From the NCBI GenBank assembly GCA_002269645.1, contig NIVC01003197.1, positions 48,433-112,432 on the forward strand: DNA of 64,000 nt. Reading direction: 5' to 3'. The translations under genes were made by a program, and so were the position numbers. A model generated the notes under the pieces. The model searched no databases and was not told the DNA's origin. It saw nothing but the letters and a program-made list of their open reading frames with translations. Source of the DNA: Macrostomum lignano (taxonomy: Eukaryota). Positions 1-64,000 of this stretch are shown here, piece after piece; positions within the stretch are counted from its first letter, which is position 1, and the number at the start of each line of letters is the position of its first letter.

Positions 1-1064
1 AAATCGGACTTCCGACTAGAGGGGCACTGCACTTACCTGCCCCTAGTGTCTTTTAGCTGTCTATCTCGAAGTCATAGCCGAATAAAAGGGACGCTGCTGG
101 GACTAAGATCTCATTGGCCATGCAGGGACAGAGAGGACTTTTGCAGGGGGTTCTTGCGCTGGCGAGCCTTCATACACTACTAAATGTACTATTTCATTAC
201 CAAATTCCCAGAAGTACATGTATAAGTACACGTAACTGCACGCTTTTGGCGCTAAATGTGTTAACACGTCGACAAATAGCGATGATGTAGATGTATTGTT
301 ACTTTTGGAGACCTTCAGACTAATATTTATCTCGTTTTAGCCGCTTAGCTGCCTGAGACCGCGCGAAGCGCCAGTCTGGCACTTATAATTCGCATGCTTA
401 TCATGATTTCTTAGATCGACTGATTGACTGGGAACTGTGCCGCTTCCGGTCCACCGTGACCTCTGCCTCTAGATTTAGCCGCTCATCTCAGCTGGCATTG
501 CGAAAAAGAAAGAAAACGCTAAGTCTTTAACTTCCAGATTTAACTTTCTCACTTAATCCGCAATCCTAAACACTTTAGATTGAGTTAGAGCGAATGGCTA
601 CTTTTAATATTAACTGACACTTCTGCCTCGAGATTGGCACACAAAAGCAAGTAAGCAAAAGTGCAAATCCTATCAGACTACCTAGGAAGTGGTCAGTCAG
701 ACAAAGGGTGCACCCAGTTAAGCAGGTCAAGAGAGCCTCTCACCAAACCAATCGGAGGATCTATCTGCCGGTAGCCAAGGAATCCACAGAGACCGAAGCG
801 CTCAGATGGGATGCTGATGCTGATCTTGACTGACGATCGCCGCCGCTACTCTTCACTTGCCGATGGTCGGTGCTGCTTTTGGTTCGCGGCCGGGAAAGAC
901 TGGTGACGTCTCCCGAGGGAAAACTTAGCTGCTGAAGCCGAAGCTGCCGGGGGAAGGGGGACCAGATGCCGAAGGGGCAGCCGGAACAAGACACTAGCAA
1001 GTCCGGAAACACCCGAAGGGTCGGGAACGCAAAATGTTACTCGAGCGCGGGTCGAGTTGCCGTC

Positions 1065-1196
1065 TTTTATAGCTCTCACGCGGCCGATTTGTTATAACGC
1101 ACGCCGAATTTTCCGATTGGCTGAGAGCTTTTGTTAAAATAGGCGCCGAATTTTTTGATTGGTCGAGCCGGGGGCAGTCAGGTCGACTCTGATTGG
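1065..1196 (-). promoter_or_regulatory. Putative Pol II promoter (TATAAAA plus three CCAAT boxes) facing leftwards
   Basis: Minus-strand TATAAAA at 1065-1071. CCAAT boxes in the same orientation at 1116-1120, 1158-1162 and 1192-1196. GC-rich sequence follows downstream. No convincing ATG-started ORF found. Confidence 0.45.
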
Positions 1197-3492
1197 CTGA
1201 GCTCAAGACCCCAAAACCCACCCCATCAGGTGGCCTTCAGACCCCAGGGAAGTTGACAGGTGCGGTCATAAATCATAAGCAAAACATAATAAAAGTCACT
1301 TGTCTAGACATCCTGGCGCCAAAAGTGACATCAAAACGCCCATAAATCAAAGGAGAAAGCAACAGAGCGAGTGGGGAGAAAGCTGGAAAGACCTCTTTGA
1401 CCCAGACAGGCTGGAGCCAAAAGTGACAGCTAGACGGCCATAAATCACTGAAAACAGTAAAAAATTCACAAATCTGGGGGTCAGAACGAGGTTGAAAACG
1501 TTCCTCCCAGACTTAGTGTCGCCTGTCTAGACTGTTGGAGGTCAATCCATCTCAAACCCAGACAGTCTGACCTTCAAAGGTGCATAAACAATCCAAAATT
1601 AGAATCCTACGAGAAGTACATTGAGTTTCTAACATAACTAATAGTACTGGCATAAATTAGCATAGAACTTAGCCTAGATGAGAGAATGGAGAGAAATTCC
1701 TAAGCTAGCCTACTGACAGTAGGGGAAAAGCGCATCGAAGCAAAATGTGCGGTTCTAAGATTGAAAAAGTTGCGTCCTCATCACTTTGATTCGGAATCTG
1801 GATTGCAAAGCCAAGTCAATTTATAGCTACTGAACATTGTACATGTACATATATAGGCCTACCTTGAAGTGTATAGCCCAGTCCTTCTTTGACTTAGCCA
1901 TTAATTGGAGTTAGGCGTTTATAATCTCGAAATTTCACATCTTCGAAATACAGAATCTTCTACAAGCTCTAAAATTCACATGCCCTGTAATTTCAAAAGC
2001 TTAAAGTGAATTGAAGTTGGTAAATAATCAATAAACTTTTCTACGATTATACATGCATGCATGTACATGTTTATGAGGCTTCAAGCTTGTGAAATCGACC
2101 AAAAATTTTAGTTTTCTATGATGTGATGAATTTTTGTTTTGAGCTAATTGGAGTTTACTAGCGGTCTTCGATCAACGTTTTGAAATTTCGAGCTTGTAAA
2201 ATTAAGCGACCCATCAATCATCCACGTACAGTACTACTCGTATGCCAACTGGCTATCAATGATCAAGTCGAATGGTTCATGCAACGCTTGCTGATTCCCA
2301 GATCCCAGGTCCCAGATCCCTCACACTGAGTGAGGCGCAGGTGGCTGTCAAATCCGCTCATAAACAATGATTTATGACCCCAAAAGTAGCGAAGACCGCG
2401 CCTATGTTATTATGACTACAGGTATGGAGAAATCATATAGCTACAAAGATCCTACTGGTATGAATTCTAGGAAAATTACATAGAAATGAGAAAAATGCCC
2501 ATAGCCTGCTGTTAGTAGGCTAACAAATTTGGAACCCATTTGCGAGCGTGAAATTTGAAAAAAATGCGTCCTCATCAATTCGTAGAAGTATTTGCTACTT
2601 TTTATATCTTATGGGAGTGGAGACTTATAAAATACGGATCGGGTCAGATTCAGGATCCGAGATCCGTATAAGATAAGCAATTAATTGATTATAACAAATC
2701 AGCAATGATTAGGCGTCAGAACGGGGGGTGGGGGCGAGCCATGGCTCATGGGGGTACCAGCCCCCCGCCCCCAATTTTGAAAAGTTCCGACGCCTATGCC
2801 CAGTGCCAATCCTTCAAAAAGGTGCTCGAGTGACTCTGCGTCACTGTACCTCTGCAGCTTATACATACATGTGTACGGTGCTGCAAGATTGCAACTGCTG
2901 TTTTCATGAGGTTGCCTCCAAGGACTGCTGTATACATGTAGCAAATGCATACATGTAGCTGCTGATGTCTGAGGCAATGTGTGGCAGCAGCAAATATGCA
3001 AAATTGCTCTCTATTGTCAGTCTTTCACAGCATAGCAGTGTCAACTGGGGCTGAAGCTTTACAAGTATTTACTACTCACATGTAACTGTTAAGTTTTGAA
3101 CTTATCCGGTGCGAGGGAGTGTCACAAATTGCATTTATTATAGTCTCTTCTTATTGAGACACGTACCCTACATGTTTCATTTTTTCAGATAAAAGAATTC
3201 AAAAGTTGAAGAAATTGCCTTATTACATTGTGCTTTACATGTACATGTACATTTACAGCAGTACATGCACATATGTAACGGGACTTAAGCTACAATTGTC
3301 CCATAATATGGTATACACGCACTTTACACGGTACATTGTATCAGATGCTTTTTTCGATAGTTCCTGCATATAAATTTATCAACTAAAATGTACGCGTGTA
3401 TGGCTAGCTATTCATTTTCTTGGGGTGTTTTTTGCTGTCCATCATTTTCAGTATGTTCCTATCGACAAGAGCTCGAGTAGTCAGTTGAGTAA

Positions 3493-6400
3493 TTATTTTC
3501 CGTCGCGAAGAACCTCAGGCGAGCACGAGGTCACCAGCCGCCGCTTGCCGAGCGGGATCAGGTGGCGATAGTTGTCCACCATCTGCTGCTCCCGGTCGCC
3601 GGTCGGCGAAGCGTGGCCGCAGGACAGACTGCGAAGTTGGGCGAACTGCGGAGGAATTCGGAGTTGAGTGTCGGTTTGTTTGCGTTATCTAATTACATAT
3701 CTTACTACGAAGTAAAGTAAAATCAGGGACTACTTAAACTAGGGACTGGAAACTGGCCAAATCATGCAAAAAATTGTTGGAGGCTGGTTTTTTCTAGCCC
3801 TCTCTAGAACTTATTATTGAACGTAGAAAGCTAGTTTTTCGCCATCCTGTACAGAATTTATCCCTCTACAAGATACACAACTTACTTTTTATCAAGCTTC
3901 ATTTTGAGAGTAGCAGTGAGCTCTTTTGTACAGGACCCCTCTTTTCACAGTGTTTTATAGAGAGAATGCCTTATAAAAATCTGCAGTCAGACGGCTTGTT
4001 GTCTATGCTATAAAACGCATCACTATACATGTAGCACTTGTTTATCAATTGAGCATGCAACGAAGGCTTGGCTTTAGTCTGTCTGATGACTGATAGAGCC
4101 TGATGCATGTATAAGAATGAAGAGCTTAGCTAAAGGCGAAAGAAACTCTAGCAAGCCAACTTTTTTCAAGCCAAGTTCACGAGACCCCGTCAGGTGGAAC
4201 ATCAACGCTGAGCTACCCGGACCGGATGTAGCGAGGCTGCGGCAGCTGCTAGAGTACAAAGAGAACTTGTTCGCCAAGCACGAGTTCGACCTGGGCACGA
4301 CGGAGCTGCTGCAGCACCAGGTCGAACTGGAAACGGGAACGCGGCCGCACCGGCAAATCCAAGCAGCGCCGTCTGCCTCGGTCTGTGTGAGACCAGGTGG
4401 ATAATAAGATCGTACAGATGCTGGACAGCAGCATCATCGAGCCGTCGTCGTCGCCATGGGCAAGCAACCTGCTGGTGGTCCGTAAGAAGAACGGCAAAAT
4501 GCACGGACTGTCGGCAGCTGAATACCTGTACGGTCAAGGACGCGTACCCGCTGCCGCAGGGGGGGGGCGTAGCCCAGCGGTAGCTCAGCTGCTCTGGTGT
4601 GCCAGCGACCCAGGCTCGATTCCAAGTGCAGTCACATTAATTTGGGGCTGAATTGGAATCTCGGCTTAGATCTGCTCGTGCAATTAACGGCCTTGAGAGC
4701 CAACCCCCCAAGGCGCAGTGAAGTGTACATGCCTAACGATAAAATATAGTTAGGGCCACTGTACACTCCTGTGTGAGTGTGTGCCTGCGTACGTATCCGC
4801 GCGCTTGTATGCCTTGCTCAGGGGAGTCGGCGGAATGGGCAGTAATGCCTCTCGCCGGTTGTGTGCCTATGTCGCTTAAAGTGCGCCAGGGTGCACACAA
4901 CCCCCCTGCCTCTAATAAAAAAAATACAAACCCGCTGCCGCACATTCAGCAAGCATGAATGCTCTGGTCGGGTGCTTCTGGTTCTCCACCATCGACCCAT
5001 GGCTACCACCAGGTGGAGGTGGCGGAAGAGGACCTGCCTTCTATTCAACCCGCGGCTTGATGCAGTTCCGTAAGACGGGCTTTGGAATTTGCAATGCCCC
5101 AGCGACGTTGCAGCGGCTGATGGAGCTGGTGATGTCCGGTCTGTCCTGGGACCCTTGCTGACTTACATCGACGACATCATCGTCTTCAGCAGGACCTTCG
5201 ACGAGCATCTAGTGAGGCTTGAGCTTGAGCGCGTTTTTCAACGGCTGCGAGATGCGGGTCTCAAACTGCACAAGGCGAAGAGCGTGTTCGGCCATCGCCA
5301 GGTGCTGTACCTGGGACACCTGATCAGCGACCAGGGTTGCACCGGACCCCAGCAAGTTTGAGGTCATTCGCAGCATCCCTAGTCGAAAGTTGGTCGAAGA
5401 GGTGAAGTGGTTCCTCGGCATGCTGCTACCGCCGATTCATTGAAGGGTTCAGCCAGACGGCGAGAGTCCTGCACGATGCGTGAAATCGAGAGACTTCGCA
5501 TATGGACCGGCGACTGAGAGCAAGCTCACAGTAAAGGAAAATTGACCGCAATAAGCAGGCGCAGGGAGTTCTGATTCCTCCGAATTCCTGGAGTTGGTTT
5601 CCAGGGAAAGCTGGCATACCGGCCTGAGTACATATTTGTGAAATTTTAAATGCCTATATGTCCACAAAATATATCTAGCAATACGTACGTACAGTCACCG
5701 ACTAAATGAACCGAGTGTGGCTCGGTTTCAGAGTAATTGCAGAGCAACTGTAATGACAAGGAAGATTTTATTTTTTATTCAGTTATTCAAGGCTACAAGC
5801 TTAACTGAATAGCGATGATGCTTGTGCAGAAACCCTAGACATTTCAATAAGACGTTTGCTATGTTAAATTCCCTAGAGAAAAGGGAGATCCTGTGCAAGA
5901 AAGCTCACCGCTCCTCTCAAAATGAAGCTTGACAAAAAGTAAGTTATGCATCTTGTAGAGGGATAAATTCTGTACAGGATGGCGAAAAAACAGCTTTCTA
6001 CGTTTAATAATAAGTTCTAGGGAGCGCTAGAAAAAACCAGCCTCCAACTATTTTCTGCATGATTTGGCCAGTTTCCCATCCCTAGTTTAAGTAGTCCCTG
6101 TGTAAAATATGAAGTACATCACACACCGTATTTTCTATGCGTGCGCCTTTTGCATTTTGTACATGTATCACAGCAATATCAGCGTTTTGCGTGACCTCTC
6201 TCTTGTATGACCTCCAACTGCTTTTATGACCTCCATCTTTCTTTGCATATCTGTGTTTTGCATATCTTCCTGCTTTTGTGCCTTCTGCCTTTTTCGGAGT
6301 CGTTCCGCGTCTACATGTATCTTTGCATAAACCTGCTTTTGTAATTTGCATACAATTTTATAATCTTTTGTGCGTATTTCGCAAACATACGAATACGAAT

Positions 6401-9235
6401 ACCTTAACGTTCCTCAAGTATATCACATTTGTCCACCGACAAGCGAGTTGATGTGTGTCGAAATTTAGATGACAAGCGGTGCAAAGTTATCGTTTGTATT
6501 TGACGGTAGAATCAGGAATCTTGAGCGCATGGCTCTAGGCGGGGTCTTGAGAGGAAGAAGGGCTGAAACCGAGAGGGGAGCTCTGCGAAAGAAAGAGTGT
6601 ACTGCCATAGACTAACTAAACAATAACAGAACGAAAGTTGAGCGAAGCTTAAGTCACATAATATACAACATAGACAGAAAAACAATAATGCACTGAAGCT
6701 ATTAGGCTGAGCTCTAATGCACAACACGAGTCATCAAGGATAACTGAATAAGAATTGGCCTAGCCAATGCTGGACCAGTCGGCGTGATCGTAGCTACGCT
6801 CGTAATTAGACTCAACGCAAACACAGTTCGTGATGCTAAGCGGTTTTCAAGTACATGTAAGAAGTTTAAAGTAGACATCGTTGTGCGGCTGGGTCAACTT
6901 ACAAGACCATACAATGGTCCGATGGTCGAAGTGGATGCAGATCATTCAATGTTAGACTGAGACGCTAAAATCTACATGATATCCTCAAATTGTTACTTGA
7001 GAACGACAAAACTCTGAGAGATCCTGTGTGATCCTGTCAGTTTCTACGCGAACTATGGGTTCAATTCTAGAGTTTTGAGTTGAGAAGAGATCCTTATTTG
7101 GATGGACCATTGGATCTGAACGCTGTTGCAATGTCTCGGCGTTTCTAGTCGACTGCATGGTCAGGCAAGTTATCGATTGGTCCGGATCTTTACCTCAGGC
7201 GATCGAGCTACAATCTCTTCATGTTTTCAAGCTGCGAAACAGCTACATGTAATTAAGTTTGCTCACCTGTTCGGCACTCATGGTGATTGGCTCCCGAAAC
7301 ACGGTCCACTGCACGGACTCAAAGCACGGCGGCGTGGTCAGCGAGCCCTCGTACGAAAAAATCTCGGTCAGATTGGCCGGCAGGAAGTTCGCCAGGTTGA
7401 TTGGCTCAGCGAGCGGTACTTTCGAGCCAGGAGCCCGGATCTTGTCGAAGTGCTGCAGCACCCGAGCCATTGCCGGGTGCTCCGCTCCTATCTGTGGCCG
7501 CAGGGATTTGAGTTTAGTGTGAGTTGGCTACTATAGTATCAATCAAATGCGGGATTTGACGCCACCATAAATAGAAATGGGTTTCCAATGCAAGCAGCTA
7601 GTCATTGCAGTTAAACAGTAAAATACACGTGTACTGCGTATAGACGAAGACAAACGATTCCTTACTTTTGGGAAGGCACTATACGTTTAAGCTAAACAGG
7701 CTTGACGCAACATGCCAACCCAAAACTATCAAGCGTATGCTAACAGAGGCGTACATAGGGGCGTAATTTTGGTGTCAGATGTACATATTTAGCGCCCGAG
7801 GCGAGGTCTTCTAATACCTATTTTTTAACCGATAGACCAGCGTGAAGTACGCGGCCCGCAATGCCTACGGTATATCTGCAATCTGCTCTTACATCTACGA
7901 AAACTCCCAAAACGGCGAGTCCATCCTTGATGGCGGCAGCCTCCTGGAAGCTGGAAAACTTGCCAGCGTTCCAGTGCACCAGGTGCAGCTCCGCTGGGAA
8001 CAACCGACCGTTGAGCGCGTGCTCGCTGCCCCAGGAGTCTCCGGAGCCCCAGTGCATGTGGAACTGGGCAAACTGGTAGCGGCACAGAAGAGGTCCGCCT
8101 TCCACGGCTGAGTGCGGGTTTGAGCGGAAGGATTCATGGTTGATTCAGTTATTTGGATACTGCTATTCTCCGATCACAGTGGTGTCTCCCCCGGACTCCC
8201 CCGAGTGTTTGCAGCTCGGCTCCTTAGTTCGTATTACAAGCGCAAACATGTTATGCAATGCAGACAGAAAGACTTGAGAGTTCTTATTAAGCTCTCGATT
8301 AAAAGACTCTGTAAACTATATTTAAAGTATATAGCACAGTACCACTGACTCAGAGCCTTCTGAAGCTGAAGCTCATTCATCAAACCTGCTCAAAGATTCA
8401 ATACTCACTGGCCAAATCGCCGCTCCCGCTGGCCACCTGGAAGCTGTGGCCGGTGTTGCTCAGCTGACAGTCGGGCAGGTCCTGGTAGGCGCACCTCAGC
8501 GGCGGATTGTTGAGCTTAGCCGAGAACACCGCCTGCCCGAAATCCAGGTTCACTGGCGACTGAAACGCCCCCGCGGCCTTTGGAAAGAACCGGGACCAGG
8601 TGTGCGGTCCTGCGTTGCGCAAGTGCAAATTCAAAGGATTTGAAATTCAACCAAGGACTTAGAATTTTTTAAAGTCGTTTGCGGCACCGAAAATTTCAAA
8701 TAAAACGGAATTAATTTTTATAGATTCAACATGTGGGTTTTTTTGCGGGGCACCATTTTTAACAGGGGTGCACCATGAGTCATTCTTTCCAGCTGTCTGC
8801 AGTGGTAGTAATGAAAATGAGACGTAGGATATGCATGAACATGTTAGATCGACGCAAAATGAGTTTGTGTTCTTGTAATCGGAACAATTTCTGTTTTGTT
8901 CTGTTGAACACCAAAACATCTGTTCTCCAAAATTACTGGAGAATGTCCGTTTCAAAACTCGATATTGACTGAGATTCCTACTGAAAACCCATCCGACCTT
9001 ACATGTACGTCGTCGAAACGTGCTAATAACTTTCTATCAGAGTCTTGTCGTCCGAGCGATCAGAAGTGCAACTCATTTAGTCTTCTTTCACATACAGGTA
9101 CTATATCTATATGTACATTATACTCTCGCACGTCTCAGGCAGCCATGGGACACCCCGGTGCGCATAGCCCAACTTTAGCTTCTCACCATTTTCATTGTCG
9201 TATCCCCAGCTCGGTTGCTTCTTGCCGCGCTGCAT
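3493..9235 (-). CDS. Alpha-carbonic anhydrase, cytosolic type, 5 exons, 280 aa
   Basis: Exons (minus) 9235-9187, 8609-8409, 8107-7893, 7491-7267, 3645-3493; all GT-AG and phase-compatible (843 nt). Motifs: SWGY..NGPHTW, QSPVN, NTGHSFQV (His64 equivalent), QFHMHWG and AELHLVHW (three Zn ligands), GSLTTPPC, MVDNYR. No signal peptide. Confidence 0.95.
4190..5540 (+). pseudogene. Degraded Ty3/Gypsy pol (reverse transcriptase) fragment
   Basis: Frameshifted pieces: LFAKHEFDLGTTELLQHQVEL, IIEPSSSPWASNLLVVRKKNG, DCRQLN..VKDAYPLP, FGICNAPATLQRLM, YIDDIIVFSRTFDEHL, VLYLGHLIS, FLGM..YRRFIEGFS. No LTRs seen. Confidence 0.92.
4559..4929 (+). mobile_element. tRNA-derived SINE inserted in the Gypsy RT relic
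   Basis: A box TAGCCCAGCGG (4570-4580), B box GGCTCGATTCC (4613-4623), A-rich tail. Exact 13-bp TSD ACCCGCTGCCGCA at 4546-4558 and 4930-4942, splitting the RT YPLP motif. Confidence 0.88.
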
Positions 9236-11338
9236 GTTTTAAAAATTATCCTCGGCCGACTTGATCGACTTATAGCTCTCCGGATCTCTGCTGCTGCCAA
9301 GAGTTTTTTTATGAAATTTGATATTTGGAGGAGCAGTTTTTTCTTTTTAACTGAAAAACCTGCCTAATTCAAAAGATCAAGAAGATTTTACGCAGTTGCA
9401 AAGAGGCCAATGAAACTGAAAGCTGGTGATAAGCAGGTGTGTTGAGATTGACAATCTCTTAGCAATAGCTATTCGTATACTCGTACAGCTCAACTGAGTA
9501 GCGCGTCTCTCTCGAGTAGCTTGCTAAGATCTACATGGTGGACGACTTATGGCAGCGGAATCAATTGATAACGCGCTCCTGCAGTGCAGTCGACTAAAGG
9601 TATCTGCAGACCCCCGCGTGACAGTTTTGGCAAAGATAACGACCACCCGAATATTGTGCAGAATCATTTCACATTTGCGCATGCATGCACACTGTTTTCA
9701 TACAGTATAAGTGACTTTTTAGCATCGCTGCATGATTGCTTTTGTTTCAAAGACACAATTTTTTAACTGAAACAAACGGTAGGCCATCTAGATCGTACTG
9801 TGTACCAAAGCTGTCCCAAAACAGAGGCAGTAATCGATGTAATTTAATGTAATTTGAATCAACTGAATGAGTAAATAAAAATGTTACAGTTCTATCACTT
9901 TTTTACTTGTTTCAAAATGTTAATCTCTTCAAAAGTTATGGCTAAAATATAACAGGAGGTGGGGAGAGTTATAATAAATAAAGTCTGTTACAGCACCGCC
10001 ATCGCCATCTACTGATGGCGATTCATCACTACACCTGTAATTCCTTCACTTTATCATCAGCCATTGTTACTGGAGAGGTTGGATGATCATCACGGTTGGG
10101 CTGTGTCATGCAGTATCATCTGTACGTCCAATGATGAAGCGCACCTCAAGCCGGCGATATATGCATACAAGACAGTCATAGAAGAGATCAGAGATTTCAT
10201 ACAGCTACATGGCTACCGTAACAACATTTATTAATTGCTTCCTCGCTTCCCCAGTTCTACTGCAGTAGAGAATATAACTGACGTTGAATATTTGGAAGAA
10301 ACACCACCAAGTATATTTTGAGCAACTGAAAAAGAAAATGAAAACATTCCCCAGTAGATTTGCCTCTATTAGAGTCGATTTGCTCAGCGCGATTTCTTTC
10401 GGCAACTGCGATCGGTTTTTATTAGTTGTTCCTGTCTGGACCATATCGGTGCTTACGTTTCCATTCTCTCTTCTTTTTTTCTTTTCTTTTATACATGCTT
10501 CTGTTTTTCCATAGCTCCTTCTGCTCATTTTGCATTCCTCGTTGCAAAAGATCAAGTCTATAGTCAAACTCGCGGGTTTGAAAAACTATATAACCCCTTA
10601 ACCCCCAGATGTTATATTTTTAATTTTTATAGTCGATCATAACTTTCGAATATAAATAAACATCATATTTTAAACGGTGCGATGATCGAAGTAAGTTACA
10701 TTAAATTCTGATTCCAGAGTTCTGAGTCGATACATTGATTTTCCCGCTATAAAATGCAAGGCCACATATGGAAGAGACAACAAGCCGTCTCGGATGTACA
10801 TGCATGTAATGAATATTCAGGAACGATAGCGATGGGCTTTCCAAGCTTGGTAGAATAAGTCTAAGACAAACATTAAAATTTTCAGTACAGATGATACAAT
10901 AAAAAGATATAGCATATCTCTTAGCAAATGTCAGAGGCCCGTGGGTCTGAATCAGCTGAATAAAAGGACAAGGCCGGGGACTAGCAAAAATTATTTAGTC
11001 TTCTTAACTCGTCCTTTTCCGGAATATTAACAAATTGGCAGCTTCAGTAGCTATGGCTCCGATTGCGAGGACGAATCCAGTAATGATCTACTTACGAAGA
11101 AGTCATTGAATTTGCAGTCAGGCCTTATATATAAAGCTTTTTCTACAATGCCGCAGTCGCAGCGCCGGATTGGACAACATATGCATTGATATTTATGTCT
11201 AGGTTTTACTTACATTTTTTATAGAAATAAAAATTTAATTTATATATAAAGAAAGTTCACCATACATTTTATAACTTCCTAAAAAGTACTAACTACTTGT
11301 TAACACCGATGCAGTCTTTAACGTTGACTGTTACCTTA

Positions 11339-11722
11339 GGGTCTCCCTAAAACACGCCCCGCGCCGCCCCGAACCGTTACACATTATAACAAATTTGGCT
11401 ATAACTGAAAACATTTAAAAGTTAGTTAGTTCTCTGTTAAGCTTCAAGTTTGTATCGAATTTAGTTTTTTCACTATGAAATATACAATTCGGTAAATAAT
11501 AAGCGATATTAATAGTAATATTAGTAAAATAATAATTATAAAATTTTTTAAAATAGAAACGAGAAAATGAAAAATAATGCTATTATTTAGAATAATGATT
11601 GAATTTATTTATTCCATTACTCTTACAACAAATACTTTTCTCTGCAATCAAATACTGCATTGACAAAAAATGTTATAATGTGTAGCGGTCGGGGCGGTGC
11701 GGGGCGTGTTTTAGGGAGACCC
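11339..11722. mobile_element. MITE with about 55-bp TIRs and 9-bp TSD (Mutator-like)
   Basis: GGGTCTCCCTAAAACACGCCCCGC... at the left end and its reverse complement ending at 11722. Exact TSD GTTACCTTA at 11330-11338 and 11723-11731. AT-rich non-coding interior. Confidence 0.88.
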
Positions 11723-14700
11723 GTTACCTTACTTTTAAACGTCATAGCAAGGCATGACGGTATCTTGGAATGGCGTCGCGGATGATTGAGTTTGAGAGTG
11801 AGATGTATACTTATTCTGAAAGATTCAGAACAGAACTCTTATATCTAAAGCTGAATAGATCGATCGACCGGTAGACCGGGTTTAACGCGTATCTCCTCAT
11901 AGACGGCTGCCAACTCAAATGCAAAACTTATATATATATATTTACTTTATATAATAACATTATGCCTAACATCATATCTCAATAGCATATCAACATCTTA
12001 CATCATGCTTGCTTTAATGCATATCATTTTTAAAAATAAATGTTGAGATTTTAAATTCAATGTCTTGTCGTCTTCAGGCATAAAGTTTTTAAAATTTTCT
12101 GGCCTTACTACTGTATAGATTTTTTGGCATAAGCTTTTGTTCTATTCTTCTGTAACACTTCTTCTAACACTTCTATCAAAAAGTTCTGCAAGTGACCTCA
12201 CAACTCAGTGTTGTGAGGTTAAGTAAACATAACTTAGGCCTATCCAACAATGTGTGACCATCTGGGGCTAGGTTTTTTTAGCAAACATTAAGCATTAAAT
12301 ATTTCAATACTAGATATTGATATTTTGCTACAAGATAGTTCAATATAATTATGAGTATAAAGTTAGGCCCTAATTGCTATTGTCTTTATAGCATATCACA
12401 CAAGAAAAATTTTTTGAAATTTTAAAGTTTTTGATTTTTCACAATTTTATATTTATATTTTCATTTGATAATTTAGGCCCTATTTTGACTTCAAATTTGT
12501 GTAAATAGCAACATATCAGAATTCTTATCTATAATAAAACACACTAACAAATGTATATCTCAGAATAATATATAGGCCTAATATAAGACTAACATGGCAT
12601 AGGTCTAGTTCCCAGTGAGCTCCGCGAAACCCACAAACCCAAGGACACGCGCGAAGCGCGTGTCCTTGGGTTTGTGGGGTGAGCGGAGCGAACGCGCGAG
12701 GCACAAAGTGCCGAGCATGAGGAACAAACAGCCAGCCAATGCGCGAAGCGCATTGGGTGGTCTGGCTTGTGACGAATATAATAATATGAGACGTGTGCAT
12801 CGAAAAAATGACAAGAAAAATCTCACAAAAACTGCTGTAACTTCAAAACTACAAGTGCGAATTTCACAAGTGAGGTGTCATTTTAAAGAGAAGAATCTGA
12901 TCTATTTAACGAGTATAGTTTTGTATGGATTCACTGCGGAGAAAAGGAACAGGCTTCAGTTGAAATGTTTGTCTTAAGATTATGTCTTTACAAAAGTGCA
13001 TTTCCTCATGCACATTAAAACTCGAGCTAAAAATGTTCGAGGGTTATAGGTGCGCCTTACTAAGATGCATAACATTATTGGGTTGTTTTTTTCAATTGTA
13101 TCAAAAAGTTGGCACTTTGGTTGCAAAAAATGCAAAAATTGAAAATGTACTTTTACAGTTTTTTGCATTTTTTTCTATACTGCTAATAGTTAAGCATACA
13201 TACTATGCACCAATTGATGCGCAATTCAAAGATACACAAGTGTGGAAGTTTTCAATTCTTAGACATTTGAAATCAGAAAGTTATCGACGAAAGACTAAAA
13301 ATCATGATCTCAAACTGATTTGAGGAAAAGTGCTCATTATAATTTTTGGAATATGGAAGAAACAATTCAACGCCGTCATCTAATTCCAAACTAACTGTAC
13401 TTTAAGGTACTGCGATGATTTTTTTATTGAAAGAGCGAAACCTGTTTAAATATTTGAAAAAATGGGAAAAAAGTACCTTTTTTCATAGAAATACACTCTT
13501 TTGACTGCTTAATCCAATTTCCAACAACAAAATAGTTGCTTTCCTGCTGGTGCAAACCGTTATTAGGGTGAATTTTCAAAATTGCATACTGTGCCAAAAG
13601 TAAACTGAAGCTTAATATTTATAAACATTAGAAACGGGACCACTAATGGGTATTTTACTTTGGTTACTTACTATGGACTAAACTGGCACTGGCAGAGACA
13701 GATTTGAGAGAAACTAATTGCTCCATTGTATTTGTATTTGGCTCCAGCGTTACAAATTACAATAGCTATTTCGGGGTCTAACCGGCTAAGTTATCAAAAA
13801 AGCTAGATACCAATCACCAGTTTCATCATCAGCTATACCTACCACGATTTTATAGTCGCATGCAACAGTAATACCCTCCTTTAAAAGTTTTCAATATCTA
13901 AAATGATGTGTTAAATTTTATAAAATTTCATAAACAGTGAAATTTTAGCTGTTTACGTGCTGGTGGTTTGAACGTAGCTACTTTGTGCGAAAATACACTG
14001 TCATTAATACCGTACCTATTATTGTATTTATTGTATTGAAAGTTGATGTGTAAATTGTACTTTTCTATTTTTTTGTCATTCGTTATCGCACTCGGGCCGG
14101 CCTGCCTGCCTTGTGGGGTGTGGTGGCCTTGGCCACTTTCTCCCCCTTCTGCTAGGATCCAAAGCAAGCTTTCAAGTGTACATTTAATATTATCGATCGA
14201 TTATTTAAAACAAGCCTCTAGTGGCTGGTGTTGAGAGTGAGTGGCCTTGAGTGTACGCGAAAGCAAGAGGAAGCCCATGGGCGGACTATATGAACCTTCC
14301 TTTAGTGGAAAGTTGGGCCTTGTGCATTGGATAGTGTACGCTACACAAGACAGAAGGTAAAGAGAAAGAGAACGACAGGCTAGCCAATAGCGATAGCATG
14401 TGCTTCTTTCTCTCCAGTCCACTATGGTAGGGGGGGGGGTGTCAGACGGCCCAACTCTAACCCCCATACCCAAAACAGCGTACATGTAGAATAAGAAGGG
14501 ATTGGGTCCAGATAAGTCTTCCCAAATGTACATGTATGTACAAAGACAAACACAGACAGAAAAATGGCTCTAAAAACCATTGTTATTGTTACACTGTGTG
14601 TCTATTTTTATTAACTTGACTTTGACTTGTCTTTACTCTAGCATGGTCAAGGATAATTACTGTTACTTCATACCTAATTTACAATTAATTGCATAAGATT

Positions 14701-14932
14701 AAGAAGGAATAATACAATCGAGGTCGAACCCATGATCACTTGACCCACCCACCCATGATCACTTCTGATTCTGACCTACATGTATCTACTATATCCTGCC
14801 AGTTTCTCCAGTTTTATGGGTCTTGGTGTCGGTGATTCGAGCAATTCCATTACATTTTATCGGTGCAGTGCGTCTATTAATGCTTAGCTACTTGTATATG
14901 TGTTGCAGAACTTATGCTCGTAGTTTCCCTTC

Positions 14933-15711
14933 TAGGGATGTTGACCCCGGGAGTGCTCCCCGGGGAGCTTGTCGGGGAATACTCTCCGGGGAATTTAACC
15001 GGGGACCCTGGGGAGAAAAAATATGAAAAAATGCATTTGTAACTTAATTTTTGCCATTAAAATAAGAAACTGATTCACAGAAAGCTGATTGAAACTCTGT
15101 CTATGCTCTTTTACCGCATAATTGCTTATTTCAATGCATTACATGTATTTGAAACACAACACACGTTTGATTGTTTTTTCACTAATAAGTCATTCAATCA
15201 AGCAAATTGCACGTAGAAAAGAAACCCGTCAGGAAAAAGAAGCCTTACTGACTAGTGACTGCTGTGTTGGTCTGCGTTGACGGCTTGACGCAGGCGCAGC
15301 GCTGCGTCATGCGTCAGGCACTGACGCATAGGGGGGTGTCATACATATACTCCCTATTAGACAAGGACAAAATGGTGATTTACATATATATGCAAGAAAT
15401 AAAATTCCGATTATAAAAACAGTCTCATTCATTAATTATCCTCTCACGAGCGTAGCTGTTTAGCATGCATTCCAACAAATGCACTTTTCCGATAAAGGTG
15501 CGCGCACGATTTCGTGATGCCACATTGTCAAATACAGTTTAAAAAAACATTGTTTAAAATTTTTACCCCTGCGCCTTGAACATGTAGTACAAAGCTTAAA
15601 TCAAAGTTTAAAAAATTCCACTTACAATCTAAGTGATCCGCCGTTTTAACTAATTTTTTCTTTTCACCGGGGTCCCCGATAAGATAATTCCCTAGGGAAT
15701 CGACATCCCTA
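14933..15711. mobile_element. Non-autonomous hAT-like element
   Basis: Ends TAGGGATGTTGA... / ...TCGACATCCCTA. Flanking TTCCCTTC at 14925-14932 and 15713-15720 (one extra base at the right junction). Subterminal CCCGGGGA-type motifs. Confidence 0.65.
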
Positions 15712-17000
15712 ATTCCCTTCCTATAAATCATTTGACGTTAGAGACATTTTACAACTCTCGCCCTACTTTATCTATTAGGCTAACTTTATGTATGACACGA
15801 CGCAAAATATTAGGAGCATCAGCGTTAATAATGCCTTGAAAGTCTTTAAATAATCGATACAACACTAGGTATTATAAAATTCCAACCCCAAAGCTCACTG
15901 GGGCGAAAAGACTTTGTCTTCATTAACTAGTCTATTTTTTGAGCCCAAGAGAAAATATGGTTGACATGGCTTTGACATAGCATTAGTCTATGGTCTAAAC
16001 TAGTCATTAAGTGTAAAGGCACCTAGGCACATTTCAAATAAAATGAAAGTTTTGTAACATGCAATCATACATGGCATAAGCAATGCTCTATTCAATGCCT
16101 AGGCTATATTGAAGAGTTTTTAAATTCAAAATAATTTATTCAACAAAAGTGTGGGATTGCCAATTTATTTATTTATTTTTTTGATATTTTAGAACTTTGT
16201 GACATAATCATTTTGATACTTCATTTGTAAAATTTGGTCAAATAATAATAAGTTATAATGTTTTTAAAGTCATTTTTTAAATACTTGTTTGCTTTATAAT
16301 GTATTTTTCTTATAAGGCCCATTTTTTCTCATTATAACAAAAAATTGTTGACTATTCTAGAGTCATTGCAGAATTGCAAACAATAAAATGTCTTAAATTG
16401 ACTCAAATGACTTTTTGGCAACTTGTACATCTCATTGTTTTAAAGTCACTACTTTCTTACTTTCACCTATGCTACCTACAATAACTTTGAGATGATAACT
16501 CAGGCGGTACAAGTGACAAAAATTCTGTTAGCAGCTAAACATTCTTTCTTACTTTTACCTATACTACCTGCAATAACTTTGAGATGATAACTCTGAGGCA
16601 GTACAAGTGACAAGAATTGTGTTAGTAGATAAACATCTCAGACTTTCATTTCTGATGCTAACTTGAAGTACAATCAGAAGACAGTCTATTGGGGTGCCCT
16701 GTTGGAATAAGTCTATCAAGGCACATATGTAATAGGTGTGCAAGTACTGCATGGCACATAGTGGGTATTGGCCTTAAAAATTAAAGGCAATATAAGAACA
16801 AAGAAATTTTTGCAAAAAAACTGAGAAATACCATCAAAAGCAAAGACAACATGGACTGTAAAAATAGAACAGTAAATAATTTAAAGAATATAAGTTTAAC
16901 ATCTAATAACATTTCATTGATTTTCTGTCATTTCCAGTTTCACATACCATCTCAGTCATAAAATATTTAAAACAAACAAGTGGCAGGAGCAGTCAGAAAT

Positions 17001-18066
17001 ATGTCGGACAGCCATGAAGAGAAGCCGTCCCAGCAGCAGCCCCCAGTTGGCAGCCCCTGCAGCGCCACAGATCGGCAGTTCTCGCTGCCCAGCCCCATTG
17101 TCACCAGGCGCAGCAGGACCCTGTCTCAGAGTGAACAAGCCCGACGGGGCCCGACTTTTCGCGGTGTAGTTCGCGAATTCTGCAGGAATAAGGTGGGTTA
17201 ATTCTTGTGGCCCAATCTGACCCAATTTACAGTTCAAAGACGTTGGCCTAGAGAATTATCCCCAGACATTGTCCTTAAGAATCGCCACCAGACATTGATT
17301 GTCCTTAAGAATCGCCACCAGACATTGTCCTCAAGAATTACCCCCAGACATTGTCCTCAAGAATCATCCCCAGACATTGTCCTTAAGAATCGCCACCAGA
17401 CATTGTCCTCAAGAATTACCCCCAGACATTGTCCTCAAGAATCATCCCCAGACATTGTCCTTAAGAATCGCCACCAGACATTGTCCTCAAGAATTACCCC
17501 CAGACATTGTCCTCAAGAATCATCCCCAGACATTGTCCTTAAGAATCGCCACCAGACATTGTCCTCAAGAATCGCCACCAGACATTGTCCTCAAGAATCC
17601 CCCCCTAGATATTGTCCTCAAGAATCGCCACCAGACATTGTCCTCAAGAATCGCCACCAGATGTTGTCCTCAAGAGTCGCCACCAGACATTGTCCTCAAG
17701 AATCCCCCCTAGACATTGTCCTCAAGAATCGCCACCAGATGTTGTCCTCAAAAGTCGCCACCAGACATTGTCCTTAAGAATCCCCCCTAGACATTGCCCT
17801 AAATAGCAACTCTGCAGTGGCGCCCCCCTCGCGCACTGCAGGGCCACGGGTTCATCGTGCCATCCGAGGGCGACAGCAAGACCGCCCTATTCGTGCACAT
17901 CTCCGACATCGAGGAGGAATTCGTGCCGATGCCCGGAGACGAAGTTGAGTACAAGATGATTTTGGTGCCGCCGAAGAACGAGAAATACCAGGCGGTTCAC
18001 GTGCGCATTGTTCACCTGGCGCCCAATGTGAAGCATCACAAATGGTCTGAGCCCGAGGAGCGCTGA
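17001..18066 (+). CDS. CARHSP1: Cold-shock-domain protein, CARHSP1/CSDC2 family, 2 exons, 138 aa
   Basis: Exons 17001-17192 and 17842-18066 (phase 0). LPSPIVTRRSRTLS motif, then CSD: FRGVVREFCRNK|GHGFIVP...LFVHISDIEEEFVPMPGDEVEYK...PPKNEKYQAVHV. Confidence 0.92.
17250..17800. repeat. 26-bp minisatellite with 78-bp higher-order unit (CARHSP1 intron)
   Basis: Unit CCAGACATTGTCCTCAAGAATCGCCA and variants. Confidence 0.9.
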
Positions 18067-19129
18067 GATCTTGGCCCGTGTTGATGCTGTAAACCTGTCC
18101 TCATCTCAACTCTGCTTAGCGCTGCACCGTGATTCAATGTTATGCTTGACAGTGCTTAGAAGGCCAGGCTAATTTTCTTCTGAGGGATTGACATTTGTCA
18201 GTTGGAATCCCTTCTCTCTCCCATATTTGCAGTGTGTTCTATACTTTATGTTATGTTATTAAAGCATTGTCTCCTGCCTTGTTAACTTGTCAATTAATAT
18301 TCTCAACTTTTGGCTTGAAAATAGTTTTACAATTAAAATATCGAAAATAGTAATTTCATTCCAATAATTGTAGCATTGCAATATAAACCTGACCCTTGTT
18401 AAGCGCTCTGCCGTTTTATCAAACAGAGCCAGATGTACTTTTTATTTCAAAATGTATTGATAATCTACACCACTAATTACTTAACAATGGACTGGATTGC
18501 TAATCTATTTCAAACTACAAATAACTACAAAAAACCACCAAGTGCCCCATCTGACACAAATACAAGATGTTTACTATGCTACTGAAAACTGTTGTTAGTA
18601 GTTAGGCGAGCTTGTGCGCTGAATAATTTTTTGTTGTAATTTTTGTATTAAGCTGTAATAAATTAATGTCAATAGTTGTCATACAAGTTCCTCTCATTTT
18701 CCTGTCCTTGATGCAGTTTTGCTATAAATAAGGAATTTTCACCCCTGCAGTGTGTTCCGTATTTGAATTTCATTCTTACATGACCTCCCACCCGATCAAC
18801 TCCCGAACCCAACCGAGTGTTACAATTGACATTATCTCTCTCTATCTTCTAAAAGCAATGCTTTGCCTGTAAATTCAACATCGATATACTGTGCAGCCTC
18901 TCCTGATGACAAGAGAAGCTAAAATATGCGTTGGCGCAGTTCAGCACTTCAGGTTGCGGAGGCCGGATTGTGTTGTTGACTTCGTCTGATATTCAATTCT
19001 GACAAAATATTGTCTGCCTAAATGGCTGTTATTTTTTCGTTTTTTACCTAATTAGCTAGAAGCAGTCTGTGTTAGGTCATTGGGTGCGCCCTTTGGAAAC
19101 GTCGCTGAGGTTCCAGTGGATTTTCCCAG

Positions 19130-20186
19130 GTATGTCATTGGGCCTCAAGAGGAATTGCTCAGGTGTGTCATTGGGCCTCAAGAGGAATTGCTCAGGTGTG
19201 TCATTGGGCCTCAAGAGGAATTGCTCAGGTGTGTCATTGGGCCTCAAGGGGAATTGCTCAGGTGTGTCATTGGGCCTCCAGGGGAATTGCTCAGGTGTGT
19301 CATTGGGCCTCATGGGGAATTGCTCAGGTGTGTCATTGGGCCTCAAGGGGAATTGCTCAGGTGTGTCATTGGGCCTCATGGGGAATTGCTCAGGTGTGTC
19401 ATTGGGCCTCAAGGGGAATTGCTCAGGTGTGTCATTGGGCCTCATGGGGAATTGCTCAGGTGTGTCATTGGGCCTCCAGGGGAATTGCTCAGGTGTGTCA
19501 TTGGGCCTCAAGGGGAATTGCTCAGGTGTGTCATTGGGCCTTAAGGGGAATTGCTCAGGTGTGTCATTGGGCCTCATGGGGAATTGCTCAGGTGTGTCAT
19601 TGGGCCTCCAGGGGAATTGCTCAGGTGTGTCATTGGGCCTCATGGGGAATTGCTCTGGTGTGTCATTGGGCCTCAAGGGGAATTGCTCAGGTGTGTCATT
19701 GGGCCTCATGGGGAATTGCTCAGGTGTGTCATTGGGCCTCCAGGGGAATTGCTCAGGTGTGTCATTGGGCCTCATGGGGAATTGCTCTGGTGTGTCATTG
19801 GGCCTCATGGGGAATTGCTCAGGTGTGTCATTGGGCCTCATAGGGAATTGCTCAGGTGTGTCATTGGGCCTCATGGGGAATTGCTCAGGTGTGTCATTGG
19901 GCCTCATGGGGAATTGCTCAGGTGTGTCATTGGGCCTCAAGGGGAATTGCTCAGGTGTGTCATTGGGCCTCATGGGGAATTGCTCAGGTGTGTCATTGGG
20001 CCTCATAGGGAATTGCTCAGGTGTGTCATTGGGCCTCCAGGGGAATTGCTCAGGTGTGTCATTGGGCCTCCAGGGGAATTGCTCAGGTGTGTCATTGGGC
20101 CTCCAGGGGAATTGCTCAGGTGTGTCATTGGGCCTCAAGGGGAATTGCTCAGGTGTGTCATTGGGCCTCATGGGGAATTGCTCAGG
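19130..20186. repeat. 33-bp minisatellite, about 32 copies, upstream of TRAF7
   Basis: Unit AGGTGTGTCATTGGGCCTCAAGGGGAATTGCTC, head to tail, no spacers. Confidence 0.95.
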
Positions 20187-20382
20187 TGGCCTCGTGGGGA
20201 ATCGGTCAGGTATCACATAGGGCTCATAGCAATAGCTCACTAAGCAATGTAAATTCTTGGCATAGTAAATGATACTGCTGCATAAGTGCATTATAAATTA
20301 TCCCTGCTGCAGTTATTAATCATATTTATCCCATGCACTGGCTTGAAGCCTTGCGACTCGCCTCCGCCAGCCAGCGGCAGCC

Positions 20383-23300
20383 ATGAACAGCCGCCTCTTC
20401 ACTCACGCGCCCCCGGCTCACCTGATCTGCCGCGTCTGCCGCGGAGTTTATCGGGAGCCACGGGTCAACCAGTGCGGCCACACCCTGTGCAGCGGTTGCT
20501 ACACCCGCTTGCAGTTCGATCCCGCTGACCCGCAGCCATCTGTCTGCCCGCAGTGCGGCAGCGGCCTCGTGCCCGAGTCCTCCGTGCCGAACAGGTGCGG
20601 GCTTGGGACTTGAGTTTGTGTCAGATGGATTTCAGTTTGTGTCAGATGGATTTCAGTTTGTGTCAGATAGATTTCAGTTTGTGTCAGATGGATTTCAGTT
20701 TGTGTCAGATAGATTGTAGTTTGTCAGATAGATTGTAGTTTGTGTCAGATAGATTGTTGTTTGTGTCAGATAGATTGTAGTTTGTGTCATAGATTGAAGT
20801 TTGTGTCAGACAGATTGTAGTTTGTCAGATAGATTGTAGTTTGTGTCAGATAGATTGTAGTTTGTGTCAGATAGGTTGTAGTTTGTCAGATAGATTGTAG
20901 TTTGTGTCAGATAGATTGTAGTTTGTGTCATAGATTGAAGTTTGTGTCAGACAGATTGCAGTTTGTCAGATAGATTGTAGTTTGTGTCAGATGGATTTCA
21001 GTTTGTGTCAGATAGATTTCAGTTTGTGTCAGATAGATTGTAGTTTATGTCAGATAGATTGTAGTTTGTGTCAGATAGATTGTAGTTTCTGTCAGGCAAA
21101 TGGTAGTTTGTGTCTGTCAGGCAAATTGTGTCTGTCTGTAGTTTCTGTCAGGCAAATGGTAGTTTGTGTCAGATAGATTGTAGTTTGTGTCAGGCAAATA
21201 GTAGTTTGTGTCAGATAGATTGTAGTTTGTGTCAGGCAAATAGTAGTTTGTGTCAGATAGATTTCAGTTTGTGTCAGATAGATTGTAGTTTGTGTCAGAC
21301 AGATTGTAGTTTGTGTCAGACAGATTGTAGTTTGTGTCAGACAGATTGTAGTTTGTGTCAGACAGATTGTAGTTTGTGTCAGACAGATTGTAGTTTGTGT
21401 CAGACAGATTGTAGTTTGTGTCAGACAGATTGTAGTTTGTGTCAGATAGATTGTAGTTTGTGTCAGATGAATTTCAGTTTGTGTCAGATGGATTTTAGTT
21501 TGTCAGATAGATTGTAGTTTGTGTCAGACAGATTGTAGTTTGTGTCAGATAGATTGTAGTTTGTGTCAGGCAAATAGTAGTTTGTGTCAGATAGATTGTA
21601 GTTTCTGTCAGGCAAATGGTAGTTTGTGTCAGGCCAATAGTAGTTTGTGTCAGATAGATTTCAGTTTGTGTCAGACAGATTGTAGTTTCTGTCAGATAGA
21701 TTGTTGTTTGTGTCAGACAGATTGTAGTTTGTGTCAGATAGATTGTAGTTTGTGTCATGCAAATAGTATTTTCTGTCAGATAGATTGTTGTTTGTGTCAG
21801 ACAGATTGTAGTTTGTGTCAGACAGATTGTAGTTTGCGTCAGGCAAATAGTAGTTTCTGTCAGATTGCAGTTTGTGTCAGATAGATTGTAGTTTGTGTCA
21901 GACAGATTGTAGTTTGTGTCAGATAGATTGTAGTTTCTGTCAGGCAAATGGTAGTTTGTGTCAGATAGATTGTAGTTTGTGTCAGGCAAATAGTAGTTTG
22001 TGTCAGATAGATTGTAGTTTCTGTCAGGCAAATAGTAGTTTGTGTCAGATAGATTTCAGTTTGTGTCAGACAGATTTTAGTTTGTGTCAGCCAAATGCTA
22101 ATGTGTCAGGCAAATGGTAGTTTGTGTCAGGCAAATGCAAGTTTGTGTCAGGAAGATGCTAGTTTGTGTCATGCAGTTGGTGGTATCTGTCAGTCAGATT
22201 GTAGCTTGTACCAGGCATATTGTAGTTTCTACCAAGCAGATTGTAGTTGGTGTCAGGCAGATTGTAGTTTTGTGATAGACAGATTTTAGTTGGTGTCAGA
22301 CAGGTGGTAGTTGTGTCAGTCAGATTATAAATTTAGTTGCCAGGCAGATTGTAGTCGTGTCAGTTGGCCTGTAGTTTTTGTCACCCAGATCGCGGCTGTT
22401 TGCGTCAGAAAAATGTTGCATGTGTCAGAATTTTGATCAAGTATTAGCTAAACTATCGTCATGCATCCTTGGGTTTGTGCCAAACATGAAAAATGGTTTG
22501 CCTGACAACACAATAAATGGAAAGTCATTTGCGCAGTCCCAATAGACCATTCTATAATTCATCTTTGACGCATTGGCAGAGACATCAGCGAGGAGGTGGA
22601 GGAGCTGACCGTGCACTGCATCTACCATTTCAAGCTGACGCCCAGCCAGCAGGCGCAGGCGCAGTTCCTGCCGACCAGCCTGGACCTGACTGCGGACCCC
22701 AATGGCTGCAATGCCGAGCTGTCGCTGCGTGAGTACAGCTTTGTGTAGCTAGCTTTTCTCGTGTCACGTGACAGTGGCCAATGTCACTGATTAGGGAGCT
22801 CATAAAATACTAGATTGCGGAAATAAATTTCAGACTACTAACAGTAGGTTAGTAGTGCTTAACTGTATCATAAATTAACAGTTCTAAACTAGATTTCCTC
22901 GCCTGTCCTTCCCAACCTCGGCAGTGGATCTGGAGCAGCACATATCCTCTTGCGAATTCCGTCCGGCGCCGTGTCCCTTCGACACCGTCAACTGCAGGGG
23001 CTGCAGCCATCGGGACCTGCAGCGGCACGCTCAGGATTGCATCTTCCGCTTTCTGGGTGAGTGCTTTCTGGATGGGTGGCTTTTAGAGGTCAGGGGCAGG
23101 CTGTCCCACACTAAGCCATAGACTATTCCACACCAACCATAAACTACCCCACACCAACCATAAACTATCCCACACCAACCAAAGACTATCCGACACCAAC
23201 CAAAGACTACTCCACACCCTCCCGACACTATCGATAACCTAACCATAGACTATCACAGAATTCGTTTTCACCTGTTTCCAGAGCTCGCTCCACGGGAAAT

Positions 23301-25803
23301 CTTGGACGGCCTGTCGGTCCGCCAGTCGGAGACCCTGGCCACCCTGGCCAGCCTGGAGCAGCAGCTGCGCTCCGTTGAGAGCCGCCTGACCAGCCAGCTG
23401 GACTGTCTTGATGCGGCGCTGGACTCCGCGGCGTCAGCAGTAGCTCAGACTGCGCCAGCCGCAGCGCCAACCGCAGCAGCGTCGGACGCGAAGCCCAGCC
23501 TGATGGCAGCGCCACCCGTGCCACCAGTAGCGGCGACGGCAGCCTCGGCCATATCGGCACCGTCCAGGGCTACGTCAAGAACGGCGTCGACAAGGTCGGC
23601 TGTTTCAGCGGTTGCGGCGGCGAATGCTGCCTCTGCCTCTACTGCTGCTGATGGATTCAACGTGCGCTCCAGGCGAAGCGTCGATGTCTTCGATTTCGGG
23701 GGCGGCGGCGGCGAAGTTGTCGAGGGCGGAGGAGCAGTGGCGGTGGCGGCGGCAGCAAGAGGCGCTCTCAGCCGGTCGCCTTCCATGCCAGTGGGAACGG
23801 CGCGGCTGAATGGCTTGCCAGCAGTGAGTGTCAGTTGACCGCCTTTTCCATGCGTTCAACTTCAGTCCCGATAAGAAAGATGAGCACAGCATTTACTGTT
23901 CTCAAATTGTGTTGGAATTTCTCTCCGCAGAATCCCCGCTCCTCCTACCTCACCTGCTTGGCGGACCTCACCTGGCACAGCAGCCGGGTCGTGTCTCTGC
24001 TGCTCATTCCGGAACAGTTCCGCCTGGTGTCGCTGGACTCCACCGGAGCCATCGTGGCGTGGAACATCCAGCAGCTGTGCTCCGGCCACGCCGGCAACGC
24101 CAGAGCTGTGGAGCGGCTGGGCGATGCGCAGTACTCAGACAGCTTCGTGTGCGCCTGCCGCCTGCCAGTGTACGTGTTCGTGGGCTGCAGAGACGGCAGC
24201 CTGCTGCAGCTGGCCCGCTTCGCCACCGACATCAAGCGGGTCAAGACGGAGCCTGGCGCCCACTCGGCCTGCATCACGGCCGTCGCCGCCAGCCCCGGCG
24301 GCCTCCTGTTCAGCGGCAGCCGCGGCGAGCTCAAGGCGAGCTGATTTTACCTTATTTATATATTCTGTTATTGCAGTTATTAGCATCAGACATCCCCTAC
24401 TAGCGAGTAGGAAGAAAAGAAACGATGTGAATTTCTTATAATCTGTGTTAAATGGTTACGCAATTATTGCAAAATAATATGACTTGCTTTACCAGTCAGT
24501 CACGTGACCAGCGGCTCTCTGCACACTGCTGCTATATATAGGAGCCGGTGTGCCAGTCAGTCACGTGACCAGCGGCTCTCTGCACACTGCTGCTATATAT
24601 AGGAGCCGGTGTGCCAGTCAGTCACGTGACCAGCGGCTCTCTGCACACTGCTGCTATATATAGGAGCCGGTGTGCCAGTCAGTCACGTGACCAGCGGCTC
24701 TCTAAAAGCCCCACCCCTCCTGCACAGGTGTGGAAGTCCAGCAACCTGTGCTACCTGCAGACCGTGGCCATCACGCCTCGCCAGTCGGTTCGCTGCTTGA
24801 CTTTCGACGCCTGCCGCGGCGCCCTGCTGTGCGCCTGCGAGACGGAGCTGCACCGGTTCCTGGTGCGCCAGCAGCCGCCTCAGCAGCCGCCGCTGCAACA
24901 GGACCTACCAGCCTGGCATCAGCGCTACCGCCACCAGCTGCTGACCGACATCACCTGCTTGACTGTCACTGAGGAACGAATTCTGGTTGGCACCGGCCAG
25001 CCCGGACAGTCGCTGTGGCTCTTCTGCGCTGTCTCTGGCCGCTTTCAGGTGGGTTTTGATTCCACACCTGCCCCACACCAACCCCACACCTGCCCCACAC
25101 CCACCCCACACCTGCCCCACACTAACCCCACACCAACCCCACACCTGCCCCGCACTAACCCCACACCTGCCCCACACCAGCCCCACACCTGCCCCACACT
25201 AACCCCACACCTGCCCCACACCAACGCCACACCTGCCCCACACTAACCCCACACCTGCCCCACACCTGCCCCACACCTGCCCCACACCAACCCCACACCT
25301 GCCCCACCCCACACTAATCCCACACCTGCCCCACACCAACCCCACACCTGCCACACACGTGCCCCACACCTGCCCCACACCTGCCCCACACCAACCCCAC
25401 ACCTGCCCCACACTAACTCCACACCTGCTTCACACTAACTCCACACCTGCCTCACACCTGCCCCACACTAATCCCACACCTATCCCACTCCAATCCACAA
25501 ACCGCACACCCACAGGCCTGCATAGCGGGCGGCGCCGGTCTCTGCTGCCTTTCCTGGGTGCCGGACAGCGCCTACGCCATCGCTGGCTGCCAGAACGGCT
25601 CGCTGCAAATCTGGCGCTTGCTGGACTCGCGCCATCGCAGCCTGGGCGGAGCCGAGTTACACAGCGACCCGGTGGAGGGCGCCGTGCTGCTCCAGCAGAC
25701 GGAACGGCACCGAGACAGTGTGACCTCAATCTCGCTGCTGCAGGACCTGCTGTTCACCGGTTCTGGCGACGGCTGGATGAAGGTGTTCCGCTTCCAGCCT
25801 TGA
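20383..25803 (+). CDS. TRAF7: TRAF7-like RING / TRAF zinc finger / coiled coil / WD40 E3 ligase, 7 exons, 682 aa
   Basis: Exons 20383-20594, 22580-22728, 22925-23056, 23282-23823, 23931-24335, 24728-25048, 25516-25803 (2049 nt, phases compatible; intron 5 is GC-AG). RING CRVC..CGHTLCSGC..CPQC; EEVEELTVHC and DPNGC resemble TRAF7; C-terminal WD40 HRDSVTSISLLQDLLFTGSGDGWMKVF. Confidence 0.8.
20612..22330. repeat. 21-bp minisatellite (TRAF7 intron 1)
   Basis: Unit TGTAGTTTGTGTCAGATAGAT and variants, degenerating rightwards. Confidence 0.92.
24492..24700. repeat. 61-bp tandem repeat x3.4 containing GTCACGTGAC and TATATATAG (TRAF7 intron 5)
   Basis: GTCACGTGAC at 24499, 24560, 24621 and 24682 (period 61). 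Confidence 0.9.
25062..25500. repeat. C/A-rich CCCCACACCTG-type minisatellite (TRAF7 intron 6)
   Basis: Repeated CCCCACACCTG / CCCCACACCAA units. Confidence 0.85.
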
Positions 25804-26320
25804 CGGGGCACAATTTTGTTACTGAGGAGTCCAAGTTTTGAATCCATGGCTGTTAGAAAAGAGTTTTCCTGTGCTCCTGTACTGAGTACTGAAGTACTTT
25901 TATATACCAACGCCTCCTCACAATACTGGTTGGTGCTGTTTACATTTTTTACATTTTTGCTTATAGATTTTTTAGGTTGCGTTTCACTGCTGTGCCTTTC
26001 GCTGTGCCTTGTTAATCAAGTCTTTATTCTTGTTTTAAATTGACGCTTTATACTACTGTTGATCTCACATATTAAATAAATTAGTAGCTAGTATTGGATT
26101 TTGATGTTAAAATTCTGCGTAAAATGTCGAATTTTTGTTTCTTTATTTGTCTTTGCACCGGAGTATGGATCTACAAAAGTTCATGGATAGGTCTTTGTCA
26201 AAGCTGTGTTTACTGTTTATCTCCTTTAAGTCTTTGTCTGCGATTAGTCTTAGTTTTAAAACAGCATATTCTTTTTAATTTTGGCTAAAAGCAGCATATG
26301 TCACTTTGCCTTTGTTATAG

Positions 26321-28188
26321 GCTGCGCCAGCCGCTGCCGCCGCCTTAATAGAAAGTACTCTTGAGGCGCCCGCAGCGGCTCAGGAGGCGCCAGCAGCGGC
26401 TCAGAAGGCGCCAGCAGCGGCTCAGGAGGCGCCAGCAGCGGCTCAGGAGGCGCCAGCAGCGGCTCAGGAGGCGCCAACAGCGGCTCAGGAGGCGCCAACA
26501 GCGGCTCAGGAGGCGCCAGCATCTGACGAGAAGCCAGCAGTAACTTCATATCCAACAGCTGCATCAAAAGCCGTCACCGATGCAGCATCGGGCACCCTGG
26601 TGATGCTGGACCTGGAGACCACCGGGATGGAGGGCCGGCAGCGCATCACGGAGCTCGCCATGCTGGCTGTGCACACCTTCAACCTGCTTGAGGCGGCTGA
26701 GGCGGCCGCTGTTTCCGCCAGCCCGGTTGCTAATGGCAACGGAGACGCTGCTGGCGTCGGCTCGCAGCCGCCGAGAGCGTCGCGGCTTCCCCGCGTGATG
26801 AACAGCCTGTGCCTGGTGTTCCACCCCATGCAGCCAGTCCACCCGGCCGCCGCCGACCTGACGCGCCTTGACAACGTGGCTCTCGAGCGGCAGAAAGAGT
26901 TCGACAGGAACGCCGCCGCTCTGATTGACGCCTTCCTGAGCCGGCTGGAGCCTCCCGTCGTGCTGATGGCGCACAATGGGCTGCAGTTCGACTTCCCGCT
27001 GCTCAGGAGCGAGCTGGATGCTGTGGGGGTCAGGTGAGGTCACGGCGCTTTTTGACAAGGCTTTGGCCTAGCCCACCAACATACTACCCTACTGAATAGC
27101 CCACCATACTACTCACTAATTAGCCCACCATGCTACTCACTAATTAGCCCACCATACTACTCACTAAATAGCCCATACTACTCACTAAATAGCCCACCAT
27201 ACTACTCACTAAATAGCCCACCATACTACTCACTAAATAGCCCACCATACTACTCACTAAATAGCCCACCATACTACTCACTAAATAGCCCACCATACTA
27301 CTCACTAAATAGCCCACCATACTACTCACTAAATAGCCCACCATACTACTCACTAAATAGCCCACCATACTACTCACTAAATAGCCCACCATACTACTCA
27401 CTAAATAGCCCACCATACTACTCACTAAATAGCCCACCATACTACTTACTAAATAGCCCACCATACTACTCACTAAATAGCCCACCATACTACTCACTAA
27501 ATAGCCCACCATACTACTCACTAATTAGCCCACCATACTACTCACTAAATAGCCCACCATACTACTTACTAAATAGCCCACCATACTACTCACTAAATAG
27601 CCCACCATACTACTCACTAAATAGCCCACCATACTACTCACTAATTAGCCCACCATACTACTCACTAAATAGCCCACCATACTACTTACTAAATAGCCCA
27701 CCATACTACTCACTAAATAGCCCACCATACTACTCACTAAATAGCCCACCATACTACTCACTAAATAGCCCACCATACTACTCACTAAATAACCGCAAAT
27801 ACCGCTTACAAAAGAATCCTATCACACTACTTGCTAAATGCAGTAGTCCAGTCTTATTGCTCACTAAAAAAGGCGGCATGCTACTCACAAAATCCGCAGC
27901 CTGCAGTCTCGTCCGCTGTGCTGCGACTCCCTTCCTCTGTTTCGCAAGCTGGAGCCGCCCGGCAGTCGCTGCGGCCTCACAGAGCTGCACTTCCGCCTGG
28001 CGGGCTGGCGGCCTGAGGACGCCCACTCTGCCATCGAGGACTGCGCCAGCCTACTGCGGGTGCTGAGCTGCCGCCTGCCCGCTTGTCTGGACTGGGTGCG
28101 GCACCAGGCCGTGCCGTTCGACTCGGTGGCTCCCAAATATGTTGCTAAGCGGAGGCTGCCGCTGCCCGATTTTCCTTACAAGCTGTGA
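26321..28188 (+). CDS. TREX-like DEDDh 3'-5' exonuclease, unit A (start codon not in this exon)
   Basis: Exons 26321-27033 and 27900-28188 (phase 2). Exo[24 protein letters not shown], ExoII AHNGLQFDFPLL, CCDSLPLFR, ExoIII AHSAIEDC. N-terminal (E/K)AP(A/T)AAQ x7 (21-bp repeat, 26363-26509). Frame open from the acceptor at 26320 with no ATG until 26603. Confidence 0.88.
27070..27790. repeat. 24-bp minisatellite (TREX-A intron)
   Basis: Unit AGCCCACCATACTACTCACTAAAT. Confidence 0.95.
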
Positions 28189-28224
28189 GGGGTGCTGGAG
28201 TTTTCTCAAATAGCTGGGATTATT

Positions 28225-28560
28225 TATCTGGATCCAAATCCTCAGTTGCTTGGCCAGCCTCCCAGATCCCCAGTTGCTTGGCCAGCCTCCCAGATCCCCA
28301 GTTTCTGGGCCAGCCTCCCAGATCCCCAGTTTCTGGGCCAGCCTCCCAGATCCCCAGTTTCTGGGCCAGCCTCCCAAATCCTCAGTTGCTGGGCCAGCCT
28401 CCCAGATCCTCAGTTGCTGGGCCAGCCTCCCAGATCCTCAGTTGCTGGGCCAGCCTCCCAGATCCTCAGTTGCTGGGCCAGTCTCCCAGATCCTCAGTTG
28501 CTGGACCAGCCTCCCAGATCCCCAGTTGCTGGGCCAGCCTCCCAGTTCCTCAGTTGCTAG
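28225..28560. repeat. 28/29-bp minisatellite immediately after TREX-A
   Basis: Unit CCCAGATCCTCAGTTGCTGGGCCAGCCT. Confidence 0.9.
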
Positions 28561-29209
28561 GCAGCCTCCCAGAGTGTCAGTTGCACTACCAGTCCCAGGT
28601 TTCTCACCCGAGTTCGTGTTAGGTCACAGACCCTTATCTGTTCTTTTTTATCCATTTTATCAGTAATGTACATATTACATTTTTACATTAAGAACACAAA
28701 ACTGACCTTGCTTTACCTAACAGATTGCTTTTTGAGTTGCATGCTAATGATGTTTTTTCTTATCTACCGCACTTTTGTGCTGTCAACTCTATTAATTTCT
28801 ATTATTATGTTTTTAATCTAAATCTGTATGAGGCACATAGTTTGTTAGTATTGCGCGATTTTTAATATTTGAGTAATCATTTTTAACAAACAAATTTTGC
28901 CTTCTTGGACTTTTGTGTTGTCATAATTTTCTATTAACTTTTAGCTACAAGCTTATTGCACTTTTGTGCAAAAATGATTTATTATAATACCATTTTACCT
29001 GCTACCTTCTTATCGAAGATTGCTTCTGATTGTTGTATAAAGAATTATGAATATTATCTTTACAGTGTACAGTGTAAATATGGATTAATTCAGTTTAAAT
29101 TATAGCTGTTTACTGATTACTACTAATAGATTTTTATGCATCTGACCCAGATGTATGAAGACAGTGAGCTTGTTCTTGTTTGTGTTTGAGTCAGCCTCTT
29201 TTTTATGAC

Positions 29210-29800
29210 GGGTGTGTGAGTCAGGCAAGAAGGGTGAGATAACGGGTGTGAGTCAGGCAGGAAGGGTGAGATACGGGTGTGAGTCAGGCAGGAAGGGTGA
29301 GATAACGGGTGTGAGTCAGGCAGGAAGGGTGAGATACGGGTGTGAGTCAGGCAGGAAGGGTGAGATAACGGGTGTGAGTCAGGCAGGAAGGGTGAGATAA
29401 CGGGTGTGAGTCAGGCAGGAAGGGTGAGATACGGGTGTGAGTCAGGCAGGAAGGGTGAGATAACGGGTGTGAGTCAGGCAGGAAGGGTGAGATAACGGGT
29501 GTGAGTCAGGCAGGAAGGGTGAGATACGGGTGTGAGTCAGGCAGGAAGGGTGAGATAACGGGTGTGAGTCAGGCAGGAAGGGTGAGATAACGGGTGTGAG
29601 TCAGGCAGGAAGGGTGAGATAACGGGTGTGAGTCAGGCAGGAAGGGTGAGATTTGAGAGTCAGGCAGGAAGGGTGAGATTTGAGAGTCAGGCAGGAAGGG
29701 TGAGATTTGAGAGTCAGGCAGGAAGGGTGAGATTTGAGAGTCAGGCAGGAAGGGTGAGATTTGAGAGTCAGGCAGGAAGGGTGAGATTTGAGAGTCAGGC
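29210..29800. repeat. 31/32-bp then 27-bp minisatellite before the TREX-B exon
   Basis: Unit GGGTGTGAGTCAGGCAGGAAGGGTGAGATAAC, changing to GAGAGTCAGGCAGGAAGGGTGAGATTT. Confidence 0.92.
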
Positions 29801-29815
29801 TCCCCACACCCGCAG

Positions 29816-32800
29816 CAGCGACAAGCGTGGCGCACCCTGGCCGTGCTGGACCTGGAGACCACCGGCCTCTACCAGCCGCGCGTCACCGAGCTGGCTCTGC
29901 TGACCGCCGACCGGGCCGACCTGCTGCGCCGCGGCGGCACCGACCGGCTGCCCAGGGCGCTGAACCGGCTCTGCCTGCTGTTCAACCCCGGCTGCGAGGT
30001 GACGCCCTCGGCCGCGAACATCACCGGCTTGCACGGCGCCTGCCTGCGGTCTCAGCCGGCTTTCGACTCTGCGTCCGTGCGGCTGCTTGGCGCCTTCGTG
30101 CGGCGGCTCAACCAGCCGGTGCTGATGGTGGCGCACAATGGGGCCAGGTTCGACTTCCCGCTGCTCCAGGCTGAGCTCAGGCTGGCCTCGGCTGCCGCCG
30201 CTGGCTGCCCCGCCACGGCTGACGCGGCAAATTGTCTCGGTAGCGTGCTGTGCTCCGACTCGCTGCCTGCGCTTCGGGAGCTGCAGCTGCGGCCGGGTGC
30301 GGATGCTCTGTGAGTCTGAGCTGTTGCTGTCTGTCTGTCAGTGTCTGTCTTCCTGCCTGCCTGCCTGCCTGCCTGTCTGTCTGTCTCTGTCTGTCTGTCT
30401 GTCTCTGTCTGTCTGTCTGTCTCTGTCTGTCTGTCTGTCTGTGTCTGTCTGTCTGTCTGTCTGTCTGTTTGCCTGTCTGCCTGCCTGTCTGTCTGTCTGT
30501 CTGTCTGTCTGTCGGTCTCCCGTATAAAACGAAACGGTCACAAAAAGGGGCTGTGACCGTTCCACTTGTTACCGTGGTCTGTAATGCTTGTGACCGTTTA
30601 TTGTGACCGTTCATGTTCATGATAATAAGGTAACATGATACCGTTCATAGTTACCATATATGTGACCGTTTGTTCAGGGTCACATGTTACTGATCAATGT
30701 TACCGTATTTTGTGACCGTTTGTTTAGGGTCACATGTTACCGATCAATGTTACCGTATTTTGTGACCGTTTGTTTAGGGTCACATGTTACCGATCAATGT
30801 TACCGTATTTTGTGACCGTTTGTTTAGGGTCACATGTTACCGTTCAATGTGACCGTATTTTGTGACCGTTTGTTTATGGTCACATGTTACCGTTCAATGT
30901 GACCGTATTTTGTGACCGTTTGTTTAGGGTCACATGTTACCGTTCAATGTGACCGTATTTTGTGACCGTTTTGCTTACGGTAACTATGTTACTGTTTACT
31001 GTTACCATATTTTGTGACCGTTTTGTGATCTTGTGTGTTTTTTCTGACTATCAACCAACAGTATTATAATGTGCAAATAAGTAACAGGAATACAAATCAG
31101 CAGTAATATATTAGATGTGAAGTAACCAGTAATTGCGGCAATTGAGCTTTATATACGCAAAGCGCGCTATTATTAAAATGCATTATTATATGGTACATAG
31201 CGATCGCAGAAGTGCGCCAAAAAGAAGTAGTTGAATTAGTGGGACATCGCAGAAGTGCGCCAAAAAGAACTAGTTGAATTAGTGGGACATCGCAGAAGTG
31301 CGCCAAAAAGAACTAGTTGAATTAGTGGGACATCGCAGAAGTGCGCCAAAAAGAACTAGTTGAATTAGTGGGACATCGCAGAAGTGCGCCAAAAAGAACT
31401 AGTTGAATTAGTGGGACATCGCAGAAGTGCGCGACCAAAAGTTAAGCAGTTTTAGAAACCCATTGTACTGCGACGTTTAGGTTTAGTTTAGCTTTGTTTA
31501 GTTTAGCACAATGATATGTTGCATACACAAATTTCTCCCTCCCACTCTCTCCATTTTCTTTAATTATTCCCGATAAGAACAGAAAAAGCCCAGTAAATAA
31601 TAAAATGCCCGAAATGGCTGCATTTCAGTCTGGTACACTTCGACTCATGGATTTGCAGATGGATGAGAGGCTGCAGCTTCGTCGTCATTGTGATCTCCGT
31701 TGTCGCCAACGTTGGCGTCCTCATCATCGGCATCGATGTCGATCGTCGCCACCTCATTTCCGCTGGGTGCCAATTTGAGCGATTTTTGTAGTTTTCGCGC
31801 AGTACAGAATCCAGTGCGCTTAAACACGCCGGCATACTTTCTCTCCGGAATTTGGTTGGGCAACTGCAGGCCTTCAATAAACGCCTTAATGGCGAATTTT
31901 TTTCTCTTTGACACTTCCGCCTTTGGTGGCGGACCAGTTTTTGTCGACCTACGTCCCGTGTAAGAGCAGGTCGTAAGCTCGTCGTCCGTGAAAATTGCTA
32001 GGTACAAGGTCCGAAGCAATTTATCTGCGTCGGTACTCCTGTAACCTCCCTTGACATAGGCGGACACGGCATACTTTATCTTTGCGTAGTCGGTGGCCGA
32101 CACGACGACGTCGGGACAGCGCGCTGTCAAGGACCTCGTCTCGGGCTCACGTTTCCGCTGATTCAATGACGACATTCGGATCTGAGCGCGCAGGTCCATG
32201 TCGTCCAGCAACGGAGCTGCAGACGAGGCGGCCGCAGAAGCGCCACCACCAGCAGTCGTACTGCTGCTGCTAATCGTGTCAGCAACGCAATCTACGTAGA
32301 TGGCGGTTGTGAAGTAGCTTCGCCGGTAGATGGCGGTTGTGAAGTAGCTTCGCCGGTAGATGGCGGTTGTGGAGTACCTTCGCTACCGATGTCGTCGTCT
32401 GGATGACGGCGCTTATTACCACGATTCGTCTGTGGATTTCCAATGGCGGCGCCCATTGCAGTCGTTCCAGATTGCAACCATTGTTGTCGCCTTTGAAATA
32501 GAAGCTGCACTGTCTTGCGTTCTCGAAATCGTTTCACTCTTAAACGATTCATAATGGCGCGGCGTTGCTGGTCTTCCATGATAGAGATTTTTGTTCTTAA
32601 TGATTCTTATCCTCTGCAAAAGTGGCAAACGTTCATGAGAAATTAGTCAGTTGCTTCGTGGGTTACCGTCACTTCTCCTTATATACTGATTTGAAAGAGA
32701 ACGTATCCCTGGGCATAGGTAATAAATTTGCTTCCCTATTCATAACTATCACTTGTCCATACCTGACTATATATTACTGGGTATCCATGTGACCTATTTC

Positions 32801-33256
32801 AGGAGAGGCTACTCTGTAAAATTGTAAAGTATAAATTCAGGCAACAATAACACGTGCGTCACGCCGCACTCAAATTAAGCAACATAGTAGCAGCCTATTA
32901 TGCAATGATGACGACAACAGTTGGTAGAAAGCGACAAGTAGTAAACTCCACAACAGAACAAAACGGTCACAAAATACGGTAACATTGATCGGTAACATGT
33001 GACCCTGAACAAAACGGTCACAAAATACGGTAACATTGATCGGTAACATGTGACCCTTAACAAAACGGTCACACAATACGGTAACATTGAACAGTAACCT
33101 TGTTACCCCGAACTAAACAGTCACAAATACGGTAAAAAATGGCAACTGGTGACCGTAACGGTAAAAAACACGGTAACAGCCCTCTTTTTGTGACCGTTTC
33201 GTTTTATACGGGTCTGTCTGTCTGTGTCTGTCTGTCTGTTTGCCTGTCTGCCTGCC

Positions 33257-33306
<50 letters not shown>

Positions 33307-33316
33307 CCTGCCTGCC

Positions 33317-33373
<57 letters not shown>

Positions 33374-33764
33374 CGATCTCTTAGTGTCTGTCTTTCTGCC
33401 TGTGCCTGTCTGTCTGTCTGCATGGTTAGTATCCGTCTGTCTCTGCTATTTTAATCATCCAACTTACACCGAGCGCACCAACCAATCTGCTTCCACCAGG
33501 TTCGCCGAGCCCCTAAAGCAAGGAAAGCCGCAGGTGAGGTTCAGCCTGCAGCAGCTGTACAGCCAGGCATTCAGCGGCGAGGAGCCGCCTGGTAGTCACA
33601 GCGGCCTCGGCGACTGCGAAGCCCTGCTGCGGCTGCTGCTGTTCCGCCTTCCCGACTGCCTGCCACTGCTGGAGGCCGCGGCGGCGCCCTTCGAGACCGT
33701 GGCGCCCGCCAAGCTGCATGTCGAGGCCGCAGCGGCCGCCGCTTCCTCTGCGGCTGCTAATTGA
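29816..33764 (+). CDS. TREX-like DEDDh 3'-5' exonuclease, unit B
   Basis: Exons 29816-30309 and 33500-33764 (phase 2, CT|G). Exo[24 protein letters not shown], Exo[30 protein letters not shown], Exo[11 protein letters not shown]. 5' end uncertain (possible 13-nt exon 29151-29163). Confidence 0.88.
30519..33212. mobile_element. 2.7-kb non-autonomous TIR DNA transposon (CCC ends, CMC/EnSpm-like) in the TREX-B intron
   Basis: 28-bp perfect TIR CCCGTATAAAACGAAACGGTCACAAAAA at both ends. Subterminal 50-bp tandem repeats (x6 left, inverted x2-3 right). Flanking TCT/TCT inside a (TCTG)n tract. Internal 43-bp tandem array at 31203-31431. Confidence 0.85.
31645..32579 (-). CDS. Transposon cargo ORF with BEN-domain-like region, one apparent frameshift (~311 aa if corrected)
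   Basis: ORF 32579-32292 ([22 protein letters not shown]...) overlaps ORF 32211-31645, whose frame is open back to ~32385; one missing C near 32295 joins them. [45 protein letters not shown] fits the BEN pattern LL..LFT.EEL...S.TG....K...IK..V (recognised by eye). Confidence 0.6.
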
Positions 33765-33807
33765 CGGCGGCCGGGGCTGAGACCGCGCCACTTCTAGTTG
33801 TTTGGCA

Positions 33808-33825
33808 GACAACAGACAGACAGAC

Positions 33826-33894
<69 letters not shown>

Positions 33895-34394
33895 CTAAGA
33901 CACTAAGACAGACAGACAGACAGACACTAAGACAGACAGACAGACAGACAGATAGACAGACAGACAGACACACAGACAGACAGACAGACAGACAGACAGC
34001 TTTAAATTCAGTCGGGCCCCGGCATCAGGGGCTTTCCGCAGCATCAGTTGCCCAGATTTTAATGTTCTATTTTTCCAAAACGTTTCTCTGCTTACTAGGC
34101 TTGTCTTATCTTGTGCATTTTATAACAAAAAATCATTGGATTAACTTCGGACTCGCAGCTTAAACCGCAATTGTTTACAGGTAATTTTATTTGTCTGAAA
34201 ATGCATTGTCAATTAAATCGAGGAAGTTGCTTGAATTTTACATTTTAATAATGATTGTATCCGGGTTGCAGTGAAATACAAGCCTTTGTGTGTCCTTGCT
34301 TAAAGACTGCAATTTTTGCCTTGTTCTCTTTTACTCGTTCTTCGATTCTACCAAGAATTCTCTGTTATTGTTACGTCTCTTTGACAGCTTTTTG

Positions 34395-34439
<45 letters not shown>

Positions 34440-34458
34440 TTCTGTCTATCTGTCATAG

Positions 34459-34498
<40 letters not shown>

Positions 34499-34519
34499 AT
34501 AGTCTGTCTGTCTGTCATA

Positions 34520-34551
<32 letters not shown>

Positions 34552-34637
34552 TTCTGTCTGTCTGTCTGTCATAGTCTGTCTATCTGTCATAGTGTCTGTC
34601 TGTCTGTCTGTCTGTCATAGTCTGTCTGTCTGTCATA

Positions 34638-34672
<35 letters not shown>

Positions 34673-34693
34673 ATAGTCTGTCTGTCTGTCATA

Positions 34694-34732
<39 letters not shown>

Positions 34733-34753
34733 ATAGTCTGTCTGTCTGTCATA

Positions 34754-34788
<35 letters not shown>

Positions 34789-34821
34789 ATAGTCTGTCTG
34801 TCTGTCTGTCTGTCTGTCATA

Positions 34822-34869
<48 letters not shown>

Positions 34870-35015
34870 TTCTGTCTATCTGTCATAGTGTCTGTCTGTC
34901 TGTCTATCTGTCATAGTGTCTGTCTGTCTGTCTATCTGTCATAGTGTCTCTCTGTCTGTCTGTGTCTCTGTCTGTCTGTCTGTCTATCTGTCTGTCTCTG
35001 TCTGTCTGTCTGATT
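33808..35015. repeat. (GACA)n and (TCTG)n microsatellite blocks between TREX-B and NSUN2
   Basis: (GACA)n at 33808-34000 and (TCTG)n at 34394-35015, in opposite orientation around a unique core. Confidence 0.9.
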
Positions 35016-35214
35016 ATGTATCTGTCGCTGTCTTTCCCTGACCACAAATCTCTTTTCTGTCGTCACTAAGCGCGTATCAGTAGAGTTTACTGCCTGAATA
35101 GATGAGCCAAATCTGTAAACTGATAACACCCTCCCGTCTCCCAAAAACGGTGGCATTCCAGCCGCATCGCGATTCGCACAGGGCCCTCATCTGCCAGCCA
35201 GCTAGTCCGGAACC

Positions 35215-38200
35215 ATGGGCCGCCGCAAGCGCAACATAGCGGAGGCCAAGGACCTCTACGACAACTCCAAGGAGTCCAACGCCCTGTTTGAGAAGTACTA
35301 CACGGCCCAGGGCATGCTGCCCGAGGCTGAGTGGCCGGCCTTCATGACCGCCATGCGGGAGGGCCTGCCTGTCACATTCCGAATCACCGGTTTCCGTGGT
35401 CACAGCCAGAGTCTGCTCAAGCTGCTGCGCACTCGCTACCTGGAGGACCTGCTCAGCCTGACTGACATTCGACCGCCTGAGCCGCTGCCCTGGTATCCGA
35501 GTGAGCTGGGGCGGCAGGGGATGGAGGAGCCAGTCTCACTGGGAGTCACTCAGATCGCCTACTAACAAGTAGCGAGAGCAGGATGTGAAGATCATCTCAT
35601 GCATGTAGCTTAAAGTTTGTATCTTGCAGAAAGATAGGATGGATTTTCCATGGATTTTCCATTTAACGACGAGAATTTCTAGTGGTATTGTAATAATACT
35701 AATTGATTACACCTGCCCTATGGGCAGATGTGCAACCGACAGCTCAGCCGCAGCTATTGCACGGCGCATCTGAAGATCCATTTTACAGCTAAGTGAACTG
35801 AAGCAATGCAGAGTTAAGTGTCTTGCTCGAGGACACAAATTGTTCCAAGTGGGTCGAGAATCGAACCCCCGACCTTTCAGTCGTGAATCCTAAGCTACAA
35901 TCCCCCTCGTACCCCGCCTAGAGGTATAAAATTAAGAACTAGACTAAAGAATCCTCCGCGACCTCGCGTGACCCCGCAGGCGGCATGGCCTACCAGCTGC
36001 ACACGAACCGGCTGGCTATTCGCAAAATCAACGAGCTCCAGCGATTGCACAGCTTCCTGGTGACCGAGACCGAGACCGGCCACATCACCCGGCAGGAGGC
36101 CGTCTCCATGGTGCCGCCGCTGGTGCTGGACGTGCGCTCCAGCCACCGGGTGCTGGACATGTGCGCCGCGCCCGGCTCCAAGACCGGCCAGATGCTCGAG
36201 CTGCTGCACCGTGGCGACGACAGCGAGGCTGGACGGAGCTCTGGCGAGCTGCCCGACGGTTGGTGCTGGATGAGCAACTTTTTAGCGTCAGTCTGATTGC
36301 ACAAGTCCGACACAAGTCAGTGCATAGTGTCTGACACAAGTCTCAGTGCATAGTGTCTGACACACGTCAATGCATAGTGTCTGACACAAGTCTCAATGCA
36401 CAGCGTCTGACACAAGTCTCAGTGCATAGGTGTCTGACACAAGTCTCAGTGCATAGTGTCTGACACAAGTCTCAGTGCATAGTGTCTGACACAAGTCTCA
36501 ATGCACAGCGTCTGACACAAGTCTCAGTGCATAGGTGTCTGACACAAGTCTCAGTGCATCGTGTCTGACACAAGTCTCAATGCACAGCGTCTGACACAAG
36601 TCTCAGTGCATAGTGTCTGACACAAGTCTCAGTGCATAGTGTCTGACACAAGTCAATAAATAGTGTCTGACACAAGTTAATGAATAGTGTCTGACACAAG
36701 TCTCAATGCACAGCGTCTGACACAAGTCTCAGTGAATAGTGTCTGACACAAGTCTCAGTGCATAGTGTCTGACACAAATCTCAGTGCATAGTGTCTGACA
36801 CACGTCAATGCATAGTGTCTGACACAAGTCAGTGCATAGTGCCATTACAGTGTCTGACACAAGTTACTACCTAATTGTCTGACAAGTCAGTACAGTGTTT
36901 GACAAGACAGTACAGTGTCTGACACAAGTCAGTACAATGTCTGACACAAGTCAGTACAGTGTCTGACAAGTCAGTACAGTGTCCGACACGAGTCAGAGTC
37001 AAAGTTCCTGACACAAGTCCTCACAATGTCTGACACAAGCTTCCCGCCAATTGCAGGCCTAATCGTGGCAAATGACGTGGACCAGCGCCGGGCCTACATG
37101 ATGGTGCACCAGCTCAAGAGGCTGCAGAGCCCCTGCTTTGTGGTCTGCGCCCACGACTCCAGCGTGTTCCCCCGGCTCCGCCTGGAGCCCGACGGCCCGC
37201 CGCTGCTGTTCGACCGCGTGCTGGCCGACGTCCCCTGCTCTGGCGACGGCACGGCGCGCAAAAATCCCGGCGTCTGGCGCCGCTGGAAGCCCGGGCACGC
37301 CAACAACCTGCACCTGACTCAGGCCAAGATACTCAAGCGAGGACTCGAACTGCTCGCTGTTGGCGGCCGGCTTGTGTACTCAACCTGCAGCCTGAACCCT
37401 GTAGAGAATGAGGCTGTTGTGGGCAAGCTGCTGCTGGAGACTGAGGGCTCTGTGGAACTGGTGAGCTGCTGGGGCTGGCTAACCGCAGCCTCTTGGTAGG
37501 TTTGAGTAATAACTAAGCAGGTTTTCGAATAAGATTTTGTGATAGCTGAGTGAGAGTCTGAGATATCACAGTGAGATTATGTGATATCTGAGTGGGATTC
37601 TGGGATATCTGAGTGGGATTCTGGGATATCTGAGTGGGATTCTGGAATAGCTGAGTGGGATTCTGGGATATCTGAGTGGGATTATGGGATATCTGAGTGG
37701 GATTCTGGGATATCTGAGTGAGATTATGGGATATCTGAGTGAGATTATGGGATATCTGAGTGAGATTATGGGATATCTGAGTGGGATTCTGGGATATCTG
37801 AGTGAGATTATGGGATATCTGAGTGGGATTCTGGGATATCTGAGTGGGATTCTGGGATATCTGAGTGAGATTCTGGGATATCTGAGTGGGATTCTGGGAT
37901 ATCTGAGTGAGATTATGGGATATCTGAGTGGGATTCTGGGATATCTGAGTGAGATTATGGGATATCTGAGTGGGATTCTGGGATATCTGAGTGAGATTAT
38001 GGGATATCTGAGTGGGATTCTGGAATATCTGAGTGAGATTATGGGATATCTGAGTGAGATTATGGGATATCTGAGTGAGATTATGGGATATCTGAGTGAG
38101 ATTCTGGGATATCTGAGTGGGATTCTGGGATATCTGAGTGAGATTATGGGATATCTGAGTGAGATTATGGGATATCTGAGTGAGATTATAGGATATCTGA

Positions 38201-41111
38201 GTGGGATTCTGGGATATCTGAGTGGGATTCTGGGATATCTGAGTGGGATTCTGGGATATCTGAGTGAGATTATGGGATATCTGAGTGAGATTATGGGATA
38301 TCTGAGTGAGATTATGGGATATCTGAGTGGGATTCTGGGATATCTGAGTGAGATTATGGGATATCTGAGTGGGATTCTGGGATATCTGAGTGGGATTCTG
38401 GGATATCTGAGTGAGATTATGGGATATCTGAGTGGGATTCTGGGATATCTGAGTGAGATTATGGGATATCTGAGTGAGATTATGGGATATCTGAGTGGGA
38501 TTCTGGGATATCTGAGTGGGATTCTGGGATATCTGAGTGAGATTATGGGATATCTGAGTGAGATTATGGGATATCTGAGTGAGATTATAGGATATCTGAG
38601 TGGGATTCTGGGATATCTGAGTGGGATTCTGGGATATCTGAGTGGGATTCTGGGATATCTGAGTGGGATTCTGGGATATCTGAGTGGGATTCTGGAATAT
38701 CTGAGTGAGATTATGGGATATCTGAGTGAGATTATGGGATATCTGAGTGAGATTATGGGATATCTGAGTGGGATTCTGGGATATCTGAGTGAGATTCTGG
38801 GATATCTGAGTGGGATTCTGGGATATCTGAGTGGGATTCTGGGATATCTGAGTGGGATTCTGGGATATCTGAGTGGGATTCTGGGATATCTGAGTGGGAT
38901 TCTGGAATATCTGAGTGAGATTATGGGATATCTGAGTGAGATTATGGGATATCTGAGTGAGATTATGGGATATCTGAGTGGGATTCTGGGATATCTGAGT
39001 GGGATTCTGGGATATCTGAGTGGGATTCTGGGATATCTGAGTGGGATTCTGGGATATCTGAGTGGGATTCTGGGATATCTGAGTGAGATTATGGGAAATC
39101 TGAGTGAGATTATGGGATATCTGAGTGAGATTATGGGATATCTGAGTGAGATTATGGGATATCTGAGTGAGATTATGGGATATCTGAGTGAGATTATGGG
39201 ATATCTGAGTGAGATTATGGGATATCTGAGTGGGATTCTGGGATATCTGAGTGGGATTCTGGGATATCTGAGTGGGATTCTGGGATATCTGAGTGGGATT
39301 CTGGGATATCTGAGTGAGATTATGGGATATCTGAGTGGGATTCTGGGATATCTGAGTGGGATTCTGGGATATCTGAGTGGGATTCTGGGATATCTGAGTG
39401 AGATTATGGGATATCTGAGTGGGATTCTGGGATAGTTGAGTGGGATTGCGAGATTAATTCAGGTACTAAGATAAATTACAATAGGTTAAGGTTCAAATTC
39501 TTGAAATTGGTTGCTATGTACAATCGCCAGGTGGACGTCAGGCCCTTGCTGCCGGGCTTCAAATCTCTCCCGGGGCTGTCCAGCTGGAAGGTGATGGGCG
39601 CTAACGGCACGCTGTTTGAGAAGTACTCGGATGTGCCTGTGGGCCGCGACCACGCCTACCTGCGCCCGTCGTTCTTTGACGAAGGCTACAAAGACCTGCC
39701 GATGGAGCGCTGCATGCGGGTGCTGCCCCACCTGCAGGACACCGGCGGCTTCTTCGTTGCCGCGCTGGAGAAGCGGCGCCACCTGCCCTGGATGAACCCC
39801 GCCAAGTGGGACGCGGCGGCGGCCACAGCGGCTGCTGCGGATGCCTGCGCTCAGGATGGAGGCGCAGTTCAAGCGGCCACTGGAGATGGTAAGCCGGCAC
39901 TGCCGCTTGCAGCTGTTTCAGGCTGGCTCACTTTGGTGCCTGGTATGCTCTGTGATGTTTTAGTTTTAGGTGTCAGGTGTTATTGCCTATTAATGGTAGT
40001 GTCATGAGGTACAGGTTGTCAGCAGTGTCTGGTAAAGTTGTCAGATGCAGGCTGTCTTAGGGTCAGTTGTGTCGGGTGTAGTCGTCAAAAGTGTCAGTCA
40101 AAGTTGTCAATACTGTCAGGAGCAGCTGTCAATACTGTCAGGTGCAGCTGTCAATACTGTCAGGTGCAGCTGTCAATACTGTCAGGTGCAGCTGTCAATA
40201 CTGTCAGGTGCAGCTGTCAATACTGTCAGGTGCAGCTGTCAATACTGTCAGGCGCAGCTGTCAATACTGTCAGGTGCAGCTGTCAGCAGTGAGGCGCATC
40301 GGATCATTTCCCAAACATTCCCAGCCGCTCCAGCCGGTGATGCAGCAGCCGCAGACTCATCGGGGCGGCCGCAGTCGCCGAAGTCCAAGCGGCGCCGCTT
40401 CAACGAGGATCCGTTCCTGTTCATGGGCCCCGAGCACCCGGTGTGGCGCGGCATCTCCGAGACCTTCGGCATCGACAGCGGCCGGTTCCCCTGCGGCAAC
40501 GTGCTGTACCGCTGCGAGACCTCCAAGAAGCGGCACCTGTACCTGGTGAACGACTGCGCCAGGCGGCTGGTGCAGGGCAACCCGGAGCTCAAGACCGTCA
40601 ACATGGGCATCAAGATCTTCTCTGTGTGCGACGACGCCGAGTACAAAGGCTACAGGCCGCTGCAGGAGGGCCTGAGCCTGCTGGAGCCCTTCATCACCCT
40701 GCGCCGCATCCGGGTGCCCCGCTGCGATCTGCTGGTGCTGCTTGAGCACGAGCTGCCGTTCTCCGACCGGTTCACCGAGGCCACCAGGACGGCCTGGCGG
40801 CCCTGACTCTCGGCCCGGTCGTCATCGACTATCGGCGAGACGGCGAGGACGCCCAACAGCTGCCGGACGTGGACCTCTGCCTGGCCGGCTGGCGTGGCCG
40901 CACCACCCTGCGGGCGTACATGAACCGGCACGAGCGGCTGCACCTCACCCGCATGTGCGGAGTTGAAGATCTGGTTGAAATCCGCGGCAAAACTGCTGGC
41001 CAGGGCGACGGCGAGGGCGACGACGAGGACGGCCCGTCCGATGACGAGGAGGCTGTGGAGCCTCCGGCTGCGGCAGCGGCGGCCGATGGCAACGACGGGG
41101 AGGCGGAGTGA
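35215..41111 (+). CDS. NSUN2: RNA cytosine-C5 methyltransferase NSUN2/Trm4, 5 exons, one apparent 1-nt frameshift near 40797
   Basis: Exons 35215-35500, 35980-36258, 37057-37460, 39531-39888, 40325-41111. Motifs [65 protein letters not shown]. The C-terminal [20 protein letters not shown] lies in a shifted frame. Confidence 0.93.
35706..35906 (-). mobile_element. tRNA-derived CORE-like SINE, internally deleted copy (NSUN2 intron 1)
   Basis: Reverse complement matches the 62315 copy: B box GGTTCGATTCTC, GTGTCCTCGAGCAAGACACTTAAC, CTGTAAAATGG, 3' GCAATAGCTGCGGCTGAGCTGTCGGTTGCACATCTG. Confidence 0.85.
36300..37040. repeat. ~24-26-bp minisatellite (NSUN2 intron 2)
   Basis: Unit GTGTCTGACACAAGTCTCAGTGCATA and variants. 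Confidence 0.9.
37555..39445. repeat. 21-bp two-variant minisatellite, about 90 copies (NSUN2 intron 3)
   Basis: Units GGGATATCTGAGTGGGATTCT and GGGATATCTGAGTGAGATTAT interleaved. Confidence 0.96.
40095..40290. repeat. 22-bp minisatellite (NSUN2 intron 4)
   Basis: Unit CTGTCAATACTGTCAGGTGCAG. Confidence 0.9.
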
Positions 41112-41342
41112 CTCGGGACTCGTATACGAAATTTTAAACAAAATACTGCTAAGCCAATGCCTTGTGGTTCATCTCTATTTTGGCGAATTGCATTTTTTTA
41201 TTCAAAATTAAACATCATAATTATCAGCGTGAGCTGCTGAGTTTGGGTGACTCCGTGACTATGAAATCTGCACTGCAGTCTCATTGCCTTCTTCTGTCTG
41301 TGCCTTCTAAGACTGTGAGCACCTGGCTGGACACCTGCTTTA

Positions 41343-41712
41343 CACCTGAGCTATTCAGCCAGTCACCTGAGCTATTCAGCCAGTCACCTGAGCTATTCAG
41401 CCAGTCACCTGAGCTATTCAGCCACACACCTGAGCTATTCAGCCATTCACCTGAGCTATTCAGCCAGACACCTGAGCTATTCAGCCAGTCACCTGAGCTA
41501 TTCAGCCACACACCTGAGCTATTCAGCCACACACCTGAGCTATTCAGCCATTCACCTGAGCTATTCAGCCAGTCACCTGAGCTATTCAGCCAGTCACCTG
41601 AGCTATTCAGCCAGTCACCTGAGCTATTCAGCCAGTCACCTGAGCTATTCAGCCAAACACCTGAGCTATTCAGCCAGTCACCTGAGCTATTCAGCCAGTC
41701 ACCTGAGCTATC
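41343..41712. repeat. 21-bp minisatellite downstream of NSUN2
   Basis: Unit CACCTGAGCTATTCAGCCAGT, about 17 copies. Confidence 0.92.
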
Positions 41713-43086
41713 GCATGGCATTCAAATGCAGTTAAAATCACAGCAAACCGTCGCTTCCGTGATGCCAAGATTATTTCCGCCTGTTGAACTTGCAGCAGGC
41801 TCGCTCAGTCGGTTTAGCTTCGGTCACGCGAATTCCTTTTTTCAAGCTCGGAGCGAAATTGAACCAGTAAGAGGTTGCTACGTCCAAGTGGCACTCGGAA
41901 ACCTCGGAACTTTTCTCCGCAATTTTAACTGCCAGTCGATATTGACTTGAGCCACTTTTATTTATTGCGAACACTACCTCGCATTTTTGCTAGAAAAAAT
42001 TATAATCAAGATTTGACGTCATTTTGCTCCATAGAAGGAAAAGTCCCACTGCAGGGTGCAATTATTATTTTCAGCAATGGAAAATATTTGACCGCCTGGC
42101 TTCACCCGATCAGAGAAGTCCAGGCGTTACGCTTAGCACAGGAACAATGCCCTCCCCCCCTTGAAATTTAAGAGGCTCGCTTGCTTATCGATACTCTCCA
42201 TATCGGCTCCCCTGACTGCACGTCCGCTTGCTGCATGCAGCTGTATCAGGCCCAGGCTGGACCAACACTGCCCCCCCCCCCCCAGCTCGTCAGGCTCGGC
42301 CAAGTCAAGTGTGAGCAACTGCAGGCAGACTGCAAGGGGACCACGGGAAGAGAATTTGGTTTGGAATTGTAAAGCAGGGCGAGAATACAATGCGTAAAAT
42401 CCGCTGTAAAAATGAGTAGAGTGGGGTCGGGAGAGCAGGCAGGAGCTGGGGGTTGGCGGGGGGCTCGCGAGCCGCAATTGGCTGCTGGCTCTGCACTCCG
42501 ACAGGTTTCCAAGGGGCGACGGGAGGAAGGGGGGATCCGGGCTGCAAGGGTAAAAAAATGCCGAGTCGGTGGGCTGCTGGGTGCGGACCCATTGTTCCAC
42601 ACGACTCTGCTACTTTGAGATCTGCGCTTGCCCGATCGGCTCCGTCAACTACTGATGAAGCTTTCTGCAGCTTCCAGCTTAATTTCTTGCGCTTGAACTC
42701 TTCCAGGTAACTGAGGGTGTCTGCTTCAGTACAGGTGAGTCTGGGATGGGGATTCGTTGCTAGCAGGAGCAAGGATTTCTGGTTAGTTGCTAGAGAACAT
42801 TTAGCAAAACATTTTTTCTAGGAATCAAAATGGGAATTCAAATTAATTATTTTTACTGATTTTTCCTCCTAGTGGTCAGGTGTGTTAACCAGAGCAGGTA
42901 GGTAGCAGCAATACCTGCTGAAGTACTTTACCGCTCAATATAAAATCCCTTGGGCAGAAAACGGTAAAAAAACCTGCGCACGTGTGCAGCTGCATTTTCT
43001 GCTCATCCCTGACCTCTCGCTCCTTGCCTTGCATGCAGCCGAATCGCCTTCAGCACCTGCAGCCCTACTGAGATTGAGGCCGCGCC

Positions 43087-63838
<20,752 letters not shown>

Positions 63839-64000
63839 GTGAGACAAAGGGCCAAATTAGGTTAACTATCTAGCGAAAATCAAGAAGCACGTCATTTAAC
63901 TGACGTCTTGAGCCGCGCTCTAGACTCCCAGATATACATTTACATATGTGTACAATTCTCTGTAAAAAAATTCTGATCTAATGGTGAAAATCGGTTGAGC

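Follow-up and report, generated by a model that had tools for sequence, protein, structure and literature searches.

Two tandem TREX-like units

The window, a 64,000-nt stretch of the Macrostomum lignano genome that is 100% identical to contig NIVC01003197.1 of the Mlig_3_7 assembly, contains two same-strand TREX1/TREX2-like DEDDh units in tandem, unit A and unit B, both of which are intact (Table 1). A comprises two exons and encodes 333 aa, identical to GenBank PAA52695.1; B also comprises two exons and encodes 252 aa. The two proteins share 36% identity, and the catalytic domains of TREX1 and TREX2 align end to end with both of them (E ~1e-29, phmmer against PDB). In this search, the top 29-30 matches are all TREX1 or TREX2 (chain residues ~9-235, E 1e-22 to 1e-29); the cutoff of Pfam RNase_T is only just passed. 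A Foldseek comparison of the predicted fold with TREX1 chains gave a TM-score of ~0.89.

All five DEDDh residues are kept in each unit, as is the P-R motif ahead of the conserved strand. In particular, the Exo I D-x-E lies in DLETTG of A (aa 97-102) and B (aa 12-17), aligned to TREX1 D18/E20; the Exo II Asp lies in HNGLQFDF (A) and HNGARFDF (B), aligned to HNGDRYDF of TREX1; and the Exo III H-x4-D of the 'h' subtype is represented by HSAIED (A) and HSGLGD (B), aligned to HTAEGD of TREX1. Moreover, an arginine is found at the dimer-interface position of TREX1 R114 (FLSRLE in A, FVRRLN in B; position counted by hand from the alignments). Two such exonuclease units go far beyond what could have arisen by chance. 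Judged from their sequences, A and B are TREX1/TREX2-type DEDDh units, predicted to encode 3'-5' exonucleases that would act on DNA. They differ from mammalian TREX1 and TREX2 (DnaQ-like enzymes; PDB entries such as 7tqp, 9l86, 2ioc, and 1y97) in that identity is only 33-37%, in being neighbours within a single transcriptional unit, and in lacking a TREX1-type C-terminal ER anchor, as neither unit ends in a hydrophobic tail of transmembrane length. In addition, A carries an 85-aa low-complexity N-terminal extension, made up of a 21-nt repeat, and a longer insert after the first helix. An earlier reading of this DNA made from the sequence only (hereafter, the sequence-only reading) had described two complete DEDDh units without a membrane anchor, a description that holds in full; its phases and junctions are right as well, as is a flatworm origin of the DNA, and all of its sequence statements could be reproduced.

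Table 1. Features of the TREX-like locus (window coordinates; a slash marks a splice boundary; SL, spliced leader)
Feature	Window position	Strand	Contig position	Details
In-frame TAG and AG acceptor upstream of A	26318-26320	+		ttgttatag/GCT; putative SL trans-splice site
A exon 1	26321-27033	+	starts 74753	donor CAG/GTGAGG; holds Exo I, LPRV, and Exo II
A coding repeat, 21 nt	26363-26521	+		Ala/Pro/Gln-rich; in exon 1
A DLETTG	26609-26626	+
A LPRV	26786-26797	+
A HNGLQFDF	26972-26995	+
A intron	27034-27899	+		mostly 24-nt satellite, 27076-27791, ~30 copies
A exon 2	27900-28188	+	28184 = 76616; 28188 = 76620	HSAIED 28024-28041; stop TGA 28186-28188
A-B spacer	28189-29815	+	ends 78247
Spacer, 28-nt array	28234-28584	+
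Spacer, unique AT-rich part	28585-29213	+		30% GC
Candidate 13-nt microexon	29151-29163	+	77583-77595	cccag/ATGTATGAAGACA/gtgagc; phase 2 to phase 0
Spacer, 32-nt array	29214-29787	+
B acceptor	29810-29818	+		NAGNAG, ccgcag/CAG/CGA; putative SL trans-splice site
B exon 1	29816-30309	+	29816 = 78248; 29819 = 78251	donor GCTCT/GTGAGT at 30309
B DLETTG	29849-29866	+
B LPRA	29948-29959	+
B HNGARFDF	30134-30157	+		Exo II
B intron	30310-33499	+		(CTGT)n tracts on either side of transposon
Terminal-inverted-repeat transposon	30519-33212			2.7 kb; in B intron; missing at paralogous locus
B exon 2	33500-33764	+		HSGLGD 33597-33614; stop TGA 33762-33764

Missing start codons and the spliced leader

Each coding sequence, that of A as well as that of B, follows an AG acceptor directly and starts in phase 0. 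No usable genomic ATG precedes the D-x-E of A, an in-frame TAG lies immediately upstream of the unit, and no ATG is found in the eight open codons upstream of the B acceptor. The first internal in-frame Met of the units lies after, or two residues before, D-x-E; in B, it lies after. Every neighbouring coding sequence starts with a genomic ATG, and A is thus an exception that needs an explanation.

The M. lignano SL is 35 nt long and ends in ...TTGCATG (CGGTCTCTTACTGCGAAGACTCAATTTATTGCATG; PMC8629364), and the same 3' end is given in PMC5173321. Its terminal AUG is in frame with both A and B, which explains why neither unit has an ATG of its own and makes a fusion of the two unnecessary. AUGs of flatworm SLs are documented initiator codons, according to the summary in PMC9851317 of Cheng et al. 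(2006, J Biol Chem 281:733). A and B resemble flatworm SL-AUG mRNAs and the SL operons of M. lignano in combining phase-0 acceptors that lack a usable ATG with an SL that ends in AUG. They also share with these operons (PMC8629364, PMC5730564) a common orientation, a common transcriptional-unit identifier at the paralogous locus, and a short spacer: a repeat-adjusted intergenic distance of <1 kb has been used to define M. lignano SL operons (PMC8629364), and the A-B spacer falls within this limit because 925 of its 1627 nt are tandem repeats. However, agreement of the two acceptors with the published trans-splice motif [T/C]TNCAG is only partial, and the paralogous A uses a genomic ATG instead.

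The paralogous locus in M. lignano is ~92% identical. GenBank lists A (BOX15_Mlig015697g1) and B (BOX15_Mlig015697g3) there as separate genes of one transcriptional unit; at the window locus, it holds A alone, 5'-partial and starting exactly at 26321, and no B gene. The Mlig_3_7 annotation was built with StringTie/TACO from RNA-seq data, and polycistronic units were cut by TBONE at mapped SL and poly(A) reads (PMC5730564). The paralogous B model (251 aa, 5'-partial) starts exactly after the second AG of its cagcag acceptor, which corresponds to the one used in the sequence-only reading, and it confirms that the donor at 30309 is real, as had been claimed from the sequence. The paralogous A model begins within the open reading frame, 18 nt in, and not at the acceptor; thus, a 5'-partial end does not always mark an SL site. 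In this copy, a genomic ATG lies exactly where the AUG of the SL would sit (ttgttcATGGCT vs ttgttatag/GCT in the window).

The annotation, the frame of the SL AUG, and the phase-0 starts favour what the sequence-only reading had kept as its fallback, namely two separate tandem genes. A and B are probably an ordinary operon-like pair of separate paralogs, each mRNA of which is given its AUG by the trans-spliced SL. Both would be transcribed within one operon-like unit that is resolved into two mRNAs. The A mRNA would be polyadenylated somewhere in the AT-rich spacer, which would thus hold the 3' UTR and poly(A) site of A and the outron of B; the sole poly(A)-signal-like or TATA-like hexamer of the spacer, TATAAA at 29036, lies in its unique part. 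The SL would be joined at 26320/26321 for A and at 29815/29816 or 29818/29819 for B, and its 3'-terminal AUG would serve as the initiator for both genes, since neither has a genomic start codon before D-x-E. The A product would then begin with MAAPAAAA... and comprise 334 aa, and the B product would comprise 252-253 aa and begin with MQRQAW... or MRQAW..., depending on which AG of the NAGNAG is used. The SL sites and the poly(A) site are deduced from gene names and from the starts of annotated coding sequences. Several observations speak against this reading: besides the partial motif match and the internal start of the paralogous A model, these are the lack of a B model at the window locus, the good donor context of the A stop, and the quality and conservation of the 13-nt segment described below. 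By analogy with TREX1/2, each protein, a complete catalytic domain, presumably dimerizes, either with itself or possibly A with B.

A candidate microexon and alternative readings of the locus

The main proposal of the sequence-only reading was that the 13-nt segment in the spacer fuses A and B in frame. The stop codon of A lies inside a donor-like AAGCT/GTGAGG (CT/GTGAGG, 28183-28190), the hexamer of which is the same as that of the true intron donor of A, and the end of A can indeed be read either as CTG-TGA or as a phase-2 donor. By a rough estimate, ~6% of stop codons have a donor-like context, which makes that of A mildly unusual. Splicing from 28184 through 29151-29163 to 29816 reproduces the claimed restoration of frame (~590 aa), giving a stop-free open frame of 589 aa with the junction peptide ...DFPYKLCMKTQR... 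in the hypothetical product. The second ATG of the segment (29155) is in frame with B (MKT/QRQ...).

Were some or all transcripts spliced in this way, from CT/GTGAGG to the microexon and on to the B acceptor, the product would be a single chain of ~590 aa, in which two active TREX domains pack as an intramolecular pseudo-dimer. In favour of this improbable reading are the exact, stop-free frame arithmetic and the GTGAGG that overlaps the A stop; moreover, A and B share one transcriptional unit, so a shared pre-mRNA exists. The 13-nt segment is the best frame-restoring candidate within the real spacer, the only one that combines a GT[AG]AG donor with a YAG acceptor and a pyrimidine-rich tract. 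However, among dinucleotide-preserving shuffles of the spacer, 44-73% contain one or more cassette exons that restore the frame without a stop and have splice sites of equal quality. The segment, a candidate exon, is expected by chance. Its GC content (31%) is like that of the spacer, whereas that of the exons is 67-71%, and of the four informative codons in the segment, three belong to the rare A/T-ending type, against a GC3 of 78% (P ~0.035). Unused donor-like sequences are also plentiful nearby, with 33 GTGAG copies in the 32-nt array and an equally good CAG/GTGAGG at 33534 within B exon 2.

The AlphaFold2 model of the fused chain is compact (pLDDT 83.6, pTM 0.85), with low confidence in the linker only. 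The same junction is also found in UniRef100_A0A1I8H242 (551 aa, 3 identical entries; ...PYKLCMKTQRQAW...), an older automatic UniProt model of the A-B pair that reads ...PYKLCMKTQRQ... across the junction, and the idea of a fusion is therefore not new. This entry, an automatic model, does not count as transcript evidence. Further automatic models from that old annotation (P0001, P0002, P0005) have three different A-B junctions with broken frames, and one model also takes in the downstream NSUN2 gene; thus, the fused models look like merging by a gene finder and not like transcript evidence. The transcript-based annotation keeps A and B apart, and a fusion leaves unexplained why B starts in phase 0, in frame with the SL AUG. 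The proposed fusion is thus set aside in favour of separate genes, with the SL AUG explaining the starts and the microexon being expected by chance.

The same segment could instead belong to B alone. B would then be a gene with its own promoter, the first exon of which starts ~30 nt downstream of TATAAA, carries the ATG at 29155-29157 (MKT/QRQAWR...), and ends at 29163, with 29164-29815 as an intron. This ATG is in frame with B over the 29163>29816 junction, TATAAA lies 115 nt upstream, and ACA/gtgagc is the sole GT[AG]AG in the unique AT-rich part of the spacer. A first exon of this kind would also account for the gene finders' choice of the donor at 29163. Moreover, the microexon and ~250 nt around it (28960-29213) form an unusually conserved block, 98.6-100% identical between the paralogous loci as against ~92% for the spacer further upstream. 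Despite these features, a separate promoter for B is unlikely: the paralogous B model is 5'-partial from the downstream acceptor, whereas with this exon it would have been called as a complete model starting with MKT. In addition, other upstream or out-of-frame ATGs (~29081, 29136, and 29151) precede the one at 29155, both ATGs within 29151-29163 have a weak context, and the composition is intergenic.

That GenBank has a B gene at the paralogous locus but none at the window locus, together with the transposon that is specific to the window copy, might suggest that the window copy of B, a duplicate, has been silenced or is decaying, with the intronic insertion blocking expression so that only the paralog makes B. 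This is very unlikely, as the reading frame is open, neither splice site is damaged, and none of the five catalytic residues is lost; moreover, the coding sequence departs from that of the paralog at only 9 of 252 codons (5 synonymous and 4 non-synonymous changes), far below the divergence of flanking non-coding DNA. The variants that separate the two copies include N99 (H in the paralog) and P in GCPATAD (S in the paralog). An insertion in an intron need not stop splicing, and multi-mapping of reads between copies that are 98.8% identical can explain the absent model.

Natural two-domain TREX proteins and a possible fused isoform

Single-chain TREX proteins with two domains exist in nature: in the ascidians Ciona intestinalis (XP_009860559.1 and XP_018667031.2), Phallusia mammillata (CAB3263212.1), and Clavelina lepadiformis (XP_076800659.1), in the sea star Acanthaster planci (XP_022101032.1), and in the crab Petrolisthes manimaculis (KAK4291442.1). 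With these proteins and A0A1I8H242 on record, the suggestion that a single-chain double TREX was unreported must be qualified, and the fusion itself is unsupported at this locus. The natural proteins, compared here without a claim of orthology, have N-to-C tandem domains whose linkers measure 23-26 aa, similar in length to the 27-aa linker that an M. lignano fusion would have. In Acanthaster and Petrolisthes, DEDDh is kept in both domains, as in A and B; in contrast, the N-terminal domain of the ascidian proteins has lost D-x-E and the Exo III His/Asp and is thus a pseudo-enzyme. They differ from the M. lignano pair in being single open reading frames in gene or cDNA models, whereas a stop codon and 1.6 kb lie between A and B, which the annotation treats as two genes. 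Across the genomic open reading frames and the transcript-based annotation, A and B do not occur in one frame or one mature mRNA; they are joined only in automatic merged models. Searches of the databases for fused double-TREX proteins in other flatworms, a check proposed with the sequence-only reading, found none.

Alongside the two separate mRNAs favoured here, there is a slim chance that a minor fused isoform is made, if some of the shared pre-mRNA is neither polyadenylated nor trans-spliced but is cis-spliced via the donor at the A stop and the microexon. If so, M. lignano would produce, under regulation and next to the monomer mRNAs, a TREX pseudo-heterodimer whose single chain carries two active sites, and it would represent an intermediate stage of the gene-fusion route behind the two-domain TREX proteins of ascidians, sea star, and crab.

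Start codons and annotation of the two TREX-like units

Units A and B, two TREX1/TREX2-like DEDDh exonuclease ORFs in tandem, are probably separate genes of a single transcriptional unit that is trans-spliced to the spliced leader (SL), with the leader's AUG starting each protein; this is the best-supported reading. The window, assigned to Macrostomum lignano by protein search, is 100% identical to NIVC01003197.1 of assembly Mlig_3_7 (record coordinate = window coordinate + 48,432). When the exons were assembled and translated, both units displayed the full DEDDh set together with the P-R motif, as had been claimed from the sequence alone: Exo I is DLETTG in both, Exo II is HNGLQFDF in A and HNGARFDF in B, Exo III is HSAIED and HSGLGD, and the P-R motif is LPRV and LPRA, respectively. 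Among all PDB sequences, TREX1 or TREX2 accounted for the top 29-30 matches of each unit (E 1e-22 to 1e-29), with alignments that cover the whole TREX catalytic domain, and the Pfam RNase_T cutoff was barely passed. A and B, which share 36% identity, are uncharacterized new members of the TREX family; the enzyme family and this kind of gene arrangement are both known. The intron of A is nearly all 24-nt satellite, and its first exon contains a coding repeat that gives rise to a low-complexity N-terminal extension, whose copy number and sequence vary between paralogs (333- versus 352-aa models).

Features of the window (window coordinates; slashes in sequences mark splice sites or splice-site-like contexts)
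Feature	Position	Strand	Description
Cold-shock-domain gene			GenBank gene
RING/WD40 gene	CDS 20383-25803		GenBank gene
61-nt repeat	24492-24703		perfect, 3.5 copies, within RING/WD40 gene span
11-nt array	25062-25468		36 copies, within RING/WD40 gene span
AATAAA	26075		after RING/WD40 stop, 245 nt before acceptor of A
Unit A CDS	26321-27033 + 27900-28188	+	333 codons; intron borders CAG/GTGAGG and ccgcag/CCT
21-nt coding repeat of A	26363-26521		7.6 copies, heptapeptide EAPAAAQ
Tandem arrays	27076-27791, 28234-28584, 29214-29787, 30327-30518, 33212-33420, 33806-33999, 34395-35012		fill introns and spacers
Stop codon of A	28186-28188		TGA in AAGCT/GTGAGG
Conserved spacer block	28960-29213		last ~250 nt of unique AT-rich spacer; TATAAA at 29036
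13-nt segment	29151-29163		cccag/ATGTATGAAGACA/gtgagc
Unit B CDS	29816-30309 + 33500-33764	+	252 codons; intron borders CT/GTGAGT and caccag/G
Transposon in B intron	30519-33212		2.7 kb
Terminal inverted repeats	30519-30550 and 33181-33212		32 nt, 97%
43-nt array of transposon	31203-31432		5 copies
Transposon ORF	31645-32211	-	188 aa
Transposon ORF	32292-32579	-	95 aa
CAG/GTGAGG in B exon 2	33531-33539		codons P-Q-V-R
NSUN2-like methyltransferase gene	starts 35215		GenBank gene
Rfam tRNA match	62316-62386	+	32.5 bits (gathering score 29), E 0.0066

Both units lack a usable genomic start codon at the window locus. Directly upstream of A lies an in-frame TAG, the AG of which is the acceptor, and upstream of B are eight open codons with no ATG; the first in-frame methionine is found two residues before the D-x-E motif in A and after it in B. 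Every neighboring CDS has a genomic ATG start. The M. lignano SL, CGGTCTCTTACTGCGAAGACTCAATTTATTGCATG (PMC8629364), the 3' end of which is identical in PMC5173321, ends in ATG. Joined to 26321 it yields MAAPAAAAALIES..., in frame with A. The B acceptor, ccgcag/CAG/CGA, offers AGs at 29815 and 29818, and addition of the leader at 29816 would start the protein MQRQAWR... and at 29819 MRQAWR..., each in frame with B. Use of a flatworm leader's 3'-terminal AUG as the initiator codon has been documented (Cheng et al. 2006, as summarized in PMC9851317). We infer that the leader is trans-spliced onto the A and B acceptors, whereupon its AUG would initiate each protein.

A paralogous locus on NIVC01000741.1, with ~92% identity in non-coding DNA, provides a comparison. 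Its copy of A reads ttgttcATGGCTGCG where the window reads ttgttatag/GCTGCG, and its genomic ATG (ttgttcATGGCT) is exactly opposite the window's TAG and AG acceptor (window 26312-26323 versus the region of 9992-10003 in the paralogous sequence). Thus, the genomic ATG of one copy and the expected place of the SL AUG in the other coincide exactly, so that the genomic and SL-donated starts would give the same N-terminus in both copies. The GenBank model of paralogous A starts 18 nt inside, at no acceptor, despite the genomic ATG.

The Mlig_3_7 annotation is transcript-based, with StringTie/TACO units from which TBONE cuts genes at mapped SL and poly(A) reads (PMC5730564). In GenBank, unit A of the window is BOX15_Mlig001461g1 ('333 aa, partial'), the CDS of which spans exactly 26321-28188; unit B has no gene model at the window locus, though the paralogous copy has one. 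The paralogous A and B are annotated as BOX15_Mlig015697g1 and BOX15_Mlig015697g3, names which indicate two genes of one transcriptional unit and favor the alternative of two separate tandem genes that the sequence-only reading had also offered. The second AG in the cagcag acceptor directly precedes the paralogous B model (251 aa, partial). This separate model indirectly supports an independent 5' end for the B transcript, and the separation of A from B likewise indirectly supports an A transcript ending before B; these are two of the three findings that had been named in advance as evidence against a fusion. A search of the text and supplements of M. lignano papers revealed no mention of Mlig015697, Mlig001461 or TREX, the NSUN2 N-terminal exon gave no matches when used to find the transcriptional-unit names of the neighbors, and no transcript-derived entries for the A and B genes were present in the protein collection searched.

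The A-B spacer and repeats of the region

The spacer between A and B is 1627 nt long, 925 nt of which are two tandem arrays; it falls within the repeat-adjusted 1-kb criterion for operons (PMC8629364), and the spacing fits an operon. The conserved spacer block, which includes the TATAAA and the 13-nt segment, is 98.6-100% identical between loci (paralogous coordinates 13870-14165), and the preceding 400 nt are ~92% identical. Judged from two sequences, this block could equally be the end of a 3' UTR or a poly(A) region, a promoter, a gene conversion tract or chance.

The arrays of the region comprise 30 copies of a 24-nt unit, 12.6 copies of a 28-nt unit, 19 copies of a 32-nt unit crowded with GTGAG donor-like motifs, and several (CTGT)n/(CAGA)n tracts. 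At the paralogous locus, the array of 28-nt units extends over ~1.7 kb, versus 0.35 kb in the window. The transposon in the B intron, missing from the paralogous locus and flanked on both sides by (CTGT)n, also has ~50-nt subterminal repeats in inverted orientation; its 188-aa ORF shows a weak BEN-domain match (E 0.005, under the Pfam cutoff). Elsewhere, the Rfam tRNA match scores slightly over its gathering threshold, and ARAGORN found no tRNA in the window.

The 13-nt segment and a putative A-B fusion

The sequence-only reading had proposed that the 13-nt segment could act as a microexon fusing A to B in frame. Its structures, motifs and junctions all check out, and the observation is thus correct in every particular: the stop/donor context of A, the segment, the acceptor and the three-way join were reproduced, the last giving an open frame of 589 aa (junction ...PYKLCMKTQRQAWR...). 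Joining 28184 straight to 29816 breaks the frame, and a stop follows after 28 codons. Candidate cassette exons had to be stop-free and frame-restoring, with any AG and a GT[AG]AG donor, and their quality was judged by a YAG acceptor and at least 7/12 upstream pyrimidines; only the microexon, among 125 frame-restoring cassettes, has both, and its donor is the sole GT[AG]AG that the unique, AT-rich portion of the spacer contains. However, under the same criteria, one or more such exons arose in 73% of dinucleotide-preserving shuffles of the whole spacer and in 44% of those of its unique part alone. Donor-like pentamers are abundant and evidently unused (33 in the 32-nt array), as is a perfect CAG/GTGAGG at 33534 inside B exon 2, which must remain unspliced to keep Exo III in frame; therefore, GTGAGG by itself does not define a donor here. 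Moreover, the GC content of the microexon (31%) is close to that of the spacer (30%) and far from that of the exons (67-71%), and of its four informative codons in the fusion frame, three have A or T in third position, versus a pooled GC3 of 78% (P ~0.035). Perfect conservation of the microexon between loci was rejected as a sign of function because the 250 nt around it show the same degree of conservation and the comparison involved just two sequences.

The same fusion junction exactly is present in UniProt as UniRef100_A0A1I8H242 (551 aa, three identical entries), from the automatic annotation of an older assembly. Sister models at other copies differ: one takes the out-of-frame direct join, corrects the frame with a mini-intron and continues into NSUN2, another reads through pieces of the 28-nt array, and a third has scrambled frames. 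Given these heterogeneous, frame-broken joins, A0A1I8H242 was rejected as independent support and was not counted as transcript evidence. The mixed joins appear to be the product of a gene finder merging adjacent ORFs, and a deterministic program would reach the same best frame-fixing path as the sequence-only reading. The older models are presumably MAKER-type automatic predictions, an assumption to which their internal inconsistency also points.

With the annotation separating A from B, such microexons common in shuffled sequence and the UniProt model apparently artefactual, a real fused A-B isoform is unlikely. B might instead carry a separate short first exon up to 29163, with the ATG at 29155, which is in frame with B, as its start; this arrangement, too, is considered doubtful. 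Silencing of the window copy of B by its intronic transposon is very improbable: the copy is intact in ORF, splice sites and catalytic residues and differs from its paralog at only 5 synonymous and 4 non-synonymous codons. These readings and that of two SL-dependent genes are not strictly exclusive.

Two-domain TREX proteins and implications

An exhaustive HMMER scan of 1.84 billion representative proteins with B as the query recovered single-chain double-TREX proteins from ascidians, one sea star and one crab, and none from other flatworms. The ascidian family (440-517 aa) includes Ciona intestinalis XP_009860559.1 and XP_018667031.2, Phallusia mammillata CAB3263212.1, Clavelina lepadiformis XP_076800659.1 and unnamed ENA/JGI members; its N-terminal domain lacks D-x-E and the Exo III His/Asp (a pseudo-enzyme), and its C-terminal domain is intact. 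Both domains are intact in Acanthaster planci XP_022101032.1 (494 aa) and Petrolisthes manimaculis KAK4291442.1 (841 aa). The inter-domain linkers of these proteins measure 23-26 aa, compared with 27 aa in the hypothetical M. lignano fusion. A literature search found no published description of tandem TREX proteins, in line with the earlier statement that a single-chain double TREX was not known; however, the proteins themselves exist in these animals, and a fusion model is in UniProt. Two TREX domains in one chain are apparently an undescribed architecture. An AlphaFold2 prediction for the fused UniProt model (mean pLDDT 83.6, pTM 0.85) has low confidence only in the N-terminal repeat and the linker, and each domain matches TREX1 chains with a TM of ~0.89; the predicted fold suggests that a fusion is sterically plausible.

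On the most likely reading, the locus is unremarkable: two flatworm TREX family members in an operon-like pair, with proteins that GenBank and UniProt already list without names. It nevertheless offers, at modest value, a clean example of ORFs that would be untranslatable without the SL AUG, with a genomic ATG occupying the identical position in the sister copy. The example can help those who annotate flatworm genomes, in which such genes are called "partial" or are merged by gene finders, and the locus also warns that frame-restoring microexons are easily found by eye or software, the same artefactual-looking fusion being already in UniProt. A genuine fused isoform would mean that an operon precursor, through alternative processing, can switch its output from a pair of monomers to a covalent dimer. 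Among the by-products, the two-domain TREX architecture that occurs naturally in other phyla is of most interest, and the dead first domain in ascidians bears on how asymmetric subunits can evolve in an obligate-dimer nuclease.

What the first reader, a model, noticed from the sequence alone, without database searches (positions are those of the whole stretch)
30519..33212. Non-autonomous CCC-ended TIR transposon carrying a BEN-domain-like gene, inside the TREX-B intron
Seen: perfect 28-bp TIRs, arrays of 50-bp subterminal repeats in inverted orientation at the two ends, a 43-bp internal array, and a single antisense cargo gene but no transposase. The cargo has a basic N-terminal helix ([17 protein letters not shown]), 30-bp coding repeats, a BEN-like core and an acidic tail. 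Known: CAC/CCC ends, 2-4-bp TSDs and subterminal repeats typify the CACTA-Mirage-Chapaev superfamily; BEN domains are DNA-binding/repressor modules of BANP, Insensitive, BEND proteins and poxvirus E5R. Inference: the protein could be a TnpA-like accessory factor that binds the element's own GTGACCG/GTTACCG repeats, a self-regulating module mobilised in trans. Perfect TIRs suggest recent activity.
Basis: partly seen in the sequence, partly recalled or inferred. Interest (0 to 1): 0.7.

Follow-up and report, generated by a model that had tools for sequence, protein, structure and literature searches.

The report
Broken flatworm transposon carrying BEN-like gene
This is a real but internally deleted copy of a young cut-and-paste transposon family of the flatworm Macrostomum lignano whose copies carry a single BEN-like DNA-binding-type gene instead of a transposase; it is an interesting variant of an ordinary kind of mobile element, not a new kind.

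Summary
Window 30519-33212 is a 2,694-bp element with perfect 28-bp terminal inverted repeats (TIRs). It has inverted arrays of 50/51-bp subterminal repeats, a 43-bp internal array and one antisense gene. It sits in an intron of a TREX1-like gene.

New here:
- The organism is Macrostomum lignano.
- Four more-or-less complete relatives were compared: the window copy and three Mlig_3_7 loci. They represent three independent insertions, each with an exact 3-bp target-site duplication (TSD): TCT, TAA, CTA.
- The reference copy is 4,172 bp. Its only long ORF is an intronless gene for a 657-aa protein (PAA55211.1, UniProt name "BEN domain-containing protein").
- The "frameshift near 32295" is a 1,039-bp internal deletion that removes residues 96-441 and shifts the frame.
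- No copy encodes a transposase.

The BEN assignment is probable but not secured. Pfam gives E=0.0025, which is below the gathering score. Both AlphaFold models were low-confidence and Foldseek found nothing.

The CACTA-Mirage-Chapaev (CMC) assignment is not secured either. The 3-bp TSD and subterminal arrays fit, but the ends are CCC..GGG, not the CAC..GTG that the sources I could read describe.

Binding of the protein to its own GTKACC repeats is untested inference. No autonomous partner could be searched for with these tools.

The parts
30516..30518 (.). Target-site duplication, left copy (TCT)
   Evidence: Only n=3 gives identical flanks, TCT on both sides. Removing the element and one TCT restores the (TGTC)n register of the flanking microsatellite.
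30519..30546 (+). Terminal inverted repeat at the 3' side of the cargo gene: CCCGTATAAAACGAAACGGTCACAAAAA
   Evidence: 28/28 complementary to 33185-33212. The same 28-mer ends the elements in L001, L002 and L003.
30553..31023 (+). Subterminal repeat region: degenerate motifs, then 7.9 x 50-bp units (30629-31023). Each unit carries two TGTGACCGT sites and a quasi-palindrome GGTCACATGTTACC.
   Evidence: There are 23 GTKACCG motifs on the + strand here.
31203..31432 (.). Internal 43-bp tandem array (5.3 copies, 99%), downstream of the gene's 3' end
   Evidence: The same array has 6.3 copies in L002 and 13.4 in L001.
31645..32295 (-). 3' part of the cargo gene (216 codons plus stop), out of frame with the start codon. 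It equals residues 442-657 of the intact 657-aa protein P0003. It contains the BEN-like core (about 31777-32121; Pfam-aligned part 31879-32022) and the acidic tail.
   Evidence: 99% identity to P0001/P0003; BEN E=0.011 and 0.0025.
32295..32296 (-). Junction of a 1,039-bp internal deletion (346 codons + 1 nt) relative to the intact copy in L002. This is the cause of the premature TAG at 32294-32292.
   Evidence: blastn of the elements and inspection of the junction; protein alignment.
32292..32579 (-). 5' part of the cargo gene: ATG, basic N-terminal segment, and 30-bp (10-aa) repeats at 32296-32383. It encodes 95 aa and then a stop.
   Evidence: Identical to residues 1-95 of P0003.
32677..32686 (-). 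TATA-like box (GTATATAAGG on the minus strand), about 100 nt upstream of the ATG. A candidate poly(A) signal ATTAAA lies on the minus strand at about 31559-31564.
   Evidence: Read directly from the sequence. Not tested.
32956..33135 (-). Subterminal repeat array at the 5' side of the gene: 3.5 x 51-bp units, inverted relative to 30629-31023
   Evidence: (I1-I21). The intact copies have 10.5 to 13.5 units here.
33185..33212 (-). Terminal inverted repeat at the 5' side of the gene
33213..33215 (.). Target-site duplication, right copy (TCT)
30311..33473 (+). Host intron of the TREX1-like gene 'TREX-B' (splice sites inferred). Apart from the element it is almost entirely (CTGT)n microsatellite (30327-30518 and 33212-33420).
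   Evidence: Exons 29843-30310 and 33474-33764 match TREX1 chains at E=2.6e-27. Microsatellites.

Best explanation
SHOWN. The feature is a dead, internally deleted copy of a young family of cut-and-paste-type TIR DNA transposons of Macrostomum lignano. The family makes 3-bp target-site duplications. Its reference-length copy (4,172 bp, locus L002) carries one intronless gene for a 657-aa protein and no transposase. That protein has, in order: a basic N-terminus, acidic/Ser-rich repeats, a small middle domain, a coiled coil, a BEN-like all-helical domain and an acidic tail. The window copy lost 1,039 bp from the middle of the gene. It can encode only a 95-aa N-terminal peptide.

INFERRED. The elements move only when a transposase is supplied in trans by a partner element that has not been found. 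Each end carries dozens of GTKACC half-sites. These are polar and mirror-symmetric between the two ends, and one further copy sits inside each TIR. They are the protein-binding platform that marks the ends.

My preferred reading is that the family's own BEN-like protein is a sequence-specific DNA-binding factor that acts on these sites, either as an end-bridging accessory factor or as a repressor. This would be analogous to TnpA of En/Spm or the Myb-like protein of Harbinger. The window copy would then be a pure cis-substrate that depends on intact copies for both proteins.

My confidence in the identity part is about 0.9, and in the BEN-binds-own-repeats part about 0.35.
For: Structure and significance.

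Family:
- An exhaustive phmmer search found PAA66355.1 of M. lignano, 99% identical to the window's second frame.
- Cluster mates are PAA55211.1 (657 aa, intact) and PAA69591.1.
- Their loci carry the same 28-bp TIRs, with element lengths of 7,965, 4,172 and 4,033 bp.
- The TSDs are TAA, CTA and CTA. L002 and L003 share flanks at 597 of 600 positions, so they are one insertion on duplicated DNA. The window TSD is TCT.

No transposase: the L002 element has one 657-aa ORF and nothing else above 217 aa, and that ORF is an out-of-frame read of the gene's own repeats. The extra ORFs in L001 have no transposase signature.

Deletion.

Youth: 99.1% identity across the gene, with 6 nucleotide differences in 936 coding positions.

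The gene is not an obvious recent capture. No other relative was found among 1.84 billion representatives or in the 5.8-billion-protein index.

Transcription: GenBank models of Mlig_3_7 derive from an RNA-seq-guided transcriptome that excluded transcripts overlapping annotated repeats (PMC5730564).

BEN: Pfam E=0.011 and 0.0025, the UniProt name and all-helical predictions.

Precedent that a BEN-like fold reads transposon ends: DBD1 of the Tn3 transposase (PMC9579193).
Against: - The BEN hit is below Pfam's gathering score.
- Both structure predictions have low confidence (pLDDT 45 and 54.5). Foldseek and PDB sequence searches gave nothing.
- Nothing links the protein to the repeats except co-residence.
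- The subterminal sites could equally be bound by the unknown transposase.
- Only one of four copies has an intact gene.
- The few substitutions (3 synonymous, 3 non-synonymous) give no power to detect selection.
- Neither the copy number in the genome nor an autonomous partner could be examined.
- No empty site was recovered. The only support for clean insertion is the restored microsatellite register.
Confidence: 0.5

Rival explanations
1. Passenger-gene reading. The element is a non-autonomous TIR transposon as described, but the BEN-like gene is cargo with no role in transposition. It could be a captured or hitch-hiking host-type regulator, as in Pack-MULEs, gene-carrying CACTA elements or the TET/JBP-carrying fungal transposons. 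The GTKACC arrays are bound only by the partner's transposase.
For: - DNA transposons that carry extra non-transposase genes are well documented (for example PMC12730594).
- The gene has its own TATA-like promoter.
- L001 shows that the family tolerates or acquires foreign DNA: a 2.9-kb unique insert with a weak CtIP/SAE2-like ORF.
- There is no evidence of DNA binding to the repeats.
Against: - No donor gene or any paralogue outside the element was found in very large protein collections that include the M. lignano proteome.
- Every copy examined carries the gene in the same position and orientation.
- The reference-length element consists of little else.
Confidence: 0.33
2. One reading: the family belongs to the CACTA-Mirage-Chapaev (CMC/EnSpm) superfamily, with the BEN-like protein as the TnpA analogue.
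For: - An exact 3-bp TSD without a fixed sequence at three insertions.
- Long subterminal arrays of a short motif in both orientations.
- A non-transposase gene.
- A TSD range of 2-5 bp is reported for the CMC(T) group.
Against: - The termini are CCC..GGG. The sources I could read describe 'invariable' 5'-CAC..GTG-3' for Chapaev, CAC..GTG for EnSpm and 5'-CA..TG-3' for the clade.
- There is no transposase to test for the C(2)C and H(3-4)H motifs.
- From my own knowledge, not checked here, Zator and Academ are also described with about 3-bp TSDs.
Confidence: 0.3
3. The 657-aa protein is itself the recombinase, a transposase of an undescribed type, so that L002-type copies are autonomous.
For: It is the only gene in every copy. 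The family is young and has at least three independent insertions.
Against: No DDE/RNase-H, HUH, tyrosine- or serine-recombinase signature was found in Pfam. About half of the protein is low-complexity or coiled coil. The only domain hit is to a DNA-binding module.
Confidence: 0.03
4. The feature is not a mobile element. It is a segmental duplicate or a satellite-associated palindromic structure.
For: The genome is extremely rich in tandem repeats and duplicated blocks.
Against: The same ends occur in three unrelated flanking contexts. Each has its own exact 3-bp direct duplication, which has chance about (1/64)^3. Homology stops exactly at the TIR tips.
Confidence: 0.01

Closest known systems
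En/Spm (CACTA) elements with TnpA, and their internally deleted dSpm/I derivatives
   Same: A 3-bp TSD. Several hundred bp of subterminal repeats built from a short motif in direct and inverted orientation at both ends. An element-encoded non-catalytic DNA-binding protein, proposed here by analogy. Non-autonomous copies arise by internal deletion and move in trans.
   Different: The ends are CCC..GGG, not CACTA/CAC..GTG. No TnpD-like transposase is known for the family. The protein is BEN-like and has no similarity to TnpA. Even the longest 'clean' copy lacks a transposase.
PIF/Harbinger two-protein system (DDE transposase plus Myb/SANT-like DNA-binding protein)
   Same: A 3-bp TSD. A separate DNA-binding protein is thought to bring the transposase to subterminal sites. 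Derivatives that keep only part of the coding capacity exist.
   Different: The Harbinger TSD is typically TWA. Here the TSDs are TCT, CTA and TAA. The accessory protein is BEN-like rather than Myb/SANT. The terminal sequence is different.
BEN-solo factors (Drosophila Insensitive, Elba1/2) and vertebrate BEND/BANP proteins
   Same: A single C-terminal BEN-type helical domain follows a coiled coil or disordered region. Those proteins bind short, often palindromic sites as dimers. Each 50-bp unit here contains a quasi-palindrome, GGTCACATGTTACC.
   Different: Similarity is only sub-threshold (18.4 bits). No orthology. The gene is carried inside a mobile element. DNA binding is untested.
DBD1 of the bacterial Tn3-family transposase TnpA
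   Same: A BEN-like fold that reads the inverted repeat of its own transposon (PMC9579193).
   Different: DBD1 is part of the transposase itself, in bacteria. The similarity was found by structure and there is no detectable sequence relation. The structure is not established for the flatworm protein.
Gene-carrying DNA transposons (Pack-MULEs; TET/JBP-carrying hAT, Harbinger, EnSpm and KDZ elements of fungi)
   Same: TIR elements with an additional non-transposase gene (PMC12730594).
   Different: The elements described in PMC12730594 also encode a transposase, and Pack-MULEs (my own knowledge) carry recognisable host gene fragments. Here the gene is intact, has no detectable donor, and is the only gene.

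Membership tests
Class II TIR (cut-and-paste type) DNA transposon, non-autonomous copy | Terminal inverted repeats | tested here: met
   28/28 nt. The sequence is unique to the two ends within the window.
Class II TIR (cut-and-paste type) DNA transposon, non-autonomous copy | Target-site duplication of constant length at independent insertions | tested here: met
   TCT, TAA and CTA, each exactly 3 bp, at three unrelated loci.
Class II TIR (cut-and-paste type) DNA transposon, non-autonomous copy | Multiple copies whose homology ends at the TIR tips | tested here: met
   Four copies representing three insertions. There is no homology outside the elements.
Class II TIR (cut-and-paste type) DNA transposon, non-autonomous copy | Absence of a transposase gene in the copy | tested here: met
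   ORF lists and Pfam scans.
Class II TIR (cut-and-paste type) DNA transposon, non-autonomous copy | Empty (unoccupied) site, or an autonomous partner with the same ends | not testable with these tools
   The M. lignano genome cannot be searched by DNA here. The TREX-A paralogue has a different intron. Only the restored microsatellite register supports clean insertion.
CACTA-Mirage-Chapaev (CMC / EnSpm) superfamily | [quoted passage not shown] | not testable with these tools
   No transposase in any copy, and no partner is retrievable.
CACTA-Mirage-Chapaev (CMC / EnSpm) superfamily | Termini 5'-CAC..GTG-3' (CA..TG) | tested here: not met
   The ends are CCCGTAT..ATACGGG in all copies. The hallmark is as stated in PMC4079192 and PMC12730594.
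CACTA-Mirage-Chapaev (CMC / EnSpm) superfamily | TSD of 2-4 (5) bp | tested here: met
   3 bp in all three insertions.
CACTA-Mirage-Chapaev (CMC / EnSpm) superfamily | Subterminal repeat arrays (characteristic of CACTA, not exclusive to it) | tested here: met
PIF/Harbinger superfamily | 3-bp TSD with TWA consensus | tested here: not met
   The length fits, but only 1 of 3 TSDs (TAA) is TWA. The sample is small.
PIF/Harbinger superfamily | Second ORF with a Myb/SANT-like domain | tested here: not met
   No Myb/SANT hit. The only domain hit is BEN.
BEN domain (Pfam PF10523) | Score at or above the Pfam gathering threshold (23.2 bits) | tested here: not met
   16.4, 15.2, 15.0 and 18.4 bits, with E from 0.029 down to 0.0025. 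It is the best hit apart from a coiled-coil match in the two full-length proteins. Profile positions 1-48 of 76 align.
BEN domain (Pfam PF10523) | Compact all-alpha fold superposable on solved BEN domains | tested here: inconclusive
   AlphaFold single-sequence models are helical throughout but have low confidence (pLDDT 45 and 54.5). Foldseek against the PDB gave no match with E<1.
BEN domain (Pfam PF10523) | Recognition by an independent annotation source | tested here: met
   UniRef names all three cluster members 'BEN domain-containing protein'. This is an automatic annotation whose basis is not visible here.
BEN domain (Pfam PF10523) | Sequence-specific DNA binding | not testable with these tools
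   Needs experiment.

The most novel reading that the evidence does not exclude
The family is the first eukaryotic DNA transposon whose own protein is a BEN-domain end-binding factor. The 657-aa protein would recognise the GTKACC sites, including the quasi-palindrome GGTCACATGTTACC, in the subterminal arrays and TIRs. It would either bridge the ends for a partner transposase or repress the element. If so, BEN would join THAP, BED, CENP-B/pogo and Myb/SANT(Harbinger) as a transcription-factor DNA-binding domain with a transposon-borne form. That would give a concrete route for the scattered occurrence of BEN domains in animals and their viruses, and would echo the BEN-like DBD1 of Tn3 transposases.
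Probability: 0.25. Interest if true: 0.7.

Novelty: new variant of a known kind. Interest (0 to 1): 0.4.

Why it matters
Several DNA-binding domains of animal transcription factors came from transposon proteins: THAP from P elements, BED from hAT, CENP-B from pogo and Myb/SANT from Harbinger. I know of no established origin for BEN domains (my own knowledge). Full-text searches found no paper describing a transposon-encoded BEN protein in eukaryotes.

A young, transcribed TIR family in a transgenesis-capable flatworm would make the question testable. Its only gene is BEN-like, and its ends carry dozens of candidate binding sites.

Practically, the family was apparently not in the classified repeat library used to annotate Mlig_3_7. 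Its copies are therefore annotated as ordinary protein-coding genes. They should be flagged as transposon genes.

The window copy itself is a dead derivative. It probably has little effect beyond enlarging a TREX1-like intron from roughly 0.47 kb to 3.2 kb.

Tried and rejected
- Word-index protein search with the window's 216-aa frame found nothing. It missed even the 99%-identical P0001, which the exhaustive search then found. Negative results from that index are therefore weak.
- Two further index searches, with the full protein and with the low-complexity-trimmed 406 aa, returned only the protein itself.
- P0002, the second hit of the exhaustive search, is a 2,318-aa repeat-translation artefact (LDNKLLRAVYLGI repeats). 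I dismissed it.
- AlphaFold was run on the 188-aa ORF and on the 120-aa core. Both models had low confidence, and the Foldseek PDB hits were meaningless.
- phmmer against PDB sequences found no BEN chain.
- An exact scan of JGI metagenome contigs for the TIR gave 0 hits. I did not scan the bacterial and viral collections, as they are irrelevant to a flatworm.
- Exact-product look-ups of the window's two truncated ORFs found no record. I could therefore not test whether the deletion derivative itself has spread.
- The tandem paralogue TREX-A cannot serve as an empty site. It is 41% identical and its intron holds a different minisatellite.
- I tested whether the 2.9-kb insert in the L001 copy hides a transposase or is a nested TIR element. 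It has no terminal inverted repeats, no transposase domain and no similarity to the BEN protein.
- A bZIP-like reading of the basic N-terminus (N-x7-R spacing) was rejected. There is no Pfam bZIP hit and no leucine zipper follows.
- A dN/dS comparison between copies rests on only 6 differences and is uninformative.
Yuan & Wessler 2011 is not held, and the papers I could read say CAC or CA.
Full report
OBSERVATION

The window segment 30519-33212 (2,694 bp) is bounded by a perfect 28-bp inverted repeat, CCCGTATAAAACGAAACGGTCACAAAAA. It extends to 32 nt with one mismatch (I22). The 28-mer occurs nowhere else in the 64-kb window even with 3 mismatches allowed, and no shuffle produced a match.

- Inside the left end lie 7.9 units of 50 bp (30629-31023, 92% match).
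- Inside the right end lie 3.5 units of 51 bp (32956-33135), in the opposite orientation.
- A 43-bp array (31203-31432, 5.3 copies, 99%) and a 30-bp coding repeat (32296-32383) are also present.
- 37 of the 39 GTKACCG/CGGTMAC motifs of the whole window lie in the element.
- The 14-mer TTTTGTGACCGTTT occurs 12 times, all in the element, against 0.04 expected. One copy lies in each TIR, in the orientation opposite to the adjacent array.
- Each 50-bp unit carries two TGTGACCGT sites and a quasi-palindrome, GGTCACATGTTACC (read).

The only substantial coding capacity is on the minus strand. A 95-codon ORF runs from the ATG at 32579 to a TAG at 32294-32292. A second frame is open from 32295 to the stop at 31645.

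HOST CONTEXT

The exons on either side are 29843-30310 and about 33474-33764. Joined, they match TREX1 crystal-structure sequences at E=2.6e-27 over both halves of the exonuclease. The splice sites (GTGAGT at 30311; AG at 33472-33473, phase 0) are inferred from the sequence.

The element lies antisense in this intron, in the middle of a roughly 400-bp (CTGT)n microsatellite. A second TREX-like gene upstream (26603-27016 and 27958-28134, 41% identical) has a different minisatellite in the corresponding intron. It gives no empty-site comparison.

WHAT THE GENE IS

The word-index search found nothing. The exhaustive phmmer search of 1.84 billion representatives found one real relative, P0001. It is 616 aa and 99% identical to the window's second frame over its residues 401-616.

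P0001 is PAA66355.1 of Macrostomum lignano, which identifies the organism. UniRef calls it "BEN domain-containing protein". Its 90% cluster also holds PAA55211.1 (P0003, 657 aa) and PAA69591.1 (P0004, 338 aa).

P0001 and P0003 begin with the same [22 protein letters not shown]... as the window's ORF1. P0004 is an N-terminally truncated model that starts at an internal methionine. In the alignment the window has residues 1-95 and 442-657 of P0003 and lacks 96-441.

At the DNA level the window copy lacks 1,039 bp (346 codons + 1 nt) relative to the L002 copy. The junction lies between window 32296 and 32295 and has no clear microhomology.

THE FAMILY

The three GenBank proteins map to contigs of assembly Mlig_3_7. 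Each gene lies between the same 28-bp TIRs.

| Copy | Position | Length | Flanking triplet | Note |
|---|---|---|---|---|
| L001 | 8857-16821 | 7,965 bp | TAA | 2.9-kb insert interrupts the gene |
| L002 | 9022-13193 | 4,172 bp | CTA | intact 657-codon gene |
| L003 | 8257-12289 | 4,033 bp | CTA | broken 5' part of the gene (model starts at an internal Met) |
| Window | 30519-33212 | 2,694 bp | TCT | 1,039-bp deletion |

L002 and L003 have virtually identical flanks (597/600). They are one insertion on duplicated DNA, as expected for the redundant DV1 assembly (PMC5730564). That leaves three independent insertions, each with an exact 3-bp TSD and no longer match. The chance of this is about (1/64)^3.

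- The L002 element has one intact, intronless 657-codon ORF and no other ORF of note.
- L001 has the same gene interrupted by a 2.9-kb unique insert.
- Only one of the four genes is intact.
- No copy has a transposase-like ORF or Pfam hit.
- Array lengths vary between copies: 3.5 to 13.5 units at the 5' side, 8 to 12 at the 3' side, and 5 to 13 units of the 43-bp array.
- The polarity of the GTKACC sites is the same in all copies.
- The window copy is 99.1% identical to L002 across the gene and 96.8% in the 5' arm. The family is therefore young.
- The GenBank gene models derive from an RNA-seq-guided transcriptome from which transcripts overlapping annotated repeats were removed, and unclassified repeat models were discarded. 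I infer that the gene is transcribed and that the family was not recognised as a transposon.

IS IT A BEN PROTEIN?

Pfam's BEN model is the only plausible domain hit:

- E=0.011 on the fused window protein;
- E=0.026 and 0.029 on P0001 and P0003;
- E=0.0025 (18.4 bits) on the isolated 120-aa core.

All align profile positions 1-48 of 76 to [25 protein letters not shown].... All are below the gathering score of 23.2 bits.

The two AlphaFold runs had no alignment depth, because no homologues exist. They gave helical but low-confidence models (pLDDT 45 and 54.5). Foldseek against the PDB returned nothing meaningful. phmmer against PDB sequences also found nothing.

I rate the BEN assignment at roughly 0.75. 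It rests on a statistically suggestive profile hit at the expected place, an all-helical prediction and UniProt's independent automatic name.

The rest of the protein comprises:

- a basic N-terminus, probably a nuclear localisation signal; a bZIP reading was rejected;
- acidic/Ser-rich 10- and 18-aa repeats;
- an unassigned beta-looking middle domain (YRYWVFEYAPEDGGRLGVYADKCVV...);
- a coiled coil, which gives a weak PUMA_CC hit;
- an acidic tail.

WHICH SUPERFAMILY?

An exact 3-bp TSD without a fixed sequence, together with long subterminal arrays, resembles CACTA/En-Spm. However, the sources I could read give 5'-CAC..GTG-3' as invariable for Chapaev (PMC4079192). They give CAC..GTG with a 3-bp TSD for EnSpm and 5'-CA..TG-3' for the wider clade (PMC12730594). 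This family ends CCC..GGG in every copy.

The Harbinger and Chapaev3 preference for TWA is met by only one of the three TSDs. Without a transposase the superfamily cannot be decided. I put CMC at about 0.3.

HOW IT MOST LIKELY WORKS

Shown:
- a TIR element family with 3-bp TSDs, recently active;
- all examined copies lack a transposase;
- the window copy is additionally broken.

Inferred:
- Mobilisation is in trans by an unfound partner.
- The dozens of polar GTKACC sites are the binding platform that defines the ends. Comparable roles are played by the AAACGG motifs of Ac, the 12-bp TnpA sites of En/Spm and the subterminal sites of Harbinger (established knowledge of those systems).

The single gene is retained in the same place in all copies. 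It has no detectable donor or paralogue elsewhere. It looks like a DNA-binding module of a family whose members bind short, often palindromic sites as dimers. For these reasons I favour the view that it is the family's own end-binding accessory factor or repressor. A BEN-like fold reading transposon ends has a bacterial precedent in DBD1 of the Tn3 transposase (PMC9579193).

The main rival, at about one third, is that the gene is simply cargo.

The window copy can make at most the 95-aa N-terminal peptide. It is a passive substrate, not a self-regulating module.

NOVELTY AND VERDICT

Its family context is now known, as are the exact lesion, the TSD length and the organism.

It is an ordinary kind of object, a deleted non-autonomous class II element, with an unusual coding content. 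Full-text searches found no report of a eukaryotic transposon-encoded BEN protein and none for Macrostomum. This is absence of evidence in a partial library.

I rate it a new variant of a known kind, with interest 0.4. The decisive steps are a genome-wide TIR search for copy number, empty sites and the autonomous partner, and a DNA-binding test of the BEN-like domain. Neither could be run here.

Noticed in passing
L001:10660-13575: One family copy has a 2.9-kb unique insert in the middle of the BEN-like gene. The insert has no terminal inverted repeats and no similarity to the other loci. It contains a 282-aa ORF (12157-13005) with a weak SAE2/CtIP C-terminal hit (E=0.0063, 18.0 bits against a cut-off of 19.8). 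An alternative in-frame N-terminus (MPKPSDATTKPKEKG...) reads into the rest of the BEN-like gene. The GenBank model splices the insert out as an intron. It could be captured host DNA or filler from gap repair.
   Followed up: partly
window 26603-27016 / 27958-28134 and 29843-30310 / 33474-33764: There are two tandem TREX1-like exonuclease genes, 41% identical. The homologous intron of each is filled by a different repeat. TREX-A has a 24-bp minisatellite x30 (27076-27791). TREX-B has (CTGT)n plus the transposon.
   Followed up: partly
window 17205-22031, 28185-28666, 29214-29787, 37684-39435, 41281-41950, 43633-45822, 47420-48730, 57700-58450: The density of highly regular micro- and minisatellites is exceptional, many with about 95% or more matches. 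They generate long spurious ORFs in several frames. Some interrupt genes such as the NSUN2-like (37026-37499 and 39501-40806) and ferlin-like (55786-58538) exons. This fits the published 15% simple and tandem repeat content of M. lignano (PMC5730564).
   Followed up: no
L001:8845-8868: The left flank of the L001 insertion (GGGACCGTATAA) resembles the start of the TIR that follows it (CCCGTATAAAA). It could be chance, a target preference for self-like sequence, or a remnant of an earlier end.
   Followed up: no
window 31203-31432; L002:12187-12459; L001:15365-15935: The 43-bp array just downstream of the gene varies from 5.3 to 13.4 copies between elements, yet stays 97-99% homogeneous. Its function is unknown. 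It lies between the presumed poly(A) site and the 3' subterminal array.
   Followed up: no
tool behaviour: The word-index protein search returned no hit for a query that is 99% identical over 216 aa to a protein in the same collection. Negative results from that tool should not be read as absence.
   Followed up: yes
L002:9022-9049 and L003:8257-8284: The 5' TIR of the duplicated L002/L003 insertion carries 2 and 1 substitutions respectively, while the 3' TIR is perfect. The two element copies are 97.5% identical although their flanks are more than 99% identical. This suggests faster change, or conversion and slippage, inside the repeat-rich element than around it.
   Followed up: no
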